In this document: piece by piece, positions 1 through 64,000 of the stretch
Layout: each line of letters starts with the position of its first letter
Numbering within the stretch: position 1 is the stretch's first letter
DNA from: an uncultured Acidobacteriota bacterium
GTDB taxonomy: Bacteria; Acidobacteriota; Terriglobia; Bryobacterales; Bryobacteraceae
DNA length: 64,000 nucleotides
Assembly (NCBI GenBank): GCA_963832965.1
Contig: CAWHVW010000002.1
Coordinates: 623,073 to 687,072, forward strand
Direction of reading: 5' to 3'
Translations under genes and position numbers: made by a program
Notes under the pieces: model-generated
What the model was told of the DNA's origin: nothing
Database searches by the model: none
The model's input: the letters and a program-made list of their open reading frames with translations, nothing else

Positions 1-824
1 CCCAGGCTGGAGCTCGCCGCGGCAGCTCCTCCCCCGGTCGTTTCCAGTCCACCAGCCATCGACAGCAACTGAATTACCGAAAGCGACTGTCTCTCGCCCA
101 GCTCGACGCCGGCCGCGCGGCCCACTTCGAAGATGATGTAAACCAGTTCCGCGCGCTCCACCGAAATGATGTCATACGGCTGCAGAACGACGTCCTCGGC
201 CGGATTGATATTTTGCTGAAGATTGTCCAGCGAAATCGACACGCTGGTGGTTGTTCCATCCGGAGACGTCACGGCGTTGGGCAGCGGAATGGCTCCGAAC
301 TCCGTGCGCCGGGTGATTTTGATTCTGCGGCTCGCGTCCTTGTCCAACCCACCCACCGAGGCGATCATTTCGACCAGGGTCTGGTGTCCCTCCAGAGGAT
401 ATATGCCCGGATTCTTGAACGCTCCGACCACAAATACCGGCTCACGCCGGAACTGGACCACGGTAATGTTCACCCGGGGCTGCTGCACGTACTTGCGGAG
501 TAACTCCACCAGAGTGGCCTCGAGCTGCGCAACCGTCAGGCCTCCCGCCTTCACGCGTCCAAGCAATGGAAGATCCAGATTTCCATCGGCGTCGATCAGG
601 TAAGGGCTCTCGCCGATTTCCGTGACTTCGACGGCTCGAATAATGATCTGGTCGCCCGCTCCGAGGACGTAATTGGGCCGCAGGGCCAGGGTGGGCTCGG
701 GAGCCGCGCCCTCCGTCCCGGCGGGACCCTGGCCCGGCACCGGATTCTGCTGGGGCTCCTGGCCAACGGCAAGGGTGAGAGATAATGCGGTGAAGGCGAG
801 GCACAATCTGAGAAATGGCATCAT
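1..824 (-). CDS. Polysaccharide export protein (Wza/OPX family: Poly_export plus SLBB-like), C-terminal part runs off the window
   Basis: Absent from the ORF track because it is open at the window edge. My minus-strand translation from ATG at 824 gives MMPFLRLCLAFTALSLTLAVGQE (signal peptide), then YVLGAGDQIIIRAVE...YLIDADGNLDLPLLGRVKAGGLTVAQLEATLVELLRKYVQQPRVNITV. No stop down to position 1. Confidence 0.75.
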   Translation of the reverse strand, partial: MMPFLRLCLAFTALSLTLAVGQEPQQNPVPGQGPAGTEGAAPEPTLALRPNYVLGAGDQIIIRAVEVTEIGESPYLIDADGNLDLPLLGRVKAGGLTVAQLEATLVELLRKYVQQPRVNITVVQFRREPVFVVGAFKNPGIYPLEGHQTLVEMIASVGGLDKDASRRIKITRRTEFGAIPLPNAVTSPDGTTTSVSISLDNLQQNINPAEDVVLQPYDIISVERAELVYIIFEVGRAAGVELGERQSLSVIQLLSMAGGLETTGGGAAAASSSL

Positions 825-1300
825 GATATTTCAGGAATTTCCGTTAGTTCCGTAAAAGAGGCGCGCGCGCGACGTAAATGGGCGTCGTTTGCGCAATTCA
901 CCCAATCGCCGAATACTTCTCTTCCGATATACGAAGGAAATATGCACGAGCTCTGGGACTGGGACCATGGGCGGAGCAGACCCGCTCAGAACAACCCAAC
1001 TCCGATTTCGTTCTAAATAGCACACCCGGGGCCACTTTGGCCAACGAGCTGAGTTACTTCATCCGCTAGCTCAGCTTAACATGCAGCCTGGCATCCGTCA
1101 ATGCCTCGCGAGGGGTCCACGAAGGGTCCATGCCGTACGGCCTGAAGGTACTGGGGAGCCGGTTTGTGCCGCTGGCGCCGGCGCCGTAAAGGCCGCCAGC
1201 GGTGTCAGCGCGGCGGCCAGACCGCGTGGTATACTCGTCCCTGCACAAGATGAGATGGCCTTCTCCCTGTCGTTGCGTTCAATCGGAGCTGGCGGGCATC

Positions 1301-1885
1301 ATGAGCGTTCTTATCGCGCTCTCGCCCGTCTACGGACAGACAGCAGTTCCGGCGAACGCCGCGCCGCCGCAATCCCGGACGCTGAATGTGTTCATATTGC
1401 GGGGACAGAATGCGGTCAATTACCTGCCCTCGAATCCTACCCCTGCCATTGTGGTGGAGATCAGAGATAACAACCAGTTTCCCGTCAGCGACGCCAAAGT
1501 CACCTTCACGGCGCCCGCCACCGGCGCTGGCGGACAGTTTGCCGATGGCCAGCATACGGCCACCGTTTCCAGCAACTCCGACGGTCAGGCGGCGGTCGGG
1601 TTTGTTCCGAACCGTGAAACGGGCCCCTATCAAATCTCGGTGGAGGCGCGCGTCGGGGACCGTTACGGCCGCGCGCTCATCTCCGAATTGAATACCGATA
1701 CGCAGAACCAGCAGGAGCTCACGGGTAAGCACAAGAAACCGTGGTACCGGAGCTGGATATTCATCGGTGTCGTCGCCGCCGCCGGTATTGCCGCCGGGGT
1801 GATTCTGGCGACTCGCGGGGGCGGGGGAACCTCATCCAAAACGGTCACCATCACCCCCGGCCCGCCAACCGTTGGCGCGCCCTGA
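1301..1885 (+). CDS. Hypothetical membrane-anchored protein with a bacterial Ig-like (Big_1-like) segment
   Basis: ORF 1202..1885. The segment VVEIRDNNQFPVSDAKVTFTAPATGAGGQFADGQHTATVSSNSDGQAAVGFV resembles invasin/intimin Ig repeats. C-terminal TM helix WIFIGVVAAAGIAAGVILA. Start uncertain (1202, 1247 or 1301). Confidence 0.45.
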   Translation: MSVLIALSPVYGQTAVPANAAPPQSRTLNVFILRGQNAVNYLPSNPTPAIVVEIRDNNQFPVSDAKVTFTAPATGAGGQFADGQHTATVSSNSDGQAAVGFVPNRETGPYQISVEARVGDRYGRALISELNTDTQNQQELTGKHKKPWYRSWIFIGVVAAAGIAAGVILATRGGGGTSSKTVTITPGPPTVGAP

Positions 1886-2014
1886 CCTGCTAGTACCAAC
1901 TCACTAAACTAAGAGTCCCGTTTACGCTGGATTGCGGCTGTTTGAGCGCGGCGCGGATGTATGCTGGTTTCGTGGTGCTCCACTGGATCCGTGCGTGACA
2001 GGTATCAAGAAGCG

Positions 2015-3397
2015 ATGTTGGGCTTGAAGCTGACGGATACCGAGCCGGGGTCCTTGCCCGGAGGCCGCGGCAGGAAATTTCTTGCCGGTGTTTTTTCGCT
2101 CGGTCTGCACGCCGTCCTCATTCTTGGATTTCTCTTCGTACAACGGCTGGTCCCGCCGTCGCGCCCGATCTATGAAACGTACATTCAGCCGAATGAGGCC
2201 AAACTGATTTGGCGGCACATTGCCCAACCCTTGCCGGAGGTGTCGCCCAGTCCGTCAACGGTGCGCAACCGGCCCCGCGTGCAGGTTCGCACCGAGCAAA
2301 CCATCGTCGTGTCATCGCCCAAACCGGCCAGCAGGCGGCAAATGGTTTGGCAGCCTAAAACGCCGGAAACGCTGACCCACGACGTGCCCACCCGGAACGT
2401 GATTGAGGTCCCTCCGCCTTCCATTTCGCAAGCGGCGGCAACGCCGTCTCCTATCCCCGTCACCAGGAGCTTCGTCCCACCGCCAAAGAGCGAACCCACG
2501 CCCGTGCCGAACGCTCCCACTCTGGTCGCGCCCGACGCGCCGGCGATACAGGAGGGGCTTTCGGCAATGTCCGCCGTCCCGCTCGCGTCACGAACGTTCG
2601 TCCCGCCTCCACCCGAAGCTTCCACCCGCGGTTCCGGAGATACGGGCCTGCAGGCGCCGCCATCTCTGGGAGCGGGCGCGCTGTCCCAGTCCCAATCGCC
2701 CGTCGCCGTCGTGGGGCTCGACGCCCCTAATCGCAGCATGCCTCTTCCACCGGGATCGCGCGAAGCGCAATTTTCGACTGGCCCGGTTTCCGGAACCGGT
2801 CCGGCGGGGGGAAACGGCGTGCACGTCCCCGGGCTGACCATTCACGGGGTCAATGGGGCGGAGGCCGGTTCCTCCGGGACCACCCGAACCGCCGTCGCCA
2901 CCCCCACCCGTGAGATCCTCTACCGCGACGTCTCCGGCACCAGCGGGATACAGTCCATCTCCGCGCCCTTGCGCGCCGGAGCAAGGCGGATTCCGGCGAT
3001 GATCGAGAATCACTTCGCCGGCCGCAACGTGTACGTTCTCGCGCTGGCGGCTCCTCGCCTGCCTTGCTACTCCGGCGAATGGGTTCTGTGGTTCGGCGAG
3101 CGGAACGAGAAATCGTTCGAGTCGCCCAGAATCAGGGCTCCCCTTCCTTTCCGCAAAAGGGAAATCGTGGGAGAGCAACTCGCCGGCGGCTCGGTCACCA
3201 CCAGGGCCGTACTGTCCATAGTCATCTCGGCGAATGGAACCGTCGAATCGGTGAAGCCGCTCGAGGGTGTTACCGCGGAGACGGAGCGCCGGATCACCGG
3301 CGAGGTTCAGTCGTGGCAATTCCTGCCCGCGCTCCGCGACGGAGTCGCCATACCGGTCGATGCCATCGTGGCGATCCCATTCCGGCTTGCCCCATGA
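2015..3397 (+). CDS. TonB-family energy-transducer-like protein
   Basis: ORF 1961..3397. N-terminal TM helix (FLAGVFSLGLHAVLILGFLFV), long Pro-rich linker, C-terminal TonB_C-like end (GTVESVKPLEGV...VQSWQFLPALRDGVAIPVDAIVAIPFRL). Start taken at the internal Met MLGLK. Confidence 0.6.
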   Translation: MLGLKLTDTEPGSLPGGRGRKFLAGVFSLGLHAVLILGFLFVQRLVPPSRPIYETYIQPNEAKLIWRHIAQPLPEVSPSPSTVRNRPRVQVRTEQTIVVSSPKPASRRQMVWQPKTPETLTHDVPTRNVIEVPPPSISQAAATPSPIPVTRSFVPPPKSEPTPVPNAPTLVAPDAPAIQEGLSAMSAVPLASRTFVPPPPEASTRGSGDTGLQAPPSLGAGALSQSQSPVAVVGLDAPNRSMPLPPGSREAQFSTGPVSGTGPAGGNGVHVPGLTIHGVNGAEAGSSGTTRTAVATPTREILYRDVSGTSGIQSISAPLRAGARRIPAMIENHFAGRNVYVLALAAPRLPCYSGEWVLWFGERNEKSFESPRIRAPLPFRKREIVGEQLAGGSVTTRAVLSIVISANGTVESVKPLEGVTAETERRITGEVQSWQFLPALRDGVAIPVDAIVAIPFRLAP

Positions 3398-3698
3398 ATG
3401 CCTGCAATGAGATACGGACGAACTGCGCCGCGCTCGACGGAGCATCGGTAACTCTGCTATCTGCCTCGCTCGGCCTGTGGAAATCGCTGGTCCAACGGAA
3501 GATCCCGGTGCGTTGGATGGCGGCCTTTCAGCCGGGGTGTTTGCGCTTTTCGGCGGCCCGGCTTGTCTTAAAATTCAAATCCTCATCATCCAGTCCCAAG
3601 ATTCGGTCCCAGTACCTCTATTCCTTAATCCGCCAACCGCGTAAGTCATTCTGCCACCGACAGATCCAGGCGAGGTATGCTTTGGCCCGGGAACTGCA

Positions 3699-3704
3699 TA
3701 TAAT
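3699..3704 (+). promoter_or_regulatory. Candidate -10 hexamer (perfect TATAAT) in the 440-nt leader upstream of the polysaccharide operon
   Basis: gaactgcaTATAATggag. The -35 is weak (tatgct at 17-nt spacing). A perfect TATAAT is unusual in this high-GC sequence. Confidence 0.25.
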
Positions 3705-3760
3705 GGAGATAGGTTTTCAACGGGTCTTCCACGGGGGAGCGCCAAAAATGGGACTGAAGG

Positions 3761-3768
3761 GGCGGTAG
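3761..3768 (+). promoter_or_regulatory. ops-like element GGCGGTAG in the operon leader
   Basis: Exact match to the 8-nt core of the enterobacterial ops/JUMPStart RfaH-recruitment element. It lies about 55 nt downstream of the TATAAT and 69 nt upstream of the RfaH/UpxY-like gene, in the same orientation. Confidence 0.3.
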
Positions 3769-3836
3769 CCTACCCAGTCCACTCCCCGAGCCAGTTCAAC
3801 AAGTTGGATTCCGCTCTCCCTACAAGCGATTCGGCC

Positions 3837-4374
3837 ATGACGCCTCAGTGGTTTGCAGTTCGCGTGCAATCGCGATGCGAAAAAGTGGTTGCTGCCGCCG
3901 CCCGCGGCAAGGGCTTCGAGGACTTTCTGCCCGCTGCACCGGTACCGGCATCGCTGGTCCGACCGGTCCAAGTGGGTGGAGGTTCCGCTGTTTCCTGGCT
4001 ACCTGTTCTGCCGATTGAATCCCGAAGAACGGTTCTCTCTTCTGACCATCCCTGGCGTCATGCATATTGTCGGCGTGGGCAGGACCCCCGAGCCGGTGGA
4101 CGAGCAGGAAATCTTGGCGATCCAGCATGCCGTCGCGCTCGGATGCCAGCGTCGAGCCGTGGCCCTTCGTCGAAGCAGGGCAGCGCGTCCGTCTCTCAAC
4201 GGACCGTTGCAGGTCTCGAAGGAATCCTCGTCGAGGCCAATGAGGAGCGCCGCGTGGTCGGTCGGACTGACCGTTCTGAAGCGATCCGTCGCGGTGAAGA
4301 TCGAACGCGATTGGATGGAGCCGATGGCCCGCTCGGCCGTCTCGGCCGCGTCCTCGTCCGCACTGAAATTCTGA
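3837..4374 (+). pseudogene. NusG-paralogue (RfaH/UpxY-like) transcription antiterminator, broken by about 5 frameshifts
   Basis: The pieces MTPQWFAVRVQSRCEKVVAAAARGKGFEDFLP, YRHRWSDRSKWVEVPLFPGYLFCRLNPEERFSLLTIPGVMHIVGVGRTPEPVDEQEILAIQHAVALG, ASVEPWPFVEAGQRVRL, GLEGILVEANEERRVV and VGLTVLKRSVAVKIERDWMEP lie in different frames. They are collinear with the intact paralogue at 48935..49540. Confidence 0.75.
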
Positions 4375-4392
4375 CCCGGCTTAAGGTTCACT

Positions 4393-5495
4393 ATGGTACC
4401 TAATGCGACTCCGGATTATGGATTTCTCACTGAGGAGGCGTTCGTCCGCAGGCTCCATTTGGAGCAAAAGAGAACGGAGCGGTCGCGGCGGCCGTTCGTC
4501 TTTGTGCTGCTGGAGGCGAGGAACCTCATCAAGGGCGGGCAGAAGCAGGGAGTGTGCGAGCGGATTGCGGAGACGCTGGCGACTTTCCACCCGCGAGACC
4601 GACATCAAGGGATGGTACGAGAAGGGATCGTCCATCGGCGTGATTTTCACGGAGGTCGGCGCGGCGCCCGGCGCTTCGATCGGGAATGCTCCTCGTCGCC
4701 AAGATCCAGCGTCTGCTGGAGAGCAAACTGACCGCGCGCGAACTCGGCGAGGTCACACTTTCCTTTTATGTTTTCCCCGAGGACTGGGATATCGGAAGCA
4801 AGAGCGGCTCCGCCGCGGCCATCCTTTATCCGGACTCAGTGCGCGCCAAAAAAGCCTCGCAGCTCGTCAAGCGATGCGTGGATATTGCCGGGAGCCTTTG
4901 CTGCGATCGTTCTGGGATCGCCCGCTGTTTCTGCTGATCGCGGCCTTGATCAAGCTGACTTCGAAGGGTCCCGTTCTCTTCCGGCAGGAGCGAGTGGGCC
5001 AATACGGCCGCAAGTTCACTTTCCTGAAGTTCCGTTCCATGTACGTGAACAACGATCACGCCATTCATCGGGAGTACGTGAAGAGTTTGATCGCAGGCGT
5101 CCGCGGATTTGAAAGATGCCCCGGGCGGGCATCGGAAGTTCTACAAGCTCACGAACGACCCGCGCATCACCCGGATCGGCGGATTCCTGCGAAAAACCAG
5201 CTTCGATGAGATCCCGCAGTTCCTCAACGTCCTGCGGGGAGAGATGTCGCTGGTCGGGCCGCGGCCGCCGATCCCCTACGAAGTCGAGAGCTACGACATC
5301 TGGCATCGGCGGCGCTTGCTGGGGGTGAAGCCGGGAATCACCGGGCTGTGGCAGGTTGCCGGGAGAAGCCGGACCACCTTTGATGAGATGGTTCGGCTGG
5401 ACCTGCAATACGCGAAGTCGTGGTCGTTTTGGCTGGACCTGAAGATTTTGTTACAGACGCCGCGCGCGGTGGTTGCCGGCGACGGCGCTTATTAA
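4393..5495 (+). pseudogene. Priming sugar transferase (Bac_transf / polyprenyl glycosylphosphotransferase family), about 5 frameshifts
   Basis: The C-terminal catalytic region is split between frames: [45 protein letters not shown], then [43 protein letters not shown]...GITGLWQVAGRS. The N-terminal part is spread over ORFs 4393, 4403, 4686 and 4768. Confidence 0.8.
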
Positions 5496-5519
5496 TTTAG
5501 ACGGAGAGGATATCGAGGC

Positions 5520-6525
5520 ATGATTCGATTTGGCGTTATCGGTTACGGATATTGGGGACCCAACATAGTCCGTAATCTGCACGGTCTTGATTCGGCGCAG
5601 GTCGTTGCAATCTGCGACCAGAACGAGACCGCCTTGCGCCGGGCCAAGCAGGCTTACCCCGGCATTCGCGTGACCGACCGACTGTTCGGAGCTCCTGACG
5701 TCTCCGGATATCGACGCGATCGCGGTGATCACTCCGGTCTGGACTCATTTTGAGCTGGCCAAGAGCGCGCTTAGACAACGGGAAGCACGTTTTCGTCGAG
5801 AAGCCATTCACGTCCACGTCCGCCCAGGCCGAGCAACTGATCGATCTGGCGGAACAAAAGAATCTTCAAATCATGGTGGACCATACGTTCCTGTTCACCG
5901 GCGCCGTGAAGAAGATTCGCCAGCTGATCGATGACAACACGCTGGGCAAGCTCTACTACTACGACTCCACCCGCGTGAACCTGGGTCTTTTCCAGCATGA
6001 CGTGAACGTGCTGTGGGATCTTGCTCCTCACGATTTGTCCATCGTCGACTATCTGATTGGGGAGCGGCCCGAGGCGATCGTCGCCACCGGCGAGAAGCAC
6101 CTGAACGGGCTGACCGATGTCGCCTATCTCACGGCCTACTTCCCGGACAACGTCATCGCGCACATCAATGTGAACTGGCTTTCGCCGGTCAAGGTTCGGA
6201 CCACGCTGATCGGCGGAGAAAAGAAGATGCTGGTGTGGAACGATCTCGAGGCGGACGAGAAGATCAAGGTCTACGACCGCGGCGTCAAGATGAACAACCG
6301 CGAAGGGCGTCTACAACCTGCTGGTCAGCTACCGCTCCGGCGACATGTGGGCGCCGAAGATCGAGGCGGCGGAAGCGCTGAAGGCCGAGCTGGCGTACTT
6401 CGTGCGAGTGCATCCATAGCGGCGAGCCGCCCATCAACGACGGCCTGGCGGGCTTGCGAATCGTGCGAATGCTCGAAGCGGCCGAGGAATCCTTGAAGCG
6501 CAAGGGGGAGGCGGTGTACGCGTGA
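5520..6525 (+). pseudogene. Gfo/Idh/MocA-family NAD-dependent oxidoreductase (WbpB-like), about 4 frameshifts
   Basis: MIRFGVIGYGYWGPNIVRNL (Rossmann fold). ELLTSPDIDAIAVITPVWTHFELAKSAL and GKHVFVEKPFTSTSAQAEQLIDLAEQKNLQIMVDHTFLF lie in other frames. The tail VYNLLVSYRSGDMWAPKIEAAEALKAELAYF / CIHSGEPPINDGLAGLRIVRMLEAAEES is in two further frames. Confidence 0.8.
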
Positions 6526-6999
6526 ACGACTTCAGGTGCATTGCGGCGGACGTCAAGCTCGGCAAGGACGTCAAGCTGGCGCAGTTCGTGAACCTCTATG
6601 GCTGCGAAATCGGCGATGAGACCAAGATCGGAGCGTTCGTCGAGATCCAGAAGAACGCGCGGGTCGGCGCGAGGTGCAAGATCTCCAGCCACACCTTCGT
6701 TTGCGAAGGCGTGACCATCGAAGACAACGTCTTCATCGGGCACAACGTGGCGTTCATCAACGACACCTATCCGCGCGCGACCACTCCGGAGCGGCGAGTT
6801 GCAAACCGAGCAGGACTGGAAAGTCGAAACCACGCTGGTAAAGAAGGGCGCCTCCATCGGATCCGGCGCCACGATTCTCGCCAACGTGACCATCGGCGAG
6901 AACGCCATGGTGGGCGCCGGCAGCGTCGTCACCAAGGACGTTCCGGCGAATACGGTGGTCGCCGGCAATCCGGCGCGCGTCTTGCGGAGTGTGGCCTGA
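6522..6999 (+). pseudogene. Left-handed beta-helix (hexapeptide) N-acetyltransferase (WbpD/WxcM-C-like), 1 frameshift near 6790
   Basis: ORF 6522 (..[57 protein letters not shown]) continues in ORF 6799 ([55 protein letters not shown]). Confidence 0.8.
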
Positions 7000-7017
7000 G
7001 GCCGTCGGGAGCGCGAA

Positions 7018-8229
7018 ATGAGCAGCGCAAACGAAATTCCATTTCTGGACCTCGTCACTCCTCACGCGGAGTTGAAGGAAGAGCTGTGCGAGGTGTTCAA
7101 CACCGCCCTGGAGACCGCCGGCTTCATCGGCGGTCCGATGGTGCAGGGCTTCGAGACAGGATTTCGCGCGGTACTGCGAGGCCGCGCATTGCGTGGGCGT
7201 CGGCAGTGGAACGGATGCGCTGCGGTTTGCGCTGATCGCCGCCGGTATCGGCGCCGGTGACGCCGTCGTCACCGTTCCGAACACCTTCATCGCGACCACC
7301 GAGGCAATTTCGCAGGCGGGCGCGCGGCCGGTCTTCGTGGACATCGACGAAGCCACTTACAACCTCGATCCGGAAAAGCTTCGCGAGTACCTCGAGGCCG
7401 GGTGCGACCTCGATTCGAAGACCGGAGACGCTGATCGACAGGAAGACCGAGAGCTCGCGTAGCGGCAGTCATCCCGGTCCACCTGTACGGCCAGATGGCG
7501 GACATGGATCCCGATCCTCGAACTCGCCGAGCAATACGACCTGATCGTCATCGAAGACGCCTGCCAGGCGCACGGCGCGGAGTATTTCTCGAAGAAGCAG
7601 AACCGCTGGTGCAAAGCCGGGTCGATGGGCCGGGCCGCCGCATTCAGCTTTTATCCGGGCAAGAACCTCGGCGCCTGCGGAGAAGCGGGTGCGGTGACCA
7701 CGAACGACGCGGAGCTGGCGCAGAAAATGCGAATGCTTCGCGACCACGGCCAGGCCCAGAAGTATTATCACGACATGGAAGGCTACAACGGCCGGCTGGA
7801 TTCGATCCAGGCCGGCATTCTGCGGGTCAAGCTGAAGCATCTCCCGGAGTGGACCGAGGGGCGCCGCGCGGCTGCGGCCCGCTACCGGGAATTGTTCGCG
7901 GACAGCGGATGCAACGATTGCGCTTGCCGTACGAGCCGGAGTGGAGCAAGGCCGTCTATCACCTGTTCGTGGTGCAGGGTCGCAGGACCGGGAAGAGCTC
8001 ATGAAGCACCTGGCCGCCGCGGGCATCGGCACCGGAATCCACTACCCGATTCCGCTGCACCTTCAGAAGGCCTATCAGGGGCTGGGCTATTCGGAGGGCG
8101 ATTTCCCGGTCGCCGAGAAGGTCGGCAGCCGAGATCGTGTCGTTGCCCATGTTCCCGCAACTACAGGCGAGTCAGCAGCAGAGGGTCGTCAGCGAAGCGA
8201 TGGCGTTTGCCGCGGCCACCATGGCTTGA
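7018..8229 (+). pseudogene. DegT/DnrJ/EryC1/StrS-family PLP sugar aminotransferase (WbpE-like), about 7 frameshifts
   Basis: Collinear pieces lie in alternating frames: [109 protein letters not shown]...[68 protein letters not shown]. Confidence 0.8.
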
Positions 8230-8236
8230 TTGCGCG

Positions 8237-9070
8237 ATGCCACGGGCGGACGACCTCGCAACCCGCTATTTCTTCCATCCACTCAAGGCCTTATTCCCCC
8301 CGGGTTCGCGCCTTCCGATACTCATGTATCACAGCATCTCGAATCGGGAGGAGCGGGCTCACCCTTACTACCGGACGGTTACGTCTCCCGAAGTTTTCGC
8401 GCAGCACATGCATCACCTGCACGAAAACGGATACTCGACGCCCGGCCTGCAGGAAGCCGTGGGGTGGCTCGACGCGCCTCGCAATGGCCAGGGGAGGCCG
8501 GTAGTCATTACCTTCGACGACGGCTTTCAGGATTTCTACACGAACGCCTTCCCGATCCTGAGCCGGTACGGTCTTGGCGCCACCATGTTTCTGCCGACGG
8601 CTTATATCGGGAAAACGGCGCGTACCTTTAAGGGAGCGGACTGCATGACCTGGGGGCAGGTCCGCGAACTGCGCGAAGCGGGCGTCGAATTCGGTTCCCA
8701 TACGGTGACTCATCCCCAGCTCAAGACTCTGAAGGACGAAGAGGTTCAGCGGGAGATTCAACAATCCCGGGAGGACATCGAGCAGGAGCTGGGTGGCGCC
8801 GTTACCTCTTTCGCGTATCCCTACGCCTTTCCGGAGACGGACCGGGCCTTCACCGCCAGGCTCCGCGGGCACCTTCAGCAGTCGGGTTACCAGACCGGCG
8901 TATCCACGAGCATCGGGAGGGCCAGCCAGACCGATGACAAGTTTTTTATGCGCCGGCTGCCGGTGAATTCCTGTGACGATTCGCGCCTTTTTGCGGCCAA
9001 GCTGGACGGCGGCTATGACTGGCTGCACGCGGTCCAGTATGCGTCCAAGCTAATCTCCGGGCGCAAGTGA
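8237..9070 (+). CDS. Polysaccharide deacetylase (CE4/NodB family)
   Basis: In frame inside ORF 7625..9070, starting at ATG 8237. Motifs [30 protein letters not shown]. Confidence 0.8.
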
Positions 9071-9200
9071 TTTCCTTAAGGCGTACTCTGTAGAACCCTG
9101 TAGATTCAAATCCTTAGCCAGGACCGGTTCATAATTCACCCAGGCAAGGTAGACTAGAGTTCTCACCAATACCTGACGATATGGTACCCGGAGAGCTGGA

Positions 9201-10790
9201 GTGCTAATGAGATTCTTGACAAAGTTGTCGTGCCTTGCAGTGGCGCTTCTGGGATTGTGCGCAACCTGCGGTTCTGCGAACGCCAGCGCCGTGAACATTT
9301 ACATTGCTCAGAGCGCGGCGGGATCCGCCAATGGAAGCAGTTGCGCCAACGCGTTCGCCTATTCATTCTTCAACAGCGGCTCGAACTGGGGAAGCGGCGC
9401 GGCGCAAATCGGACCGGGCACCACGGTGCATCTTTGCGGGACCATCACCTCCGTGCTCAGCGTTCAGGGCAACGGGTCCAGCGCGGGCGTCGTCACCATC
9501 CTGTTTGAAAGCGGCGCGCAGCTCAGTGAGCCGGTTTGTCCCTATTCCGGTTGCCTGGCTTTGGGATCGCACAGCTACATCACCGTCAATGGCGGAACCA
9601 ACGGCATCCTGCAGAACACCGCCAACGGGAGTGCCCTCGCCAATCAGTCGGCCTCCGAAGGCATCGTCGGCGGCGGCAGCTACATCACCATCGAAAACCT
9701 GACCATCCAGAACTTATATGTGCAGACGACCGGCGACAGCAAGCTTGGCGACAGCTCCACCGTTCGGTGTATCAGCTGGCAGGGCTCCAACTGGACCATC
9801 ACCAACAACACGCTCCATGACGCGGGATGGTGCCTGGACGATTTCTACAACAATGGCGACAGCAACGTTACCATATCGAATAACAATATATACGCCGTAG
9901 GGCACGGGATCGCTTTTGCCACCAGCGGAGCCAACTCGTTCACCAACCTGGTCATTTCCGGCAACCACATCCACGACGTTTCCAACTGGGCGGACAGCGG
10001 ATGCAGCTACCACGACGACGGCATGCACTTCTTCGGGACGGCTGGCAGTTCCATGTCCGGCATCTACGTTTATAACAATCTGATCGACGGTGCCTGGGGA
10101 ACGTGCCCGACGGGGTACGTCTTCGTGGAAGGAGGATCCAGCAGCACGCCCTCCAATATGTCGAACAGCTACTGGTGGAACAACGTAATGGTTGTGCAGG
10201 CGGGGGCCATCGTTAATACGAATGGCTGGTTTGGCCTTTTCTCGGGAGTCAGCGGCGTAACCGAACTATTCAACAACACCATCGTTGGAGCTAACGCCAC
10301 CGACAACACCGCCTGTTTCAATATCGGTCCGGTCACCGGATTGTCGTTTGAAAACAATACGGCCTCGCCCTGCGGCAACCCGGTCAGCATCAGTAGTTCC
10401 ACGGTGACCGTGGCGAACCACAACTTCTACGGACCTTCCTGTCAAAACGGATCGAACTGTTTCGTTTGGAACAGCAAGTACACCGGATCGTTTTCGTCCT
10501 GGAAGAGCGCCTGCAACTGCGATTCCAGCTCCATCCAGAACAGCACATCGTTGTTGAGCGCAGTTGGTGTTCCGTCGTCGGGATCTCCAGTGATCGGGCA
10601 GGGCCTCGATCTCACCAGCATAGCCACGGGATATCTGGCGTCTCTGCAGGATGACACCAGTGACGGCGACACGCGCACGCCGGGAGTGCGGCCTCCCACC
10701 GGGGCCTGGGACATAGGGGCGTATGAGTTCTCGTCCGCCACGTCCGGCGTGTTGGTCCCGCCGACGGCTCTGGCCGCGACCCCCCAATAA
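9201..10790 (+). CDS. Secreted right-handed parallel beta-helix (pectate-lyase-fold) protein, possible EPS-modifying enzyme or depolymerase
   Basis: 529 aa with signal peptide (LSCLAVALLGLCATCGSANA). Many repeated N-x-x-I/beta-helix rungs (ITIENLTIQN, WTITNNTLHD, VTISNNNIYA, LVISGNHIHD). C-terminal WDIGAYEF motif typical of this fold family. Confidence 0.6.
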   Translation: MLMRFLTKLSCLAVALLGLCATCGSANASAVNIYIAQSAAGSANGSSCANAFAYSFFNSGSNWGSGAAQIGPGTTVHLCGTITSVLSVQGNGSSAGVVTILFESGAQLSEPVCPYSGCLALGSHSYITVNGGTNGILQNTANGSALANQSASEGIVGGGSYITIENLTIQNLYVQTTGDSKLGDSSTVRCISWQGSNWTITNNTLHDAGWCLDDFYNNGDSNVTISNNNIYAVGHGIAFATSGANSFTNLVISGNHIHDVSNWADSGCSYHDDGMHFFGTAGSSMSGIYVYNNLIDGAWGTCPTGYVFVEGGSSSTPSNMSNSYWWNNVMVVQAGAIVNTNGWFGLFSGVSGVTELFNNTIVGANATDNTACFNIGPVTGLSFENNTASPCGNPVSISSSTVTVANHNFYGPSCQNGSNCFVWNSKYTGSFSSWKSACNCDSSSIQNSTSLLSAVGVPSSGSPVIGQGLDLTSIATGYLASLQDDTSDGDTRTPGVRPPTGAWDIGAYEFSSATSGVLVPPTALAATPQ

Positions 10791-10796
10791 GAAGCA

Positions 10797-10814
10797 ACGA
10801 GGGTTCGCCCTCGT
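10797..10814 (+). terminator. Hairpin just after the beta-helix gene stop
   Basis: ACGAGGG-ttcg-CCCTCGT, 7-bp perfect stem, 7 nt after the TAA. No T-tract follows. Confidence 0.35.
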
Positions 10815-10917
10815 AAAGACCATTCCTGATGACTGCGGTTCCGCCGGGACCCCTTTTCGCCGGCGCGCCGAAACACTCCTGATTAGCTTGGCCAGGTTCA
10901 GTTCCGACTGACCGACT

Positions 10918-12507
10918 ATGGATACGGAAGGCAACAACACCCCTGTGGCGGATCGAGGTCTCGCGGCCTCGATTGGCAAGAATACGCTGTTCGGTGTCGT
11001 ATCCAACGTCGTCCAGGTGGGCACGCGATTCGTCACCGTCCCGATTGTAATTCACTACCTGGGTCTGGGCGGCTACGGCATCTGGAACATCATCATGATG
11101 ACCGCCAACTACATGCGCTTCGGCAGCGTTGGCGTCAAGACTGCCTTCCAGAAGTATGTCGCCGAAGCTACCGGTAACGGCGACTACGAACGAGCCAACA
11201 AGCTCCTGAGCACCGGCAGCGCCGTCATGCTCGTGCTTTCCGTCGCCGGATTGATTCCCGTCGCCTTGTTTTCCCACCGCATCGCGAAAGCAGCGGGTGT
11301 TCCGTCCGAGCTCCTGAATTCCGCGGGCGGAGCCATTTCTCTGCTCGCGCTCATCATGCTGATGGCGAATGTGGGCGCGGCCTTCGAATCCATTGTCACG
11401 GGAGGCCATCGCATCGATCTCGTCCGGAAAGTCAGCACCGTGCTGGCGATTGCCGAAGCCATCGGCATCGTGGTCGCGCTCCACCTGGGCGGCGGCCTGT
11501 TTGCCATGGCCGGGGTGATGGGAACCTCCGAGCTCATCTACATAAGTTGTTGTTACTTCGCGTCCTCGCGGGTGCTTCCCCAGGTCCGCATTGGAATCAG
11601 GTTTGTCACCCGGGATGTACTCTACGAGCTGTTCCGATTCGCCGGAAGCTACCAGCTTGTCAATCTCCTCGAGGTGCTCTACGCGTCGCTCCTGCCGGTG
11701 GCCATTCTGCGAACGTTTGGGGCGAACTCCGCGGGCGTTTATGCGGTGGTAACCCGCGTCACGTCCTCCGCCGGAGTTTTGCAGCAGGCGTTCCTTCCGT
11801 CGATATTGTCTGGCGGCACCAAGGTCTTCGCCTCGGGGTCGCCGCAGAAGATGCAGGCCCTGGTGACCAAGGCATTCAAAGTGACGCTGGGCCTTTCACT
11901 ACCCCTGGGTTTTATCGCCGTGTTCGGCACCACCATGGCTTACGCCTGGACTGGCCGGGCCGATCCTTCCTTCCGGGTGGCGTTCTGGTTAGTCTGTCTG
12001 ACCGCCATCTTCTCGGCGTTCTCCATGCTGGCGCTGGTCCTTTACAGGATTTCCGGGAAGGGGCTGTTGGATAACATTCGGCAGGTCCTGCGAATCGCAG
12101 TTATTCTGACGGTGGTGGCTCTCGCCCGCAAACTGGGCTTCTACGGCGTTCTGGGCGGTCTGGCTGTTACTGAATTTGCTGGAATGGTGTTCATGCTGGT
12201 TGCTCTTTCCCGCACCTTCCATCTCTTCCGCGCCAGTTCTCTGCTGCCCGACGCGGCCCGGCTGGCAACCGCCGCGGCGGTGATTCTCGGAGTGGGAGCG
12301 GCAGCGTCGCTTCTGCCTCTGCCGGGCGATCCCGCGGGGCGCACGTTTGCGACAATCAGGCTGCTGGAGATAGGTTTGGCCTGCCTGCTGGTGGCCTGGC
12401 CCTCACTGCGGGGGACCGGGGCGGTCACCGCAGCCGAGGGACGGGCGCTTTTCGGCACCTTCATGCCTCGCCACGGAGTTCTCATTGCGCGACAAGCAGG
12501 TGACTGA
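10918..12507 (+). CDS. Oligosaccharide flippase (Wzx / MOP-superfamily polysaccharide biosynthesis protein)
   Basis: 529 aa, hydrophobic throughout with at least 12 predicted TM segments. Position inside a GT-rich locus. Confidence 0.65.
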   Translation: MDTEGNNTPVADRGLAASIGKNTLFGVVSNVVQVGTRFVTVPIVIHYLGLGGYGIWNIIMMTANYMRFGSVGVKTAFQKYVAEATGNGDYERANKLLSTGSAVMLVLSVAGLIPVALFSHRIAKAAGVPSELLNSAGGAISLLALIMLMANVGAAFESIVTGGHRIDLVRKVSTVLAIAEAIGIVVALHLGGGLFAMAGVMGTSELIYISCCYFASSRVLPQVRIGIRFVTRDVLYELFRFAGSYQLVNLLEVLYASLLPVAILRTFGANSAGVYAVVTRVTSSAGVLQQAFLPSILSGGTKVFASGSPQKMQALVTKAFKVTLGLSLPLGFIAVFGTTMAYAWTGRADPSFRVAFWLVCLTAIFSAFSMLALVLYRISGKGLLDNIRQVLRIAVILTVVALARKLGFYGVLGGLAVTEFAGMVFMLVALSRTFHLFRASSLLPDAARLATAAAVILGVGAAASLLPLPGDPAGRTFATIRLLEIGLACLLVAWPSLRGTGAVTAAEGRALFGTFMPRHGVLIARQAGD

Positions 12508-12508
12508 G

Positions 12509-13201
12509 ATGGGCGATGCGGACGCTCCCGGCGCGCCTTTTCCGGACCCGCTGTCGCTCCTCTTCCGCCTGGCGACGAAGCTCAGCACATGGTGGCGGCG
12601 AAGCACATATCCATTCTCCGCATTCGGCCGGGGCGTCTCCATTCACTATTCGTCGGAGATCTCCCGGTCGGCTGCCAGGTTCATACAATTTGGCGACGGG
12701 GTCATTATCGGGAAAGACGTCTGGCTCAACATCGTGGCTGAGACCGGTGGCGACGCCTCGAAAATCGTGCTGGCCCGAGGCTGCAGAATCGGCCGAAGGT
12801 CAACCATCTCGGCCAGAAACCACATATCGTTCGGTGATGACGTCCTGCTGGCCCCGTCCGTCCTGATCATGGATCACAACCACGAGTACACCGACCCTCT
12901 GGTGCCCATCGGCGAACAAGGCGTCACCGAGGGAGGGAGAATTGATATCGGAAGCAACTGCTGGCTCGGGCATGGTTCCGTCGTTTGCTGCGGGAGCGGG
13001 GAACTCTCCCTGGGCCAAAACAGCGTGGTGGCGGCGAACGCGGTGGTCACCCGGAGCTTTCCACCGTTCAGCGTGATCGCGGGTAACCCGGCCAGGCTCG
13101 TCAAACGGTATGATCCTAATGTCGGCAAATGGGTTCGCGCCGACCGCGAACTTCCGGAAACGGATCCGGCGAAGGTCCTGAGTTCGAATGAGCAGCGCTA
13201 A
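12509..13201 (+). CDS. Hexapeptide-repeat acyl/acetyltransferase
   Basis: ORF 12485..13201. GCRIGRRSTISARNHISFGDDVLLAPSVLIMDHNH...IDIGSNCWLGHGSVV...VVAANAVVTRSFPPFSVIAGNPARLV. ATG 12509 lies 2 nt after the flippase stop. Confidence 0.75.
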   Translation: MGDADAPGAPFPDPLSLLFRLATKLSTWWRRSTYPFSAFGRGVSIHYSSEISRSAARFIQFGDGVIIGKDVWLNIVAETGGDASKIVLARGCRIGRRSTISARNHISFGDDVLLAPSVLIMDHNHEYTDPLVPIGEQGVTEGGRIDIGSNCWLGHGSVVCCGSGELSLGQNSVVAANAVVTRSFPPFSVIAGNPARLVKRYDPNVGKWVRADRELPETDPAKVLSSNEQR

Positions 13202-14174
13202 CGGCCACAGCCCGCGCACCTGCACCGTCTGCCGGCGCAACGCCCCGCAGGATTGGCTGCGCGCGCCAGACCGGTTTCACGGCCGGCAGGAGCTGTACCG
13301 GCTGGTCCGCTGCCCGTCGTGCTCTCTGGTCTGGTTGGACAACCCTCCACCGCCCGATGAGATGGCTGAGCACTACGGGACGGACTACGACACGCTGATC
13401 GCAGCGGTCGGAGAAGCCGACGTAGCGAAGCGCTGGCGCAAGCCGCGAGAAGTTCTGCTGCGCTATAAGTCTGGCGGCGCCATTCTCGATCTGGGCGCCA
13501 GTTCAGGCGGTTTCCTGGCGTCCCTGAAGGACCGGCCATGGGAACTCCACGGGGTGGAGATTTCCGAGACTGTGGCCAGGCGCGCGCAGGAGAACACCGG
13601 CGCGAAGATGTTTGTGGGCGATGTCATGGACGCGCCGTACGCGCCGGACACTTTTGACGCGATCACGTGCTTTCACGTCCTCGAGCATCTGTATCAGCCG
13701 CGCGAAGTACTCGAAAAAGTTCGCGAATGGCTCAAGCCCGGCGGCATCTTCATCACCTACCTGCCGAATATCGACTCCGGCGCGGCCCGGTTGTTTGGTT
13801 CCTACTGGTATGCCCTCGAACTGCCCCGGCACCTCTATCATTTCTCCCCGGTGGCGCTCCGTCAGTTGGCGCAATCGGTGGGGTTTGACGAGGTCGAAAT
13901 CAGCACCCACCGTGAGCCGTTCATTCCGATGAGCGCAAGATATTTCAACGACGCCATTTTGCGAAAACTGGGTGTTTCGCGGGTGCCGCCGGCATACGCC
14001 GGGCCCCGGAGCCTTCCGTGGAGGGCGATGCGCAAGGCGTTCAAGCTGACTATGTTGCCGGTGTTGGACAAGTTGGTAGCGATGGCCGGTCCGGGCGAGA
14101 TCATGCACGCGGTTCTGAAGAAGCCGGACTGCGTGGGGGCTGAGTGCCGCAAGGCCGGCGAGTTGTCCGCGTGA
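13188..14174 (+). CDS. Class I SAM-dependent methyltransferase with N-terminal Cys4 zinc ribbon
   Basis: CTVCRR...CPSCSLVWLD, then ILDLGASSGGFL (motif I) and FDAITCFHVLEHLYQP. Confidence 0.75.
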   Translation: MSSANGHSPRTCTVCRRNAPQDWLRAPDRFHGRQELYRLVRCPSCSLVWLDNPPPPDEMAEHYGTDYDTLIAAVGEADVAKRWRKPREVLLRYKSGGAILDLGASSGGFLASLKDRPWELHGVEISETVARRAQENTGAKMFVGDVMDAPYAPDTFDAITCFHVLEHLYQPREVLEKVREWLKPGGIFITYLPNIDSGAARLFGSYWYALELPRHLYHFSPVALRQLAQSVGFDEVEISTHREPFIPMSARYFNDAILRKLGVSRVPPAYAGPRSLPWRAMRKAFKLTMLPVLDKLVAMAGPGEIMHAVLKKPDCVGAECRKAGELSA

Positions 14175-14241
14175 GTTTCTCACCTGCTGTTCGTGAGCGC
14201 GCAATCGCGGGCGCGGACGTTTCTGCCGGGGAGTCCGCTCG

Positions 14242-15183
14242 GTGAAAATCAGCGTCATCATTCCGGCATACAACTGCGCCGGAACCATGCGTGCCACGCT
14301 CGACTCGGTGTTAGCTCAAACGCTGCGCCCGGATGAGATTCTCGTCATGGACGACGGGAGCACGGATGAAACTTCCGCGATTCTGGATTCATACGGTGAC
14401 GCCATTATCGTCTTCCGGCAGAAAAACGGCGGACTCTCGAGCGCGAGAAACTTCTTGTGCGCGAGGGCGAATGGCAGCCTCCTCGCTTTCCTGGATTCCG
14501 ACGACCTCTGGCACCCTCGATACCTGGAAGTACAATTCGAACTATTTTGCAAGTATCCTCATGCCGCCCTGTTTTTCATTGGGCACGAGAACTTCTACGA
14601 AGACGACGCTCATAGCTGGCCTTCCAGCCTCCCGGACTGTCCCAGTGACGAGATTCCTGCGTTGACCTTTCTTCAGCGTTACAACCAGGAGACCGGCCCC
14701 TTTAGCTCCTATAGCTTTTGCTGTGTGCCACGGGAAGTCCTGGCTCGGATTGGCGGAACACCCTTCCAGGCCGACGGCGCCGAAGATTTTTACTGCACGG
14801 CTCTTCTTTGCCTTCTCGGACCGGCGATCTACTGCGCAACCCCGCTGGCTGCCTACCGGGTCAGGTCGGGGTCGCTCTCGAGCAAACGAGTTGCCGGTCT
14901 TGCCGCCAGAGTGCGCGCTTTCGAACTTCTCGAAGGACACTACACCGAATTTGCGTCCCCCGAGTTTCTCGAAGCCTTCAAGTCTCTGTTTTCCTCCCAT
15001 CGGCGGGTCTATGCCAAATACCTGATGGGCGTGCGCAATACCGCCGACGCTCGCCGGCAACTGGGGCGCTCCATGACGCATTCCAAAAGGGCGATATCGC
15101 TCGCGAAGTCCATTGGCTTGCTCTGCTCAACGTACCTTCCCACGCAGTTGCAACCCGCGTGGCCAACGCGCTATCAACGATGA
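14242..15183 (+). CDS. Family 2 glycosyltransferase
   Basis: KISVIIPAYNCAGTMRATLDSVLAQT...ILVMDDGSTDET...FLDSDD. Confidence 0.85.
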   Translation: MKISVIIPAYNCAGTMRATLDSVLAQTLRPDEILVMDDGSTDETSAILDSYGDAIIVFRQKNGGLSSARNFLCARANGSLLAFLDSDDLWHPRYLEVQFELFCKYPHAALFFIGHENFYEDDAHSWPSSLPDCPSDEIPALTFLQRYNQETGPFSSYSFCCVPREVLARIGGTPFQADGAEDFYCTALLCLLGPAIYCATPLAAYRVRSGSLSSKRVAGLAARVRAFELLEGHYTEFASPEFLEAFKSLFSSHRRVYAKYLMGVRNTADARRQLGRSMTHSKRAISLAKSIGLLCSTYLPTQLQPAWPTRYQR

Positions 15184-15243
15184 GCGTCGGCAGCAGGGCG
15201 CGAAACGTGCGCCCGAAGAAAAACCAACGCAAGATCCTGTTCC

Positions 15244-16629
15244 ATGCCCGATAGCAGCCACTACTTAGGAGGCGGCGCAACAGCAACCGTCCTGCACCCG
15301 GTTGTGCTGCTCGCAATGCTTCTTGCCATTGCGCTGATCTTTGCTTTGCCCAGGAAATATGCGGTTGCCCCGGTGTTGATCAGCGTCTTCCTGATCCCCA
15401 TGGGTCAACAGATCGTCATCGGCGGAACGCACTGGCAGGTGGCCCGGATCATCGTTCTGTGCGCCGCTGTCAGGGTGATGTCGAGACGGGAATCCATTGC
15501 CGGCGGATTCAATTTCGTCGACTGGGCGTTCCTTGGCTGTATTCTCTGCGAGGCGCTTGGCTTAGTCGTCCAGTACAACATGCAGTCCCAGGCATGGGTC
15601 ACCGACTTCGGGTTTCTGATGGACTGGGGTTGCGGCTACTTCGCGTTGCGAGCGCTGATCCGTGACGAGGAAGATGTCTACACGGCCTTGCAGTGGGTGG
15701 CCGGGGTGACCGTGGTTGTGGCGCTTGCCATGGTCGGGGAACAATTGACCCGGGTGAACGTCTTCGGGCTCCTCGGAGGAGTCGCCCCAATTCCTGAAAT
15801 GCGCGAGGGCAGGATTCGCTCGCAAGGCGTGTTCCAACATCCATTGACGGCCGGAACTTTCGCGGCGGTGCTCCTGCCGCTTTTCTTTCTGCTGTGGAAG
15901 AACGGGAAATCGAAAATCTCCGCGACGATGGGAATAGCGGGCTGCAGCATCATGACCATGTGTTCGAATTCCAGCACGCCCCTGCTGGCCTGGGTTGCCG
16001 GCGTGTTCGCGGTTTTTCTCTGGCCGCTGCGCCGGAACATGCGAACGATACGGCTCACGCTTGTTGCCGTCCTGGTAGTTCTGCACCTCGTCATGAAAGC
16101 TCCCGTGTGGTTCCTGATTGCGCGCATCGACCTCACTGGCGGCTCGTCCGGTTATCACCGCGCCGAGCTGGTGGATCAGTTCATTCGGCATTTTTCCGAA
16201 TGGTGGCTCGCCGGAACCAAGGATTCAGCTTCGTGGGGCACGGACATGTGGGATCAGCAAAACCAGTATGTAAATGTCGGTGAGGCAGGAGGGCTCGGCG
16301 CGCTGTTCTTTTTCACCGCGATGATCACCAGTTGCTGCTCGAGACTGGGGAAAGCGAGGAAAGTGGCGGAGGGCCAAAACCGGGAGTGGATGTTCTGGTT
16401 TCTTGGCGCGGCCATGTTTGCCAACCTGCTGGGGTTTCTCGGCATCAACTATTTCGATCAATCGCGGGTCGGCTGGTTCCTGTTGCTGGCGATAATCATG
16501 GCGGCCACCGCTCCGTTCCTGCAGCCGAACGTGGAACTGGCGCCGGTTGTGGACGCTGAGGTAACCTACGCCGGGGCTTTCGCGGACCCTTCGGAATCGG
16601 AACCCAGCCGCTGGGAGCAAGCCCGGTAA
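15244..16629 (+). CDS. O-antigen ligase/polymerase-like (Wzy-type) integral membrane protein
   Basis: 461 aa, about 10-12 TM segments plus one larger loop (DLTGGSSGYHRAELVDQFIRHFSEWWLAGTKD). Context next to GTs and the flippase. No exosortase motifs recognised. Confidence 0.55.
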   Translation: MPDSSHYLGGGATATVLHPVVLLAMLLAIALIFALPRKYAVAPVLISVFLIPMGQQIVIGGTHWQVARIIVLCAAVRVMSRRESIAGGFNFVDWAFLGCILCEALGLVVQYNMQSQAWVTDFGFLMDWGCGYFALRALIRDEEDVYTALQWVAGVTVVVALAMVGEQLTRVNVFGLLGGVAPIPEMREGRIRSQGVFQHPLTAGTFAAVLLPLFFLLWKNGKSKISATMGIAGCSIMTMCSNSSTPLLAWVAGVFAVFLWPLRRNMRTIRLTLVAVLVVLHLVMKAPVWFLIARIDLTGGSSGYHRAELVDQFIRHFSEWWLAGTKDSASWGTDMWDQQNQYVNVGEAGGLGALFFFTAMITSCCSRLGKARKVAEGQNREWMFWFLGAAMFANLLGFLGINYFDQSRVGWFLLLAIIMAATAPFLQPNVELAPVVDAEVTYAGAFADPSESEPSRWEQAR

Positions 16630-16694
16630 GTCTCCACCTCGCTCCGGAACACCCGCGAGCCTGCGGGCCGTCAATTGCCGAAGAAGTCAGACTC

Positions 16695-17894
16695 ATGCGC
16701 GTTCTCTACAGCTTCCCTCACAAAATAGGCGCCGATCGCATTTGCCACACCGCCTGGCAACAGGTTAACGGCCTGGTTGCGGCTGGCGTGGACGTGCTGG
16801 CCATGCCCGCCGCAATAGCGCGCCCCATCGCCGCGAAAGCGTGGCCAACCCTCGCGCGAGGGAAATACCGGATCCCCTTTAAGTTGATTGGCAAGTATCG
16901 GGCCTTCCGACTGCACGACGCTATCGTCGCCAGACGGCTGGAACGTCTGGCGCAAGAGATCGACCTGGTGCATGTGTGGCCCTCCGGCGCTCTCGCAACC
17001 ATCAACGCAGCGAAGCGCCTGGGCATCCCCACCGTTCTGGAACGTCCCAACGCTCATACACGCTACGCCTACGAAACCGTTCGCGCGGAGTGCGAGCGGA
17101 TTGGCGTTCAGCTTTCTCCCGGCGACGAATACAACTATCGTACGGACGTGCTGGCGCGAGAAGAAGAGGAGTTTCGTCTGGCGGACGCGCTGCTGTGTCC
17201 GTCGGACTTCGTCGTGCAGACGTTTCGAGATCAGGGATTTGATCCCGGCAAGCTGCTGCGGCACGCGTATGGCTTCGATGAAACCGTATACTCGCCGGAC
17301 CTCGGGCGCCCCCGAGCGGACGGCGGTTTGAGAATGCTGTTTGTGGGCGGGTGTGCGGTGCGAAAAGGGGTTCACTTCGCTCTCGAAGCCTGGGTAAAGT
17401 CTCCCGCGAGCGAAACCGGAGTGTTTCAAATCGCCGGACAATTTCTGCCGGCCTATGCAGAAAAGCTTCGCCCGCTGCTCGATCATCCGAGCGTGAAGGT
17501 GCTGGGCCATCGGAGAGACGTGCCGGAGCTGATGCGCCAGAGCGACATACTGGTGCTGCCCACGCTGGAGGAAGGCTCTCCGCTGGTGGTTGCCGAAGGA
17601 ATGGCCAGCGGATGCGTTCCGCTGGTGTCCGAGGTATGCACGGAGATGTGCACTCACCAGCACAACGCTCTCGTTCATCGCGTCGGAGACGTCGATGCGC
17701 TCAAGGCTCACATCACCTTGTTGCATGAGGACAGGGCGCTTCTCGCCAGACTGAGGGACGCCTGCCTTGCCGGGCGCTTGAAGTACACCTGGGGGGCGGC
17801 TGCGGATCAGCTTGTCCACGCCTATCAAACGGCGCTGAACCAGCACAAAGAACAAGGGCTGTTCGCCACCGCCAGAATGGGCTCGAAGAACTGA
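16695..17894 (+). CDS. Family 4 (GT-B, group 1) glycosyltransferase
   Basis: C-terminal Glycos_transf_1 signature DILVLPTLEEGSPLVVAEGMASGCVPLVSE. Confidence 0.8.
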   Translation: MRVLYSFPHKIGADRICHTAWQQVNGLVAAGVDVLAMPAAIARPIAAKAWPTLARGKYRIPFKLIGKYRAFRLHDAIVARRLERLAQEIDLVHVWPSGALATINAAKRLGIPTVLERPNAHTRYAYETVRAECERIGVQLSPGDEYNYRTDVLAREEEEFRLADALLCPSDFVVQTFRDQGFDPGKLLRHAYGFDETVYSPDLGRPRADGGLRMLFVGGCAVRKGVHFALEAWVKSPASETGVFQIAGQFLPAYAEKLRPLLDHPSVKVLGHRRDVPELMRQSDILVLPTLEEGSPLVVAEGMASGCVPLVSEVCTEMCTHQHNALVHRVGDVDALKAHITLLHEDRALLARLRDACLAGRLKYTWGAAADQLVHAYQTALNQHKEQGLFATARMGSKN

Positions 17895-18769
17895 TGAATA
17901 CGCAACGGAACAGATACGTCGTCATCACTCCGGTGCGCGACGAAGAGGACTATCTGCCGCTTACGGTGGAAAGCATCATCCGGCAGACCGTTCGCCCCGT
18001 GGAATACGTCATCGTGAACGACGGATCGAAAGACAAGACCGGAGAGATCATCGACCAGTACGCGCGGGAGTACCCCTGGATTCGCGCGGTCCACAGAACC
18101 GACCGCGGGTTCCGCAAATGGGGCGCCGGGATCATCGAAGCATTTTACGACGGTTTCAACGCGCTCACGTGCCCCGACTGGGATTTCGTTTCGAAGATGG
18201 ATGGAGACCTTTCCTTCGAGCCGGACTATTTCGAAAGCGCGCTCAACAAATTCGACGAGGACCCCAAACTCGGAATCGGCGGTGGGTTCCTCTACCACTT
18301 TCAGAACGGACAAAAAGTCATCGAGGCTCATCCGGCCTTTCATGTTCGCGGCGGCGCCAAGATTTACCGGCGGGCCTGCTGGGAAGGCCTCGGCGGGCTG
18401 TGGGTGGGGCCGGGATCGGACACGCTCGATGAAGTGAAAGCCAACATGCTGGGTTGGACCAGCCTGAGTTTCCTGGACCTGCAGATCCATCATCACCGCT
18501 TGACCGGCGCGACACTCGGCCAATGGGGAGGGATCGTCAAGAACGGGAAAACGGATTACGTCGCGGGCTATCATCCCCTCTTCCTGCTGGCCAAAGCGGC
18601 GGCCCGCCTCCGTCATCGGCCGTACATCGTCGGCTCGTTCGCGCTGCTCTATGGATACCTCCTGGCGTACATGAAGAAAATTCCACGGGTGGACGATCCG
18701 GCCCTGATTCAGTATTTGCGCCGCCAGCAGCTCGCCAGGCTAACTGGCGGGGAGACCATCTGGAAATGA
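17894..18769 (+). CDS. Family 2 glycosyltransferase
   Basis: YVVITPVRDEEDYLPLTVESIIRQTVRPVEYVIVNDGSKDKTGEII...SKMDGD. Start overlaps the upstream stop. Confidence 0.75.
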   Translation: MNTQRNRYVVITPVRDEEDYLPLTVESIIRQTVRPVEYVIVNDGSKDKTGEIIDQYAREYPWIRAVHRTDRGFRKWGAGIIEAFYDGFNALTCPDWDFVSKMDGDLSFEPDYFESALNKFDEDPKLGIGGGFLYHFQNGQKVIEAHPAFHVRGGAKIYRRACWEGLGGLWVGPGSDTLDEVKANMLGWTSLSFLDLQIHHHRLTGATLGQWGGIVKNGKTDYVAGYHPLFLLAKAAARLRHRPYIVGSFALLYGYLLAYMKKIPRVDDPALIQYLRRQQLARLTGGETIWK

Positions 18770-19734
18770 CCGCGGAGCTCTCCATCATTTGCGTCAACTG
18801 GAACTCGGTGGATTATCTCCGCGAGTGTATTGCCAGCATCCGCGAACACACGCGCGGCCTGACGTACGAGATCATCGTCGTCGACAATGCGTCGCCACTG
18901 GGTGGCGTCGAGGTTCTGGAAAAAGAGTTTCCCGGGACCAGGCTCATCAAGAGCGGCACGAATCTCGGATTCGCCGGGGCCAACAATATCGGCTACCGGT
19001 CGTCGTCAGGCCAGTATGTTCTCTTCCTCAACCCGGATACGAAGCTGATTGGCCCCTCCATCAACATACTGCTGGAACACTTGAAGGCCTTGCCCGACGC
19101 CGGAATTGTGGGGTGCAAGCTGCTGAACTCGGATCTCTCCGTGCAATTGAGTTCTATCCAGAAATTCCCGACGATTCTAAACCAGGCGCTGGACGCCGAG
19201 TACTTGAGGTTACGCTGGCCGCACTGTCCTCTGTGGGAGATTGCGCCGTTGTTCGCTGCCGGTGTGGGAGTGGTGAAAGTCGACATCATACCTGGCGCGT
19301 GCATGCTGCTCCGGAGAGAGGCATTCGAGAAGGTGGGCATGTTTAGCGAGGACTACTTCATGTACGCCGAGGATCTCGATCTGAACTACAAGCTCCGGGA
19401 CGCGGGATTCGTAAATTACTACGTGGGTGAGACGGCCATCGTACACCACGGCGGCAGGAGCAGTTCGCGGCAGACGGCCGGCCAGTGGTCGACCATCATG
19501 AAGATCAATGCGATGCTGAGGCTTTTCCGGAAGACCCGCGGCCAGGCGTATGGCGCCGGATATCGCGCCGCCATGGGCAGTGTGGCGGTCGGGCGTCTGC
19601 TCGCTCTCGCGCTCATGGCGCCACTGGGAAATGTGGTGTGGGATCGAAGCCGTCTGAAGTCGGCGTCCGATAAGTGGCGCGCGGTGCTCAACTGGGCCAT
19701 CGGCCGCCGCAGTCTGGCGTTAGAGGACAGATAA
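18766..19734 (+). CDS. Family 2 glycosyltransferase
   Basis: In frame inside ORF 18454..19734. ATG 18766 overlaps the upstream TGA (ATGA). LSIICVNWNSVDYLRECIASI...IIVVDNASPLGG...GFAGANNIG...LFLNPDT. Confidence 0.8.
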   Translation: MTAELSIICVNWNSVDYLRECIASIREHTRGLTYEIIVVDNASPLGGVEVLEKEFPGTRLIKSGTNLGFAGANNIGYRSSSGQYVLFLNPDTKLIGPSINILLEHLKALPDAGIVGCKLLNSDLSVQLSSIQKFPTILNQALDAEYLRLRWPHCPLWEIAPLFAAGVGVVKVDIIPGACMLLRREAFEKVGMFSEDYFMYAEDLDLNYKLRDAGFVNYYVGETAIVHHGGRSSSRQTAGQWSTIMKINAMLRLFRKTRGQAYGAGYRAAMGSVAVGRLLALALMAPLGNVVWDRSRLKSASDKWRAVLNWAIGRRSLALEDR

Positions 19735-19760
19735 GTGTCATCAGTGGAAACGAGGTTCCT

Positions 19761-21683
19761 GTGTGCGGCATCTGCGGAAAACTAAATTTTGACCGGGAGG
19801 TGAGCCCTTCGCCGGCGCTCCTGCATGCGATGGCCGATACCATCGCCCACCGCGGGCCCGATGACGCGGGATACTACTTCTCCGGACCAGTCGGTCTCGG
19901 GTTCCGGCGGCTCGCCATCATCGATCTGAATACCGGGCACCAGCCGATCTCGAACGAGGACGGCACGGTGTGGATCGTGTTCAATGGCGAGATCTACAAT
20001 TACAAGGAACTTCGCGCCGACCTCCGCGCCAGAGGGCACGTCTTCAAGACTCAGACGGACACCGAAGTAATTGTTCACCTCTACGAGGAATTTGGCGAAG
20101 CCTGCGTCGAGAAGCTGCGGGGGATGTTTGGGCTTGCCATTTGGGACGACCGCCGGGAAGTTCTATTTCTGGCCAGAGACCGGGTCGGAATCAAGCCGCT
20201 GTACTACTGGTTGTCGGAAAGCTCTCTGGTGTTCGGCTCCGAGATTAAGGCCATTCTGGCGGATCCCGCCGTAGAGCCGGAAGTCGTTCCCGGCATGATC
20301 GATCGGTTCCTCACGTTTTACTACGTGCCCGGCGAAGAGACCCTGTTCCGGAACATTTCCAAGCTCGCGCCCGGCTCCTGCCTCACTGTCCACGCCGGCA
20401 AGGTCACCATCAGGAAGTATTGGGATCTGGACTTCGCTCCGGCTGAGATCTCACTCAAGGAGGCCGAAGCCCGTCTCGTCTCCCTTCTCGAAGAGTCGGT
20501 CGAGCTGCACATGATCAGCGACGTTCCCGTCGGATTTCTCCTGAGCGGCGGTGTCGATTCCACGGCGATGCTCGGGCTGGCGTCGGAAATCACCGACCGC
20601 CCATTGAGCAGCTACACTCTTGGATTTTCCGCGCCGGGCATCACCGATGAAAGGCCCTACGCAAGTCTGGCTGCCCGCACGTATGGCTCCGAACATCGCG
20701 AGCTGACCATCACATCGCGGGAGTTTCAGGAGTTTCTGCCACAGTACGTGTGGCATATGGAGGAACCGGTCTGCGAACCACCCGCGGTCGCTCTGTACTA
20801 TGTGTCGAGACTGGCGAAGAACTTCGTAAAGGTACTCATTTCCGGAGAGGGAGGCGATGAAGCTTTCGCCGGCTACCAGACGTACCGCAATCTGGTCTGG
20901 CTGGAACGCGTGAAAAGGGCGATCGCGCCGCTGAACGGAGCAGTTTCGGCGGGCCTCGGTTTGGTCAACCGGGCGGTACGGTCCAAAAAGATGGCCCGAT
21001 ACCTGCCGTTGCTGCGGACGCCGTTCGAATCCTATTACTACAGCAGGACATCGAGTCCGTTCGGCTATTTCAACAGCCAGACGAAAGACTTGTACTCGAA
21101 CGAGTTCGCTCACGCAGCCAGCAAAGAAAGGTCGGTGAGCGTTCTGGACGAGCTGTTCGCACATTCGGCCGGGTACGATGTCATCAGCAAAATGCTGTAT
21201 GTGGACACCCGGACGTGGCTCACCGACGACCTGCTGCTGAAGGCCGACAAGATGACCATGGCCAATTCCATCGAGCTGCGCGTACCGCTGCTCGACCACA
21301 AGCTGCTCGAGTTTGCCGCGTCTTTGCCCGCGAACTTCAAGGTCCGCGGCTTCACCACCAAGTACATTGCCAAGAAGGTCCTGGGTGGCCGCGTGCCCAA
21401 AACCATCCTGAACCGGCCCAAGACCGGCTTCCCGGTGCCATACAACTCATGGATCAGGACCGACCTGAGGGACTGGCTATCCGACCTCCTGCTGGATCGG
21501 ACCACTTTGTCCCGAGGCTATTTCAAAAAGAAGGCCATCGAAAACCTGCTGGCGGAGAACCTGAGCTCCGGGAAGTATCCGAAGGAGCTGTTCTCGCTGG
21601 CTACACTGGAGCTGTGGCACCGCTCGTTCATGCAGCCGCTCGGTAAGGTCGACCTTCCGCAAACAGTGGCGTCCACCGTCTGA
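19761..21683 (+). CDS. asnB: Asparagine synthase (glutamine-hydrolysing), EPS-locus amidotransferase type
   Basis: GTG 19761 gives (M)CGICG with the obligatory N-terminal Cys of class II amidotransferases. Also RGPDD, SGGVDS (PP-loop). Confidence 0.85.
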   Translation: MCGICGKLNFDREVSPSPALLHAMADTIAHRGPDDAGYYFSGPVGLGFRRLAIIDLNTGHQPISNEDGTVWIVFNGEIYNYKELRADLRARGHVFKTQTDTEVIVHLYEEFGEACVEKLRGMFGLAIWDDRREVLFLARDRVGIKPLYYWLSESSLVFGSEIKAILADPAVEPEVVPGMIDRFLTFYYVPGEETLFRNISKLAPGSCLTVHAGKVTIRKYWDLDFAPAEISLKEAEARLVSLLEESVELHMISDVPVGFLLSGGVDSTAMLGLASEITDRPLSSYTLGFSAPGITDERPYASLAARTYGSEHRELTITSREFQEFLPQYVWHMEEPVCEPPAVALYYVSRLAKNFVKVLISGEGGDEAFAGYQTYRNLVWLERVKRAIAPLNGAVSAGLGLVNRAVRSKKMARYLPLLRTPFESYYYSRTSSPFGYFNSQTKDLYSNEFAHAASKERSVSVLDELFAHSAGYDVISKMLYVDTRTWLTDDLLLKADKMTMANSIELRVPLLDHKLLEFAASLPANFKVRGFTTKYIAKKVLGGRVPKTILNRPKTGFPVPYNSWIRTDLRDWLSDLLLDRTTLSRGYFKKKAIENLLAENLSSGKYPKELFSLATLELWHRSFMQPLGKVDLPQTVASTV

Positions 21684-21702
21684 CCGAACCCCCTTACGCG
21701 CC

Positions 21703-22485
21703 GTGACCATTGCAAATACAACGAAGCTCCGGCTTCAGCGGCTAGTCGCCAGCCGGCTCCACCGGAAGCCCGCGGTGCAGCGTACGCCGGCTCCCATCGT
21801 CTCGTTCACGTTTGACGACTTTCCGCGGTCCGCTCTCAACATTGCCGGCGCCATGTTGAGCGACCAGCGCGTGCGCGGCACCTACTATGTCTCGGCCGGG
21901 CTGATGGCGAAAGAAACCGTGATGGGAGAGATGTTCAGCCGAAACGACCTGTCTGCGTTGGTGGAAGCGGGTCATGAATTGGCCTGCCACACGTTTGAGC
22001 ACGTTCGCTGTTGCGATACGCGGCGAGCCGGCTTGCTGGATCAGTGCGAGGCAAACCGCCGCAGCGTGGCCGATTTGCTGCACGGTTACGAACTTCGCAA
22101 CTTCTCCTTTCCGGAGGGCGTTGTGAATTCCACCGCCAAGCTTGCGGTGAGTTCGGTTTATGACACCTGCCGGACCATCGAACCGGGCATCAACGGCGAT
22201 CCGGTCGATCTCGGTTTCCTGCGAGCGAATTGCATGTATTCTCGAGTGCCCCTCGAAACGCTCAGAAAGGCCATCCAGGAGAATGTCCGGCGGCGGGGCT
22301 GGTTGATCCTGTACACGCACGACGTCGCCGCCACTCCTTCCGTGTATGGCTGCACGCCCGAGTACTTTCGCGGAGTGTTGAGCGCCGTGCTGGATTCGGG
22401 AGCGTCCGTATTGACGGTTGCCGAAGCGCGGGAACGCTTCGTGGCCAATCCTCGAAACCACCTCAAAGATACCGCACATGCATGA
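21703..22485 (+). CDS. Polysaccharide deacetylase family protein
   Basis: IVSFTFDDFPRSA...ELACHTFEH. Confidence 0.7.
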   Translation: MTIANTTKLRLQRLVASRLHRKPAVQRTPAPIVSFTFDDFPRSALNIAGAMLSDQRVRGTYYVSAGLMAKETVMGEMFSRNDLSALVEAGHELACHTFEHVRCCDTRRAGLLDQCEANRRSVADLLHGYELRNFSFPEGVVNSTAKLAVSSVYDTCRTIEPGINGDPVDLGFLRANCMYSRVPLETLRKAIQENVRRRGWLILYTHDVAATPSVYGCTPEYFRGVLSAVLDSGASVLTVAEARERFVANPRNHLKDTAHA

Positions 22486-24214
22486 ATCGGAAGCCAACAT
22501 CATAGTTGGGGAAAGTCACGAAATTCCGCCGGAAATACTCTCGCGCTTTGCGGAGTCTCGCCGGACCGTGACCAAACGGACGTTGATTCCCTGGAGCGAA
22601 CACTGCACGGAATGCGCCTGGCCGACGTGTTATCAGACGTGCGATCTCTATGAGCCCCGTACAGACGGCAAATGCCGGCGCTTCCGGGAAGGCATGGTGC
22701 GGATCGATCACAAGGATGCCCTGAACTCCTACCTGTTGAAAATCTCCTTCAAGCGGTGGGCCAAGCTGTGGGCTCCCGCGCATCTGACACTGCACACTTT
22801 GGAGGCGGCGGATCGTGCCGAGCAGCGCGACCTTCGCATTGCCGGCTACATTCAGGCCATACCGTGGAACCCGGCGCGGAACGCCGTTAGCGGAAAACGC
22901 TACTCGCTGAAAAAACGACTCGCCGTGCGCGCCTCCGGCGATGGGGAGTTGCCGCATCATTTTCTCATCGAGTGCTACAATCCCAATTCCGAAACGGTTT
23001 CGATCACCCTCAGCGTGCGGACCGATGCCAGCGCTTTGCAGTTTCAGAAGCTGTTCCATATGTGTTCCGGTTTCAATCGCTACCGCGTGGCCGCGTCGGA
23101 GATTTCGCGCATGGTGGACTTGTCCCGTCCCCTGCAAATCGACCTGACCCCGAACGAGATCGCGGACGGCCTGACGCTCTATTTTGGCGCCATGGATTTT
23201 GTGGTCGACCCCGCCTTCGAGACCTCCGCCTCGACCAGGGCCGCCGCGGGGGACCCCGCAAAGCCGCGCATCTGCAAGTGCGTCGTATGGGACTTGGATA
23301 ACACGCTGTGGGATGGAACGTTGATGGAAGACGGCGCCGAGAACATCCGGCTCAAGCCTGGCGTCCGGCAGATCCTGATGGATCTGGACCGGCGCGGAAT
23401 CCTGATCTCCGCCGCCAGCAAGAACGATTACGAGGACGCGGTGAGCGTGTTGAGGCGCTTCGAAATTGAGGAATACTTTGTGTTTCCCCAGATCTCCTGG
23501 AATCCCAAGAGCCAGGCCATCGAGGAAATCGCGAAGAACCTCAATATAGGAATCGATTCGTTGCTGTTCATCGACGACTCTCCATTTGAGATTGCGCAGG
23601 TTAGTACCGTGCTCCCGGACGTCATGGTCATGGAGGCCGCGCGGTATGAAGAGCTTCTCGAACTCCCGGAGTGTCAGGGGACGGCGACGGAAGAGGGCCG
23701 CCAGCGGCGCCTTTTCTACCGCGATCTGGGAATTCGCCAGCGCGCGGAAGCGGACTTTCACGGTGATTATGGCGCGTTTCTCGCCGAGTGCAATATGCGC
23801 ATGGTGATCGTGCCCATGGACGAAGCGAATTTGGAACGAGTGCACGAGCTCACGCAGCGCACCAACCAGATGAACTTCTCGGGGAACCGGTACTCCCGTC
23901 AGCGGCTGAGCGAGTTTCTGGGCGACGAGTCCGTCGAAACCTGCGTGATCGATTGCACGGACCGGTTCGGGAGCTACGGAGTCGTGGGGTTCTGCGTGGT
24001 CAGCCTGCCGGATACCCGCATGATCGATCTCATGTTCAGTTGCCGCATTCAGGGCAAGCGCGTCGAGCACGCATTCATCTCTTACCTGCTCCGGAAATAC
24101 GCGGCAATGGATAAGAGTCTGACCGTGGACTACCGGCGCACCAAAAGAACGCGGTCCCCGGAAAGGTGTTTGAGGACCTGGGCTTTGTCACACAGGCGGA
24201 GGTTGACGGCGTGA
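22478..24214 (+). CDS. FkbH-like HAD-IIIC phosphatase-family protein with an unassigned Cys-rich N-terminal domain. The 3' end is probably frameshifted, with the true stop near 24309
   Basis: HAD core VVWDLDNTLWDG...SAASKNDYE...LLFIDDSPFE. N-terminus has CTECAWPTCYQTC. At the A-run near 24143-24146 the -1 frame continues as KKNAVPGKVFEDLGFVTQAEVDGVSRLAY..., which looks like the usual end of the GNAT-like C-terminal domain. Confidence 0.7.
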   Translation: MHESEANIIVGESHEIPPEILSRFAESRRTVTKRTLIPWSEHCTECAWPTCYQTCDLYEPRTDGKCRRFREGMVRIDHKDALNSYLLKISFKRWAKLWAPAHLTLHTLEAADRAEQRDLRIAGYIQAIPWNPARNAVSGKRYSLKKRLAVRASGDGELPHHFLIECYNPNSETVSITLSVRTDASALQFQKLFHMCSGFNRYRVAASEISRMVDLSRPLQIDLTPNEIADGLTLYFGAMDFVVDPAFETSASTRAAAGDPAKPRICKCVVWDLDNTLWDGTLMEDGAENIRLKPGVRQILMDLDRRGILISAASKNDYEDAVSVLRRFEIEEYFVFPQISWNPKSQAIEEIAKNLNIGIDSLLFIDDSPFEIAQVSTVLPDVMVMEAARYEELLELPECQGTATEEGRQRRLFYRDLGIRQRAEADFHGDYGAFLAECNMRMVIVPMDEANLERVHELTQRTNQMNFSGNRYSRQRLSEFLGDESVETCVIDCTDRFGSYGVVGFCVVSLPDTRMIDLMFSCRIQGKRVEHAFISYLLRKYAAMDKSLTVDYRRTKRTRSPERCLRTWALSHRRRLTA

Positions 24215-24374
24215 GCCGTCTGGCTTATCCGCGCTCGCGGCCGATCGAGGATGCTCGCATCGTTTCCATTGAGGATCGGCGGGAGCTTCGCCAGGAAGTT
24301 GGGAACTAAGCCAGAGGGCGCCAGAACCGGCATCCGCTGGTCGCATTTCCGGATCGTTATCAGAGGATAGAACT

Positions 24375-25892
24375 TTGCCAGATACCAAGAGCAATCCAGA
24401 GTCAGGGACCAATTTAGGGGAGATCATCGAGCGTGTTCGGAGTCTTTTGACGCGGCGCCGCTGGTGGATCTTAAGCGCCGCCTGTTTCCTCCCGATTGCC
24501 GTTGTCTCCGTCGCGATGAAACTTCCGGACCGGTATATATCGCAGGCGACGCTGCTGGTTGTGCAACAGCAGGTCTCCCAGGTCTACGTCGAGCCGGACA
24601 GCACCACGTCGATTCCCGCCGCCGTGCAGGCCATGTCGATGGAGGTCCTCTCCCGCAAACGCCTCGCCGAGATTATTGACGCTCTGGGGCTCTATGGGAA
24701 CGAGAAGGACCAGGCGGTTCCGGATTTGCTCGTGGAGAGAATGCGCAAGGACGTCGAGATTCAGCCACTGGTGATAACACCCGGCCGCAACGATTTTGCG
24801 GCGTTCACGGTTGCCTTTACCGCCGCGGACCCGCGCCTCGCGAGGGAGGTAACCAGCCGGTTGACTTCTCTGTTCATTGAGCAGAACCAGAAGGCGCGGG
24901 GAGATCAGGCCGCCAACACCACCAAGTTTCTGAGCGACCAGCTCGACGCCGCCAAGGATCGGCTCTCGGAACAGGAGCACCGCCTGCAAACCTTCAAGGC
25001 CAGCAACCTCGGTGAACTGCCCGAGCAACAGCAGGCCAACCTGATGGCCCTCACCAGCGTGCGGGAGCAACTGGCGGCCACCAACAACGGGCTGTTGCAG
25101 GCGCAACAGCAGCGCTCCTCCATAGAATCGTCATTGAACGACCGGCTTGCGGTTCTGCAAACCGAACGGGCGGCGCTCTTGCGGCGTTACACCGCTCAAT
25201 ATCCCGAGGTGATTGAGAAGGACAAGAAGATCGCTCAGCTACAGGCTGCGCTCGACCGCGTGAATAAGGGCAGTGCGGGAACCGGCAAGGATGATGCCGA
25301 CGCTCCGGAGGATCCGGTCCTCGCCGGGATGATCCAGCAAGCTCAGGCCAATGCGGCCGAAATGGAGAATCTCTCCGATCAGCAAAGAAAGTTGAAGGCT
25401 GAGAGTGAGCAGTACGAGGGGCGCCTGAATCTGACACCGGTCAGGGAACAGCAGCTCACTGAAATCCTCCGTGACTACGATCTCTTCAAGCAGGACTACA
25501 CGAGCCTCCTCAACAAGAAGCTGCAATCTCAGTTGACCACCAACCTTGAAGAGAATCAGGAGGGGCAGCAGTTCCGCCTGATCGATCCCCCGACGCTGCC
25601 CATCAGACCCTCCGGTCCGAAACGTCTGCAAATCGCCCTCGGCGGCATGCTTGTGGGCATCCTGTTAGGGGTGGCGCTGGCGTTCCTGATGGAGATGCTG
25701 GACACCTCGTTTCATGACGAGAAGACGCTCAGCCAAACGTTCCCGCTGCCCATGGTGCTGGGACTGCCATCCGTGTTCACGCCCGCCGAACAGCGTTCAA
25801 GCCGTTTGCGGGGAGGGTTAGAATGGGTAGCAGGCTGTGTGATGATCCTGGCGATGTTCGCCGCCGAACTATACGTCCTCGGGCACAGTTAG
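24375..25892 (+). CDS. Polysaccharide chain-length determinant (Wzz/GumC family, PEP-CTERM-locus type)
   Basis: 505 aa with N-terminal TM (WWILSAACFLPIAVVSVA), long coiled-coil middle and C-terminal TMs (LQIALGGMLVGILLGVALAFLM). TTG start as given by the ORF track. Confidence 0.75.
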   Translation: MPDTKSNPESGTNLGEIIERVRSLLTRRRWWILSAACFLPIAVVSVAMKLPDRYISQATLLVVQQQVSQVYVEPDSTTSIPAAVQAMSMEVLSRKRLAEIIDALGLYGNEKDQAVPDLLVERMRKDVEIQPLVITPGRNDFAAFTVAFTAADPRLAREVTSRLTSLFIEQNQKARGDQAANTTKFLSDQLDAAKDRLSEQEHRLQTFKASNLGELPEQQQANLMALTSVREQLAATNNGLLQAQQQRSSIESSLNDRLAVLQTERAALLRRYTAQYPEVIEKDKKIAQLQAALDRVNKGSAGTGKDDADAPEDPVLAGMIQQAQANAAEMENLSDQQRKLKAESEQYEGRLNLTPVREQQLTEILRDYDLFKQDYTSLLNKKLQSQLTTNLEENQEGQQFRLIDPPTLPIRPSGPKRLQIALGGMLVGILLGVALAFLMEMLDTSFHDEKTLSQTFPLPMVLGLPSVFTPAEQRSSRLRGGLEWVAGCVMILAMFAAELYVLGHS

Positions 25893-25934
25893 CTCCATGA
25901 CCTCATTTCATCCACGAAGGGAAAGGAGCGCATC

Positions 25935-26747
25935 ATGATCAACTTCTCTGAAATCCTCTGGAAGTCAAGCCCGGCGAGAGAACAAGGACCGGCATCTGTT
26001 GTGGCCTCCGTGTCCGGCGACGCCCAGGTCTGTTCCGGTCTCCACCACGTGCCGGTTGAGAAAGTGCATCTGGACCCCGGCGGCAGAGTGGCGTTGTTGA
26101 CCGATTCTCGCAGCGCCGGCGCGGACCGTCTCCGGTTTCTGCGCATGCGGCTCCGCGGATTCAGGGAATTGGCAAAACTGCGCAGCATTGTGATCACCAG
26201 TCCGATGCCTCAGGATGGCAAGTCCACCATCGCCATGAGCCTCGCCACCACCCTCGCGGAAGAAGGGAAGCGCACGGTTCTGTTGATAGAAGCCGATCTT
26301 CATCAGCCGTCGGTGGTCAGGAGCCTGGGACTTTGCGCGCAGCCTGGCCTGGCGGAGTGCCTGGAAGATGGTCTGGATCCGATGTCACTGCTCCGCAAGC
26401 TGGACCCGCTGGGATGGTATGTCCTGCAGGCGGGAGTTGCGCGTGCTAATCCTACCGAACTCATGCAATCGGACGCGCTGAAGACTCTGCTGGAAAGACT
26501 CGCGCCGTATTTCGACTGGATCCTGATCGATACGCCCCCGGTGTTGCCTCTGACAGACGCCCTGCTGCTCGCCAGACAGGCGGATGCCGCGCTGCTGGTT
26601 GCGCGAGCCAACCGCACCCCGCGTGAGGCCATAGAACAGGCGCTCACGTTGATCGGACGAAAACACGTGCTGGGCATCGTCCTGAACGGTGCCGATGGCC
26701 TGGCAAGGCGCTATTCACAGTACTACGGGCATTACGCAAAGAAATAA
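25935..26747 (+). CDS. Tyrosine-autokinase-type P-loop ATPase (CpsD/CapB/EpsG-like)
   Basis: Walker A ITSPMPQDGKSTIAMSLA, Walker A' VLLIEADLHQPS, Walker B WILIDTPPVLPLTD. Confidence 0.75.
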   Translation: MINFSEILWKSSPAREQGPASVVASVSGDAQVCSGLHHVPVEKVHLDPGGRVALLTDSRSAGADRLRFLRMRLRGFRELAKLRSIVITSPMPQDGKSTIAMSLATTLAEEGKRTVLLIEADLHQPSVVRSLGLCAQPGLAECLEDGLDPMSLLRKLDPLGWYVLQAGVARANPTELMQSDALKTLLERLAPYFDWILIDTPPVLPLTDALLLARQADAALLVARANRTPREAIEQALTLIGRKHVLGIVLNGADGLARRYSQYYGHYAKK

Positions 26748-26843
26748 GCCTTGCCGTCCGCATTACCAGCTCTCTGTCAGAACCGCCATTGCTGACTCAA
26801 GACCGCTGCACTGCGGCGCGAAATTGCGCCGAAGTCATTCTTC

Positions 26844-28961
26844 ATGCTTCTGAATAAAGCCTATTATCTGTTGAAGCCGCTCCTGCCCTTCGACGTGCGG
26901 CTCGCCCTGCGCCGATGGCATGGGAACCGCAAGCGCCGGGCCTCTGCCGATGTCTGGCCCGTCGATGAAGCGGCCGGCGCCACTCCGCCCGGCTGGCCGG
27001 GCTGGCCCGAGGGAAAGCGCTTCGCCCTGGTCCTCACTCATGACGTCGAAGGCCCGAAGGGTGTCGCGCGCGTCCCCCGTCTCATGGACCTCGAACTGGA
27101 GAACGGCTTCCGATCGTCTTTCAACTTCGTGCCACAGGGAAGCTATCGTGTTTCCGCCGAACTGAGGAACAAGCTGGAAAAGGCCGGGTTCGAAGTGGGC
27201 GTCCACGGTTTGGCGCACGACGGGAAACTCTATTCATCCAGGAACGCGTTTGCCGCGCAGGCCTCCCAGATCAGGCAATATCTCAAGGAATGGAACGCGG
27301 TGGGGTTTCGTTCGCCGTTCATGCAGCACAAGCTGGCCTGGCTCCATCAATTGGGCGTCGAATACGATGCCTCCACCTTCGACACGGATCCCTTCGAGCC
27401 GCAGCCGGACGGTGTGGGAACGATCTTCCCGTTCTGGGTGCCGGGTCCAAACGATTCCGGATACGTCGAGCTCCCCTACACGCTGGTTCAGGATTTCAAC
27501 CTTTTCGTGGTTCTTCAGGAACCGAACATTGACATCTGGAAAAGGAAGCTCGATTGGGTGGCCCAGCGCGGAGGCATGGCCCTGCTCAACACGCACCCGG
27601 ACTACATGTGCTTTGACGGCGGCAAGCCGGATCGGGACGAGTACCCCGCTGGCTACTACGAGGAATTCCTGCGCTACGCGCAAGAGAAGTATGCGGGCGA
27701 GTTCTGGTCCGCCAATCCCCGCGACGTTGCCCGCTATTATTGTTCCACCCTGCCGCCGTCCGCGCGCAACTCGCGTAAACGCATCTGCATGGTGGCGTAC
27801 ACCCGCTACGATACCGACAACCGGGTGCGCCGCTACGCCGAAGCGTTGGCAAAGCGCGGGGATCATGTGGAAGTGATCGCCCTCGGAAGCGATGCGAGCG
27901 AGGCGGGCGTGGATCAGATCAAGGGCGTCAGCGTGCACCGGATTCTCAGCCGCAGCCGCAAGGAGAAACGCAAGTGGGCCTATGCGCTCCCGCTCCTGCG
28001 ATTCTGCCTCGCTTCGGCGAGGCTTCTGAAGCGCCGTCACCGCCAGGTTCAATACGACCTGATTCACGTGCACAATGTGCCGGATTTTCTGGTATTCGCC
28101 GCGTGGTATCCGAAACTGACCGGCGCCAAGCTCATCCTGGACATTCATGACATCGTGCCGGAGCTTTTTGCCAGCAAGTTCGCGGCGCACCCCAGCGCGC
28201 TCTACGTGCGCGCCCTCAGAACCGTCGAGAAGCTTTCCACCGCGTTCGCCGACCATGTCATCGTCTCCAACGACATCTGGCGCAAGACGCTGGTCTCCCG
28301 GTCGGTAACCGATGCAAGATGTTCGGTTTTCCTGAATCACGTGGATCGCGAGGTTTTTTTCCGGCGCGAACGAACCAGAAACGACGGCAAGTTCGTCATG
28401 TTGTTCCCGGGCACGTTCCAGTGGCATCAGGGGCTGGATATCGCAATCAGAGCTCTCGCCGACATCCTGAAGCAGGTTCCAACCGCGGAACTGCACCTCT
28501 ACGGCGGTGGCGGGGGCGCCGACGCGAAAGCTCGGTTATCTGAATTAGCCGATCACCTGAATCTCGACGGACACGTGAAGTTTTTCGGCGGCGTGCCGCT
28601 GGATCAAATGCCGGATATCATGGCCAACGCCGACGTCGGGGTGGTGCCGAAACGCGCCAATTCGTTCGGAAACGAGGCGTACAGCACGAAGATCATGGAG
28701 TTCATGTCTCAGGGTGTTCCCGTGGTCGCCTCCCGGACAAAGATCGACACGTTGTATTTTGACGAGACCGTCGTGCGCTTTTTCGAGTCCGGCAGCATTG
28801 AGGGCTTCGCCGAAGCGGTTGTAGGTATCGCGGAAGATGGGCAACTGCGCGACTCCCTGAGCTGCCGGGGATTCGAGTACGCGGAGCGCCATTCCTGGGA
28901 TTCGCGAAAACGCGATTATTACGGGCTGGTCGACTCGCTGACGGTGGAGCGGTTTGAATAA
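26844..28961 (+). CDS. Two-domain protein: CE4-like (deacetylase-fold) N-terminal domain fused to a GT4 glycosyltransferase
   Basis: N-terminal half FALVLTHDVEGPKGV...GVHGLAHDG...FRSPF. C-terminal half RICMVAYTRYDTDNRVRRYAEALAKRGDHVEVI...VVPKRANSFGNEAYSTKIMEFMSQGVPVVASR. Confidence 0.6.
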   Translation: MLLNKAYYLLKPLLPFDVRLALRRWHGNRKRRASADVWPVDEAAGATPPGWPGWPEGKRFALVLTHDVEGPKGVARVPRLMDLELENGFRSSFNFVPQGSYRVSAELRNKLEKAGFEVGVHGLAHDGKLYSSRNAFAAQASQIRQYLKEWNAVGFRSPFMQHKLAWLHQLGVEYDASTFDTDPFEPQPDGVGTIFPFWVPGPNDSGYVELPYTLVQDFNLFVVLQEPNIDIWKRKLDWVAQRGGMALLNTHPDYMCFDGGKPDRDEYPAGYYEEFLRYAQEKYAGEFWSANPRDVARYYCSTLPPSARNSRKRICMVAYTRYDTDNRVRRYAEALAKRGDHVEVIALGSDASEAGVDQIKGVSVHRILSRSRKEKRKWAYALPLLRFCLASARLLKRRHRQVQYDLIHVHNVPDFLVFAAWYPKLTGAKLILDIHDIVPELFASKFAAHPSALYVRALRTVEKLSTAFADHVIVSNDIWRKTLVSRSVTDARCSVFLNHVDREVFFRRERTRNDGKFVMLFPGTFQWHQGLDIAIRALADILKQVPTAELHLYGGGGGADAKARLSELADHLNLDGHVKFFGGVPLDQMPDIMANADVGVVPKRANSFGNEAYSTKIMEFMSQGVPVVASRTKIDTLYFDETVVRFFESGSIEGFAEAVVGIAEDGQLRDSLSCRGFEYAERHSWDSRKRDYYGLVDSLTVERFE

Positions 28962-29027
28962 CGGAAACGGAATGCCGCCAGCGCGGTTTGGCGCGGGTCC
29001 GGTCGCGGGAAGAGCGGTTCAGGCTGG

Positions 29028-32000
29028 GTGGAGTCATTTTGCATGCCAACAAGAGTAACGTTCGCCGATAGTGTTGACGTTGACGGAAACGCCCGTTCGC
29101 GGGCCGGCGAGGTAACCACCGTCCGGGAGCTGATTGACCGGATGGCCGCGACGCAACCCGACGTCGCATTCCTCCTCAGCCCGGAAACGGGACAGGTGCA
29201 CACGTTTCTGGAATTGCGGAGACAGGCGAGAATCATCTGCTCCGGCCTTCTTCAGTCGGGTCTGGAGCAAGGCGACAAAGTCGCCTTTATGCTCGATAAC
29301 GGGCTGTTCACGGCGCAATTGTTCCTGGGGGCGATGTACGGCGGCTTCGTGGTGGTGCCGTTGAATGTCCGCGCCGGCGTAGCGCAATTATCGTTCGTGC
29401 TGGACCACTGCGACGCGAAGGCGGTGTTTGTCGGGGATGCGTACAACGATCTGGCGAAAGACGCCATGGCCGGCGTCCACCATGCCCTGAAGGTGATTCC
29501 CGCGGATGTGGACGGCCTCGGCGAGTTGGCCGCGACGCCGATCGTTTCCGAGTTGCCCGTGCCTGCCCCGGGCGACGAAGCGATGCTGATGTACACGTCG
29601 GGCAGTGTCGGCCAGCCAAAGTCGGCGATTCATACGCATAGCACCGTTATCGCCCACGGCAGAAATTCCATGCGTTCGCACCAGCTCACCTCCACGGATC
29701 GTTCCCTGCTGGTGCTGCCGCTCTATCACATCAACGCGGAGTGCGTGACCCTGGTTCCCACGCTGCTGAGCGGCGGCTCGGTGGTGGTGCCCCATCGCTT
29801 CAGCGTCAGCCAGTTCTGGGACTGGCTGGACGAATACCGCTGCACCTGGTCGGCGGTGGTGCCGACCATCGTTTCGCAACTTCTCGATTGGAAAGATCCT
29901 CGGGAAGGCCAGCGTCAGGAGGCATTCGCGCGCATCCGCTTCCTGCGATCCTCTTCGGCCCCGTTGTCTCCCTCGCAACATCGCGAGTTTCTCGACAAAT
30001 TCGATCTGCTGCTCATTCAGGCCATGGGATCGAGCGAGGCCGGCAACATTTTCTCCAATCCGCAGGCGCCGGGCGAGAACAAAATCGGATCTCCGGGGCT
30101 CGCCTGGGGTTTTGAAACCCGAATCGTCAACCGCGAGGGAGCTGACGTAGCGTCCGGAGAATCCGGCGAAGTGCTCATTCGCGGGGACGCCATGATGCGC
30201 GGTTACTACAAGGATCCCGAAGGCACCGCTGCCGTGCTGGATCAGGACGGCTGGTTTCACACCGGTGACCTCGCCTACCAGGACGGGGACGGCTACTTCT
30301 TTGTCGTCGGCCGCTCCAAGGAACTGATCATCAAAGGCGGAGTCAACATCGCCCCTCGTCAGATCGACGACGTTCTGGAGTCGCATCCGGCCATTCTGGA
30401 GGCGGCGGCGGTAGGCATCCCCGATCGTCATCTGGGGGAGGATCTGGTCGCCTTCGTCGTGTTGCGCGCTGGCGTTCAGGCCAGCGAAGGCGAGTTGCTG
30501 TCCTTCTGCGAGCGCCGCCTGGGGCCGTTTAAAACCCCCACGCGGATTCACTTCGCCAAAGGTCTGCCGAAGGGCCCGTCCGGTAAAGTGCAGCGGCTTC
30601 GCCTCACCGATACGGCGGCACAGCAATCGGCCACTGTCGCGCCGGCCGCGCCTGAAGACGGAAACGTCTCCGCGCCTGACGGTACGGTAAAGATCGACGG
30701 ATTGCCCGATGTCGAGCCCATCATCGCGGCCATCTGGGCGGATCTTCTGGGACAACCCGAGATCGATTCACACACCAATTTCTTCGCGCTGGGCGGGCAC
30801 TCTCTGCTGGCGATCCAATGCCTGTCGCGTCTTCGAGAGAAACTGCCGGTCGGGCTTTCGCTGTCGGATTTCTTCGACCATGGCACTATCGCGCAGTTGG
30901 CGGAACTGGTCAGACAGCGGCTGCATGCGGCTGGCCGCGCCAACGGCAAGGCTTCCGGGGGGCAATCGGCCGCGGGTTCCATTCCGCTCGGACTTCAGCC
31001 GATTGCGCAGCGGGGCCGGGCGAATTCCTGCCCGCTCAGTCCGGGCCAGCGGAGCCTCTGGTTCATGGAGCAGTTGCATCCCGGATTGCCGGTCAATTGC
31101 GAGTCCGAGGCCGTTCGGTTGCGAGGAGACCTTGATGCCGGCGCGCTGGAGCAGGCGCTCAACGCGATTATCGACCGGCACGAAGTCCTGAGATCCACCA
31201 TCCAGGTCATCGACGAGCCGGCGCAGGTGGCCCACCCGCACTGGCCGCTCAAGCTCAAGATCATCGACCTGAGCCAGTTGGATAAGGATCGGCGCGCCGC
31301 CGAAGTCGAGCGCCTGCTGATCGACGAACCGCGCCGCCTGTATCATCTGGAGGCCGAGCCGGGCATCCGCGCGACCCTGCTGCGTCTCGCTCCCCGCGAG
31401 CACGTCTTCATTCTGATGATGCATCACATTGTTTGCGATTGGTCATCGGAAGGCGTCTTGTGGCGGGAGCTGGCTTCCCTGTATCGCAGCTTCCTGCATG
31501 GGGAACCGTCCGCGCTGCCGCCTTTGCCGGTGCAGCACGGAGACTACGCCGCCTGGCGCAGACAGCAGCTTGCGGAGACCGGTTTTCCCGAGGACCTCGC
31601 CTATTGGACGGAGAATCTGCGCGCGGCGCCGAGCCTATTGGAAATGCCCACGGACCGTCCCCGTCCGGGCGCGCTCACTTATCGCGGCGCCCGCAAACGA
31701 TTCCGGCTGGACCCCGCTCTATCCGAAGCGCTGCGCAATTGCAGCCGCCAGGAAAAGACCAGTCTGTTTACCGTTTTCTCCGCCGCGCTGAACGTGCTGC
31801 TTCACCGCTACACCGGCAGCGAAGACATTCTCGTCGGAATTCCCGTCGCCGACCGCGACCGGCCGGAGCTGCAGTCGGTGATCGGCTTTCTGCTGCAGAC
31901 TCATGTTCTGCGCACCAGACTTTCCCCGGAAGAGACGTTTCGCGACCTGCTCGCTCGCGTTCAGAAAAGCGCCCTTGCGCTCTACAGCCACCGGGCCGCG

Positions 32001-34265
32001 CCCTTCGACCAGGTGGTTGGCGCGGTGCAGCCCGAACGCAACCTGAGTTATTCGCCGCTGTTTCAGGTGATGCTCAACTGGCGCGATCGCGAGCAGGAGT
32101 TGTCCTTCATCGGCCTGGAAGGGCTCGAGGTGGAGTCCATGCTGGCCGAAAGCAGAACCTCGAAATTCGATCTCACGCTGCTGATCACCGAAGGATGGGA
32201 CGAGATTCTGGTCGAATTCGAATACAGCACCGACCTCTTCGACGAAGATCGTATGGCGCGCATGTTCGGCCACTATCGGACGCTGCTGGAGGCGGTGGCG
32301 GCCGATCCCGGCCTGCGCGTTCGCGAGTTCCCGCTATTGACCGCCAGCGAACGCCGGCAACTCCTGGAAGTGTGGAACCCGCCGGCCACCGGTTATCCGG
32401 CGGACAAGCCGCTCACGCAGTTGCTGGAAGAGCAGGTGGAGCGCACGCCGCACGCCACCGCGGTGGAGTTCGATGGCCGGCAATTAACGTATTCCGAGTT
32501 GAACGAGCGCAGCACTCAGTTTGCCCGGCACCTGCGAACCCTCGGCGTCGGCCCCGAAGTCCTGGCGGCCGTTTATATCGAACGTTCGCTCGAAATGGTG
32601 ATCGCCTTACTGGGGATTCTCAAGGCCGGAGGCGCTTACCTGCCCGTCGACCTGGCTTTCCCCCGCGAGCGCATCGCATTTATGCTCGACGATGCCCAGC
32701 CTCGGGTGTTGGTAACGGTCACGAAGCTGCTGGCGGATCTTCCGCCAAACCAATCCCAGGTGGTCTGCGTCGATGACTTTCCGGCTGGGAGAGACGAGCC
32801 GGCGTCCCGGCCGTCCGAGTCTCGCGATCTCGCTTACCTGCTTTACACCTCCGGTTCCACGGGGAAGCCCAAGGGCGTTGAAATCTGCCATCGGGCGCTG
32901 GTCAACTTCCTGCATTCCATGCGCGCCACCCCGGGTATGGACGCGCGCGACACGCTGCTCTCGGTCACCTCGCTGTCCTTCGACATCTTTGGACTGGAGA
33001 TCTGGCTGCCGCTGACCGTGGGGGCCAAAGTGGTGATCGTGCCGCCGGAAGTGGCCAAGGATGGACGGGAACTCGCGGCGGCGATTGAGCGGTGCGGTGC
33101 AACGGTAATGCAAGCCACTCCGGCCACCTGGCGGTTGTTGCTCGATGCCGGATGGGAAGGCCGTCCCAACCTGAAAATCCTCTGCGGCGGTGAGGCTTGG
33201 CCGCCCCAGCTGGCCGAGCAGTTGCAGCCCAGGTGCGCCTCTCTGTGGAACATGTACGGGCCTACCGAGACCACCATCTGGTCGGCGGTTCACCGGGTAG
33301 AGACGGGGAAGCCGATTCTGGTGGGACGTCCCATCGCCAACACCCGCTTCTACGTCGTGGACGCGCACATGCAACCGGCGCCGGCCGGAGTCCCTGGTGA
33401 ATTGTTGATCGGGGGCGACGGGCTGGCACGCGGTTACTGGAACCGTCCGGAACTGACCGCCGAAAAGTTCATTCCCGATCCTTTCAGCCCGGACGCCGCA
33501 GCGCGTCTGTACCGCACCGGCGACCTGGTGCGCTATCTCGCGGATGGCAACGTGGAATTCCTGGGGCGCATCGATCACCAGGTAAAGCTTCGCGGTTTTC
33601 GGATTGAGCTGGGAGAGATTGAGAGCGTGTTGCGCAGCCACCCGGGCGTGAAGGAAGCAGTCGCGGCGGTTCCCGCCGAGGCCGAGAAGCGGCTGGTGGC
33701 GTATGTGGTGTTGGCGGGGGAGCCGGCCTGCACCAGCGCCGAATTGCGGGATTACCTCCGGCGGAAACTGCCCGATTATATGGTTCCGGCGGCTTTCGTC
33801 AGCATGAAGGCGTTGCCGTTGACTCCGAACGGCAAAGTAGATCGCAAAGCTCTTCCGCTTCCAGGAGCGGACACCGCGGCAGAGCTGAGCGGCGCGTACG
33901 TGGCCCCGGACAGCGATGCCGAACAGAAGATCGCCGCTATCTGGAAAGAAGTGCTGGGAGTGGCCAGAGTCGGCAGAAACAATAACTTCTTTGACCTCGG
34001 CGGAACTTCTCTCTTGTTGATGGGAGTGCACAGCCGCTTGCGGCAAGCCTTCGGCAATGACATCACCATGGTGGATTTGTTCCGGCACACCACCGTTCGA
34101 GCGCTCGCGCAGCACCTGCTGGGCCAGGCGGAATCGAGTGCGCCGGACAAGGTCGAAACGCAAAGTGAGATGCGCAAAGAGCTGGCCCGCCGCAATCGCC
34201 AGTTGCGCCGGCGCCAGGGAAAAGAATTGGTAGCGGAGTCTTCTGAGCGTGCACCAGGAAACTGA
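29028..34265 (+). CDS. Hybrid loading/NRPS protein: acyl-AMP ligase - T - C - A(Gly) - T
   Basis: 1745 aa. Ligase MYTSGSVGQPKSAIHTH..GWFHTGDLAY. T1 FFALGGHSLL (Ser codon 30801..30803). C domain HHIVCD (31422..31439). A domain LYTSGSTGKPKGV, FDIFGLE, NMYGPTETT, QVKLRG. T2 FFDLGGTSLL (Ser 34008..34010). Hand-derived specificity code D-I-L-Q-L-G-M-I-W-K. Confidence 0.9.
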   Translation: MESFCMPTRVTFADSVDVDGNARSRAGEVTTVRELIDRMAATQPDVAFLLSPETGQVHTFLELRRQARIICSGLLQSGLEQGDKVAFMLDNGLFTAQLFLGAMYGGFVVVPLNVRAGVAQLSFVLDHCDAKAVFVGDAYNDLAKDAMAGVHHALKVIPADVDGLGELAATPIVSELPVPAPGDEAMLMYTSGSVGQPKSAIHTHSTVIAHGRNSMRSHQLTSTDRSLLVLPLYHINAECVTLVPTLLSGGSVVVPHRFSVSQFWDWLDEYRCTWSAVVPTIVSQLLDWKDPREGQRQEAFARIRFLRSSSAPLSPSQHREFLDKFDLLLIQAMGSSEAGNIFSNPQAPGENKIGSPGLAWGFETRIVNREGADVASGESGEVLIRGDAMMRGYYKDPEGTAAVLDQDGWFHTGDLAYQDGDGYFFVVGRSKELIIKGGVNIAPRQIDDVLESHPAILEAAAVGIPDRHLGEDLVAFVVLRAGVQASEGELLSFCERRLGPFKTPTRIHFAKGLPKGPSGKVQRLRLTDTAAQQSATVAPAAPEDGNVSAPDGTVKIDGLPDVEPIIAAIWADLLGQPEIDSHTNFFALGGHSLLAIQCLSRLREKLPVGLSLSDFFDHGTIAQLAELVRQRLHAAGRANGKASGGQSAAGSIPLGLQPIAQRGRANSCPLSPGQRSLWFMEQLHPGLPVNCESEAVRLRGDLDAGALEQALNAIIDRHEVLRSTIQVIDEPAQVAHPHWPLKLKIIDLSQLDKDRRAAEVERLLIDEPRRLYHLEAEPGIRATLLRLAPREHVFILMMHHIVCDWSSEGVLWRELASLYRSFLHGEPSALPPLPVQHGDYAAWRRQQLAETGFPEDLAYWTENLRAAPSLLEMPTDRPRPGALTYRGARKRFRLDPALSEALRNCSRQEKTSLFTVFSAALNVLLHRYTGSEDILVGIPVADRDRPELQSVIGFLLQTHVLRTRLSPEETFRDLLARVQKSALALYSHRAAPFDQVVGAVQPERNLSYSPLFQVMLNWRDREQELSFIGLEGLEVESMLAESRTSKFDLTLLITEGWDEILVEFEYSTDLFDEDRMARMFGHYRTLLEAVAADPGLRVREFPLLTASERRQLLEVWNPPATGYPADKPLTQLLEEQVERTPHATAVEFDGRQLTYSELNERSTQFARHLRTLGVGPEVLAAVYIERSLEMVIALLGILKAGGAYLPVDLAFPRERIAFMLDDAQPRVLVTVTKLLADLPPNQSQVVCVDDFPAGRDEPASRPSESRDLAYLLYTSGSTGKPKGVEICHRALVNFLHSMRATPGMDARDTLLSVTSLSFDIFGLEIWLPLTVGAKVVIVPPEVAKDGRELAAAIERCGATVMQATPATWRLLLDAGWEGRPNLKILCGGEAWPPQLAEQLQPRCASLWNMYGPTETTIWSAVHRVETGKPILVGRPIANTRFYVVDAHMQPAPAGVPGELLIGGDGLARGYWNRPELTAEKFIPDPFSPDAAARLYRTGDLVRYLADGNVEFLGRIDHQVKLRGFRIELGEIESVLRSHPGVKEAVAAVPAEAEKRLVAYVVLAGEPACTSAELRDYLRRKLPDYMVPAAFVSMKALPLTPNGKVDRKALPLPGADTAAELSGAYVAPDSDAEQKIAAIWKEVLGVARVGRNNNFFDLGGTSLLLMGVHSRLRQAFGNDITMVDLFRHTTVRALAQHLLGQAESSAPDKVETQSEMRKELARRNRQLRRRQGKELVAESSERAPGN

Positions 34266-37200
34266 CCAGCTCGACAGAATTGCCGTGATCGGCATGGCCG
34301 GGCGCTTTCCGGGCGCTCCCGACGTCGATCGCTTCTGGCAGAACCTGTCTGCCGGCGTGGAGTCTGTCACCACGCTCACGGATGAGCAATTGCTGTCTTC
34401 CGGCGTGGAACCGAGCCTGGTTCAGTCGCCGAACTACGTCAAAGCGGGCTTGCCGCTGGACGGCGCGGAGTTCTTCGACGCCGAATTCTTTGGCTATACG
34501 CCGCGCGAGGCGGAGCTGACGGATCCGCAACACCGCGTGTTTCTGGAGTGCGCGTGGCAGGCTATGGAAGATGCCGGCTATGACCCGGACCGGACCCCGC
34601 TGAGAATCGGAGTGTACGCGGGCGCGGGCACGAATTCATACTTCCAGAACAACCTCGCCGGTGATCCGCATCTGATGAAGTCGTTGAACCTTCTTCAACG
34701 GTTGATGGTAACCGACAACGACTATCTGTCCACGCGCGTCTCCTATAAGCTGAACCTCAAGGGACCCGGCCTGACCGTGCAGACGGCGTGTTCCACCTCG
34801 CTGGTGGCCACTCATCTCGCCTGCCAGAGCCTGCTCAATGGAGAGTGTGACATCGCCCTGGCCGGAGGCGTTTCGGTCCGCTTTCCACAGACCGCGGGCT
34901 ACCTGTACCAGGAAGGTTCGCCATTATCGGCCGATGGCCGATGCCGCGCTTTCGACGCTTCCGCGCAAGGCATGATGCCCGGCAGCGGAGCTGGCGTGGT
35001 CGTTCTCAAGCGGCTCGCCGACGCGCTGAGGGATGGAGATTCCGTGCGCGCCGTGATCCTCGGGTCGGCCATCAATAACGATGGCGCCGCCAAAATCGGC
35101 TACACCGCGCCCAGTGTCGATGGCCAGGCGGGCGCCATTGAGGAAGCTCAGGCGCTGGCCGGCGTCAGCGCCGATGAGATCACCTACATCGAAGCTCATG
35201 GCACCGGCACCGTTTTGGGCGACCCCATTGAGATCGCGGGCCTGACCAAGGCGTTTCGCAGAAGCAGCCAGGAGCGTGGTTCATGCGCCATCGGCTCGGT
35301 CAAAACCAACATTGGTCACCTGGGCGCCGCGGCGGGCATCGCCGGGTTCATCAAGGTGGTGCTGGCGCTGCAGAAACGGATGCTCCCGCCGAGCCTGAAT
35401 TTCAAGCGCCCCAATCCCGCCATCGATTTTGCCAACAGTCCCTTTTTCGTGCAGCAGACGCTGGAAGCCTGGCGGCCGGCGAATGAACGGCGGGTTGCTG
35501 GCATCAGCTCCTTCGGTATTGGCGGAACGAACGCCCATGCGGTCCTCGAAGAGGCGCCGGCTACTGAAAGTTCCGGGCCGTCGAGGCCGTGGCAGCTCCT
35601 GTTGTTGTCGGCTCGCACCAATACGGCGCTGGATGCGGCGACCAGGAACCTCGCTGCGCGCCTGCGGGACGACCCTTCCGTGAGCCTCGCCGATGTTGCC
35701 TACACGCTGCAGACCGGCCGCAAGGGTTTTCACCGCCGGCGCATGCTGGTGTGCCACGGCCGCGAGGATGCCATTGCCGCGCTGGAGTCCCTGGATCCGA
35801 GGCGAGTCTCGACACAATCTCAGGAGCCGGACGAAAGAGACGTCGTGTTCATGTTTCCTGGCCAGGGCGCCCAGTACGCCAACATGAGCCTGGAGCTATA
35901 CCGGACGGAATCGGAGTTTCAGGAACACGTCGATCGTTGTTGCGAATCGCTAAAGCCTCATCTTTCCCTCGATCTGCGGGACATCCTGTATCCGGGCGAC
36001 CAGCAGGTCGAGAGCGCTTCGCAGACGCTGAAGCAGACCCGGATCGCTCAGCCGGCTCTTTTCGTCATCGAATACGCCCTGGCAAAACTCCTGATGTCAT
36101 GGGGTGTGAAACCGGCCGCCATGGTGGGCCACAGCATCGGAGAATATGTAGCGGCCTGTCTCGCCGGAGTGTTCTCTCTCGAAGACGCCTTGTCCCTGGT
36201 GGCTGCCCGAGGCCGCCTGATGCAGAGCCTGCCCGAAGGTTCCATGCTGGCCGTTTCCCTTTCGGAGGAAGCGATCGCGCCGCTGTTAAATGGAAAGCTT
36301 TCCGTCGCCGCGGTGAACAGTCCCTCCCTGTGCGTCGTTTCGGGAGAAATGGAGGCCGTCAGCGATCTGCAGCGGGCGCTGTCGGCAAGGGACGTGGCCT
36401 GCACCCTGCTGCATACTTCGCACGCGTTCCATTCGAAGATGATGGATCCCATCCTGGTCAGCTTCACTCAGGAAGTAGAGCGGGCGGCCATTCATCCTCC
36501 GAAGATTCCGATTCTTTCCAGCGTCACCGGCGCCTGGATACAACCCGCCGAGATGGCCACGCCGGGTTATTGGGCCAGAAACCTGCGCCAGACTGTACGC
36601 TTCTCCGATTGCGTTCGCGAGCTGATGAACGATCCCGCCAGAGTCCTGCTGGAGGTCGGCCCTGGTACGACGCTGGGCACACTGGCCAAACAGCATCCGG
36701 GTGAAGCGGGCAAGCCCATTGTCCTGTCCACCATCCGCCATCCTCGCGAGCAGACCTCGGATGTCGCATTCCTCCTGAACACGCTGGGACGGCTCTGGCT
36801 TGCCAACATAGATATAGACTGGTCCGGATTTTATAAGAACGAAAGCCGCCATCGCATCTCCTTGCCCGCGTATCCCTTCGAACGGCAGCGCTACTGTATC
36901 GAGCCGTCGCCACAGGCGCATGCCACCGGGGCAGCCCCTCGGCTGCCGGCAAGAAAGTCCGACATCGCCGACTGGTTCTACGTCCCTTCATGGAAGCGAG
37001 CGGAACTTCCCGAACAAGGCGGCAGCGGCAAATCGCCGGGCCATACATTACTATTCCTCGACGACGGCGGATTTGGCCTCGGCCTGGCTGCGCTCCTGCA
37101 AGCCGCCGGACAGCGCGTCACGGTCGTCCAGCCGGCAACAGCATTCCGGCGCCATGGTGAGGACTCCTTCACCGTCAATCCCGGCGCGACGGAAGACTAT

Positions 37201-38838
37201 GATGCGTTGTGGGGCGAACTCGGAGCGGGTGGGCAATCGCCGGACACCATTGTTCATCTGTGGTCTCTCACCGGGGAAGAGAAGCCGTCGATCGCCCAAT
37301 CCTGGGAGCTTTTCCGCAAAGTCGGATTTAACAGTCTGCTGTTTCTGACTCAGGCCATTGGCAAGCATCCTACCCGCGGAGTCGTCCAAATCAAGGTCAT
37401 ATCCAACCGTCTCCACGCAGTGACCGGCGATGAAGTCCTGTCTCCCGCCAAGGCAATCCTTCTTGGTCCGTGCCGGGTCATTCCGCAGGAACATCCCAAT
37501 ATCCAGTGCACCAGCGTCGATCTGGGAGAAAGCCGGCCGGTCGACGAATATGCCTCATTGCTTGCGAAGGAGCTGAACGCCAGAACGACGGATGCCGTTG
37601 TCGCCTACCGTGGTACGCATCGCTGGGTACCGGCGTTCGAACACGCGAAGTTAAGCAAGAGCGACAGCTTCAAACCACGCCTGAGAGAACAAGGCGTCTA
37701 TCTCATCACCGGTGGCCTCGGCGGCATTGGTCTGGTGCTGGCGGAATACCTCGCCGAATCGGCGCACGCGCGGCTCGTTCTGATTTCGCGAACCGGCCTG
37801 CCGGACCGGGAACAATGGCCGCACTGGCTGGAGACGCACGGCGACAAGGATGACGTAAGTCAAAAGATTCGCAAGGTGCAGTCGATCGAGCGGCACGGCG
37901 CAACGGTGCTCATCCTCAAGGCCGATGTTGCCGACAACAATCAGATGAAGGCGGCGATCGCGCAGGCGCATGATCGGTTCGGAGAGATTCATGGTGTGAT
38001 CCACGCCGCCGGCACGGCCAGCTTCGGCACAATACGGCAGAAAGACCCCGCGGCCGCGGCAAGCGTCATGGCGCCGAAGGTGCTGGGGACCGCGGTGCTC
38101 GCTGAGCTGCTTGGCGGGACGAAACTGGATTGGTTCGTCCTCTGCTCCTCTCTCGCGGCGGATTTGGGCGGTATCGGGCGGGTCGATTATTCCTCCGCCA
38201 ATGCCTTTCTGAATGCGTACGCGCAGAAGTATCACTCGGAACAGAATGTCATTGCAATCAACTGGTGCGCCTGGCAGGAAGTTGGGATGGCCCTCAGCAC
38301 AGCGGTGCCGGCGGAGCTTCAGGAACAGAGAGAACGGAATCTGCTTCTGGGAATTGTCCCCGAACAAGGGAAGGAAGCGTTTGCCAGAATTATCGGCAGG
38401 TCTCATCCCCAGGTTCTGGTTTCGTTGCAGGACCTCACCGGGTTAGCGCCGGAGCGCGATGAGGGTGCTGCAGTCCAGGAGACGAAGCCTCCCGCGGCTA
38501 AGCCGGCCCACCCGCGTCCCGACCTCTCCAGCGACTATGTCGTTCCCGGAAACGCCACCGAGCAGACCATCGCCGATATCTGGCAGGAGCTTCTCGGCGT
38601 GGCCAATGTCGGTATCCACGACAACTTTTTCGAGTTAGGCGGACACTCCTTGCTGGCAACCGGGCTGGTGGCCCGCTTGAAGAGCGAACTGCCCATCGAG
38701 CTCTCCATGGCCAGCCTTTTCGAAAACCCCACCGTGCATTTGCTTAGCGAGATGGTGCTGCAGGCGGGGCGCGAAGAACCGTCATTCGACCAGAGCCGCA
38801 GCCGGGGACAGATGCGCAAACAGCGCCTCCGCGGATAA
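34249..38838 (+). CDS. Type I PKS module: KS-AT(malonyl)-KR-ACP
   Basis: 1529 aa. KS TACSTSL (Cys 34789..34791), EAHGTGT, NIGHLG. AT FPGQGAQY, GHSIGEY (Ser 36133..36135), HAFHS. KR YLITGGLGGIGL, YSSANAF. ACP LGGHSLL (Ser 38647..38649). GTG start overlaps the NRPS end by 17 nt. Confidence 0.9.
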   Translation: MHQETDQLDRIAVIGMAGRFPGAPDVDRFWQNLSAGVESVTTLTDEQLLSSGVEPSLVQSPNYVKAGLPLDGAEFFDAEFFGYTPREAELTDPQHRVFLECAWQAMEDAGYDPDRTPLRIGVYAGAGTNSYFQNNLAGDPHLMKSLNLLQRLMVTDNDYLSTRVSYKLNLKGPGLTVQTACSTSLVATHLACQSLLNGECDIALAGGVSVRFPQTAGYLYQEGSPLSADGRCRAFDASAQGMMPGSGAGVVVLKRLADALRDGDSVRAVILGSAINNDGAAKIGYTAPSVDGQAGAIEEAQALAGVSADEITYIEAHGTGTVLGDPIEIAGLTKAFRRSSQERGSCAIGSVKTNIGHLGAAAGIAGFIKVVLALQKRMLPPSLNFKRPNPAIDFANSPFFVQQTLEAWRPANERRVAGISSFGIGGTNAHAVLEEAPATESSGPSRPWQLLLLSARTNTALDAATRNLAARLRDDPSVSLADVAYTLQTGRKGFHRRRMLVCHGREDAIAALESLDPRRVSTQSQEPDERDVVFMFPGQGAQYANMSLELYRTESEFQEHVDRCCESLKPHLSLDLRDILYPGDQQVESASQTLKQTRIAQPALFVIEYALAKLLMSWGVKPAAMVGHSIGEYVAACLAGVFSLEDALSLVAARGRLMQSLPEGSMLAVSLSEEAIAPLLNGKLSVAAVNSPSLCVVSGEMEAVSDLQRALSARDVACTLLHTSHAFHSKMMDPILVSFTQEVERAAIHPPKIPILSSVTGAWIQPAEMATPGYWARNLRQTVRFSDCVRELMNDPARVLLEVGPGTTLGTLAKQHPGEAGKPIVLSTIRHPREQTSDVAFLLNTLGRLWLANIDIDWSGFYKNESRHRISLPAYPFERQRYCIEPSPQAHATGAAPRLPARKSDIADWFYVPSWKRAELPEQGGSGKSPGHTLLFLDDGGFGLGLAALLQAAGQRVTVVQPATAFRRHGEDSFTVNPGATEDYDALWGELGAGGQSPDTIVHLWSLTGEEKPSIAQSWELFRKVGFNSLLFLTQAIGKHPTRGVVQIKVISNRLHAVTGDEVLSPAKAILLGPCRVIPQEHPNIQCTSVDLGESRPVDEYASLLAKELNARTTDAVVAYRGTHRWVPAFEHAKLSKSDSFKPRLREQGVYLITGGLGGIGLVLAEYLAESAHARLVLISRTGLPDREQWPHWLETHGDKDDVSQKIRKVQSIERHGATVLILKADVADNNQMKAAIAQAHDRFGEIHGVIHAAGTASFGTIRQKDPAAAASVMAPKVLGTAVLAELLGGTKLDWFVLCSSLAADLGGIGRVDYSSANAFLNAYAQKYHSEQNVIAINWCAWQEVGMALSTAVPAELQEQRERNLLLGIVPEQGKEAFARIIGRSHPQVLVSLQDLTGLAPERDEGAAVQETKPPAAKPAHPRPDLSSDYVVPGNATEQTIADIWQELLGVANVGIHDNFFELGGHSLLATGLVARLKSELPIELSMASLFENPTVHLLSEMVLQAGREEPSFDQSRSRGQMRKQRLRG

Positions 38839-38861
38839 CCGGCGGGAAACAGGCAAGCGCC

Positions 38862-41800
38862 ATGAAGAATTCAGGAACCTTGGACGGATTGAGCGGTTCG
38901 GAGATCGCGGTGATCGGCATGGCCGGCCGCTTCGCCGGCGCGCCGGACGTCGAAACGTTCTGGACAAATCTGCGGGATGGCGTGGACTCCGTCAGCTTTT
39001 TCACCGACGAGCAGTTGCTCGCCGCGGGCGTCGATCCCGAAGCGCTGCGGAATCCCCGTTACGTCAAAGCCGGTTTCGTGCTCGATGGCATTGACTTGTT
39101 CGACGCCGCCTTCTTCGGATTCAGCCCGAGAGGCGCCGCGGCGATGGACCCGCAACATCGTCTGTTCCTCGAGTGCGTGTGGGAGGCCATCGAAACGGCC
39201 GGGTACGACGCCGAGAGTTACAAGGGCGCCATCAGCGTGTTTGCCGGATCGAGCATGAGCAGTTATCTGTTCAACAACCTCTATGCCAACCCCGAGGCAT
39301 TTGAGCTCGCCGGCATGTATCAGAGCTTTCTTTCCAACAGTCAGGATTCTCTGGCCACGCTCATCGCCTATAAGCTGAATCTGAAAGGCGCCTGCTACAC
39401 CGTTGGGACCTTCTGCTCCACGTCCCTGGTCGCCGTCCACCTGGCATCCCAAAGCCTGCTGAACTTCGAATGCGACATGGCCGTGGCCGGGGGCGTCAGG
39501 GTCGCGGTGCCGCAGAATACCGGCTACTGGTATCAGGATGGTGGCATCGTTTCTCCCGACGGGCATTGCCGGCCGTTTGACGCCAGCGCGCAGGGAGCGG
39601 TCTTCGGCAACGGCGTTGGGGCGGTAGTGCTGAAAAGGCTGAAGGATGCTTTAGCCGATGGCGATTCCATTCAGGCGGTGATCCTCGGCTCCGCCACCAA
39701 CAACGACGGTTCGCTCAAGGTGAGTTACACGGCGCCCAGCGTCGTCGGCCAGTCCGAGGTCATCGTCGAAGCGCTGTCCAACGCCGAGATCCCTCCGGAT
39801 ACCATCAGCTACGTGGAAACCCATGGCACGGGAACCGCCCTGGGGGATCCCACGGAAGTGTCCGCGCTGACGCGCGCGTTTCGCAGCGGGACGCAGAAGA
39901 AAGGTATCTGTGCGATTGGTTCGTTGAAGGCCAACATCGGACACGTGGACGCGGCGGCCGGCGTGGCCGGTCTGATCAAGACCGTGCTCGCGCTCAAGCA
40001 CCAGCAGATTCCTCCCAGCCTGAATTTCCATCAGCCAAACACCAACATCGATTTTGACAACAGCCCGTTCTACGTCAACTCGAAACTTTCCGAATGGAAA
40101 AGCGATGGCCGTCCCCGCCGCGCCGGGGTGAGCTCATTTGGCATCGGAGGCACCAACGCCCATGTAATCCTCCAGGAGGCCCCTCAGGGGGAACCCTCCG
40201 GTCCATCCCGGCCACACCAGCTCCTGGTTCTGTCCGCCAAAACGAATTCCGCCCTGGATGCGGCCACCCGGAATCTGGCTGCGTTTCTGAAGGGCCATCC
40301 GGATCTGAACCTCGCCGATGCCGCCTTTACGCTGCAGACGGGCCGGCGCGCCTTTAACCATCGCCGGGCCATCGTTTGCCACGATGTTGAAGATGCCGTC
40401 TCCGTGCTCGAATCGGCGGATTCCAAACGCATGCCCTCGGCCAACCAGGACAAGAGGAATCCCGGCGTCACCTTCATGTTCTCCGGACAGGGGGCCCAGT
40501 ATGTTGGCATGGGGTCGGAGCTGTATCGAACCGAGCCGGCGTTTCGCGAGGAAGTCGATCGCTGCTCGGAAATACTGAAATCGCATCTCTCGCTCGATAT
40601 CAGGGACGTCCTCTATCCCGATGACGCGGACGCCGAAGAGACCGCTCAAAGGCTGAATCAAACATCCTTGACCCAGCCGGCGTTATTCGTCGTCGAATAC
40701 GCGCTGGCAAAACTGTGGATGTCATGGGGCGTGGTTCCCGCCGATATGGTGGGCCACAGCATCGGAGAATATGTTGCCGCCTGCCTGGCGGGCGTGTTCT
40801 CCCTGGAAGACGCGCTCGCCCTGGTTGCCGCCAGGGGGCGGTTGATGCAAAGCCTCCCCGGTGGCAGCATGCTGGCGGTGCGCCTTGCGGAAACGGCGGT
40901 TCGGCCCTTCCTGGAAGATCACGAACTGTCTCTGGCAGCCATCAACAGTCCTTCTTTGTGCGCCGTGTCGGGGGCGGGAAAAGCGGTCGAAGATTTCCGG
41001 GAGCGTCTGTCCGAAAAGAACGTGGATTGCCGCCGCCTGCAAACTTCCCACGCGTTCCATTCCAGCATGATGGATCCGGTCATCGGCGCATTCACCGATG
41101 AGGTCAGGCGGACCAGAAGGAACCCTCCCCGAATCCCCTTCGTCTCGAATGTGACGGGAACATGGATCACCGCGGACGAAGCGACGGCGCCTGATTATTG
41201 GGCGAAGCACCTTCGCCATACCGTCCGATTCTCCGACGGAGTTCGCGAGTTGTTGAAAGAGCCCCACAGAGTTTTTCTGGAGGTCGGCCCCGGCAACACC
41301 CTCAGCACCCTGACCAAACAACATCTGAACGGCTCGGATCACACCACCGTACTTTCCTCCATCCGCCACCCGCACGAGCAGGAATCGGATGGCGCCTTCA
41401 TATTGAACACGCTCGGCCGGCTCTGGTTGTCCGGCGTGGACGTGGATTGGTCCGGGTTTCACAAGAAGGAGAAACGCCATCGCGTGCTGGTGCCCACATA
41501 TCCATTTGAGCGGAGGCGGTATTGGATCGATCCGGTGGAACCGGTGCGAGGTTATTTCGCCGCCCGCGTGGGCCTGGGCCGGAAGCAGGACAGTCTGCCT
41601 CGCCCCGCTGGCGCGCAGATCGTTGAGGAGGAACTCGCTCCCAGGGACGCAGAGCTGCAAAGCGACTACGTGGCCCCGCAAGCCGGTGCCGAAGAAACGC
41701 TCGCGGGAGTGTGGCGAAAAGTACTCGGCATCGACAAAATCGGCGTGCACGACAATTATTTCGACCTGGGCGGCGATTCCGTGCTGGCGGTTCATTTGTT

Positions 41801-42782
41801 TGCCGAGATCGAGAAGGCATTCCAAACCAAACTGCCCCTCGCCACGCTTTTCGAGGCCCCCACGATCAGTGCGATCGCCCGGATTCTCCGTCGTGAAGCT
41901 CCCGCATCCGGCTGGTCGCCGCTGGTGGCAATTCAGCCGGCCGGCTCCCGCCCTCCCTTCTTTTGCATTCACGGGGCCGGAGGAGGAGTGCTCCTCTATC
42001 GGGACCTTTCGCGGCGCCTCGGTTCCGATCAGCCGTTTTACGGTCTGCAGGCTCAGGGGCAGGATGGCAGTTGCTCCCCGCTCACCAGCATTGAGGACAT
42101 GGCTGCTCTTTACGTGAAGGAAATCCAAAGGGTGCGGCCGCACGGACCGTATTTCCTCGGCGGCTACTGTGCGGGCGGAACCATTGCCTATGAGGTCGCG
42201 CAGCGGCTTCAGGCGGCGGGAGAAGAGGTTGGCCTGCTGGCCATGTTCGATACGTCGAACTGGTGCAAAGTGCCTCGTCTCTCGGCCGGAAGCAAAGGCT
42301 ATCACTTCCTGCAGAAACTGTGGTTTCATGGCGCCAATTTCCTGGCTCTTGATTCGGAAGGAAAGGGCAGGTTCCTTCTGGAGAAGGCCAGAGAACTGCG
42401 CAGCCGGATGCCCATGTGGCGGGCGATGCTGCTGGCGAAGTTCGGCGGGCGCTCGGGCGCCGTCACCTCCGAATCCCGCGTGTTGGGGGAGATCTGGCAG
42501 GCCAATGACCGGGCCTGCGCAAATTATGTTCCCCAACCGTATCCCGGCACGGTCACGGACTTTCGCCCGAGGACGCAGTACCGTGCCCTCAGCAGGCCAG
42601 ACGTGAAATGGGATCAGTTGGCGAAGGGCGGCCAGGACATTGTTGTCCTGCCTGTCTATCCCGCCGGCATGCTGGTGGAGCCCTTCGTCGCGGACCTTGC
42701 CGGCGCTCTCCGAGCGACCATCGACCGGTCTCTTCACAACACACGAATCGCAAATACCGCGGGCCGCAACAACGTCCCGTAA
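38862..42782 (+). CDS. Type I PKS module: KS-AT(malonyl)-ACP-TE (TE with Cys at the nucleophile position)
   Basis: 1306 aa. KS TFCSTSL (Cys 39414..39416), ETHGTGT, NIGHVD. AT FSGQGAQY, GHSIGEY (Ser 40758..40760), HAFHS. ACP LGGDSVL (Ser 41778..41780). TE FFCIHGAGGG, LGGYCAGG (TGT 42168..42170). Confidence 0.9.
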   Translation: MKNSGTLDGLSGSEIAVIGMAGRFAGAPDVETFWTNLRDGVDSVSFFTDEQLLAAGVDPEALRNPRYVKAGFVLDGIDLFDAAFFGFSPRGAAAMDPQHRLFLECVWEAIETAGYDAESYKGAISVFAGSSMSSYLFNNLYANPEAFELAGMYQSFLSNSQDSLATLIAYKLNLKGACYTVGTFCSTSLVAVHLASQSLLNFECDMAVAGGVRVAVPQNTGYWYQDGGIVSPDGHCRPFDASAQGAVFGNGVGAVVLKRLKDALADGDSIQAVILGSATNNDGSLKVSYTAPSVVGQSEVIVEALSNAEIPPDTISYVETHGTGTALGDPTEVSALTRAFRSGTQKKGICAIGSLKANIGHVDAAAGVAGLIKTVLALKHQQIPPSLNFHQPNTNIDFDNSPFYVNSKLSEWKSDGRPRRAGVSSFGIGGTNAHVILQEAPQGEPSGPSRPHQLLVLSAKTNSALDAATRNLAAFLKGHPDLNLADAAFTLQTGRRAFNHRRAIVCHDVEDAVSVLESADSKRMPSANQDKRNPGVTFMFSGQGAQYVGMGSELYRTEPAFREEVDRCSEILKSHLSLDIRDVLYPDDADAEETAQRLNQTSLTQPALFVVEYALAKLWMSWGVVPADMVGHSIGEYVAACLAGVFSLEDALALVAARGRLMQSLPGGSMLAVRLAETAVRPFLEDHELSLAAINSPSLCAVSGAGKAVEDFRERLSEKNVDCRRLQTSHAFHSSMMDPVIGAFTDEVRRTRRNPPRIPFVSNVTGTWITADEATAPDYWAKHLRHTVRFSDGVRELLKEPHRVFLEVGPGNTLSTLTKQHLNGSDHTTVLSSIRHPHEQESDGAFILNTLGRLWLSGVDVDWSGFHKKEKRHRVLVPTYPFERRRYWIDPVEPVRGYFAARVGLGRKQDSLPRPAGAQIVEEELAPRDAELQSDYVAPQAGAEETLAGVWRKVLGIDKIGVHDNYFDLGGDSVLAVHLFAEIEKAFQTKLPLATLFEAPTISAIARILRREAPASGWSPLVAIQPAGSRPPFFCIHGAGGGVLLYRDLSRRLGSDQPFYGLQAQGQDGSCSPLTSIEDMAALYVKEIQRVRPHGPYFLGGYCAGGTIAYEVAQRLQAAGEEVGLLAMFDTSNWCKVPRLSAGSKGYHFLQKLWFHGANFLALDSEGKGRFLLEKARELRSRMPMWRAMLLAKFGGRSGAVTSESRVLGEIWQANDRACANYVPQPYPGTVTDFRPRTQYRALSRPDVKWDQLAKGGQDIVVLPVYPAGMLVEPFVADLAGALRATIDRSLHNTRIANTAGRNNVP

Positions 42783-42843
42783 CGAGTCATCAACCCTACC
42801 AGAGTGATGAAAACGACACAACCATGTATACACAGGTGAAAAT

Positions 42844-44001
42844 ATGAGCGACCGCATATATATTTTCGACACGACGTTGCGAGACGGGGAACAATCCCCC
42901 GGCTGCAGTATGAACGTCTCCGAAAAGCTGCTGATGGCCCACAAACTGGTGGAACTCGGCGTGGACATCCTGGAGGCCGGCTTCCCCATTGCATCGGAGG
43001 GTGATTTCGAATCCGTGCACGCGATCGGAAGCGAATTTCCGGACACGCCGGTGGCGGCCATGGCCCGTTGCTGCGCTCTCGATATCGAGCGCGCCGCTAA
43101 AGCGCTTTCCAGCGCGCGGCGGCCGCGCATTCACATTGTTCTCGGCACCAGCGACATTCACCTGAAATACAAGCTGAAGAAGACGCGGCCGCAGATACTC
43201 GTGGACGCCGTCGCGGGCGTGGAACTGGCGCGGCGTTACGTCGATGATGTCGAGTTCTGCACCGAGGACGGCTCCCGCACCGAACCCGCCTTCCTGGAAG
43301 AGATCTCCAGAGCGGCGGTGCAGGCGGGCGCCCGCACCGTGAACATCGCGGATACCGTGGGCTACTCCGCGCCGCCCGAATATGGAGCGCTCATCGCGAG
43401 GGTGGTTGGAGCGATCGGCGATTCCGCCGTTGTCAGCGCGCATTGCCATAACGATCTGGGACTGGCCGTGGCCAACTCCATCGCGGCCGTGCAAGCGGGC
43501 GCGCGCCAGGTGGAATGCACCGTGAACGGTATCGGCGAACGCGCGGGCAACTGCGCGCTGGAAGAAATCGTCATGGTTCTTAAGAGCCGCGCCGATCTCT
43601 TCCCGTTCCACACCGCGGTGAACACCGAGCACCTCTATTCCGCCAGCCAGTTGCTCAGCTCGCTGATTACCTTCGGCCCGCAGCCGAACAAGGCCATCGT
43701 GGGCCGCAACGCCTTCGCGCATGAGGCGGGAATCCATCAGGACGGCTACCTGAAGGAGCGGTCCACCTACGAAATTATCGACCCTCGCTCGGTCGGCGTG
43801 CTCGAAGGGAAACTGGTGCTGGGCAAGCACAGCGGCCGTCACGCCATCGCCGAGCGCTGCAAGAGCCTGGGCCACAACCTGAACAGGCAGGAACTGGACC
43901 AGCTTTATCTTCGCTTCATGGCGGTCGCCGACCAGCGGAAAAACGGTCTCATGGACGAAGAAATCCTGGCCCTGATCCGCGAAGGTCAGAAGGCCGCCTA
44001 G
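42844..44001 (+). CDS. 2-isopropylmalate/homocitrate/citramalate synthase-family aldolase (HMGL-like), short form without the LeuA C-terminal regulatory domain
   Basis: 385 aa. IFDTTLRDGEQSPG, HCHNDLGLAVANS, GIGERAGN. It ends about 120 aa earlier than canonical LeuA. Confidence 0.75.
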   Translation: MSDRIYIFDTTLRDGEQSPGCSMNVSEKLLMAHKLVELGVDILEAGFPIASEGDFESVHAIGSEFPDTPVAAMARCCALDIERAAKALSSARRPRIHIVLGTSDIHLKYKLKKTRPQILVDAVAGVELARRYVDDVEFCTEDGSRTEPAFLEEISRAAVQAGARTVNIADTVGYSAPPEYGALIARVVGAIGDSAVVSAHCHNDLGLAVANSIAAVQAGARQVECTVNGIGERAGNCALEEIVMVLKSRADLFPFHTAVNTEHLYSASQLLSSLITFGPQPNKAIVGRNAFAHEAGIHQDGYLKERSTYEIIDPRSVGVLEGKLVLGKHSGRHAIAERCKSLGHNLNRQELDQLYLRFMAVADQRKNGLMDEEILALIREGQKAA

Positions 44002-44010
44002 GCTCGGATT

Positions 44011-44039
44011 ACGGAACCGCGACGGTGACGGAGCGGGGA
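44011..44039 (+). repeat. Copy 1 (3' core only) of a dispersed intergenic repeat
   Basis: ACGGAACCGCGACGGTGACGGAGCGGGGA. The same core occurs at 46706..46735 and 48893..48922. Confidence 0.8.
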
Positions 44040-44052
44040 GTTTCCGGTTGTG

Positions 44053-44071
44053 CGCGGGGCCGTGCCCCGCG
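44053..44071 (+). terminator. GC-rich hairpin after the aldolase gene
   Basis: CGCGGGG-ccgtg-CCCCGCG, 7-bp perfect stem, no T-tract. Confidence 0.35.
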
Positions 44072-44110
44072 AGCGGCGTCTCACATCATCCACTTTGAAC
44101 AGGTCTGAAT

Positions 44111-45469
44111 ATGAACACAATTTGTCTTTCTGAAGATACGCAAAGAGAAGTAGGATCGAGCCACCTTGAGCAACTGCGGCGAAAGATCGAAACGCGGCAG
44201 GCTCGGGTGGGCGTCGTCGGCCTGGGCTATGTAGGCCTTCCCCTCGCCGTCGAGCTGGCCCATGCCGGATTCTGTGTGACCGGCATCGACATCGATTCCG
44301 CCAAGGTCGCCGCCGTCAATGGAGCCAGGTCCTACGTGCAGGACGTGCCTACTTCGGTGTTGGCGCCGCTCGTTAACGCGGGCAAGATACGGGCCACCAG
44401 CGACTTCGCGGCGATCGCCGAACTGGACACGGTAAACATCGCCGTGCCCACGCCGCTGCGCAAGACCAAAGACCCGGACATGAGCTACATCGTCAATGCG
44501 TGCCAGGAGATCGCCAGCCACTTTCATCCGGGCATGCTGGTAATACTGGAATCGACAACCTATCCGGGCACCACCGATGAGCTGATGCTGCCAATGTTCG
44601 AGCGGCCGGACCTGCGGGTCGGCGAGCACTTCTTTATGTGTTTTTCCCCGGAGCGCGTCGATCCCGGCAACCCGAACTTCCAGACCAGGAACATACCCAA
44701 AGTGGTCGGCGGAATCACACCGGCTTGCACCGAAATCGGAGCGTTGTTCTATAGACAGGCCCTCGAGACAGTTGTCCCGGTCAGCTCCACGCGCGTGGCC
44801 GAGATGGTGAAGCTGCTCGAAAATACCTTCCGCATGATCAACATCGGCCTCGCCAATGAGATTGCCATGATGTGCGACCGTATCGGGGTGAATGTGTGGG
44901 AGGTCATCGATGCCGCCGCCACCAAGCCGTTCGGTTTCATGCCGTTCTATCCCGGTCCGGGGCTGGGCGGTCACTGCATCCCCATCGATCCGTTCTATTT
45001 GTCCTGGAAAACCAAGCAGGCGGGTATTGAGGCCCGGTTCATTGAACTGGCCGGTTACATCAACGGCCAGATGCCGCACTTCGTCGTGGACAAAATCCAG
45101 AACGCGCTCAACGATCATTCGAAGCCGCTCAAGGGCTCCCGTGTCCACCTGCTGGGCGTCGCGTACAAGCGCGACATCGACGATGTGCGCGAATCCCCGG
45201 CCCTCGACATCATCCATCTTCTCGCGAAGCGCGGGGCCGTCGTGAGTTACAGCGATCCATTTGTGTCCAGATTGCGGGGCGAGGGATTGCTGCCTTCCGA
45301 TCTGGAGGCCATCGACCCGGCGAAGGGGTCCGCCGAGGCGGATTGCGCGGTCATCGTCACCGATCACAAGAAATTCGACTATCCGAAGATCGTCGAATGT
45401 GCGCGGCTGATCGTCGATACGCGCAATGCGCTCAAGGGATTCACCTCCGGGAAGATTGTACGCCTCTAG
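44111..45469 (+). CDS. Nucleotide-sugar 6-dehydrogenase (UDP-GlcNAc/UDP-ManNAc dehydrogenase, WbpA/WecC-like)
   Basis: 452 aa. [18 protein letters not shown] (NAD fold), ...[10 protein letters not shown]..., GGHCIPIDP (catalytic Cys). Confidence 0.85.
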
Positions 45470-46554
45470 TGTCCTGTCTCCGAAGTCCGCTGACAAAAGC
45501 GTGCAACCGACGTCAGGATTTCATCGGCCGTCTTCGTCCAGACAAAGGGCCGGGGCGATTCGTTGGTGAGCGATAAATATCTTTTGATGGCCGCTTCCAA
45601 CTCGCGAATGCTGCGGTGAACGCCACGGCGAAGCTGTTTCTCAGTAAGAGCGGCGAACCACCGTTCGACCAGATTGATCCAGGAGGCGCTGGTCGGCGTG
45701 AAGTGCACGTGGAAACGGGGACGTTTGGCCAGCCATGCGCGGATGGCCGCGGTTTTGTGAGTGCCGTAGTTGTCCAGAATCAAATGGACGTCCAGCGACG
45801 CGGGCACTGCCTGCTCGATGGTGTCGAGAAACTTGCGGAATTCCACACTGCGGTGCCGGCGATGGCAGGCGCCGATCACCGTTCCAGTCTGCACATCGAG
45901 CGCGGCAAACAGGGACGTGGTGCCGTGGCGCTTGTAATCGTGACTGCGGCGCTCGGCCTGTCCGGGACGCATCGGCAACAGCGGTTGCGTCCGGTCCAGC
46001 GCCTGAATCTGCGACTTCTCATCGACGCACAGGACCAGTGCGCGGTCCGGAGGATTCATGTACAGTCCAACGATGTCGCGAACCTTATCAATGAACAGCG
46101 GGTCTTTGGAAAGTTTGAACGTCTCGCTGCGATGCGGTTGCAGGGCGAACGCTCGCCAGATGCGGCTGACGGTGCTTCGGCTGAGTCCGCACTGCTTCGC
46201 CAGCGAGCGCGTACTCCAATGCGTGGCGTCACGCGGCAGCGATTCCAGAGTCATGGCCAGCACTCGCTCCACCTCCGCGTCGCTGACCTTGCGCGGTGTC
46301 CCAGGACGAGGCTCATCGAGCAATCCATCGAGGCGCTTTTCGACAAAGCGCGCCCGCCACTTTCCGACCATCTGTTTAGTGACCCGAAACTGATCGGCCA
46401 CCTGGGTGTTGGTCTTGCCGCCGGCACAGGCCAGAATGATCTTCGCACGCAAGGCCAGCGCCTGAGCCGACTTTGGCCGCCGCGCCCACTCCAGCAGGGA
46501 CCGTCGCTCCTCCGGTGTGATCACCAACTCGGGAAGCGGGCGTCCAATTCGCAT
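45466..46554 (-). CDS. IS630-family DDE transposase
   Basis: 362 aa with N-terminal HTH ([23 protein letters not shown]) and DDE_3-like core ([14 protein letters not shown]...[11 protein letters not shown]...[15 protein letters not shown]). Confidence 0.9.
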
Positions 46555-46627
46555 CGCCGTACTCCTTTGTACATGAGATGCAAACCGACCGTCCTGTTAT
46601 TCAGCGGACTTCAGAGACAGGACACTA
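45467..46627 (-). mobile_element. IS630-family insertion sequence with 25-bp terminal inverted repeats and a TA target duplication
   Basis: Left end TA-GTGTCCTGTCTCCGAAGTCCGCTGA (45467..45493). Right end TCAGCGGACTTCAGAGACAGGACAC-TA (46601..46627). IRs match 24/25. One transposase ORF fills the element. Confidence 0.9.
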
Positions 46628-46628
46628 G

Positions 46629-46648
46629 CGGGCTGCTGAGAAAGCCCG
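46629..46648 (+). terminator. Hairpin that would directly follow the dehydrogenase stop if the IS were absent
   Basis: CGGGCT-gctgagaa-AGCCCG. It begins 2 nt after the right end of the IS. Confidence 0.35.
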
Positions 46649-46683
46649 AAAACCGCTTGTTTACACGCGCGGCTCGGAAACGC

Positions 46684-46735
46684 AGCTACGTGTTTGCAGG
46701 TGCTTACCGAACCGCGACGGTGACGGAGCGGGGAC
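46684..46735 (+). repeat. Copy 2 of the dispersed intergenic repeat (52-nt block)
   Basis: AGCTACGTGTTTGCAGGTGCTTACCGAACCGCGACGGTGACGGAGCGGGGAC. 51/52 identical to 48871..48922. Confidence 0.85.
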
Positions 46736-46780
46736 CAGATAGCCTTTTTCAGCATCCTGCTGGAAAGCAAAAGGAGCCCC

Positions 46781-47260
46781 ATGGGACGATGCTCGCTGCT
46801 TCTTCTTGTTACTCTGACGTGGCTGTTCTTCGCGTCAACGGCCAGTGCGCAGTGGCTGGCGGTGTCGTCGTCGGCGGGTTCGCGAGGCGATAGCGTTGCC
46901 GTTGAAATCTCTGTGGATACTTCCACGGGAACGGCGCCGGTTGCTCTGACCTGGGAGACGGTCTTTCCAGATGATCTTCTTCAGGTGGAAGGGAACGGTC
47001 CGGTTGCCGGCAGCGCGGCGCGGGAGTCGGGTAAGGTGCTCACTTGTTCTTCGCCCAAGCCCTACTCGTATGTTTGCATTCTGGTGGGAGGGCAGAAGCC
47101 AATCGGAAGCGGGCTCCTCGCAACGTTCCATTTCAAGATTCGGCGCAACGCTCACCGTGGGCCGGCCACGGTAAGGGCTCAACGAGGTGAGGCAGCCGCG
47201 GTAGACGCCTTGACAAAGCTGTCTCTTGCGGATGCCGAGGGAACTATTACGATCCGCTAA
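46781..47260 (+). CDS. Small secreted cohesin-like domain protein
   Basis: 159 aa. Signal peptide LLLLVTLTWLFFASTASA. Then GSRGDSVAVEISVDTSTGTAPVALTWETVFPDDLLQVEGNGPVAG...GKVLTCSS...YVCILVGG...IGSGLLATFHFKI. The pattern is shared with the N-terminal domains of 55097..56716 and 57230..58888. Confidence 0.5.
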   Translation: MGRCSLLLLVTLTWLFFASTASAQWLAVSSSAGSRGDSVAVEISVDTSTGTAPVALTWETVFPDDLLQVEGNGPVAGSAARESGKVLTCSSPKPYSYVCILVGGQKPIGSGLLATFHFKIRRNAHRGPATVRAQRGEAAAVDALTKLSLADAEGTITIR

Positions 47261-47272
47261 TTCGAAACTGGA

Positions 47273-47815
47273 TTACGGAGAGGGAATGATCGCCGCGGGA
47301 GTCGGAGTCGAATAACCGCTCTCATTTCCGTTGACATCCACCGACGTCGCTACGTAATAGTAAGTCTGTCCCGCCGCGACCGTGGTGTCGGCCCAGCTGG
47401 CTCCTGCAATCAGTGCGGAGTTCATTTTCGTATACGGTCCCGTGGAAGCTGCTCCCCGGTAGATGTTGTATCCAACGACGCTCGACGTGCTGGATACCCA
47501 GTTCAGCGTGACCTTGTGGCCATTGTAAATGGAACACGGCTGGCCCAGTGACGCATTCACCACGCGCTGAACCGTTATGACGGTACACGTGAGCGCTCCT
47601 TCCACGTTGGCGGTGCATGGAGTGGTGCCAAGAGCCATATTCGTCGCCAGGGTCACGTCCGTGGCGTTGACTACCCCGTCCTGGTTCAGATCGCATGCGC
47701 TGAACTGCGCCCAGGCTGGCCCGGAGGCACACAACAGGACGGCCAGCGCGACTCCGTGGAATCCGCGGGTCTCGCGCTTTCTCGCTGCAAGGCGGATATG
47801 GCGAATGAACTCCAT
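47273..47815 (-). CDS. Secreted protein with one dockerin-type Ca-binding repeat followed by a fibronectin type III domain
   Basis: ORF 47273..47905, start taken at MEFIRH (AGGAGG 8 nt upstream). Signal peptide ..VALAVLLCASGPAWA. DLNQDGVVNATDVTLATNMAL (47657..47692 codes D-x-N-x-D-G-x-x-N-x-x-D). Fn3 region VTLNWVSSTSSVVGYNIYRG...AGQTYYYVATSVDVNGNESGYS. Confidence 0.65.
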   Translation of the reverse strand: MEFIRHIRLAARKRETRGFHGVALAVLLCASGPAWAQFSACDLNQDGVVNATDVTLATNMALGTTPCTANVEGALTCTVITVQRVVNASLGQPCSIYNGHKVTLNWVSSTSSVVGYNIYRGAASTGPYTKMNSALIAGASWADTTVAAGQTYYYVATSVDVNGNESGYSTPTPAAIIPSP

Positions 47816-47855
47816 TGGTGACACCTCCTGGAATTTCGGATTCAGAGCTGTAACC

Positions 47856-47871
47856 CAGCAATTCTCTTGCC
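47856..47871 (-). promoter_or_regulatory. Candidate sigma-54 (-24/-12) promoter for the dockerin-Fn3 gene
   Basis: Minus strand reads CGGCAA-gagaa-TTGCT. GG and GC have the canonical 10-nt separation. It lies about 40 nt upstream of the ATG at 47815. Confidence 0.45.
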
Positions 47872-48008
47872 GACCTTCAATGCTTCTCACAGCATAGTAC
47901 CTCATTCACGTCATCGGCAAGCGGGCCAGGCCTCTTTAGCAACCAGGTGGAAAGGTCCAGGCGAGTAAGGTTGATCCGCGCATATCCCACTTGGCTTCTT
48001 TGGCTTAC

Positions 48009-48064
48009 GCTGCCGGCATGATCGCCAGCCTGATGTCCAATTGCGGCCCGCATATGCCGGCAGC
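48009..48064. promoter_or_regulatory. Pair of identical palindromes (TGCCGGCA) forming an 11-bp perfect inverted repeat. Candidate enhancer-binding-protein site or hairpin
   Basis: GCTGCCGGCAT (48009..48019) and ATGCCGGCAGC (48054..48064) are exact reverse complements. Palindrome centres are 44 bp apart and lie between the two divergent sigma-54-type promoters. Confidence 0.4.
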
Positions 48065-48284
48065 AGGCCGCTATGAGGGCGGAAGTCGCGCGGTCAGCTC
48101 GCGGGCTCTTTCCTCAACCAGCCGGGAAGCCCGAGGAATCCGGCACACTGCACAATCTCTTCGAAGGTCGCTGTTGTAAGCTGTTGATATAAAAACCATT
48201 ACCGATCAAGAACAGGTCGGTGCCATGATCGTTTCGAGCAAAGCCGGAGTCGGCAATGTCTCGAAATCCAGTCCGTCAGAGACT

Positions 48285-48300
48285 TGGCATGAGGGTTGCT
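48285..48300 (+). promoter_or_regulatory. Sigma-54 (-24/-12) promoter for the PilZ gene
   Basis: TGGCAT-gaggg-TTGCT (preceded by T) against consensus TGGCAC-N5-TTGCW, with exact spacing. It lies 120 nt upstream of ATG 48421. Confidence 0.65.
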
Positions 48301-48420
48301 CCCGGTTCGATCTTCCAGGAGCCAAAGTACGCTCAAGTTGTGTAAAAATTACCGTCTGTCGCAGTTCTTACAATGGCAAGCACCGTGCTGCGTTGACTTT
48401 GTGATCCAGGGGACTTTCAT

Positions 48421-48810
48421 ATGTTTATGCCAATGGTGGTGACCGGCGACGAGCCGGATCGTCGTCGGCGTCCGCGGTTGAGGTTGGCGTATCAGGTCCG
48501 GCTCTATCAACTTGGCGAGGAAGTGGTGCGCGTAGAGACGAAGACGGAGGACCTCAGTTGTGAGGGCTTCTTTTGTATCTCCGAACGCGGCTTCACTCCG
48601 CACGAGACCATCGAGTGCGAACTCGTAATCCCCAGCGACAAGCCAGGCCAGCCCGCTGAGCACGACATGGTCCTGCGCTGTCGCGCCGAGGTCGTCCGCG
48701 TCGTGCCGCAAGGCCGTGGGACTACCTTCGGAGTAGCCTGCAGGTTCGCCGACTACACGGTCTTCCGGCAGATCGCCGTCAAAGGCCTGATGGTGGAATG
48801 CTCCATCTGA
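48421..48810 (+). CDS. Single-domain PilZ (c-di-GMP receptor) protein
   Basis: 129 aa. RRRRPR (RxxxR) and DLSCEG (D-x-S-x-x-G) motifs at canonical spacing. Confidence 0.7.
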   Translation: MFMPMVVTGDEPDRRRRPRLRLAYQVRLYQLGEEVVRVETKTEDLSCEGFFCISERGFTPHETIECELVIPSDKPGQPAEHDMVLRCRAEVVRVVPQGRGTTFGVACRFADYTVFRQIAVKGLMVECSI

Positions 48811-48870
48811 CCCGGCGTCGCGGGTGCGTTGGATCTGGAGCGCTTAACAGGCTGATGAAAAAGCCCGCGT

Positions 48871-48922
48871 AGCTACGTGTTTGCAGGTGGTTACCGAACC
48901 GCGACGGTGACGGAGCGGGGAC
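48871..48922 (+). repeat. Copy 3 of the dispersed intergenic repeat (52-nt block)
   Basis: AGCTACGTGTTTGCAGGTGGTTACCGAACCGCGACGGTGACGGAGCGGGGAC. Preceded by a degenerate copy of the CGGGCT/AGCCCG hairpin module (48849..48867). Confidence 0.85.
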
Positions 48923-48934
48923 TTAAGCATCCTG

Positions 48935-49540
48935 TCAAGCGCTCTCAAGTTGCAAAGGCGCCAAAATCGGCTTGCTGGAACCTTCCATGGCCCCTTCCGG
49001 TACTCTCCTGAATTCCGTGCGGGGCGCGCTCACAGGCCGTACCCAGGTGCGATCGACCTCCGCGCAAACAGATCGCTGCAGCAGGTGAATCGACACCACC
49101 AGCCGGAACGTCTTCTTGATTTCCTGAACAATTCCCTCCACGCCCGCCAGTGGCCCGCGCTCGATAAGCACCGTCTGTCCCGTTCCCAGGAATGGCCACG
49201 GCGCTACCAGCAGACCCGACCCGATCATCCTGCGAACCGCGTCGATCTCATAGTCCGGTACCGCCGACGGCCCCTTCCCGAAGCCGACCAGACCCACCGC
49301 GCCCGGAATCGTCAGGACCGGCAAGCGGTCCTCCGGGTTCAGCCGGCAGAAAATGTAACCAGGAAACAGGGGCAGGTCGATTTGCTTCTTGCGGTCAGAC
49401 CATTGGCGCTCGGTCCGGTACGTGGGCGAGAACTCTTCGCAGCCGCGGTCGCGCAGGTGGACGCCCGCAATCCGTTCGTAGTTGGAACGTACTCGTAAGG
49501 CAAACCACGGAAATGTGGCGCTCACTCCCGGCTGACCCAT
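48935..49540 (-). CDS. NusG-paralogue (RfaH/UpxY-like) transcription antiterminator, intact
   Basis: ORF 48935..49636. WFALRVRSNYERIAGVHLRDRGCEEFSPTY...DLPLFPGYIFCRLNPEDRLPVLTIPGAVGLVGFG, then a KOW-like GQTVLIERGPLAGVEGIVQEI. Start taken at MGQPG. Confidence 0.75.
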   Translation of the reverse strand: MGQPGVSATFPWFALRVRSNYERIAGVHLRDRGCEEFSPTYRTERQWSDRKKQIDLPLFPGYIFCRLNPEDRLPVLTIPGAVGLVGFGKGPSAVPDYEIDAVRRMIGSGLLVAPWPFLGTGQTVLIERGPLAGVEGIVQEIKKTFRLVVSIHLLQRSVCAEVDRTWVRPVSAPRTEFRRVPEGAMEGSSKPILAPLQLESA

Positions 49541-49747
49541 CCGGGTCTGGGAAATCACACTCACGGTTCCCCTCCGCACAGGCAAATCACTCTCCAGTCC
49601 AGCATCACTAATCCGTTGTCGGTTGTCAATGGACACTCCGGTCTATGCGCGTTTCCTTTACGGTCTATTAACAACGGCAAGGGCGTGGTATTCGACTGCC
49701 CCCTCTCACCCGCCGGTCGCCGTCCAGATTCCTCGAAGACGAAGCAG

Positions 49748-51187
49748 TTACGCCGAGAGCGAATCCCGGTTATCCCGTTCCTCGATGGACAGCTTCTTCA
49801 TCTTGTACAGGAACGCCTTGTAATCAATCTTCAACAGCGCCGCGGCCTGCTTTCGGTTCCATCGCGTACACCGCAGCGCCTCCAGAATCGCCCCTGCCTC
49901 GGCCTCTTCCTTCGCCCGTGACGCGTCCTCCAGAACCGAGCTCGGAGCGGCTTTCTTTCGAGGCGGTCCGGCGTTTATTTCCGGTTCGGGACCTGATGCA
50001 TCGCTCTTGTTCAGGCGACCCATCAGCATGTCCAATTCGTTGATAACGAGGTTCGGGTCGCGCAGGACGATAAGCTTTCTGACGATGTTCTCCAACTGGC
50101 GGATATTTCCCGGCCACGAAAATGTCAGAAATGCGTTCTTTAGCGCCGGCGTCATTACCACTCGCGGTACGTCCGGCGAGCTATGCTGCGCGATGAGAAA
50201 CTCCGCGAGGTCCAGGATGTCTTCCTTTCGCTCGCGCAGGGAAGGCATCGTAAGCGTGAAGATGTTTATCCGATAGTACAGGTCCTCGCGGAACGTGCGG
50301 TCGCGGATGGCCTCCAGAAGGTCCCGATGAGTCGCCGCGATCACCCGTATTTGTACACGGATGACGTCCGTTCCACCCACCCGCCGAAATTCCTGGTCCT
50401 GAAGAACCTGCAGAAGCTTCGCCTGAAGCCGGATGTCCATGTCCCCGATCTCGTCGAGCAGGATCGTTCCGCCGTCCGCCAGCTCGAAGACCCCGGGCTT
50501 TTTCTGGAAGGCACCGGTGAACGCTCCCCGCTCGTAGCCGAACAACTCGCTTTCGATCAGTTCGGACGGGACAGCCGCGCAGTTCAATTTTACGAACGGT
50601 CTGGCGGCGCGGCGCGACAACCGGTGCAAATGGCGCGCAAGAACCTCCTTGCCGGCGCCGGTCTCTCCTTGGATCAGAACCGGGACATCGCTGGCCGCCA
50701 CCTTCGGCAGACAGGACTTCAAAACACTCATTACCGGGTTCTTGCCCCAAAAAATCCCTTGCCCCAGCTCTGCAAACGACTCCTGCGCCGCCTCCGCCTG
50801 ATCCTGCCTGGGATCGAGAGCCCGGTCCACCGCCCGGCACAGGTCCTCGTGATCCACCGGCTTCGCCAGAAAATCGGTCGCGCCGCTCTTGATTGCCTGG
50901 ACCACGTTCAGAGGCGAAGACATCCCCGACAGCATGATCACCGGCAAGTCGGAATTGATCTCCCGTATGTCGCGCAATGTCTCCCACCCATCCTTGTTGG
51001 GCATCATGATGTCGAGTACAACCGCGGACGCAAAGCCACCTGAACGCAAATAGGTTATGGCTTCCTCCCCGTCAGCCGCCAGGTACACGTCATAGCCCCG
51101 GCAACGGAGGGTAACCTCCAGATAATCCCTGACTTCCGCGTCGTCCTCACCGACGAGGATAGTTCTCCGTCTTACTTCAGAATTCAA
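49748..51187 (-). CDS. Sigma-54-dependent response regulator (NtrC family: REC - AAA+ - Fis-type HTH)
   Basis: 479 aa. REC ILVGEDDAEV...VVLDIMMPNKDG. AAA+ GETGAGKEVLARHLH, ESELFGYERGAFTGA (GAFTGA), RVIAATHRDL. HTH NRKQAAALLKIDYKAFLYKMKKL. Confidence 0.9.
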   Translation of the reverse strand: MNSEVRRRTILVGEDDAEVRDYLEVTLRCRGYDVYLAADGEEAITYLRSGGFASAVVLDIMMPNKDGWETLRDIREINSDLPVIMLSGMSSPLNVVQAIKSGATDFLAKPVDHEDLCRAVDRALDPRQDQAEAAQESFAELGQGIFWGKNPVMSVLKSCLPKVAASDVPVLIQGETGAGKEVLARHLHRLSRRAARPFVKLNCAAVPSELIESELFGYERGAFTGAFQKKPGVFELADGGTILLDEIGDMDIRLQAKLLQVLQDQEFRRVGGTDVIRVQIRVIAATHRDLLEAIRDRTFREDLYYRINIFTLTMPSLRERKEDILDLAEFLIAQHSSPDVPRVVMTPALKNAFLTFSWPGNIRQLENIVRKLIVLRDPNLVINELDMLMGRLNKSDASGPEPEINAGPPRKKAAPSSVLEDASRAKEEAEAGAILEALRCTRWNRKQAAALLKIDYKAFLYKMKKLSIEERDNRDSLSA

Positions 51188-51214
51188 AAGACAATCTCCG
51201 ATTTTGGTTTAACT

Positions 51215-52489
51215 CTACGGCGATGCGGAACTCGGAACATTCCCCGGAGACTCCGTTCGCCGGAACGGGAGCACGAATGAGAACATCGCTCCGTTCTCGT
51301 GGGAATCGGCCCAGATATGCCCTTCATGCCGGCTCATGATGTGCCGGCAGATGGCCAGGCCCAGACCGCCGCCCGACCGGTCGTGCGGCCCGGAGTACGA
51401 GGTGTACTCTTCAAAAATAAGGTTCAGTCGATCGGCGGGAACGCCAGGGCCCGTGTCCTTTATATCGATTCGGTAGGAGTTGGGCGAGGAAACGCGGTTT
51501 ACACGCCGCTCCCCCGGCGCGCTGCCCCCCGACAGGAAGCGGCGCTCCCAGAAGTAGGGGTATCCCAGCACCTCGATAGCTCCTCCCCGATGGGTGAACT
51601 TGCACGAGTTGTCTAATAGGTTTAACAAAACCTGCTCGATCTGAGACGCCTCAAAGCAGAGCGGATGGGCCGGAGGAACGACGTTCTCCGCACGGATCGT
51701 GATGCGTTTTTCCCGGGCCAGCGGAAGAACTTCGTGAACCGCCTGCTTGATCCGCTCGCAAATGTCCCCTTCGCAGAGGTTCGGCCGGGGATTCACCCGC
51801 GCTCCGATACTCAGATCGAACATGGCGGAAGCCATGCGCGAAATGCGCTTGCTGCTGTGCTGCATGCGCTGCAGAGCTTCCTTTTGCTGATCGTTCAGGG
51901 GACCCAGTTCGCCGCCGGCGAGGAGGCCGCAAAATCCCGATAGAGCCGTCAGGGGCGCTCGAAAATCGTGCACCGCGCGCGCAATGAAGTTGGTGCGCTG
52001 TTGGTCGTACTCCTGAAGTCGCAGGTTGGCGTGCAGCAGCCGCTGCAGAAGTTCGTCGCGGCTTGCGCGCAACGTGCCTACGTCCGGCGAAGCAGCGTCG
52101 TCGGTGTAGGGAACCACCGAAGTGAGAAACGCCTGAAGAACCGCCCGGGTGACCGGCTTCAGTAGAACATTGCCTTCCGCCGCGGGCGCGCTCCGAAGTA
52201 AGGATTCCACCTGCGCCGGGGGAACCAGATACAGGATCCGGCTGTACCCGAATTCACAGCCTGCCGGTATGGGCCCCGCGGATTCGTAATCCCACAAACA
52301 AACTTCCGTGCTCGGAGGCTCGTCCGTGCCCCCGCGAATCTCCAGATCGCACGGTGCATCGCCTAACTCGCGCAGGACTTCACGGCAGAGTGCCACCAGA
52401 CTAAGATCGGCGGAGACCACGGAAAGCGTGACCCCGGACCCGATCAATATCACATAGTTCCCCGTCGCAACCTGTTGCGAACTGGCCAT
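51215..52489 (-). CDS. Soluble histidine kinase (HisKA + HATPase_c) with an unassigned N-terminal domain
   Basis: 424 aa. H-box VHDFRAPLTALSG, N-box LLDNSCKFT, G-boxes DTGPGV and GGLGLAI. No TM segment seen. Confidence 0.85.
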   Translation of the reverse strand: MASSQQVATGNYVILIGSGVTLSVVSADLSLVALCREVLRELGDAPCDLEIRGGTDEPPSTEVCLWDYESAGPIPAGCEFGYSRILYLVPPAQVESLLRSAPAAEGNVLLKPVTRAVLQAFLTSVVPYTDDAASPDVGTLRASRDELLQRLLHANLRLQEYDQQRTNFIARAVHDFRAPLTALSGFCGLLAGGELGPLNDQQKEALQRMQHSSKRISRMASAMFDLSIGARVNPRPNLCEGDICERIKQAVHEVLPLAREKRITIRAENVVPPAHPLCFEASQIEQVLLNLLDNSCKFTHRGGAIEVLGYPYFWERRFLSGGSAPGERRVNRVSSPNSYRIDIKDTGPGVPADRLNLIFEEYTSYSGPHDRSGGGLGLAICRHIMSRHEGHIWADSHENGAMFSFVLPFRRTESPGNVPSSASP

Positions 52490-53216
52490 ATCGTATCAAC
52501 GTCACACCGGAGTCTCAATCACCGATTGAACACATATCGCTCGCCCTCTCGACTGGGCCAGCCCGGCGTCCGTTTCCCCCCGTCAAAAGCTTCCAAGTCT
52601 GTTTCGCCCACCCCCACCCCGGCGCTATTTCGATCATAACGTTAGAGTTCGCTCGAGACTCCCCGGCGACTCCCAGGCATAGGGTCGAAAAAAATACCTT
52701 GTTGTCACAAAGATCGGCAACACGTCCCTTTTTCTTTAAGGGCACAGGTCAGCATAGACTCTCAGTTACCTGACTGTCAATGAATAGAATGCAATAGTTT
52801 TGTACCCAGACCCAAAGAATAGTACTAGTACAGTTGTCCTTTTTCAGGAGCGATTTTACACGCTCGAGTGCCACCTCGGGGTAGCCCCGCCGGCTATTGC
52901 CTTTGAAGCCGTGGCCCCCGGCGTCGTGCCGCATCTCCGGCGCAACTCCATTGAACTCTTCAGATAAGACTTCTCATTCACGCGGGCCTCGGCCATCGTC
53001 CGGGCCGTGCCTGGCCCGCCCGTCATACCCCGGCGGAATGCTCCGCATTGAACCGAAAAAGTTTGCACTGCTGACCAAACCGGCACCGAAGCAGTCCTCT
53101 TCCGCCCGCCCCTTCAACGTCCCGGTCCTGGGACTCGTTACCCCCGCCTTCCTACTGACGCGCTCATAGTCGCCCCACAGAATTGGGATCGAATGATCGG
53201 TTCCCAGGAATCTGTG

Positions 53217-53888
53217 ATGCGACTATGCATTTGCTTTCTGACCGGGTTGGCTTTGTGCATACCAGCGTGCGCAAGTCCTATCGATTCGTCGAGTTTTTCC
53301 AGTAGCGCAACGCTCATCAACTTCGACGACCTCACCGGAGGAGATTGCAATCTATGCGGTCCTTCCGTGACCGACCAGTATGCCGCTCTCGGCGTCGAGT
53401 TCAACGACCCGAGCTTCCCCGGGGATGACACCGCGGATACCAATCTAACTCCCCTCATACCCGGCGCCTCCCTTCCGAATGCGTTGTACGTCTACCAGGG
53501 CGGACTAATTGGCCAGGCTCCCGCCGCGCCGTTTCAGATTCTGTTTTCGGTTCCCGTCACCATGGCCGGCTTCGTCTACGGCATCAGCGACGATTCGTTC
53601 CTCGAAGTGGATGTCTACGGACCCGGCAACACGCTGATCGAAAGTCTGGACTTCGTGGGAAATACGGCGCCGGGCCTCGGCCTGGCGGGATTCGCGGGCG
53701 TCCAGGAATCCACCGACATCACCAGTCTGGAGGTCTCGTCCCACCCCGATTCCGACCCGTGCCGGACTTTCAGCTTCGACGTTGACAACGTACAGTTCGA
53801 GGCGAGTCCCGTGCCGGAACCATCCACGCTTCTGCTCATCGCCACGGGCCTCATTGGCCTCGCTCTGGGACGCCGCCGGCCGCGCTAA
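53217..53888 (+). CDS. PEP-CTERM sorting-signal protein
   Basis: ORF 53193..53888. Signal peptide MRLCICFLTGLALCIPACA. C-terminus VPEPSTLLLIATGLIGLALGRRRPR (PEP motif, TM helix, basic tail). Confidence 0.85.
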   Translation: MRLCICFLTGLALCIPACASPIDSSSFSSSATLINFDDLTGGDCNLCGPSVTDQYAALGVEFNDPSFPGDDTADTNLTPLIPGASLPNALYVYQGGLIGQAPAAPFQILFSVPVTMAGFVYGISDDSFLEVDVYGPGNTLIESLDFVGNTAPGLGLAGFAGVQESTDITSLEVSSHPDSDPCRTFSFDVDNVQFEASPVPEPSTLLLIATGLIGLALGRRRPR

Positions 53889-54035
53889 TAAGCATTCCAA
53901 AGGAAATCCCACTCCATCGAACCACCAGGACCGGCGGAACCGCCAGCGAAGGTGGCATAATCAGTACAGTTACTGGGAACCCTCCCATCGATCTGGAACG
54001 AATGTGCGACGAGGCGGCTTCGACGTCGGCTACGT

Positions 54036-55073
54036 GTGATGTACGACAAATTCTTTGCACTGGCGAAGGTGCCGTTTTCGTTGGTTCCGGACCCGGATTG
54101 CGTCCACCTGACGGTTCAGCACGCCGACGTGATCAGTGGTTTGACCTTCGGAGTTCTCGAGCGCAAAGGGTACGTGGTCCTTACAGGCGAAGCCGGTCTC
54201 GGTAAGACCACAGCGCTAAGAGCACTGTCTCAGCTCCTGACCGAATCCAACGTCCAGTCGAGTATCATCTCCACGCCAACGCTCAGCTCCCCGGAGTTTC
54301 TCGAGCTGGCGCTTCTCAACTTCGGGTTCAAGGATATCCCCGCCAGCAAGGCCTTGCGTCTGAAGTTGCTGGAAGAGTTCGTGGTTCGTTCCGATGCCGA
54401 AGGACGAATCGTCGCACTGATCGTTGATGAGGCCCACCAGTTAGGTCCGGAGCTGCTTGAGGAGATCCGCCTGCTCGGCAACTTCGAGAGCAATGATCGC
54501 AAGCTCCTGCAAATCGTCCTGGCGGGTCAGAACGAGCTCAACAGCCGGCTGAATCTCCCGGAGCTGTGGCAGTTGAAGCAACGAATCACCATCTGGCTTT
54601 CGCTTCGGCGCCTGGATCGCGAAGCGGTCGAGGAATACATCCGGTTCCGCTGGGCCATAGCCGGCGGCGAAGATACCATCCCCTTCAGCGGCGCCGCGCT
54701 CGATGGGATAGCCAGTTGGTCGAATGGCATACCGCGGCTTATCAATACCGTCTGCGACAATGCTTTGCTGATCGCCTTGTCGAGGCGAACCCGCGCGGTG
54801 GACGTTGAAATGGTTCGTGAAGCCTGCGAAGGCCTCTCCCTGCCTACGCCCGTAATTGCCGCAAGTTCGCCCTCTTTTGCCGGGGCCAGGCCACTGCTGC
54901 GCCCTGGAGAACAAATCTCGTCGGAGCCATCCACCCAGGCGGATCCCGGGACACCGCCCAACGGCTGGGCTGCTTCCAGACCTTCGCTGATCAAGCGCTG
55001 GCTGCGGCTCGCCGATTCACAGCGCCAGCCTGCCCGGGCCACGTCCAACATACTCTTACTAAGAGACCCGTAA
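54036..55073 (+). CDS. ExeA-like AAA ATPase (PEP-CTERM-locus putative secretion ATPase type)
   Basis: 345 aa. FFALAKVPFSLVPDPDCVHL...VVLTGEAGLGKTTALRAL (Walker A), ALIVDEAHQL (Walker B). Confidence 0.75.
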   Translation: MMYDKFFALAKVPFSLVPDPDCVHLTVQHADVISGLTFGVLERKGYVVLTGEAGLGKTTALRALSQLLTESNVQSSIISTPTLSSPEFLELALLNFGFKDIPASKALRLKLLEEFVVRSDAEGRIVALIVDEAHQLGPELLEEIRLLGNFESNDRKLLQIVLAGQNELNSRLNLPELWQLKQRITIWLSLRRLDREAVEEYIRFRWAIAGGEDTIPFSGAALDGIASWSNGIPRLINTVCDNALLIALSRRTRAVDVEMVREACEGLSLPTPVIAASSPSFAGARPLLRPGEQISSEPSTQADPGTPPNGWAASRPSLIKRWLRLADSQRQPARATSNILLLRDP

Positions 55074-55096
55074 CCCTGATGGAAGGGACTTGCGCG

Positions 55097-56716
55097 TTAC
55101 GGCGCGAAGTTGCCGAATAGGTCCAGCACCAGTTGCGTTGGATTGGACGGCGCTGCCGCAATACTTCCGTTGCTCGTGGAGACAATCGCCATGTTATTGG
55201 TTATTTGTCCATCCGATGCATTCAACGTCGATGCCACCGGCTCGGATTTGCCTTCCTGCCACAGGGTAAGGTAGCCCAGCGGGCCCGGCGGCACCACCGT
55301 CGCATTGAACACGTAAGCCTGTGCCGTCGAAAGCGCTCCGCAGCCGCTTGCGGCTACATTCACGTCCAGTTGCCCGCTGAACGGTTGGCCCCCATTTTTC
55401 CGCGTGTCCAGCACGCGGCAGGGAGTCAGGTTATAAAGTGACAGTCCGCCGGTCGCCGCCGGCGCGAAGTACCCGTTGATGTCGATCACCAGTTCCGTGT
55501 CGTCGGTCGCATACACGTCCACCGCCCCGCCGGTGCCTGCCCGTACGATTGCCGCATTGGCCCTGATCGCACCCGTAGGGTCGTTCAGCGACGAAGTCAC
55601 CGGCATCGATTGCCCGGTGGGAAACGCGGTGAGATAACTCAGCGGCCCGGAAGGCACCGCGGTAAGGTTCAGCGAGTACGCCTGCGCGGTCGTCGGCACG
55701 TCGCAGGTGCTGGACAGAATCGGGAAACTGCGCGTCTGGCCGCTGCTCAGAGCGGGCGGCCCCAGCAGAGCAGGATAGCTGGACGACCGGGTGTCGGCGA
55801 TGCGGCACGGTGTCAGTGGGTAGAATGCCAGGGCACTGGTGTTAGTGGAGGGGACGAAATACCCGTCGATATCGAGGACAAGATCGGTGGCGTTGGTCGC
55901 GTAGACGCTCAAGGCGCCGCTGGTTCCCGCCGGTAGGATCGCCGCGTTGGATCGGATGGTCCCATCGAGCGAGTTCAGCGTGGAAACCAGGGGCTGCGTC
56001 TGCCCGGTGGGCCAGACGGTAATATAGCTCAACGACGCCGCTTTGGGCACCACCGTGACGTTGAGCGCGTACGCTGCCGCGGTGGACGGAATACTGCACT
56101 TGGTACTGCTGGGAATGGTGAAGCTGCGTGTGCCGTCGGCCACCAGCGAGGGAGAGCCGAGGGTGCCGTTGGCCGTACGGGTATCGACGACGCGGCACGG
56201 GGTCATGGCAATGAAACGCAGCGCGGGAGGCGCTTCCTGAATCGTAACCACACCGCTCGATCCCGTTGACGCGACACTGCTGCCGTCCGCCAACGAGGAT
56301 ACGGTTTTCGTCAATTCCAGCGAAGTTGTGGCATCGGAGGTGCCCGCCGCCACTTGAACGACGGCCTGAGCGACCACCCCATTGGCAATTCCCGTCGTCT
56401 TGCCGGCTACCAGGCAGGTTATACTGCCGCTCGCGCTCGAACAAGAAACACTCTTGCCCGCTGCCGTGGCGGCGGATCCGGGCGTGACCGTGATACCGGA
56501 GATGTCAGTGGCGTTGTAATCGAGCGTCCACTGAAGCCCCGCTGGTTCATTCCCGGTTATGCTGATGGTCAAAGTTGTCGTACTACCCCGCGCGGCGGAG
56601 TTGGAGCCGATTGTATATGTGACGTTCTGGGCGGAGGCTAACAGGCCGGTAAGAAATAGAAAGAGGGTGAACAAGCGAAAAGGCTGGAGCAGTGTCTGAA
56701 CGACGCCCGGCTCCAT
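55097..56716 (-). CDS. Secreted protein: cohesin-like N-terminal domain plus three repeats of about 129 aa with a PCRxxDTR motif
   Basis: ORF 55097..56788, start taken at MEPGVV before signal peptide FRLFTLFLFLTGLLASA. Cohesin-like GSTTTLTISITGNEPAGLQWTLDYNATDISGITV...GKSVSCSS...ITCLVAG. Repeats anchored at Cys198, Cys328 and Cys457 (ORF numbering). Confidence 0.7.
   Translation of the reverse strand: MEPGVVQTLLQPFRLFTLFLFLTGLLASAQNVTYTIGSNSAARGSTTTLTISITGNEPAGLQWTLDYNATDISGITVTPGSAATAAGKSVSCSSASGSITCLVAGKTTGIANGVVAQAVVQVAAGTSDATTSLELTKTVSSLADGSSVASTGSSGVVTIQEAPPALRFIAMTPCRVVDTRTANGTLGSPSLVADGTRSFTIPSSTKCSIPSTAAAYALNVTVVPKAASLSYITVWPTGQTQPLVSTLNSLDGTIRSNAAILPAGTSGALSVYATNATDLVLDIDGYFVPSTNTSALAFYPLTPCRIADTRSSSYPALLGPPALSSGQTRSFPILSSTCDVPTTAQAYSLNLTAVPSGPLSYLTAFPTGQSMPVTSSLNDPTGAIRANAAIVRAGTGGAVDVYATDDTELVIDINGYFAPAATGGLSLYNLTPCRVLDTRKNGGQPFSGQLDVNVAASGCGALSTAQAYVFNATVVPPGPLGYLTLWQEGKSEPVASTLNASDGQITNNMAIVSTSNGSIAAAPSNPTQLVLDLFGNFAP
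55100..56221 (-). repeat. Three tandem coding repeats (about 387-390 nt each) inside 55097..56716
   Basis: TPCR(V/I)xDTR ... C(S/D)(I/V)P..A.AY.LN.T.VP....SY(I/L)T..PTGQ..P..S.LN......R.NAAI......GA..VYAT....LV(L/I)DI.GYF.P occurs three times. Confidence 0.8.
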
Positions 56717-57229
56717 TCGAGCGTCACCTCGAATGGCCCGCGTCAGCGCTGTCAAGTTAATGAACATAGTCAACCACGCTCCTGGCAATCGTCTCTGCCG
56801 CCACTGTCTTAGTCTGAAAGTTACGAATCGCCCGGTCTGAAACTACTAGTACTATCGGAATGTTAGCCCATTACCATTCGAGGAAGCGATTGGGCGAAGC
56901 CAATAGAGCTTTCGCCAAAAACACTTACTACTCTCGGCATGAAATGCCCGATCAGGCAGTCCTGCTATGGCCTTTAAACTGAATAGTACGCTCAGGATGG
57001 TATTCTCTAAACATTTTTTGCCGGCCCCAATGGTACTTTGGTTTCCGGCACCCGAGGAAATCGCATCCCAAAGTACCCCGGCAGCGGCCGTCGACGCCGT
57101 ATTTTGCGGTCGTTGGGCGAGTAAATCGCGAGCTAACTTCGGCTCGGTACTAGTACTTTCTCAATCATTCTGAAATGCACCGCGCATCTACCCGATCCCG
57201 TGCGTGCCGGGGTTTCGCGAACGAAGCTT

Positions 57230-58888
57230 TCAGCGTCGCCGCCTGGGGGTTACGCCAAGCGAAGCAGTCGCCGACGCTCCATCCAGCGAAGCGGTCAACG
57301 TCGCCGTCTGGCTGTTGGTCACCGTGCCCGCGGTTGCCACGAAGGTGCCGCTTGAGGAGTTCGCCGCTACCGTCAGCGAGGCCGGCACGCTCACGGCCGA
57401 ATTGTTCGAGGACAAGGTCACTGGCGAGCCGCCCCCCGGAGCTGCCCCGGAAAGCGTCACCGTGCACGTCGAGGTTGCTCGCGATTCTATACTCGCCGGT
57501 GTGCACCGCAGCGTTAAGACAATCACTGGAGCCACGCTCAGCGAGGCGGTTGCCGACATTCCACCCAGTGAAGCCGTCAACGTCGCTGTCTGCTCGCTTG
57601 TGACTGCGCTCGCGGTTGCTTTGAAAGCAGCGGTAAACGAGTTTGCCGCAACCGTCACCGAAGCGGGCACGGTCACTGCGGTCATGTTCGAGGAGAGCGC
57701 CACCGCCGAGCCGCCCGCCGGCGCCGCCGCCGAAACCGTGACCGTGCAGGTTGAAGTCGCCCGCGACGCGATCGCCGCCGGCGCGCATCGCAGGGTCGAC
57801 ATGGCAACCGGAGCTACGGTGAGCGTTGCCGTCGCCGAAGTTCCACCCAGCGATGCTGTAAGCACTGACTTTTGCGTGCTGGACACCGCGGCCGCCGTGG
57901 CTGTGAATGTGGCGCCTGAGGAATTCGCCGCAATCGTCACCGAAGCCGGCACCGAAACGGCCGGGTTGCCGGAAGACAGAGCGACCGTCCAGCCGCCCGC
58001 TGGTGCTGCCGCCGAAACCCGTATTGTACAGGTCGAAATTGCGCGCGACGCCAGGCTCGCCGGTGAGCACTGCAGTGCTGACAACACGACGGAAGGCGAC
58101 AACGTCAGCGGCGTCGATGCCGACGTGCCGTTCAGCGACGCCGTGAGTACCGCGACCTGGCTGGTGAGAACGGCAACACTCGATACCGTAAAGCCGGCCG
58201 CCGCGGATCCGGCCGCCACGGCAACAGACGCCGGCATCGTCAGTGCCGGATTATTGTTTGACAGACTTACCGTGACTCCTCCGGCAGGCGCTGGTTCACT
58301 CAGCGTGACCGTGCATTCTGTGCTTGCGGGCGTGGTTATCGAGGGCGTGCTGCACAGTACCGTGTTCACACCCGGAGCCCCAACCTGAACCGAGATGGTT
58401 CCTGCCGCGGCGGCAACCGTTTCTCCCGTTCCACCGCCGGTTACGACCACGGCGTTAGTCACGCCCAAAGCTACCGATGGGTTCGTATCCGAATTCGCAA
58501 TTGTCACCGCTACCACCGCGGCAACGCCGTTCGCAATAGCGCTCTCATTCGGGCCGGAGGCGATGCAGGTTGTCGTACCGGCGCTGTTACTACATGTCAC
58601 CGTCTTTCCCGCACTGGTCAGGACAGTCCCCGCGGACACGCTGACGGCGCTAATCTCGCTCGTGTCGTATGAGAACGTCCACTGCAGGCCGCTGGGAACG
58701 TCTCCTCCGGACGCATCGAGCGTCAGGTCCAGCGATGCAGTCCCACCGGCGTTCGCCGTGCCTGACGCCAGGCTTAGCGTTTGCCCCGCCGCCGGCGTGC
58801 CGAATAAAACAAGAGCGGCAAAAGCGGTGATCGCGAACGGTGCGATGCCATGTAATGAAACAGGCGCGTTGGGCAGGTATTGCGACAT
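57230..58888 (-). CDS. Secreted protein: cohesin-like N-terminal domain plus four Ig-like repeats of about 94 aa
   Basis: 552 aa. Signal peptide AITAFAALVLFGTPAAG. Cohesin-like GGTASLDLTLDASGGDVPSGLQWTFSYDTSEISAVSV...GKTVTCSNS..TTCIASG. Repeats anchored at Cys179, 274, 368 and 462. Confidence 0.7.
   Translation of the reverse strand: MSQYLPNAPVSLHGIAPFAITAFAALVLFGTPAAGQTLSLASGTANAGGTASLDLTLDASGGDVPSGLQWTFSYDTSEISAVSVSAGTVLTSAGKTVTCSNSAGTTTCIASGPNESAIANGVAAVVAVTIANSDTNPSVALGVTNAVVVTGGGTGETVAAAAGTISVQVGAPGVNTVLCSTPSITTPASTECTVTLSEPAPAGGVTVSLSNNNPALTMPASVAVAAGSAAAGFTVSSVAVLTSQVAVLTASLNGTSASTPLTLSPSVVLSALQCSPASLASRAISTCTIRVSAAAPAGGWTVALSSGNPAVSVPASVTIAANSSGATFTATAAAVSSTQKSVLTASLGGTSATATLTVAPVAMSTLRCAPAAIASRATSTCTVTVSAAAPAGGSAVALSSNMTAVTVPASVTVAANSFTAAFKATASAVTSEQTATLTASLGGMSATASLSVAPVIVLTLRCTPASIESRATSTCTVTLSGAAPGGGSPVTLSSNNSAVSVPASLTVAANSSSGTFVATAGTVTNSQTATLTASLDGASATASLGVTPRRRR
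57248..58369 (-). repeat. Four tandem coding repeats (about 282 nt each) inside 57230..58888
   Basis: L(R/Q)C.P..I.SRA.STCTVT.S.AAP.GG..V.LSS.N.AV.VPASVTVAANS....F.ATA..V...Q.A.LTASL.G.SATA.L.V.P occurs four times. Confidence 0.8.
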
Positions 58889-59385
58889 TCACGTGAAGAG
58901 TCCCCTGACACACGCGATTATCTCTGCACCTTATAACTTACAAAGGGTGTGTTATGGTGCTTAGTCCGCAGTTAGTGGGGCTAGTGCCCGGATCAGATAT
59001 ATCCCACCCGGACATATCCGATGGCGATCGCTACAATCGTGAGTAAGTATCTCGCACCTTACCTTAGTAAGTGGTGTTAATGAGTTAATCCGGATACGCG
59101 AGCGCAAGCGCCCGCCGGGAGTCCACGAGGTGCGCGTTGCTGGCTGGGGCGATATCAGAAGCGAGCATGGCACGCTCGTGACGGATGCCTGCTGGGAGCA
59201 GCCGCTGAGCAACCGTGCCAAACCGGACGCCACCTCACCAGCCCGGAGCGCCTGCAAGAAGCCGTCGCGCCGAACGCTAATTCAGAGCCGAGCGCCAAAC
59301 CAACTTGAAGGCTTGCTCAACAAGTGTTGCCTGTGTCTTGGGAACGAAGTGTTACCCATGTGTTCGGACCGGACAAGCCGGACAA

Positions 59386-59461
<76 letters not shown>

Positions 59462-59468
59462 GTGATCG

Positions 59469-59543
59469 TGGAGCGGGAGACGGGAATCGAACCCGCAACC
59501 AACAGCTTGGAAGGCTGTGACTCTACCATTGAGTTACTCCCGC
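59469..59543 (-). tRNA. tRNA-Gly (anticodon TCC), CCA encoded
   Basis: GCGGGAGTAACTCAATGGTAGAGTCACAGCCTTCCAAGCTGTTGGTTGCGGGTTCGATTCCCGTCTCCCGCTCCA. Anticodon loop CTTCCAA, T-loop TTCGATT. Confidence 0.9.
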
Positions 59544-59703
59544 GTTTACAATGACTTGAGCGCCCGTTTTGGTGCGGACACTCGTCAATTACCGCTATCA
59601 TAGCAGGTCCCGGTATCGGTGAAGACACGCGCCGTACGCGAATGCGCCAGCAGCAAATTGCGCACCGTTCCCGACACCCCGCCGTCTCTCCCGCCGTCTT
59701 GCG

Positions 59704-59732
59704 TTGACGCGCCCCTCCGCCGGGTACATAAT
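59704..59732 (+). promoter_or_regulatory. Sigma-70-type promoter of the isc operon, followed by a likely IscR operator
   Basis: TTGACG (59704..59709), 17-nt spacer, CATAAT (59727..59732). An imperfect palindrome AGGACCAAACTGGTCT follows at 59739..59754. Confidence 0.5.
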
Positions 59733-59770
59733 GGATTCAGGACCAAACTGGTCTGGATTATTTGCGGCCA

Positions 59771-60292
59771 ATGCTGAAGCTGACCAAAAAGGCGGACTAC
59801 GGGCTGATTGCCTTGAAGCACCTGGCGATGCGCCCGCAGCCGGGCGAGGGCGGTTTTGGAAGCGCCAGCGCCAAGGAAATCGCCGACACCTATGGGGTGC
59901 CGCTGCCGCTGCTCTCGAAAATCCTGCAGAAGCTGGCGCGTGCCGGCTTTCTCCGTTCCGAGCACGGCACCAACGGCGGCTACCGGCTGGCGCGCGAACC
60001 GCGTCTGATCAGCGCTCTGGAAGTGATTCGCGCCATTGATGGGCCCATCATTCTGACCGCCTGCTTTACCGAACATGGCGGCCACGATTGCCACCATACC
60101 GAAAAATGTATCGTGCGTGAGCCCCTGCGCAAAGTGCACGAAGGGATTTTGCGACTTTTGAGCAACATCACCATCTCAGACATATCCAGCGAGGAAGGGC
60201 TGGCCGAGCCCGAAGCGCACGCCCGCGCCAGCGCCCGGTTGTACGGTCTCGAACCGGCCGCGCCGAATCTTGTGGGTCTGCGAGTGGGTTGA
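59771..60292 (+). CDS. iscR: Rrf2-family Fe-S cluster regulator IscR
   Basis: [19 protein letters not shown]... plus the Cys triad C-x9-C-x5-C ([16 protein letters not shown]). First gene of the isc operon. Confidence 0.85.
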
Positions 60293-60302
60293 ACAAGGAC
60301 TT

Positions 60303-61517
60303 ATGAAGCTGCCAATTTACATGGACAATCACGCCACCAGCCCGGTGGATCCGCGTGTGTTCGAAGCCATGCGGCCGTACTTTACCGAAGTGTTCGGGAA
60401 TGCCGCCAGCCGCAATCACAGCTTCGGCTGGGAAGCCGAGGAAGCGGTGGAGGCCGCGCGCAAACAGGTGGCCGATCTGATTGGCGCAACGGCCAAGGAG
60501 ATTGTCTTCACCAGCGGCGCCACCGAATCGAATAACCTGGCCATCAAGGGCGTGGCTGAGATGTATGCCGAGAAGGGCAATCACATCATCACCGCCGCTA
60601 CCGAGCATAAGTGCGTCCTCGACACCTGCAAGCATCTGGAGAAGCAGGGCTGCCGCGTCACCTACCTGCCTGTGAGCCAGGACGGCCTGGTCGATCTGGA
60701 CATGTTGCGCGAGGCCATCACCGACAAGACCATCCTGATCAGCATCATGTACGCCAACAACGAAATTGGCGTGGTCCAGCCGGTAGCCGAGATCGCGAAG
60801 ATCGCCAAGGAAAAGGGCGTGCTGTTCCATACCGACGGCGTACAGGCAGTGGGCAAGATTCCCATCAACGTTACCCGTGACGGCATTCATCTGATGTCCC
60901 TCTCGGCGCACAAGCTCTATGGGCCGAAGGGCGTGGGCGCGCTGTATGTTCGCCGCAAGGCGCCGCGCGTGCAGCTCACGGCGCAGATGGACGGCGGCGG
61001 GCACGAGCGCGGCATGCGCTCGGGAACCCTGAACGTCACCGGCATCGTGGGACTCGGCGCGGCCTGCGCCATCTGCCAGCAGGAGATGCCCGAGGAATCT
61101 GTCCGTCTGCGCGGCCTCCGCGACAAGCTCATGAACAAGCTCATGACCGAGTTGGACGCCGTCTACATCAACGGCTCGCTCGATCGCCGGCTGCCGCACA
61201 ACCTGAACATCAGCTTCGCCTATGTGGAGGGTGAATCCCTTTTGATGGGCATCAACGACGTGGCCGTTTCAAGCGGTTCGGCCTGCACTTCGGCCACGCT
61301 TGAACCCAGCTACGTATTGAAGGCGCTGGGCGCCGGCGACGATCTCGCGCACTCTTCCATCCGCTTCGGCCTCGGGCGCTTCAATACCGAGGAAGAAGTG
61401 GACTACGTGGGAGATAAAGTAGTGGATGTGGTGAGGAAGCTCCGAGAGCTCTCTCCGCTGTATGAAATGGCCAAAGAGGGCATCGATCTGTCGAAAGTAC
61501 AGTGGGCCGCCCACTAG
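60303..61517 (+). CDS. iscS: Cysteine desulfurase IscS
   Basis: [19 protein letters not shown]..., [10 protein letters not shown] (PLP Lys), SSGSACTS (active-site Cys loop). Confidence 0.95.
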
Positions 61518-61528
61518 GCAAAAGTTAT

Positions 61529-61603
61529 GGCCACGATGAACACGAATGCCCACAGATAAGAGTTTCGGTTTCTTATTCGTCTACATTCGTGTCCATTCGT
61601 GGC
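61529..61603. repeat. REP-like long imperfect hairpin between iscS and iscU
   Basis: GGCCACGATGAACACGAATG ... CATTCGTGTCCATTCGTGGC (arms pair with one bulge and one mismatch). An inner ATAAGA/TCTTAT pairing extends the stem. Confidence 0.6.
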
Positions 61604-61627
61604 TGAAATCTTCCTGAGGAGTTTGGA

Positions 61628-62038
61628 ATGGCGTATTCAGACAAGGTTCTCGATCACTACAACAACCCGCGTAACGTCGGTTCGCTCGACAAGAGCGATC
61701 CCAACGTGGGCACCGGAATGGTGGGCGCGCCGGAATGCGGCGATGTCATGAAGCTGCAGGTGAAGGTCAACCCGGAAACCGGCGTCATTGAAGAAGCGAA
61801 GTTCAAGACGTTCGGCTGCGGCAGCGCCATCGCCAGTTCCTCGCTGGCCACCGAGTGGCTCCACGGGAAAACCGTGGATGAAGCGCTGGCCATCAAGAAC
61901 ACGGACATCGTGAATGAGCTCAGCCTGCCCCCCGTGAAAATCCATTGCTCGGTGCTGGCCGAGGATGCCATCAAGGCGGCCATCGCGGATTACCGGAAGA
62001 AGGCCGCCCCGCAGACCGTCTCTGAAGCTCGCGCTTAG
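61628..62038 (+). CDS. iscU: Fe-S cluster scaffold IscU
   Basis: GAPECGDVMKLQ, FKTFGCGSAIASSS, LPPVKIHCSVLAEDA. Confidence 0.95.
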   Translation: MAYSDKVLDHYNNPRNVGSLDKSDPNVGTGMVGAPECGDVMKLQVKVNPETGVIEEAKFKTFGCGSAIASSSLATEWLHGKTVDEALAIKNTDIVNELSLPPVKIHCSVLAEDAIKAAIADYRKKAAPQTVSEARA

Positions 62039-62043
62039 GTGCC

Positions 62044-62427
62044 ATGGCGGAAGTTTCTACACTGACCGTGTTGGGCGCGCCCGCGCAGCAGAAGCCGGAG
62101 CCGGTGGTTCATGTCACCGATAAAGCGGTGGCCAGGATCCGCCAGTCCTTCGAGCGCGAAGGCGTAACCGGCGGCGGTCTGCGCCTGGGCGTGCTGGGCG
62201 GCGGCTGTTCGGGTCTCAGCTATCTGTTCAAGTTCGATCAGAAACCGCGGGCCACCGACAAGGTCTTTGAGTTTGGCGACGTGAAGGTGTTCGTCGATCC
62301 CAAGAGCATGGTATTTCTCGACGGCATGACGCTGGACTGGCAGGATTCTTTAATGCAGTCAGGATTCGCTTTTCATAATCCGCACGCAACGAAAAGTTGT
62401 GGTTGCGGCACCTCCTTCTCCGCGTGA
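62044..62427 (+). CDS. iscA: A-type Fe-S carrier (IscA/ErpA family)
   Basis: GLRLGVLGGGCSGLSY ... CGCGTSFS C-terminus. Confidence 0.9.
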   Translation: MAEVSTLTVLGAPAQQKPEPVVHVTDKAVARIRQSFEREGVTGGGLRLGVLGGGCSGLSYLFKFDQKPRATDKVFEFGDVKVFVDPKSMVFLDGMTLDWQDSLMQSGFAFHNPHATKSCGCGTSFSA

Positions 62428-63056
62428 GGAACTGTTGGAATTGCGGCCGCGTCGCCGGCGATCTGTCCGGTGAGCGGCCGCTATTTTGTCCGGCCTGTAA
62501 CACCCTCCAGCCGCCGCCATCCGATTACTTCGCGCTGTTCGGCATCTCGCCGCGTCTCGGAATCGCGCCCGATGAGCTCCAGCAGGCTTTCTACGCGCTC
62601 AGCCGGACCCTTCACCCGGACCGTTTTGTGCGCAAGTCCGAGCGTGAACGGGAGTACTCGCTGGAGGCCTCGTCCGTTCTCAACGACGCGTGGCGGACCC
62701 TGCGGAGCCCGGTAGCCCGCGCGGAATACGTTCTCAAGCGGAACGGATTCGACATCGGTGAGCAGCGTTCCACCAACGTTCCGCCGGAATTGCTGGAAGA
62801 AGTTTTCGAGTTGAATATGGCCCTGGACGAGGTGCGCGGCGGCGACGATTCGGCGCGGCCGCAACTGGAGGCCGCTCGCGCCAATTTCGGCGCGATGCTC
62901 GGCGATATCGACGGCCAGCTCGACACGTTGTTTCACACATGGGACGAAACGCAGCGTCGCGAGGAACTCGCTTCCATTCGCGCTCTGCTGAATCGGCGCA
63001 AGTATATTCAGAATCTGGTAAGTGAGGTGAACACGCTGCTGGCGCCGGCGGCGTGA
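62424..63056 (+). CDS. hscB: Co-chaperone HscB with an N-terminal CxxC...CxxC zinc-ribbon extension
   Basis: GTG 62424 overlaps the iscA stop (GTGA). CWNCG-x14-CPAC, then J-domain DYFALFGI...LHPDRF. A C-terminal helical domain follows. Confidence 0.8.
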   Translation: MRNCWNCGRVAGDLSGERPLFCPACNTLQPPPSDYFALFGISPRLGIAPDELQQAFYALSRTLHPDRFVRKSEREREYSLEASSVLNDAWRTLRSPVARAEYVLKRNGFDIGEQRSTNVPPELLEEVFELNMALDEVRGGDDSARPQLEAARANFGAMLGDIDGQLDTLFHTWDETQRREELASIRALLNRRKYIQNLVSEVNTLLAPAA

Positions 63057-63062
63057 ACGGAC

Positions 63063-64000
63063 ATGGGCACTTTTCAAATCGACTTTGGCAAGCGCGACCG
63101 CGTGGTGGGCATCGATCTTGGCACCACCAACAGCCTGGTCGCGTTCATGGATTTCACCGGCCCGAAGATCATTCCCGGAGAGGATGGCGACAAGCTGGTT
63201 CCCAGCGTCGTCTCCATCACGGCGGAAGGCGGCGTGGTGGTGGGCAACCCGGCGCGCGAGTTGCTTATGACCCACCCCGAGCGCACCGTCTATTCGGTGA
63301 AGCGGTTAATGGGCCGGGGCGTGGATGACGTTCAGCAGGAGCTGAAGCTGTTTCCGTTTCGCATCGCGCCCGGCAGCGAATCCGTACTCCAGCTCGCTCT
63401 CGGGGAACGCACCTACACGCCGCCCGAGATCTCCGCGTTCGTTCTGCGCCAGTTGAAGAAGAACGCGGAAGCGTTTCTGGGCGAAACGGTCTCCAAGGCT
63501 GTTATTACTGTTCCGGCCTACTTCAACGATGCGCAGCGCCAGGCCACCAAAGACGCGGGGCGCATTGCCGGTCTGGAAGTTCTGCGCCTGGTCAACGAAC
63601 CCACCGCGGCCTCGCTCTCCTATGGGCTGGACAAACGCAAGAACGGCACGGTCGCGGTGTACGATTTCGGCGGCGGCACTTTCGACATTTCCATTCTGCG
63701 GTTGCACGACGGCATCTTCGAAGTGCTGGCCACTAACGGCGACACTCACCTTGGCGGCGACGATATCGACAACCTGCTGCTGCGCATCGCGCTGGAGGAC
63801 GTTGCCAGCGAGTGGGGCGTCGACCCGGCCGCCGACAATGAACTGGTGCAGCGTCTGCGTCGAGCCGTGATCCACGCCAAGGAACAGCTTTCCTTTGTTC
63901 CCGAGACCGCCATCGAGCTGGATTATCATGGCCGGCACTACGGACGCGCCATCGACCGCGAATTGTATGACCGCCTGATCGCGCCCATCGTCGATCGCAC
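63063..64000 (+). CDS. hscA: Hsp70-type chaperone HscA, N-terminal part (runs off the window)
   Basis: My translation from ATG 63063 gives [27 protein letters not shown]...[20 protein letters not shown]...[14 protein letters not shown]. Not in the ORF track because it is open at the edge. Confidence 0.9.

Follow-up and report, generated by a model that had tools for sequence, protein, structure and literature searches.

The window analysed here, a stretch of 64,000 nucleotides from the assembly of an uncultured Acidobacteriota bacterium, carries close to its start a five-gene polysaccharide cassette that lies between two intact genes. An independent JGI contig of 177 kb, Ga0665309_00000409 (L109; sample 3300079084), holds the same locus and serves as the reference for the indels given below, with all coordinates being those of the window.

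2015..3397, + strand: upstream flanking gene, intact, 460 aa, without a Pfam hit; identical in JGI and Logan contigs, forming the clean left flank
3837..4384, + strand: NusG-like antiterminator paralogue (PF02357); insertions at 3934, 4105, 4133, 4260 and 4372, deletions at 4108, 4201 and 4211; L109 copy intact, 181 aa
3860..8137, no strand assigned: divergent, indel-laden tract, with all 331 substitutions and 35 indels relative to the JGI contig lying here, between identical flanks
4393..5495, + strand: Bac_transf initiating sugar-phosphate transferase (PF02397); insertions at 4582, 4688, 4901, 4924 and 5094; L109 copy intact, 365 aa
5520..6525, + strand: Gfo/Idh/MocA oxidoreductase; insertions at 5677, 5776, 6305, 6405 and 6454, deletion at 6450; L109 copy intact, 333 aa
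6522..7021, + strand: left-handed beta-helix (hexapeptide) N-acetyltransferase; insertions at 6790 and 6997; L109 copy intact, 165 aa
7018..8229, + strand: DegT/DnrJ/EryC1 sugar aminotransferase; insertions at 7155, 7429, 7452, 7513, 7530, 7903, 7917, 7974, 7977 and 8122, deletion at 7535; L109 copy intact, 400 aa
8237..9070, + strand: polysaccharide deacetylase, intact, 277 aa; shared without differences by the JGI contig and two Logan contigs, forming the clean right flank

An earlier, sequence-only reading had taken the five genes for an antiterminator, a priming transferase and a WbpB/D/E-like module. These identities hold at the Pfam level, where the adjacent Gfo/Idh/MocA, DegT and hexapeptide acetyltransferase trio is recognized in the intact copies as well as in the pieces in the window, but the WbpB/D/E label fits only loosely. 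The aminotransferase matches 7b0d (5e-104) and QdtB (6e-93) better than WbpE (E = 4e-73), the acetyltransferase matches WlbB (3mqg) at E = 7e-18 with a WxcM-like match ranking higher, and the oxidoreductase has no match to WbpB/WlbA structures at E ≤ 1e-20. Elsewhere in the window lie a dehydrogenase of the UDPG_MGDP_dh family (44111-45469), a candidate WbpA-type source of a UDP-GlcNAc-uronic acid, and a second NusG paralogue (48938-49636, PF02357).

Base-level alignment to the JGI contig places 35 indels in 3860-8137, the first at 3934 and the last at 8122, and together they break five consecutive genes. Eight fall in the NusG-like gene, 5 in the Bac_transf gene, 6 in the Gfo/Idh/MocA gene, 2 in the hexapeptide acetyltransferase gene and 11 in the DegT gene, with 3 being intergenic. 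They are single-base events at a rate of about 0.8%, four out of five being insertions of random bases (28 insertions and 7 deletions, an insertion share of 80%; binomial p = 0.0005), and no more than 4 or 5 of the insertions lengthen an existing run. Their concentration in the tract relative to the rest of the window is extreme (Poisson p about 1e-76), and the GC content and skew of the tract are in no way special. Frameshift-aware alignment to orthologues from a related genome (G006, locus L011) yields 22 frame changes in 3846-8205, of which 18 are +1, and no in-frame stops within the frame-hopping pieces; large deletions and nonsense codons are likewise absent from the five broken genes. 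Three insertion/deletion pairs, 4105/4108, 6450/6454 and 7530/7535, each displace just one or two codons. The burst described in the sequence-only reading is thus present, as are its attributes: about four in five shifts net +1, most shifts outside homopolymers, and neither in-frame nonsense codons nor large deletions in the pieces. Every shift point that it listed lies within 10 bases of a mapped one, and those overlooked are 4105/4108, 4372, 6450/6454, 6997, 7530/7535, 7917 and 7977.

Outside the tract the two sequences are practically the same. The window differs from the JGI contig once in 45,116 compared flanking bases, while the 4,278-bp tract holds 366 differences, and the sole flank difference is the length of the A-run at 24142. 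Apart from this run, the spans -7985..3859 and 8138..37961 show 0 mismatches and 0 gaps, and 42111..45557 is equally free of both, so that the description of the remaining window as essentially clean holds at the ORF level and, over these flanks, at the base level.

The substitutions inside the tract have a very different character from the indels. They number 331, a divergence of 7.7%, with 62% at third codon positions; mismatches at codon positions 1/2/3 count 74/51/205, 199 are synonymous and 131 non-synonymous, and a rough pN/pS relative to the JGI allele is about 0.24. The bases of the window at the mismatch sites are, moreover, common among 83 homologues, with a mean frequency of 0.42. 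Since they are biased to third positions and shared with homologues, the substitutions are natural variation, and it is only the indels that look like noise. These comparisons mark the tract as a real second allele carrying uncorrected long-read-type indels, and not merely a noisy copy of the intact version, and a single real second allele fits the substitution pattern better than a site-by-site mosaic. The borders of this allele are sharp and recombination-like, and lie inside the first and last genes of the cassette. A copy of the second allele free of errors was not found in any other data set examined. As a by-product, the cassette is seen as two alleles 7.7% apart between identical flanks, which is no more than the common exchange of alleles in a polysaccharide locus.

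A distinct real allele with such borders could also be read as the starting point of a genuine loss. Allelic exchange and inactivation are known to cluster in polysaccharide loci, and a divergent cassette allele may have been acquired by recombination and then have suffered about 30 frameshifting indels, with the priming transferase, the antiterminator and the amino-sugar branch being lost. We consider this recent pseudogenisation highly improbable, for several reasons. First of all, the disruptions are not reproduced in independent data of the same lineage. The intact allele is found in three further data sets from this population: beside the JGI contig, the Logan contigs L110, L111 and L115 (ENA runs ERR11523669 and ERR10755941) are 100% identical to it, extend into the tract from the left and from the right and are free of the indels of the window there. 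They overlap the tract in part, those of ERR11523669 stopping within the cassette in the interval from about 5267 to 7561. The comparison with the orthologous segment elsewhere, which had been proposed as a check, thus returned five intact genes in the JGI contig and the intact allele in the Logan contigs where they overlap the tract. The base-level indel calls rest on metagenome and JGI contigs, as genomes of the same genus lack close copies of the cassette and its best relatives among genomes, about 72% identical in nucleotide sequence, belong to other genera. Second, about 30 indels without one in-frame stop and without large deletions are unlike an ageing pseudogene. Third, the third-position bias and the low pN/pS do not speak of neutral decay; the nonsense codons, deletions and even spread over codon positions that would signal relaxed selection are all missing from the tract. 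Finally, the same insertion-biased signature is found in genes where real inactivation would not be viable.

This last point emerges from a genome-wide codon-usage scan, which returned about 24 merged patches covering about 61 kb, roughly 1% of the genome. The errors are gathered in these patches, which are sharp and 1-12 kb long, and are not spread over the genome, and the bias towards +1 shifts is confined to the patches (143/172 inside against 260/528 outside; Fisher p = 7e-16). Relative to the congener G004, the single-copy ribosomal-protein operon (C3:876.8-886.6 kb) carries about 70 insertions and 17 deletions of one base each, most of them confirmed by the congeners G001, G002 or G005, while the sole glnS has 8 insertions and 0 deletions relative to three congeners with intact copies. 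Further patches lie in the conserved genes ilvD and ATP synthase, and some in poorly conserved genes such as those for a phage terminase and a sensor kinase; C3:1340.1-1342.6 kb and C5:1448-1455 kb are among the patch positions. The patch list gives a minimum and includes some false entries, above all three small C2 clusters of balanced direction: the ab initio frameshift detector recovered only about 10 of roughly 22-29 shifts in the tract, and it makes false calls at overlapping gene boundaries (window 16585, 18733 and 22447, for example). A divergent allele is shown directly for one patch only, 3860-8137, and the indels are verified in two further patches, the ribosomal-protein operon and glnS. 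The burst had been thought exceptional and limited to this segment, a view that the roughly two dozen similar patches overturn. The assembly, in 8 contigs, has a completeness of 87.5%, a low value for so few contigs that is expected where indels break marker genes; completeness is thus probably underestimated owing to the same indels.

Two further readings would keep the indels as biology. In the first, the broken genes would be expressed by programmed recoding, each shift site being a place of ribosomal frameshifting or of transcriptional slippage. The pieces without in-frame stops agree with this, and nothing further does: the roughly 30 sites share no common slippery motif, none is conserved in the orthologues, which are all single open frames, +1 and -1 shifts are both present, and the same pattern recurs in unrelated genes genome-wide. 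We regard recoding as practically negligible. In the second, the indels would be physically real in a co-existing minor lineage whose recombined tracts were hit by an insertion-biased burst of single-base mutation. The chance of this is very slim; if true, the patches would record a localized mutagenic process, such as error-prone synthesis in the course of recombination, and not sequencing noise.

A third reading also treats the indels as artefactual but places their origin in sequence shared between genomes. The cassette would be common to other Acidobacteria of the sample (80-92% identity), and reads from several of them would have been merged, or a foreign cassette mis-joined, giving a mosaic or foreign allele with alignment-induced indels. 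The cassette is indeed widespread, with >595 metagenome stretches encoding relatives, and homology to the locus L018 covers exactly 3833-8230 and stops at the flanks. The Logan contigs of ERR11523669 break within the cassette, as expected for shared or branching sequence, and the patches in the ribosomal-protein operon, glnS, ilvD and ATP synthase lie in conserved genes, as a collapsed repeat would have it. Those in poorly conserved genes, on the other hand, speak against it. At the mismatch sites, furthermore, the homologue majority base agrees with that of the window only 147 times and with that of the JGI allele 100 times, and cross-taxon conservation does not correlate with mismatch density (rho = 0.04); a community-average consensus from cross-recruited reads finds no support on the same two grounds. 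The indels are not enriched beside variable sites either. Such a collapsed inter-genome repeat is, in our assessment, possible but rather unlikely. Two other candidate sources of the indels were considered. Homopolymer slippage is rejected, being at odds with the few shift sites in runs ≥3 and with the normal run-length spectrum of the tract. Conversion of SNPs into insertions by a mixed-allele consensus is not supported: it would bring indels close to mismatches, and they are no closer than random positions (median 8 vs 5 bases), which also counts against any one simple mixed-allele mechanism.

We thus return to consensus error. The burst of frameshifts is almost certainly no feature of the organism; the sequence comparisons make it very probable that the frameshifts are consensus errors of the assembly and not mutations. 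Two observations point to an artefact and not to gene loss, namely that unbroken copies of the genes occur in independent assemblies of this population and that the same error pattern is found in the ribosomal-protein operon. Of the two branches offered in the sequence-only reading, the artefact (thin coverage, mixed strains or a long-read patch left unpolished) is therefore supported by the intact independent assemblies and by the shared signature in the ribosomal-protein operon and glnS, whereas a recent inactivation, with loss of the initiating transferase, the antiterminator and the diacetamido-sugar branch, finds no support. We propose that the five-gene cassette is a strain-variable tract of which the assembly would carry a second allele at 3860-8137. 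This tract would have been built from few or mixed long reads, and its correction would have failed, probably since the accurate reads are mostly of the other allele; the same process may have left the other patches in this genome. The living population would then have intact copies of the antiterminator, the priming transferase and the oxidoreductase/acetyltransferase/aminotransferase trio. Within the artefact reading, we lean towards a low-coverage or unpolished minor allele, while a collapsed mixed-allele or mis-joined consensus is a serious possibility, though short of even. The classic nanopore error is a homopolymer deletion; random insertions outside homopolymers differ from it, and the long-read platform is a presumed one.

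The value of the finding lies in a practical warning on annotation. Among the genomes searched, this assembly is the one that represents its species. An uncritical reading of the annotation would suggest that the polysaccharide priming transferase, the antiterminator and the amino-sugar branch have been lost, and would list ribosomal proteins, glnS, ilvD, subunits of ATP synthase and efflux pumps as broken. Other frameshift bursts or pseudogene clusters from the assembly should be compared with the patch list before they are believed.

In terms of known systems, the adjacent enzyme trio resembles both the WbpB/WbpE/WbpD (WlbA/C/B) branch to UDP-2,3-diacetamido-2,3-dideoxy-uronic acid and the QdtB/QdtC 3-amino-sugar enzymes; the cassette aminotransferase is nearer to QdtB and 7b0d than to WbpE, and the sugar product is putative. 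Antiterminators that are NusG paralogues and are encoded first in polysaccharide loci include UpxY of Bacteroides and RfaH-like proteins. Here too, a gene with the PF02357 NusG N-terminal domain comes first in a polysaccharide cluster, and it is from this position that an antiterminator role may be suggested for it.

As for the errors themselves, ORF-truncating indels in long-read assemblies were reportedly described by Watson and Warr in 2019. Such indel-driven truncation is well documented, with dependence on coverage and microdiversity (PMC9262707, PMC8302730, PMC6785717), and the IDEEL test measures it in nanopore or PacBio CLR assemblies (PMC6785717, PMC9262707). The likeness extends to single-base indels, frame-hopping pieces, missing nonsense codons, lower marker completeness and the disappearance of the errors in more accurate assemblies. 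Usual long-read errors differ, however, from the sharp patches found here, with mostly random-base insertions instead of homopolymer deletions and, in the one patch directly tested, a divergent allele. Strain-collapsed consensus and the effects of microdiversity in metagenome assembly have been treated for Strainberry (PMC8302730) and for MAG quality (PMC9262707). There too, two haplotypes share identical flanks around a divergent tract, one path is output and consensus quality drops where haplotypes differ or coverage splits; in our case the haplotypes are deduced from assemblies, and the substitutions point to one second allele. Genuine pseudogene clusters of decaying genomes, for example in host-restricted bacteria, likewise show adjacent genes broken by frameshifts. 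Such decay is accompanied by nonsense codons, by deletions and by relaxed selection, and essential genes are spared, whereas the present tract has no stops and keeps its third-position bias, and the ribosomal-protein operon is equally hit.

The burst of frameshifts in the polysaccharide cassette of the window is no genuine property of the organism, and it is very improbable that the cells themselves carry its indels. The segments concerned are:

Window 3837-8229, plus strand: cassette of five genes, in order NusG-like, Bac_transf, Gfo/Idh/MocA oxidoreductase, hexapeptide acetyltransferase and DegT aminotransferase
Window 3860-8137: the tract, the indel-laden segment across the cassette

On the ORF map of window 3000-9500, the cassette lacks any long open frame and consists only of pieces of 30-250 codons that change frame repeatedly, while the genes on either side are intact. 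A frameshift-aware dynamic programme was used to align the window DNA with the orthologous proteins encoded, in the same gene order, at locus L011 on contig 17 of a related genome, G006. It rebuilt the five genes through 22 frame changes, of which 18 are +1, and no in-frame stop was found in any rebuilt piece. The window pieces and the intact orthologues match NusG (PF02357), Bac_transf (PF02397), GFO_IDH_MocA, Hexapep and DegT_DnrJ_EryC1 in Pfam. The remainder of the window contains uninterrupted ORFs of up to 5.2 kb. The sequence-only reading of a local burst in otherwise clean DNA is thus borne out, with each of its shift points lying within 10 bases of one located here.

Exact-protein look-up with the intact flanking genes as queries returned a JGI contig of 176,962 bp (Ga0665309_00000409, sample 3300079084) and four Logan contigs from ENA runs ERR11523669 and ERR10755941. 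The locus is also present in the JGI contig, where all five genes are intact (181, 365, 333, 165 and 400 residues) and a deacetylase identical to that of the window directly follows. Outside the tract, it aligns to the window as follows:

-7985..3859 (window and upstream sequence): 0 mismatches, 0 gaps
8138..37961: 0 mismatches, 0 gaps except one A-run length difference at 24142
42111..45557: 0 mismatches, 0 gaps

Every mismatch (331) and every indel (35, of which 28 are insertions and 7 are deletions in the window) is confined to the tract, giving 366 differences in 4,278 tract bases versus 1 in 45,116 flanking bases. The Logan contigs that overlap the tract (L110, L111 and L115) are 100% identical to the JGI allele and have none of the window's indels at any covered position; the other, L113, covers only sequence outside the tract, where it matches the window exactly. 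Five open frames are likewise found in L018 (Ga0182024_10002054), a more distant contig from a short-read metagenome (83% nucleotide identity); relative to it, the window has 27 one-base insertions and 4 deletions. The A-run at 24142, the single other frameshift suspected earlier, has five A in the JGI contig and four in the window and an ERR11523669 Logan contig, and the change affects a HAD-like hydrolase only at its C-terminal residues (598 or 578 versus 610 residues called).

The substitutions in the tract, on the other hand, are not noise. Relative to the JGI allele, 74, 51 and 205 of them fall on codon positions 1, 2 and 3, respectively (199 synonymous, 131 non-synonymous), and the mean base frequency at mismatch sites among 83 metagenome homologues is 0.42 for the window and 0.34 for the JGI allele. 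This codon-position pattern, together with the window bases being common in homologues, thus argues that the window has a real second cassette allele, 7.7% diverged, which begins 23 bases inside the first gene and stops ~90 bases short of the end of the last. A tract of this kind is what an exchange of alleles at a polysaccharide locus would leave, or else a cassette from a related population. Error-like behaviour is limited to the indels; they are mostly insertions, seldom in homopolymers and without stop codons, and the inserted bases are a near-even mix of the four nucleotides.

The burst is not the only one in the genome (8 contigs, 5.86 Mb, estimated completeness only 87.5%). A codon-usage model trained on its long ORFs was run as a seven-state Viterbi over all contigs, counting same-strand frame switches without a stop codon at the switch; the detector is insensitive, recovering ~10 of the tract shifts, and makes some false calls where gene ends overlap. 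It yielded 28 clusters, merged into 24 patches covering ~61 kb (~1% of the genome). Within clusters, 143/172 switches are +1 versus 260/528 outside (Fisher p = 7e-16), and the direction bias is thus common to all patches, beyond the cassette. The insertion-biased patches are:

C3:874.2-886.2 kb
C5:1448.4-1455.4 kb
C2:836.8-841.2 kb
C3:1545.5-1549.9 kb
C1:307.2-310.3 kb
C3:1678.7-1681.4 kb
C3:1340.1-1342.6 kb
C5:886.1-888.3 kb
C3:954.5-955.7 kb
about 14 more, smaller

Path translations place in the patches the ribosomal-protein operon (rpoA to rplB), glnS/gltX, ilvD, the ATP synthase operon, nirB, efflux and ABC transport genes, a hydantoinase and permease, a sensor kinase and a phage terminase. 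glnS, which occurs once in the genome, is broken into at least 5 pieces; it is a single open frame in four congeners (80-89% amino-acid identity), and DNA alignment with three of these gives 8 single-base insertions and 0 deletions in 1.6 kb. The single-copy ribosomal-protein operon (C3:876,770-886,576) has ~70 one-base insertions and 17 one-base deletions relative to one congener (G004), the majority confirmed by G001, G002 or G005. Since ~87 frameshifts in the sole ribosomal-protein gene set are not survivable, the process that made the patches is not biological mutation. Of the two explanations first offered, the artefact is therefore right, the indels being absent from independent contigs and the pattern recurring in essential genes, and the inactivation is wrong. 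Gene calls inside the patches are not to be trusted, and the patch list is itself a useful output.

How the indels arose is less certain. With flanks essentially error-free and ~0.8% indels in the tract, the evidence behind the tract consensus must be much weaker or more contradictory than that behind the flanks. The simplest account would be a long-read draft with few reads for the window's allele; its correction may have been blocked by the other allele, which is 8% different and present in most accurate reads. Long-read assemblies are known to suffer indels that truncate ORFs and reduce completeness, with coverage, polishing and microdiversity as determinants (PMC9262707, PMC8302730, PMC6785717). 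A collapsed inter-genome repeat, or a foreign cassette mis-joined here, is also possible, given that the cassette is very widespread (>595 stretches) and that Logan contigs break within it. Two versions of a mixed consensus are not supported. For one with indels at variable sites, the indels are no nearer variable sites than chance. For a community-average consensus, the homologue majority agrees with the window at 147 sites and with the JGI allele at 100, and mismatches show no correlation with conservation.

Contigs of the intact allele from ERR11523669 end at ~5267 from the left and resume at 7561, those from ERR10755941 resume at 7772, and the break spans the oxidoreductase and acetyltransferase genes; this suggests branching at ~5267-7561 via several alleles or k-mers common to other community members. 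Elsewhere in the window, a dispersed intergenic repeat of ~110 bp, probably REP- or MITE-like, lies at 46641-46761 (C2:669713-669833), with another copy just upstream of the window (C2:622698-622815). More than 40 copies (81-95% identity) are found on all large contigs of the genome, one within the spacer of the ribosomal-protein operon, and weaker copies in G004. Furthermore, three intact and very large genes (1745, 1529 and 1306 aa) at 29028-42782 form a hybrid NRPS-PKS line with AMP-binding, condensation, ketosynthase, acyltransferase, carrier and thioesterase domains, set inside the polysaccharide cluster with glycosyltransferases on one side and a UDP-sugar dehydrogenase on the other.

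The gene content of the locus is usual for Acidobacteria: the polysaccharide cluster starts with a NusG paralogue, followed by a Bac_transf priming transferase and then the oxidoreductase/acetyltransferase/aminotransferase trio, predicted to add an acetamido group to a nucleotide sugar. The homology of L018 to the window covers exactly 3833-8230, starting and stopping at the cassette borders, and the flanking sequences are unrelated. None of the five same-genus genomes sampled has a close copy, and within the family three genomes from other genera carry the cassette at ~72% identity. This distribution suggests lateral exchange of the whole module. Compared with known systems, the acetyltransferase matches WlbB at 7e-18. 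The WbpB/D/E-like label given earlier is fair as to chemistry and putative as to membership: no WbpB-type structure reaches the threshold for the oxidoreductase, and the aminotransferase, although matching WbpE at 4e-73, is better matched by QdtB and 7b0d.

Follow-up and report, generated by a model that had tools for sequence, protein, structure and literature searches.

Three translationally coupled genes of an uncultured Acidobacteriota bacterium, at 29028..42782 of the window (the whole 64,000-nucleotide stretch of DNA that was analysed), are shown here, at the level of sequence, to encode a complete three-module hybrid NRPS-PKS line. They lie directly behind a CE4-GT4 fusion gene in an exosortase-type exopolysaccharide (EPS) locus, and comparison of predicted gene content in related loci shows the line to be an optional, swappable module and not part of the core EPS gene set. 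Our findings suggest, without proving it, that the product of the line may decorate or anchor the polysaccharide. The best reading, to which we assign a probability of about 0.45, is a Nod-factor-like transfer of an acyl-Gly-diketide onto an EPS sugar. The line consists of the following genes and domains:

29028..34265, +, NRPS gene, 1745 aa (ORF and Pfam domains)
29115-30629, +, acyl-CoA-ligase-like loading domain of the NRPS (Pfam)
30723-30911, +, T1 of the NRPS (Pfam)
31023-32366, +, C domain of the NRPS (Pfam; HHIVCD at 31422-31439)
32424-33854, +, A(Gly) domain of the NRPS (Pfam and specificity code)
33921-34118, +, T2 of the NRPS (Pfam)
34249..38838, +, PKS module 1 gene, 1529 aa (ORF and Pfam domains)
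34273-35403, +, KS of PKS module 1 (Pfam)
35845-36681, +, AT of PKS module 1, GHSIGE/HAFH (Pfam and motifs)
37693-38280, +, KR of PKS module 1, YSSAN (Pfam and motif)
38563-38754, +, ACP of PKS module 1 (Pfam)
38862..42782, +, PKS module 2 gene, 1306 aa (ORF and Pfam domains)
38901-40031, +, KS of PKS module 2 (Pfam)
40470-41375, +, AT of PKS module 2, GHSIGE/HAFH (Pfam and motifs)
41697-41885, +, ACP of PKS module 2 (Pfam)
41955-42731, +, non-canonical TE of PKS module 2 (Pfam Thioesterase and motifs)

The ORF coordinates agree with the original prediction of three co-directional frames of these lengths, separated by a 17-nt overlap and a 23-nt gap; the overlap also appears in the gene calls of three related loci (L001, L084 and L086). 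The claimed architecture, ligase-T-C-A-T / KS-AT-KR-ACP / KS-AT-ACP-TE, was borne out by a Pfam search and by motifs read in translation. Pfam matched AMP-binding/AMP-binding_C, PP-binding, Condensation, AMP-binding and PP-binding on the NRPS, ketoacyl-synt, Acyl_transf_1, KR and PP-binding on PKS module 1, and ketoacyl-synt, Acyl_transf_1, PP-binding and Thioesterase on PKS module 2. With E-values from 1e-15 to 1e-160, these matches are not due to chance. The Ser is present in each of the four carrier domains, and the Cys-His-His set in both KS domains. The distance of 66 nt given earlier between the CE4-GT4 gene and the line has to be revised: ATG 29043 is preceded by a GGTGGAG Shine-Dalgarno-like site and the database version of the NRPS has 1740 aa, so this ATG is probably the translation start and a gap of 81 nt is likelier. 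Identity to the line is no higher than 36-49% in the closest cyanobacterial loci.

In the NRPS translation, the HHIVCD motif of the C domain was confirmed at residue 799, and the glycine code of the A domain, D-I-L-Q-L-G-M-I-W-K, was recovered via the anchor motifs FDIFGLE, TVMQATP, ILCGGEA, NMYGPTETTIW and NGKVDRK. This code is the commonest among the NRPS relatives (75 of 119); in some of them it switches to Ser, Val or Thr, and some members of the family have extra modules. The best single-domain PDB match of the NRPS is 5u89. We rejected the loading domain as a FAAL; it resembles acyl-CoA ligases. In the PDB comparison its best solved relatives are oxalate-CoA ligases (251 bits), followed by feruloyl and fatty-acyl ligases (232), FadD13 (210) and malonyl-CoA synthetase (198), and it scores 586 bits on PRK06187, the NCBIfam model of long-chain fatty-acid-CoA ligases (cut-off 476). 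Since it matches CoA ligases of oxalate, ferulate, fatty acids and malonate, the starter acid cannot be named, and equating the acyl ligase with a lipid starter is an unproven candidate reading. The motifs GHSIGE and HAFH were found in both AT domains, as expected of the malonyl type, and the KR of PKS module 1 has YSSAN; as had been claimed, its translation has no LDD motif, and the Trp is absent as well. The loading domain would place a carboxylic acid onto T1, and the C domain would couple it to the glycine that the A domain places on T2. PKS module 1 would add and reduce one malonate, and PKS module 2 would add a second without reduction. Domain order and specificities therefore predict 6-(acylamino)-5-hydroxy-3-oxohexanoyl-S-ACP as the chain, so that the 5-hydroxy-3-oxo acyl chain proposed earlier from domain order, Gly code and AT type holds.

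The terminal TE is unusual. The Pfam Thioesterase match spans its N-terminal half only. Its nucleophile is Cys1103 (GYCAGG, codon 42168-42170), V1265-Y-P (42654-42662) stands where the canonical G-D-H is expected, and His1156 in the lid is conserved. This Cys/V-Y-P form is kept in orthologues at 78-80% identity, and all 11 TE relatives without G-D-H have the Cys and the conserved lid His, forming a discrete group. The TE of Pks13 is among the solved relatives. With a Cys nucleophile and without the canonical His, the domain may be a transferase rather than a hydrolase.

The line is flanked by these features:

19674-21683, +, AsnB-type amidotransferase
21703-22485, +, HfsH-like CE4 deacetylase
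22418-24214, +, FkbH-domain protein
24375-25892, +, chain-length determinant (TIGR03007, 273 bits, cut-off 279)
25935-26747, +, tyrosine autokinase (TIGR01007, 123 bits, cut-off 108)
26844..28961, +, CE4-GT4 fusion (Pfam, motifs, fold)
42844..44001, +, truncated 2-isopropylmalate-synthase (IPMS)-like enzyme (HMGL-like and HCS_D2)
44111..45469, +, NDP-sugar dehydrogenase, UDP-ManNAc / UDP-GlcNAc 6-dehydrogenase-like (TIGR03026, 417 bits, cut-off 190)
45463..46631, -, IS630-family insertion sequence (transposase NF033545, 284 bits; 31-nt terminal inverted repeats)
53193-53888, +, PEP-CTERM cargo protein, tail VPEPSTLLLIATGLIGLALGRRRPR
54036-55073, +, XrtA-associated-type ATPase

Judged by these gene families, the placement of the line within an exosortase-type EPS locus, of the Wzx/Wzy kind, holds. 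The chain-length determinant and the autokinase (24375..26747) form a polysaccharide co-polymerase pair. Related loci repeatedly have an FkbH homologue as well, placed upstream or immediately before C-A domains. The statement that sugar-nucleotide and matrix genes follow the PKS has to be corrected: the first gene after the PKS is IPMS-like and no sugar gene, and the NDP-sugar dehydrogenase is followed by the IS630 element, whose left inverted repeat provides its stop codon, and not by further EPS genes. Dehydrogenases of this type adjoin the line in L002, L009, L085, L086, L088, L170 and L171. In the window, several EPS genes carry frame shifts, the initiating phosphoglycosyl transferase among them, and the megasynthase genes are intact. 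GC content is flat over the junctions of the line, there are tRNA genes close to the border of the region, and the promoter and terminator scans, uninformative overall, gave no strong terminator between the genes.

By motifs and fold, the gene upstream of the line is a true CE4-GT4 fusion, with a NodB-type CE4 deacetylase at about residues 1-310 and a GT4 glycosyltransferase at about residues 320-705. Pfam returned GT4 families and a weak Polysacc_deac_1 match; the CE4 part has the invariant motifs THDVE, H-x3-H, R-S-P and T-H-P-D, and for the AlphaFold model (pLDDT 73) the top Foldseek matches are CE4 enzymes (best E 5e-8). The homologue in L086 is a fusion too; in L001, L002, L009, L084 and L085 the two parts are split.

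Of 52 non-redundant loci that have a CE4-GT4 gene and 3 kb or more of sequence after it, 22 have same-strand NRPS/PKS domains downstream, as do 16 of the 32 with at least 8 kb. These lines range from A-T-TE up to the full three-gene line. Where the CE4-GT4 genes are 67-76% identical, the lines are of graded size: L087 has no line, L089 has A-T-TE, L088 an NRPS with KS-AT-ACP-TE, and L086, like the window, the full line. A CE4-type homologue adjoins the NRPS in seven of eight PKS-containing loci and in none of the four TE-only loci, and sugar genes adjoin the line in all PKS-carrying relatives having upstream sequence. In L170, a TE-ending NRPS of the window family has the GT4 gene on one side and Wzz on the other, and Exosortase_EpsH belongs to this array too. 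The expected co-occurrence with EPS genes was thus found in part: the line recurs behind CE4-GT4, but the closest CE4-GT4 relative has no megasynthase at its locus, and TE-ending NRPS relatives form islands without EPS genes. Taken together, these findings make the line a recurrent but optional module whose site is fixed. CE4-GT4 genes are far more frequent than the NRPS and do without it in half or more of their loci, which counts against the transfer proposed below.

A mechanism can be proposed from these elements. The GT4 domain would add an N-acetyl-hexosamine-type sugar to a lipid-linked repeat unit or primer, the CE4 domain would strip its acetyl group, and the Cys-TE would hand the acyl-Gly-diketide to the freed amine, giving an acylated polysaccharide or a glycolipid primer or anchor. 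The starter may be a fatty acid, an alkylmalate-type acid from the IPMS-like enzyme, or a branched acid supplied through it. In Nod-factor N-acylation, NodB is the CE4 deacetylase and NodA the N-acyltransferase, and NodF/NodE are a dedicated ACP and KS. The window likewise encodes a CE4 deacetylase beside a dedicated carrier-protein system for a special acyl chain, and a hexosamine would likewise be de-N-acetylated before its amine is acylated. In contrast to the Nod system, the window has no NodA homologue, the terminal TE-like domain being the proposed transferase; a modular NRPS-PKS supplies its acyl chain, which contains glycine, and the chitin oligomer that serves as Nod acceptor would be replaced by a repeat unit or primer of the EPS. 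Besides NodB/NodA acting on Nod factors, precedents are DltA/DltC, which work on teichoic acids, and mycobacterial Pks13 (ACP-KS-AT-ACP-TE), a PKS whose TE acts as an acyltransferase to a sugar, moving mycolate onto trehalose. PKS module 2 resembles Pks13 in its terminal KS-AT-ACP-TE; its match to the Pks13 model, at 647 bits, does not reach the cut-off of that family (2100 bits). A Ser-Asp-His triad characterises the TE of Pks13, whereas that of the window has Cys and no canonical His, and the substrates differ. Lipopeptide/polyketide hybrids with an acyl-ligase-ACP loading didomain (mycosubtilin-type loading, malyngamide- or andrimid-type Gly-malonate chemistry) share the order of a carrier-loading ligase, C-A(Gly)-T and malonyl-specific KS-AT modules. 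None of them is known to follow a CE4-GT4 gene within a Wzx/Wzy EPS locus.

Exosortase A-associated acyl-CoA ligase, ACP and PLP-decarboxylase accessory genes are also carrier-dependent adenylating systems in PEP-CTERM/exosortase EPS loci; the window differs in that its NRPS-PKS has several modules and a stand-alone ligase is absent. Its Gly A domain is not a member of TIGR03098, since it scores 426 bits against a cut-off of 592. The line does not simply take over the niche of the stand-alone genes, because several relatives carry both: small-ORF/AMP-binding/SDR(/decarboxylase) sets adjoin the NRPS in L001, L084, L170 and L171. Nor could the attribution of those genes to Haft et al. (2006) be upheld; the main text lacks the words acyl, ligase, carrier and AMP, and it is only from the name of the NCBIfam family TIGR03098 that a ligase link to exosortase loci can be read.

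Could the product instead be a free exported molecule, an N-acyl-glycine-derived 4-hydroxy-5,6-dihydro-2-pyranone or open acid serving as surfactant, signal or antibiotic, co-regulated with matrix production and unbonded to the polysaccharide? We regard this as possible but doubtful. Domains and motifs would position the 5-OH for six-ring lactonisation, and that the delta-hydroxy-beta-keto thioester can also exit this way counts against transfer to EPS. So do the TE-ending relatives that form two- or three-gene islands, one of them beside a Wzx-like MOP transporter without other sugar genes, since outside EPS loci their product must be free or use another acceptor, and the variation of the NRPS family, which diversifies as ordinary natural-product clusters do. 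The frame-shifted phosphoglycosyl transferase is also counted against transfer. A free molecule would resemble the products of N-acyl amino acid synthases, which likewise make N-acyl amino acids and, according to papers citing Craig et al. (2011), are genetically tied to PEP-CTERM/exosortase loci; they are single acyl-ACP-dependent acyltransferases, whereas the window encodes an ATP-dependent NRPS of an unrelated class, with the acyl-glycine extended by two malonates. However, a free molecule leaves unexplained both the fixed site right behind CE4-GT4 and the CE4-type neighbour of the PKS-type lines, and the canonical His that a hydrolytic or cyclising TE should have is missing from this one.

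A further proposal concerns the starter alone and fits either release route: the IPMS-like enzyme would make a 2-alkylmalate-type hydroxy-dicarboxylic acid, activated by the ligase domain, so that the product would be no lipid but a polar alkylmalyl-glycyl polyketide. This seems unlikely to us, even though the IPMS-like gene lacks a regulatory domain and adjoins the NRPS in the window and, at 53-75% identity, in five loci (L002, L084, L004, L006 and L011), including all three island-type loci. The top rank of oxalate-CoA ligases among the solved relatives favours it, and the ligase domain is by eye well conserved over the family, consistent with one common starter; but the score differences among these PDB matches are small, the PRK06187 cut-off is exceeded, and L001, L009, L085, L086, L170 and L171 have no IPMS-like gene within 10 kb. 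A feedback-insensitive LeuA copy could, moreover, merely raise the supply of branched-chain (iso-acyl) precursors. It is very improbable that the line is an unrelated secondary-metabolite island in a plastic chromosome region, its proximity to EPS genes being functionally meaningless. The intact IS630 at the downstream edge, the nearby tRNA genes, the absence of the line from the locus of the closest CE4-GT4 relative, and the frame-shifted EPS genes beside intact megasynthase genes would fit such an island, but the flat GC content and the result of the terminator scan speak against it, as does the junction of CE4-GT4 and carrier-protein line, which recurs on the same strand and with short gaps in many loci, counted without redundancy, from metagenomes and genomes alike. 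The pairing of CE4-GT4 with such a line is one that recurs in many soil Acidobacteria.

The assembly line consists of three co-directional genes on the + strand:

29028-34265, + strand: gene 1, NRPS, 1745 aa
34249-38838, + strand: gene 2, PKS (PKS1), 1529 aa
38862-42782, + strand: gene 3, PKS (PKS2), 1306 aa

Genes 1 and 2 overlap by 17 nt, an overlap kept in the orthologous loci (L001, L084 and L086), and a gap of 23 nt separates genes 2 and 3. GC content is flat across the three ORFs (0.60-0.64), and these 13.7 kb of megasynthase genes contain no frame break. Pfam matches with E-values from 1e-15 to 1e-160 gave the domain order AMP-binding with AMP-binding_C, PP-binding, Condensation, AMP-binding with AMP-binding_C, PP-binding for gene 1; KS, AT, KR, PP-binding for gene 2; and KS, AT, PP-binding, Thioesterase for gene 3. 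The C domain has HHIVCD at residue 799 of the NRPS translation, each of the two ATs has GHSIGE and HAFH, and the KS active-site motifs are TACSTS and TFCSTS, with the Cys and His residues (Cys-His-His) in both. The KR has YSSAN, with neither an LDD motif nor the A-type Trp, and the phosphopantetheine Ser is present in all four carrier domains (GGHS/GGTS/GGDS). The three genes are a modular, colinear hybrid NRPS/type I PKS line with complete core motifs. The original observation is borne out, and every motif quoted in it was found in the translation. Since the ATG at 29043 is preceded by GGTGGAG, the NRPS probably starts there, 15 nt later than first proposed; the database copy of the protein has 1740 aa.

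The A-domain code was read with GrsA numbering, by anchoring on the GrsA motifs FDxxxxE, the TLPPT position, xxGGEA, xYGPTExxxx and GKxDR. The result, D-I-L-Q-L-G-M-I-W-K, is identical to the code previously obtained by hand alignment. We take DILQLG[LM]IWK to be a glycine code, and the A domain is predicted from these ten residues to activate glycine. Its best single-domain match among solved structures was 5u89 (446 bits), which represents a glycine module from a DhbF homologue. The exact code DILQLGMIWK was found in 75 of 119 NRPS relatives and DILQLG-type codes in about 25 further ones; a few had Ser-, Val- or Thr-like codes. The loading domain scored above the cut-off of the long-chain fatty-acid-CoA ligase model PRK06187 (586 vs 476 bits). 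Among solved structures it comes closest to oxalate-CoA ligases (251 bits) and feruloyl/fatty-acyl-CoA synthetases (232 bits), followed by FadD13 (210 bits) and malonyl-CoA synthetase (198 bits). A FAAL of the FadD32 type was also considered; the best NCBIfam and PDB matches are CoA ligases, and the domain does not appear recognisable as a FAAL. As the matches are spread over several CoA-ligase types, the loaded acid cannot be named from the sequence; a fatty acid is a possible starter. The N-acyl amino acid synthases (NAS family) of PEP-CTERM loci are single N-acyltransferases that depend on acyl-ACP; this family had no match among the window ORFs scanned with NCBIfam or Pfam, and the acyl-amino-acid bond is assigned here to the NRPS C domain. 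The predicted product of the line should be 6-(acylamino)-5-hydroxy-3-oxohexanoyl-S-ACP.

The terminal domain of gene 3 is unusual. The Pfam Thioesterase profile was matched at positions 2-103 of 226 only, the N-terminal half of a TE. The nucleophile motif is GYCAGG (Cys1103; window 42168-42170). Of the Ser(or Cys)-Asp-His triad of type I thioesterases, the domain has the Cys and the Asp (FDTS), with V1265-Y-P (window 42654-42662) where related TEs have G-D-H. Decay of the domain was considered and ruled out: the L084 and L086 KS-AT-ACP-TE genes, 78-80% identical, keep GGYC[LM]GG and LPVYP[AG]GML, and the Cys/V-Y-P form makes a discrete group among the relatives. The nucleophile in 68 TE-bearing NRPS relatives is Cys in 40 and Ser in 28, and [VIAG][YF][PR] replaces G-D-H in 11. 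All 11 combine the Cys with a conserved lid His (WFHGAN; His1156 in window PKS2); members of this group include P0007, P0027, P0029, P0051 and P0089. The lid His (FH motif) may be a relocated catalytic residue. No description of this conserved group of Cys TEs lacking the canonical His was found in the literature searched.

The line is embedded in genes of exopolysaccharide (EPS) synthesis, with GT2 and GT4 genes upstream on the same strand. The principal features are:

10918-12507, + strand: Wzx candidate (MatE, weak, 30 bits), sharing 47% identity with a Polysacc_synt gene of the related locus L089
15244-16629, + strand: Wzy candidate, weak and below cut-off
19674-21683, + strand: AsnB-type amidotransferase
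21703-22485, + strand: HfsH-like deacetylase
22418-24214, + strand: FkbH-domain protein
24375-25892, + strand: chain-length determinant (TIGR03007, 273 vs 279 bits cut-off)
25935-26747, + strand: tyrosine autokinase (TIGR01007, 123 vs 108 bits cut-off)
26844-28961, + strand: 705-aa protein (CE4-GT4), C-terminal half matching GT4 Pfam families
44111-45469, downstream of the line: NDP-sugar dehydrogenase
45463-46631: intact IS630-family insertion sequence, transposase ORF 45466-46554 on the minus strand
48935-52489, minus strand: UpxY/RfaH/LoaP-like NusG paralogue, sigma-54 response regulator and histidine kinase
53193-53888: PEP-CTERM protein with the canonical tail VPEPSTLLLIATGLIGLALGRRRPR and weak PEP-CTERM family matches
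59386-59543: tRNA-Thr(tgt) and tRNA-Gly(tcc)
60270-63056, after the tRNAs: housekeeping genes IscS and HscB

An isopropylmalate-synthase-like (IPMS-like) protein is also encoded downstream of the line, and an XrtA-associated-type ATPase (profile match below cut-off) beyond the regulators. With the tRNAs, the only hits of an Rfam scan, and the genes IscS and HscB, the EPS region ends on its right-hand side. No window ORF scanned within the 64 kb matched an exosortase (Exosortase_EpsH/XrtA), which may lie outside; a related locus, L170, does carry Exosortase_EpsH. The XrtA-specific accessory families all scored below their curated cut-offs: chain-length determinant 273 vs 279, kinase 131 vs 231, amidotransferase 552 vs 817, ATPase 225 vs 324 and response regulator 334 vs 503. 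By resemblance, the locus is of the exosortase type, related to the XrtA system and not a curated member of it. The response regulator is PEP_resp_reg-like (below cut-off), and the regulatory set points away from the gene of the PEP-CTERM protein. The NusG paralogue may control the long + strand array by antitermination. A promoter and terminator scan of 28.5-48.4 kb gave fewer terminator-like sites than shuffled sequence, and weak promoter-like sites.

Several EPS genes are broken across reading frames. Bac_transf, the candidate initiating phosphoglycosyl transferase of a Wzx/Wzy-dependent polysaccharide pathway, is split over two frames (profile positions 18-64 in ORF 4403-5209, 65-178 in ORF 5109-5495), GFO_IDH_MocA falls into two pieces, 5520-5753 and 5750-6496, and the C-terminal part of DegT reads in frame into a CE4 domain (ORF 7625-9070). 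These split EPS genes at 4403-9070 are either assembly indels or pseudogenes. The IS630 element, whose 31-nt terminal inverted repeats are 94% complementary, has inserted at the extreme 3' end of the NDP-sugar dehydrogenase gene, whose stop codon is provided by the element's terminus. The + strand ORF 45616-46893 was rejected as a gene; it has no family match, an Arg/Ala-rich translation, and lies antisense to the transposase. A GFO-type oxidoreductase, a hexapeptide acyltransferase and a DegT aminotransferase (5520-9070) coexist with the NDP-HexNAc dehydrogenase (44111-45469), a set that we take to resemble WbpB/WbpD/WbpE/WbpA for 2,3-diacetamido uronic acids. If so, the EPS would have an extra amino group, open to acylation.

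The gene directly upstream of the line had been labelled CE4-GT4, and this label is right by motifs, model fold and GT4 Pfam families. Pfam gave only a sub-threshold Polysacc_deac_1 match for the CE4 half. In an alignment with 21 homologues, THDVE, H121-x3-H125, R156-S-P and T-H-P-D (H251) are invariant, corresponding to NodB motifs 1, 2, 3 and 5. With the AlphaFold model (pLDDT 73, pTM 0.77), the top 24 Foldseek hits were CE4 or related deacetylases, the best being 3rxz (E 5e-8), followed by 2cc0, PdaC, PgdA and ArnD. For the stand-alone CE4-like protein, sequence comparison with the PDB found no match and Pfam only a sub-threshold one; it was the fold search that decided the CE4 identity. 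Many relatives of CE4-GT4 are named PgdA/CDA1 deacetylases by JGI. The 385-aa IPMS-like protein matches in its catalytic part (NF002086, 574 vs 532 bits; PDB 3rmj, 377 bits) and covers profile positions 4-384 of 516. It lacks the C-terminal regulatory (leucine-binding) domain that a full LeuA has in addition to the catalytic barrel and subdomain. Together with the oxalate/malonate-ligase-like loading domain, this recurrent partner keeps open an alkylmalate-type or leucine-pathway-derived starter, a question independent of how the chain is released.

A homologue search with the NRPS returned 787 proteins at E <= 1e-50. The best relatives, 57-68% identical, belong to metagenome-assembled genomes of Terriglobia, Binataceae and the like. 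The relatives occur in two forms, one of about 1720 aa as in the window and one of about 1990 aa with a C-terminal TE. Gene orders in five related loci are as follows:

L084: CE4, small ORF, AMP-binding, SDR, GT2, FemAB-like, CE4-like 450-aa protein, IPMS-like, three-gene line
L086: Rml genes, UDPG dehydrogenase, PPTase, fused CE4-GT4, three-gene line, second TE-ending NRPS
L002: Wzy, GT2s, CE4, dehydrogenase, GT4, CE4-like protein, IPMS-like, NRPS, PKS genes with an extra KR-ACP
L170: UDPG dehydrogenase, 874-aa GT4 protein, NRPS-TE, Wzz, ParA-like kinase, regulator, Exosortase_EpsH; further on, small ORF and AMP-binding gene
L171: NRPS-TE, then small ORF, AMP-binding, SDR, AMP-binding, PLP decarboxylase

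L001, L009 and L085 have a layout similar to the other PKS-type loci. A CE4-type homologue adjoins the NRPS in seven of eight PKS-type loci, and tblastn detected one in none of the four TE-only loci (L004, L005, L006, L011). In L086 the halves of CE4-GT4 are 71% (CE4) and 64% (GT4) identical to the window protein, and a second NRPS of the same family with a TE (1989 aa; 23274-24679) lies directly behind the three-gene line, both forms being in tandem. The TE-ending forms are in some cases deep in EPS loci (L170, L171) and in others small islands. In L011 the island has only a Wzx-like transporter, NRPS-TE and an IPMS-like gene among housekeeping genes; in L004 and L006, the latter from the cultured Terracidiphilus gabretensis S55, the IPMS-like gene adjoins NRPS-TE and no EPS gene was detected.

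Some accessory genes recur in these loci. A small ORF (possibly an ACP), an AMP-binding protein of about 440-470 aa and an SDR stand beside the NRPS in L001 (1-1320), L084 (795-3133) and L171 (17993-20412). With the PLP decarboxylase of L171, they match the accessory genes that NCBIfam names as exosortase A-associated. No stand-alone ligase is present in the window. The FkbH-domain protein is of the glyceryl-ACP-loading type, with about 285 N-terminal residues outside known function. Such proteins recur in EPS loci (window, L085 753-2423, L101, L109, L129, L130, L148). Some lie upstream, the arrangement of the window, others immediately before the C-A domains of a downstream NRPS; they occur in loci devoid of an NRPS as well.

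The CE4-GT4 family is very large, with 6888 matches at E <= 1e-10 and hundreds of full-length members at 64-68% identity. Four loci show what follows it:

L087 (CE4-GT4 76% identical): shares Wzy, AsnB and GT2s; followed by an unknown gene and Wza, no megasynthase
L088 (68%): shares GT2, AsnB, chain-length determinant, kinase and dehydrogenase; followed by acyl-CoA dehydrogenase, an NRPS 44% identical to that of the window, and KS-AT-ACP-TE
L089 (67%): shares Wzx, hexapeptide transferase, CE4 and Wzy; followed by acyl-CoA dehydrogenase and a single A-T-TE protein with a Cys TE
L086 (67% overall): shares UDPG dehydrogenase and Rml genes; followed by the full three-gene line

The acyl-CoA-dehydrogenase-like gene precedes the carrier-protein line in both L089 (13349-16996) and L088 (12992-14134), and the L089 protein has an insert of about 300 aa between A core and T domain. 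The combination of A, T and ACAD recalls pyrrolyl-carrier-protein formation. For a census of the junction, 80 metagenomic loci and L086-L089 were grouped into 80 clusters at 95% nucleotide identity, and domains were scored by tblastn (E <= 1e-10, >= 50% domain coverage). Same-strand NRPS/PKS domains were found downstream of CE4-GT4 in 22 of the 52 clusters with at least 3 kb of downstream sequence and in 16 of the 32 with at least 8 kb, counts that are lower bounds since the contigs are short. In 15 of the 22 positive clusters the first such domain starts within 3.5 kb. The original prediction placed the line inside the EPS locus as part of it, and this is partly supported. Each of the two comparative findings that it named as refuting is seen in part: the line is missing from the closely related locus L087, and NRPS relatives exist outside EPS loci. 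Both point to an accessory module and not to absence of a link. As judged from these neighbourhoods, the line is a module, optional and swappable, that occupies one fixed position in an acidobacterial exosortase-type EPS locus.

Correlated families named by Haft et al. (2006) are GT1, polysaccharide deacetylase, chain-length determinant and sugar transferase. The stand-alone ligase and carrier genes that had been attributed to this paper are not in its main text, in which the terms acyl, ligase, carrier and AMP do not occur; the association of a ligase with exosortase loci is documented in the NCBIfam name TIGR03098. Two known kinds stand behind the window line, namely hybrid NRPS-PKS lines and the carrier-protein accessory genes of exosortase EPS loci. 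Searches on exosortase with PKS/NRPS, and on acidobacterial NRPS-PKS with EPS, returned no paper on such lines at a CE4-GT4 junction. Nor did we find the recurrent junction itself described in that literature.

What, then, is the fate of the chain? We favour, at a probability of roughly 45%, its transfer to a sugar amine: CE4 would free the amine, and the terminal domain would pass the carrier-bound chain to it. This would follow the same logic as NodB/NodA/NodFE of Nod factors; further precedents for delivering carrier-bound groups to sugars are the Dlt system and the TE of Pks13. Transfer is favoured because the deacetylase-glycosyltransferase fusion is the constant partner of the line, and because a thiol nucleophile without the usual general-base His would suit thioester-to-amine handover better than hydrolysis. 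The same TE type also ends a plain acyl-Gly NRPS directly behind a GT4 gene in L170, where the predicted product lacks a hydroxyl with which a lactone could form.

The main alternative, which we hold to be less probable, is that the chain ends as a free pyranone or acid, not bonded to the glycan. Its counterparts would be the N-acyl amino acids, made by synthases with a known link to PEP-CTERM loci according to papers citing Craig et al. (2011); the TE chemistry and the L170 arrangement speak for the transfer just described. That the line is an island unrelated to the EPS genes seems improbable. The NRPS-TE islands of L004, L006 and L011 show that relatives can stand alone, and a megasynthase at the same junction in half of the neighbourhoods of one glycosyltransferase family would not be expected of scattered secondary-metabolite clusters.

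The window and its relatives provide a concrete, testable case for what adenylating and carrier-protein genes do in EPS loci of the exosortase type, with a fixed genomic junction, a predictable chain, and an unusual terminal domain in which transfer can be assayed against hydrolysis. Should the chain be attached to the glycan, this would represent a novel route to acylated polysaccharides and give thioesterase-like domains a new role; should it remain unattached, there would still be a widespread orphan family of acyl-glycine polyketides, co-inherited with matrix genes. In soils, few bacteria are as abundant as Acidobacteria, whose EPS influence soil aggregation and desiccation tolerance. It is tempting to speculate, although we consider it rather unlikely, that many soil Acidobacteria make lipo- or acyl-EPS by a Nod-factor-like route at polymer scale, in which CE4-GT4 would expose an amine on the lipid-linked repeat unit and carrier lines, from A-T-TE to full NRPS-PKS, would deliver chains via a new TE-derived transferase with Cys and a relocated His. 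If this were true, the swappable line would set a serotype-like chemical identity of the matrix.

Follow-up and report, generated by a model that had tools for sequence, protein, structure and literature searches.

A cohesin and a minimal dockerin-Fn3 protein in an acidobacterial XrtA/PEP-CTERM EPS locus: a candidate non-cellulosomal cohesin–dockerin system

The interaction between cohesin and dockerin modules is among the strongest known between proteins and is routinely used to build designer enzyme complexes; to our knowledge, its biological roles outside cellulosomes are mostly unknown. A secreted cohesin-like protein and a dockerin-like protein encoded side by side in an exopolysaccharide (EPS) locus of a soil acidobacterium raise the question of whether the two are partners and, if they are, what their docking would serve. 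We examined this in a stretch of 64,000 nucleotides (64 kb), referred to hereafter as the window. The two genes are:

46781..47260, + strand: stand-alone cohesin protein of 159 aa, a signal peptide followed by one cohesin module
47273..47815, - strand: dockerin-Fn3 protein of 180 aa, a signal peptide followed by a four-cysteine dockerin module and Fn3

The genes are convergent, with stop codons 12 nt apart (47261..47272), where a sequence-only reading of the window had placed them, and are therefore not co-transcribed. At full length the dockerin-Fn3 ORF covers 47273..47905(-), or 210 aa. Because an RBS (GGAGG) lies 8 nt upstream of the MEF.. start at 47815, this is likely the real start, giving 180 aa.

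The 159-aa protein has a signal peptide (…ASTASA↓QW) and a cohesin module at residues ~24-159. Its AF2 model (pLDDT 89.2, pTM 0.80) has the nine-stranded, jelly-roll β-sandwich of the cohesin fold, and the top 50 matches of this model in a Foldseek search of the PDB were all cohesins (TM 0.7-0.84, E down to 7.8e-11). A profile of the cohesin family matched the CipC cohesin 2vn5 over its full length (E 5.8e-8). Model, structural matches and profile all agree with the earlier assignment of one cohesin-like domain. Two further proteins of the window had been said to begin with the same domain, and a custom HMM detected it in both (1e-38 and 8e-40, in the order listed):

55097..56788, - strand: secreted protein, N-terminal cohesin (residues ~50-189, 56222..56641) and then three ~120-aa repeats
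57230..58888, - strand: secreted protein, N-terminal cohesin (residues ~29-172, 58373..58804) and then four Ig-like repeats

The start of the first protein is likely at 56716, and its three repeats had no Pfam or PDB match; the second protein also gave a weak match to Invasin_D3. Pfam Cohesin (PF00963) aligned full-length with all three cohesins, scoring 12.9 bits for the small protein, 23.7 bits (E 6e-5) for 55097..56788 and 17.3 bits for 57230..58888, so that none reached the curated threshold of 24.1 bits. Since the family profile reaches solved cohesins, homology is nevertheless supported. True cohesin modules occur in the 159-aa protein and at the N-terminus of each larger protein (563 and 552 aa). 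The shared motif proposed for them held in that 15 invariant columns aligned in the three proteins; the match is looser in the small protein, which has ALTWE where the motif has GLQWT. The clade is large (more than 7,000 representatives at 50% identity). Orthologues of the small cohesin were present in L006, L007 and L086 at 48-60% identity, and its apparent orphan status arises because public gene callers miss them.

The second protein was divided as follows:

47522..47704, - strand: dockerin module (residues 38-98), identified by hhalign to dockerins and sub-threshold in Pfam Dockerin_1
47291..47521, - strand: Fn3 domain (residues ~99-175), identified by profile comparison with the PDB and by Foldseek

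The sequence-only reading had seen a single dockerin-type Ca loop and an Fn3 domain. Both are present, but the loop does not stand alone. The loop, DLNQDGVVNATD, is encoded at 47657..47692(-); no other dockerin-type loop occurs in any of the six frames of the 64 kb. It forms the canonical Ca site of repeat 1 (D42-x-N-x-D-G-x-x-N-x-x-D53; ligands D42, N44, D46, N50 and D53). The family alignment places a second repeat at an offset of 28 aa, which is shorter than the offset in cellulosomal dockerins; Pfam-passing dockerins of the same lineage have ~29-31 aa. The ligand positions of repeat 2 are degenerate (N70, E72, A74, T78 and T81) and the position-12 acid is missing, so Ca ligands at positions 1, 3, 5, 9 and 12 are not found in both loops. 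The helix of repeat 2 (VQRVxNAxxG) is invariant in the family alignment, as are four cysteines (C41, C67, C77 and C94) that probably form two disulfides. Comparison by hhalign with six Pfam-passing dockerins gave a probability of 98.8% (E 1.4e-16) over 55 columns spanning both repeats. Judged from its two tandem ~22-residue loop-helix segments, as in dockerin type I (PF00404), the module is complete but atypical. Pfam Dockerin_1 covered the first repeat only, at 20.5-21.5 bits against a cut-off of 22.9; the curated threshold was not reached by the window dockerin, and 9 of 24 family members gave sub-threshold matches. A Pfam-significant dockerin, P0133, has the same C-x9-C staple. AF2 confidence was low for residues 71-98, and the model of the second half of the dockerin is unreliable. 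Among 99 family members that match the four-cysteine pattern, 84 have a canonical loop 1; the loop is lost in ~7% of the family. With loop 2 devoid of ligands and loop 1 sometimes lost, Ca-dependent docking may therefore not be a conserved function.

The remainder of the 180-aa protein, which begins with the signal peptide …GPAWA↓QF, is an Fn3 β-sandwich. Its profile matched the Clostridium thermocellum Fn3-like structure 3mpc (E 4.6e-14) and the Fn3 of CtXyl5A (5g56, E 2.9e-12), and Foldseek returned Fn3 folds for the model; Pfam fn3 gave no match in this protein. HMMER with Pfam Cohesin, Dockerin_1 and fn3, the check proposed earlier, thus left cohesins and dockerin sub-threshold and fn3 unmatched, and the identities were confirmed by family profiles and structure. 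Homologues of the dockerin-Fn3 protein form at least 859 clusters of ~150-250 aa, with genome matches almost entirely in Bryobacterales and other Terriglobia. The dockerin-Fn3 unit also occurs as a C-terminal tag on varied cargo, including a weakly PQQ/BamB-like N-terminal domain, an unknown domain and He_PIG repeats.

The setting of the pair was taken by the sequence-only reading to be an EPS/PEP-CTERM neighbourhood with a PilZ protein, a σ54 activator and an antiterminator, and the window indeed contained these elements, listed with the genes around the pair:

44111..45469: UDP-glucose dehydrogenase gene
45463..46631, - strand: IS630-family insertion sequence with 31-nt inverted repeats (45463-45493 and 46601-46631); transposase NF033545, 284 bits
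48285..48300, + strand: σ54-type -24/-12 element, TGGCATGAGGGTTGCT, ~120 nt upstream of the PilZ ATG
48421..48810, + strand: stand-alone PilZ protein of 129 aa; Pfam PilZ 37.3 bits, cut-off 22.5
48935..49636, - strand: UpxY-family NusG-like antiterminator; NF033644 103.8 bits, cut-off 100
49748..51187, - strand: σ54-dependent response regulator (NtrC/PEP-CTERM-box type); TIGR01818 386 bits and TIGR02915 PEP_resp_reg 334 bits, both below equivalog cut-offs
51215..52489, - strand: sensor histidine kinase, adjoining the σ54 activator gene
53193..53888, + strand: PEP-CTERM protein; Pfam PEP-CTERM 29.8 bits, cut-off 20.7, and NCBIfam PEP-CTERM families
54036..55073, + strand: XrtA/PEP-CTERM system-associated ATPase; TIGR03015, E 1e-66

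By the markers of that system, which comprise a chain-length determinant, a tyrosine kinase, an ATPase, an amidotransferase and PEP-CTERM proteins, the window holds an XrtA/PEP-CTERM EPS locus: TIGR03007 scored 273 bits (cut-off 279), and TIGR03015, TIGR03018 and TIGR03108 were best matches that fell below their equivalog cut-offs. Such exosortase EPS systems were reportedly set out by Haft and colleagues in 2006. The window shares with them these markers, a PEP-CTERM protein, a σ54-type regulator and a histidine kinase. It differs in that no exosortase gene (EpsH/XrtA) was found in the 64 kb by tblastn with a relative's exosortase, and in that none of the cohesin or dockerin proteins carries a PEP-CTERM anchor. 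The exosortase may lie outside the window, since it is within 10 kb of dockerin-Fn3 in 12 of 42 relatives. We know of no description of cohesin and dockerin proteins as components of XrtA/PEP-CTERM systems, and the literature searched held none either.

The PilZ protein contains both motifs of its domain, RRRPR (RxxxR) and DLSCEG (DxSxxG), which identify it at the level of sequence. Scanned with the consensus GG-N10-GC with TGGCAC-N5-TTGCW, the window contained 9 σ54 matches, a total not above that of shuffled sequence (mean 5.2, maximum 10), and the element upstream of PilZ was the best of them (11/12 positions). PilZ homologues in L007, L013 and L014 are preceded by comparable sites at -116 to -147. 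A σ54 promoter for PilZ, as proposed earlier, is plausible, but such a site is not conserved upstream of dockerin-Fn3 genes. The PilZ gene is divergent from dockerin-Fn3, and the same arrangement was seen in L004/L006, L007 and L023.

A cellulosome was considered and rejected: there was neither a CBM-bearing multi-cohesin scaffoldin nor any dockerin-bearing glycoside hydrolase. No glycoside hydrolase or CBM was found on cohesin or dockerin proteins in the window or in 42 related loci, which bears out the non-cellulosomal context assigned earlier. The modules nonetheless resemble those of cellulosomal type I systems (C. cellulolyticum CipC 2vn5/1g1k; C. thermocellum 1ohz/1aoh). The cohesin β-sandwich is shared (the same profile E of 5.8e-8; Foldseek TM 0.7-0.8), the dockerin has two loop-helix repeats of which the first is a canonical Ca site, and the nearest solved Fn3 comes from the cellulosomal enzyme CtXyl5A (5g56). 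In contrast to those systems, the window dockerin has a loop 2 without ligands and four invariant cysteines, misses the Pfam thresholds, and belongs to an EPS locus of a diderm acidobacterium in which the dockerin bears no glycoside hydrolase and a CBM scaffoldin is absent. ScaG (CohG) of Ruminococcus flavefaciens (4n2o, 4wkz) is likewise secreted and essentially one cohesin, and it was among the structural matches, but at a TM of only ~0.55-0.65; it belongs to the cellulosome of a Gram-positive organism and has X-Doc dockerin partners.

Closer in use are cohesins that function outside cellulose degradation, from Archaeoglobus fulgidus (2xdh) and from Clostridium perfringens toxin complexes (2jh2, 2vo8, 2w1n). 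Structures 2xdh, 2jh2 and 2w1n were among the best structural matches of the small cohesin, and 2w1n combines a cohesin with Fn3. Those systems sit on glycoside hydrolases, toxins or isolated archaeal proteins, whereas here a minimal dockerin-Fn3 family is tied to XrtA/PEP-CTERM EPS loci. Non-cellulosomal cohesin and dockerin modules were surveyed by Peer et al. (2009, FEMS Microbiol Lett 291:1), as cited in PMC6030884 and PMC8542988. In the literature searched, which did not cover that survey, no paper linked a dockerin with PEP-CTERM or exosortase.

Whether the two proteins are partners was addressed through gene neighbourhoods and fusions. Co-occurrence profiling, as suggested by the sequence-only reading, showed cohesin-like ORFs clustered beside dockerin-Fn3 genes across Bryobacterales/Terriglobia. 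A cohesin-like ORF lay within 10 kb of dockerin-Fn3 in 26 of 42 loci, which makes it the commonest single neighbour, and it was directly adjacent (≤600 nt) in 15, in four orientation classes. The nearest 7% of the flank DNA contained 16 of 44 cohesin ORFs (36%; binomial p 2e-8, a value that overstates the evidence because the loci are not phylogenetically independent). No cohesin was found within 10 kb in the other 16 loci, several of which are on short contigs. The reverse look-up, from cohesins P0124 and P0126, recovered a dockerin-Fn3 gene in 2 of 2 loci. In L042 and L043 the pair is co-directional with a gap of 47-55 nt. One protein, P0136, has the order Coh-Doc4Cys-Coh-Doc4Cys-Coh-Doc4Cys-Coh, a fusion that unites this cohesin clade with this four-cysteine dockerin subtype, and seven other cohesin-family proteins carry dockerins.

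These data bear on a first rival explanation, that the cohesins and dockerin-Fn3 are independent proteins of the envelope or matrix that are co-located because EPS islands share regulation. The cohesins would then be generic adhesin or stalk domains, or would pair with ordinary two-Ca dockerins from other loci of the genome; the stapled module would be a small structural domain stabilised by Ca and disulfides, or would bind polysaccharide or another protein. The degenerate loop 2 and the loss of loop 1 in some members fit this account, as do the sub-threshold Pfam scores of every cohesin and dockerin in the window, the 16 loci without a nearby cohesin, the convergent, non-operonic order of the window pair, and the canonical two-loop dockerins in the same cohesin family, which could be the true partners. 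Against it stand the fine-scale enrichment in four orientations, the co-directional pairs, the joining in P0136 of exactly this dockerin subtype to this cohesin clade, and the invariance of dockerin helix 3. We consider the independence of the two proteins rather unlikely.

The EPS side of the neighbourhood raises a second rival. Core XrtA/EPS (EPS/exosortase) markers were present in 26 of the 42 dockerin-Fn3 loci. Among the frequent neighbours, a ~750-aa TPR protein occurred in 18 loci, exosortase and a LamG-VanZ membrane protein in 12 each, and genes for a chain-length determinant and a tyrosine kinase in 11 each; orthologous dockerin-Fn3 genes adjoin exosortase and PrsT-like TPR genes. Dockerin-Fn3 might be an accessory of EPS assembly or export, for instance in the periplasm or outer membrane, where its partner could be the exosortase, a TPR protein of the PrsT-like kind, or the pair of chain-length determinant and tyrosine kinase; the cohesin proteins might then be unrelated cargo. 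A Sec signal peptide in a diderm is proof of export only as far as the periplasm, and one with no further sorting signal fits such a location. On the other hand, the dockerin-Fn3 tandem also tags unrelated cargo at the C-terminus, as a targeting module does and a machinery subunit does not; cohesin is the commonest neighbour of all (26 loci); and no exosortase or TPR gene was detectable in the 64-kb window. An accessory role therefore appears quite improbable to us.

A third rival concerns this copy of the pair. The IS630 element lies between the UDP-glucose dehydrogenase gene and the small cohesin gene, 150 nt upstream of where the latter starts. In L007 these two genes are immediate neighbours, the cohesin gene following the other after ~20 nt. 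The insertion could have cut the cohesin from a dehydrogenase operon and left a decaying remnant, unexpressed or non-functional. The inverted repeats of the element are intact, no σ70-like promoter was found in 46500..48950, and the dockerin-Fn3 copy of L086 has an in-frame stop, all of which speaks for this account. Yet the promoter scan was a crude consensus test, both ORFs of the pair are undamaged, each retaining its signal peptide and every invariant residue, and the two other cohesin proteins would still be available as partners. Decay of the local pair is very improbable.

We therefore favor, with a probability of roughly 0.6, a lineage-specific non-cellulosomal cohesin–dockerin system of XrtA/PEP-CTERM EPS loci in Bryobacterales and other Terriglobia. 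Once exported by the Sec pathway, the dockerin would bind the cohesin modules of co-encoded proteins, probably by way of the invariant helix of its second repeat (VQRVxNA), while the loop 1 Ca and the disulfides would stabilise the dockerin fold. Docking would couple Fn3 to secreted proteins rich in Ig repeats and, in relatives, would couple other cargo fused to the same dockerin-Fn3 tag. The complex would belong to the protein part of the EPS matrix or to the cell envelope, and the stand-alone cohesin, as a monovalent partner, would serve as adaptor, cap or shuttle. Control of expression would rest with the regulators of the locus: the UpxY antiterminator, the two-component pair that includes the σ54 activator, and the PilZ protein as a predicted c-di-GMP receptor. 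The recurrence of the pairing in relatives suggests that the "plug and socket" familiar from cellulose-degrading machines may also be how the cell assembles its matrix.

Taken together, the modules could be read as a "matrixosome", an idea that we offer tentatively as possible rather than probable. The cysteine-stapled, single-Ca dockerin-Fn3 would be a universal tag in exosortase-type matrix assembly, switched by σ54 and c-di-GMP, that plugs cargo or bare Fn3 spacers into the cohesins of Ig-repeat proteins and into self-polymerising Coh-Doc-Coh-Doc chains. Such an assembly would be analogous to the cellulosome, yet structural instead of degradative, and would form part of the biofilm matrix of abundant soil Acidobacteria (Bryobacterales and other Terriglobia).

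Our analysis defines a large, conserved and previously unannotated family, a minimal dockerin-Fn3 with a probably disulfide-stapled dockerin of one Ca site, and links it, through gene neighbourhoods and fused domains, to a large cohesin clade and to exosortase/PEP-CTERM EPS loci. It supplies concrete candidate partner proteins for the question of how matrix proteins are organised and of what PEP-CTERM-type EPS loci encode beyond sugar polymers, and a redox- or Ca-dependent mini-dockerin could serve as an orthogonal assembly tag. The same arrangement is carried by a cultured species, Paludibaculum fermentans.

The convergent gene pair studied here is best read, on present support, as part of a non-cellulosomal cohesin–dockerin system belonging to EPS/exosortase loci. 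The pair consists of the following open reading frames.

46781..47260, plus strand: small cohesin gene, 159 aa, with a typical signal peptide
47273..47905, minus strand: dockerin-Fn3 gene at its full extent, 210 aa

The probable start of the dockerin-Fn3 protein is an internal MEF.. at 47815, with GGAGG 8 nt upstream, giving a product of 180 aa whose signal peptide ends after AWA and before QF. As the sequence-only reading had claimed, the two genes converge with their stop codons 12 nt apart. The same reading had seen one cohesin-like motif in three proteins, and indeed the N-termini of the larger secreted cohesin proteins, of 563 aa (55097..56788, minus strand) and 552 aa (57230..58888, minus strand), align with the small cohesin in 15 invariant columns, which take in that motif.

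The cohesin-like domains of the window are clearly cohesins. Pfam Cohesin matched all three proteins at full length but below threshold (12.9, 23.7 and 17.3 bits vs 24.1), while a profile of 16 cohesin-like sequences matched the CipC cohesin of C. cellulolyticum from end to end (E 5.8e-8). The AF2 model of the small cohesin was a confident all-β structure (pLDDT 89.2, pTM 0.80). The top 50 Foldseek matches of this model in the PDB were all cohesins (TM 0.7-0.84); these matches include the A. fulgidus and C. perfringens cohesins, which are non-cellulosomal, and ScaG, an autonomous one. The predicted fold agrees with the cohesin-like domain first supposed.

Dockerin_1 scored 20.5 bits against 22.9 on dockerin-Fn3, over a single repeat. 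The sequence DLNQDGVVNATD, encoded at 47657..47692, is the sole loop of dockerin type across all frames of the window. The earlier description of a single Ca loop holds for this one canonical loop, but the module has both repeats, the second with a degenerate loop. The family alignment shows an internal duplication, of residues 41-66 and 67-94, with a 28-residue offset; repeat 1 keeps the full set of five Ca ligands and repeat 2 has N, E, A, T and T at those positions. The helix of repeat 2 (VQRVxNAxxG) and the cysteines C41, C67, C77 and C94 are invariant in the family. For comparison we used six dockerins from proteins of this cohesin family; their Pfam scores of 27-41.6 bits are above threshold and cover both repeats. 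Profile-profile alignment of these with the N-terminal module of the dockerin-Fn3 family gave 98.8% probability (E 1.4e-16) over 55 columns spanning both repeats, and the module is a dockerin homologue. One of the six, P0133, already shares the family's C-x9-C pair across the second loop.

In this 4-Cys subtype, cysteines appear to have taken the place of the second Ca site, and the four would be expected to pair in disulfides. The AF2 model of dockerin-Fn3 (pLDDT 61.6; second half of the dockerin <50; residues 71-98 not confident) gives no information on disulfide or helix geometry. The C-terminal half is Fn3, since the family profile matches 3mpc at E 4.6e-14 with concordant Foldseek results, and a role for this domain in the system may be presumed. 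A Pfam scan of dockerin-Fn3 had returned no fn3 match. The check by Pfam models put forward in the sequence-only reading was thus weak on the single proteins; Pfam and NCBIfam gave only sub-threshold matches there, and the identities needed family profiles and structure prediction. PF25833, tagged in the database on some family members, was absent from our own Pfam scan.

Of 99 close family members with the 4-Cys pattern, 84 keep a canonical loop 1 and about 7 have clearly lost it. The main rival reading is that the cohesin and dockerin-Fn3 proteins are encoded together without binding each other; because the second loop is degenerate and the first is occasionally lost, this is a serious possibility, although in our estimate less likely than not. 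Under the docking reading, binding may be Ca-dependent and would probably use helix 3 as its interface.

The dockerin-Fn3 protein belongs to a conserved family of at least 859 clusters (E ≤ 1e-3), with a median length of 177 aa among the 120 best. The end of the protein, A-x-[IV]-P-x-P-COOH (47276..47293 in the window), is nearly invariant in the family alignment, with P178 invariant and A175 and P180 at ≥90%; it may be a processing or recognition signal. Nearly all full-length members in species-representative genomes come from Bryobacterales, Bryobacteraceae, Solibacter, Paludibaculum or Terriglobia records, and two are labelled as belonging to other phyla, as Treponemataceae (L016) and as Candidatus Doudnabacteria (L076). 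The closest relatives of the window are MAGs from such records (66% and 61% identity), and the UDP-glucose dehydrogenase is 83% identical, which suggests that the window comes from that lineage too.

A single-sequence protein search with the 159-aa cohesin found one real homologue. The view that it is an orphan was rejected on six-frame inspection: it seemed so in protein databases because its orthologues are uncalled or truncated in public annotation. Orthologous frames lie near or adjoining dockerin-Fn3 in the related loci L004/L006 and L001/L007, and in L004/L006 the two genes are convergent with a 35-nt gap.

L001 10817..11344, minus strand: small-cohesin orthologue, uncalled or called as a 52-aa fragment in MAGs
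L004 8542..9168, minus strand: small-cohesin orthologue, likewise

We searched six-frame ORFs of 42 full-length loci with an iterated HMM built from the window cohesins. A cohesin-like ORF was present within 10 kb of dockerin-Fn3 in 26 of the 42 and directly adjoining it (≤600 nt) in 15, with each of the four possible orientations represented. Of 44 cohesin ORFs, 16 fell within the 7% of flanking DNA closest to the gene (binomial p 2e-8, which is indicative only because the loci are related). The reverse look-up from two database cohesins, P0124 and P0126, found a dockerin-Fn3 homologue in both loci, about 1.6 kb from the cohesin in the first and about 5 kb away in the second, where another cohesin-like ORF lies about 0.7 kb from that homologue. 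Beside P0124, itself a small-cohesin orthologue, the dockerin-Fn3 homologue (L086 3878..4354, minus strand) is interrupted by an in-frame stop within loop 2 of the dockerin, and gene calling splits it into two genes of ~91 aa; the stop points to a pseudogene or to a fault of assembly.

The cohesin clade has 7,243 representatives (E ≤ 1e-3), and 36 of 155 cohesin-family sequences examined carry two to eight cohesins. P0136 (999 aa, from a 19-kb JGI metagenome contig) alternates four cohesins with three dockerins as Coh-Doc(4-Cys)-Coh-Doc-Coh-Doc-Coh. Its dockerins are exactly of the 4-Cys subtype (A6-HMM E down to 3.5e-17), and an arrangement of this kind could allow head-to-tail self-polymerisation. 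Canonical dockerins occur on seven other cohesin-family members. The dockerin-Fn3 module is also found on larger proteins, as follows.

L021 8327..10435; L022 3441..5528; L031 8276..10435: dockerin-Fn3 C-terminal to a ~550-aa N-terminal domain
L023 9209..10447; L024 9170..10423; L032 9251..10429: dockerin-Fn3 C-terminal to a ~230-aa domain of no assigned family
L040 9435..11033: four He_PIG Ig repeats inserted between dockerin and Fn3

The ~550-aa cargo is weakly PQQ/BamB-like, with one sub-threshold 35-residue match to Pfam PQQ_2. The Coh-Doc alternation and the tagging of larger proteins are as expected for a docking tag and its receptor. Dockerin-Fn3 might instead be a subunit of export machinery, but this is less likely, since it also tags cargo of several kinds. 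In fusion proteins the tandem is always C-terminal. The 563-aa cohesin protein contains a ~120-aa domain three times (55097..56230, minus strand; F-x-P-x-x-PCR-[VI]-x-DTR … D-[IL]-x-GYFAP). Sequence searches of Pfam and the PDB gave no match for this domain, which recurs at the C-terminus of a relative's 1682-aa cohesin protein (L004 1780..6828).

The window is an XrtA/PEP-CTERM-type EPS locus. Glycosyltransferases, a sugar transferase and deacetylases are encoded together with members of the XrtA families of chain-length determinant, tyrosine kinase, ATPase and amidotransferase, as well as a PEP-CTERM protein. The regulatory genes code for a σ54-type response regulator accompanied by a histidine kinase, for an UpxY antiterminator, and for a PilZ protein in which both c-di-GMP motifs are present. 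All the neighbours named in the sequence-only reading are thus in place. No exosortase gene was detectable within the 64 kb. Co-occurrence, which that reading proposed to profile, extends to the EPS genes: at least one core marker lies within 10 kb in 26 of the 42 related loci (TPR protein 18, exosortase 12, LamG-VanZ 12, chain-length determinant 11, tyrosine kinase 11, ATPase 8).

In the proposed mechanism, dockerin-Fn3 and the cohesin proteins would first be exported by Sec. The dockerin of the Fn3 protein would then dock onto the N-terminal cohesins of the co-encoded proteins, probably outside the outer membrane, and so link them in the matrix or envelope. This mode would be like that of cellulosomal or C. 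perfringens-type pairs. A cellulosome, however, has a CBM-bearing scaffoldin and glycoside hydrolases; the present system has neither and is therefore not one, which together with its EPS setting upholds the non-cellulosomal character first proposed. Cohesin–dockerin pairing is of a known kind, and non-cellulosomal modules have been recorded in every domain of life (Peer et al. 2009, as cited in PMC6030884 and PMC8542988). Full-text literature searches turned up no publication that connects dockerin to PEP-CTERM or to exosortase, nor any account of such a system from Acidobacteria, in agreement with the earlier statement on this lineage. We rate as new a putatively Cys-stapled, single-Ca dockerin fused to Fn3, a conserved minimal protein tied to exosortase EPS loci.

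The best σ54 consensus of the window lies about 120 nt upstream of the PilZ gene, and three other loci have comparable sites at that distance; the aligned upstream regions have no overall conservation, and the position of the site alone recurs. A σ54 promoter before dockerin-Fn3 genes was rejected (4 of 42 loci vs 2 of 42 on the control strand), and since this is near control level we do not claim a weak CGGCAAGAGAATTGCT site at 47857-47872. A promoter and terminator consensus scan of 46500-48950 gave nothing above shuffles. A second UpxY/NusG-like region (3849..4326, plus strand) lies immediately ahead of the sugar-transferase gene, where the EPS cluster begins; it matches in two frames and is apparently frameshifted.

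The cluster also encodes an FkbH-domain protein, an NRPS (A-T-C-A-T, 1745 aa) and two type I PKS (KS-AT-KR-ACP, 1529 aa, and KS-AT-…-carrier, 1306 aa) at 22418..24214 and 29028..42782. Their presence hints that the polysaccharide is decorated with a lipid or polyketide-peptide, or that they make another compound. Three further elements were recorded.

45463..46631: intact IS630-family element with 31-nt inverted repeats and a 362-aa transposase
44010..44040, 46705..46735 and 48892..48922, plus strand: intergenic repeat (…ACGTGTTTGCAGGTGNTTACCGAACCGCGACGGTGACGGAGCGGGGAC), each copy in a ~50-nt conserved stretch
59386..59543, minus strand: tandem tRNA-Thr(TGT) and tRNA-Gly(TCC), just past the last cohesin gene

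The insertion point of the IS630 element coincides with the 3' end of the UDP-glucose dehydrogenase gene, and the element parts this gene from the small cohesin gene; in L007 the two are contiguous. The copies of the intergenic repeat flank the region of the gene pair. The repeat had no significant fold (z -0.57) and no Rfam match and was absent from all 87 related loci; we treat it as genome-specific and unrelated to the cohesin–dockerin finding. Rfam found only the two tRNAs in the window, and this pair marks the end of the EPS/cohesin region, ahead of the Isc Fe-S cluster genes.
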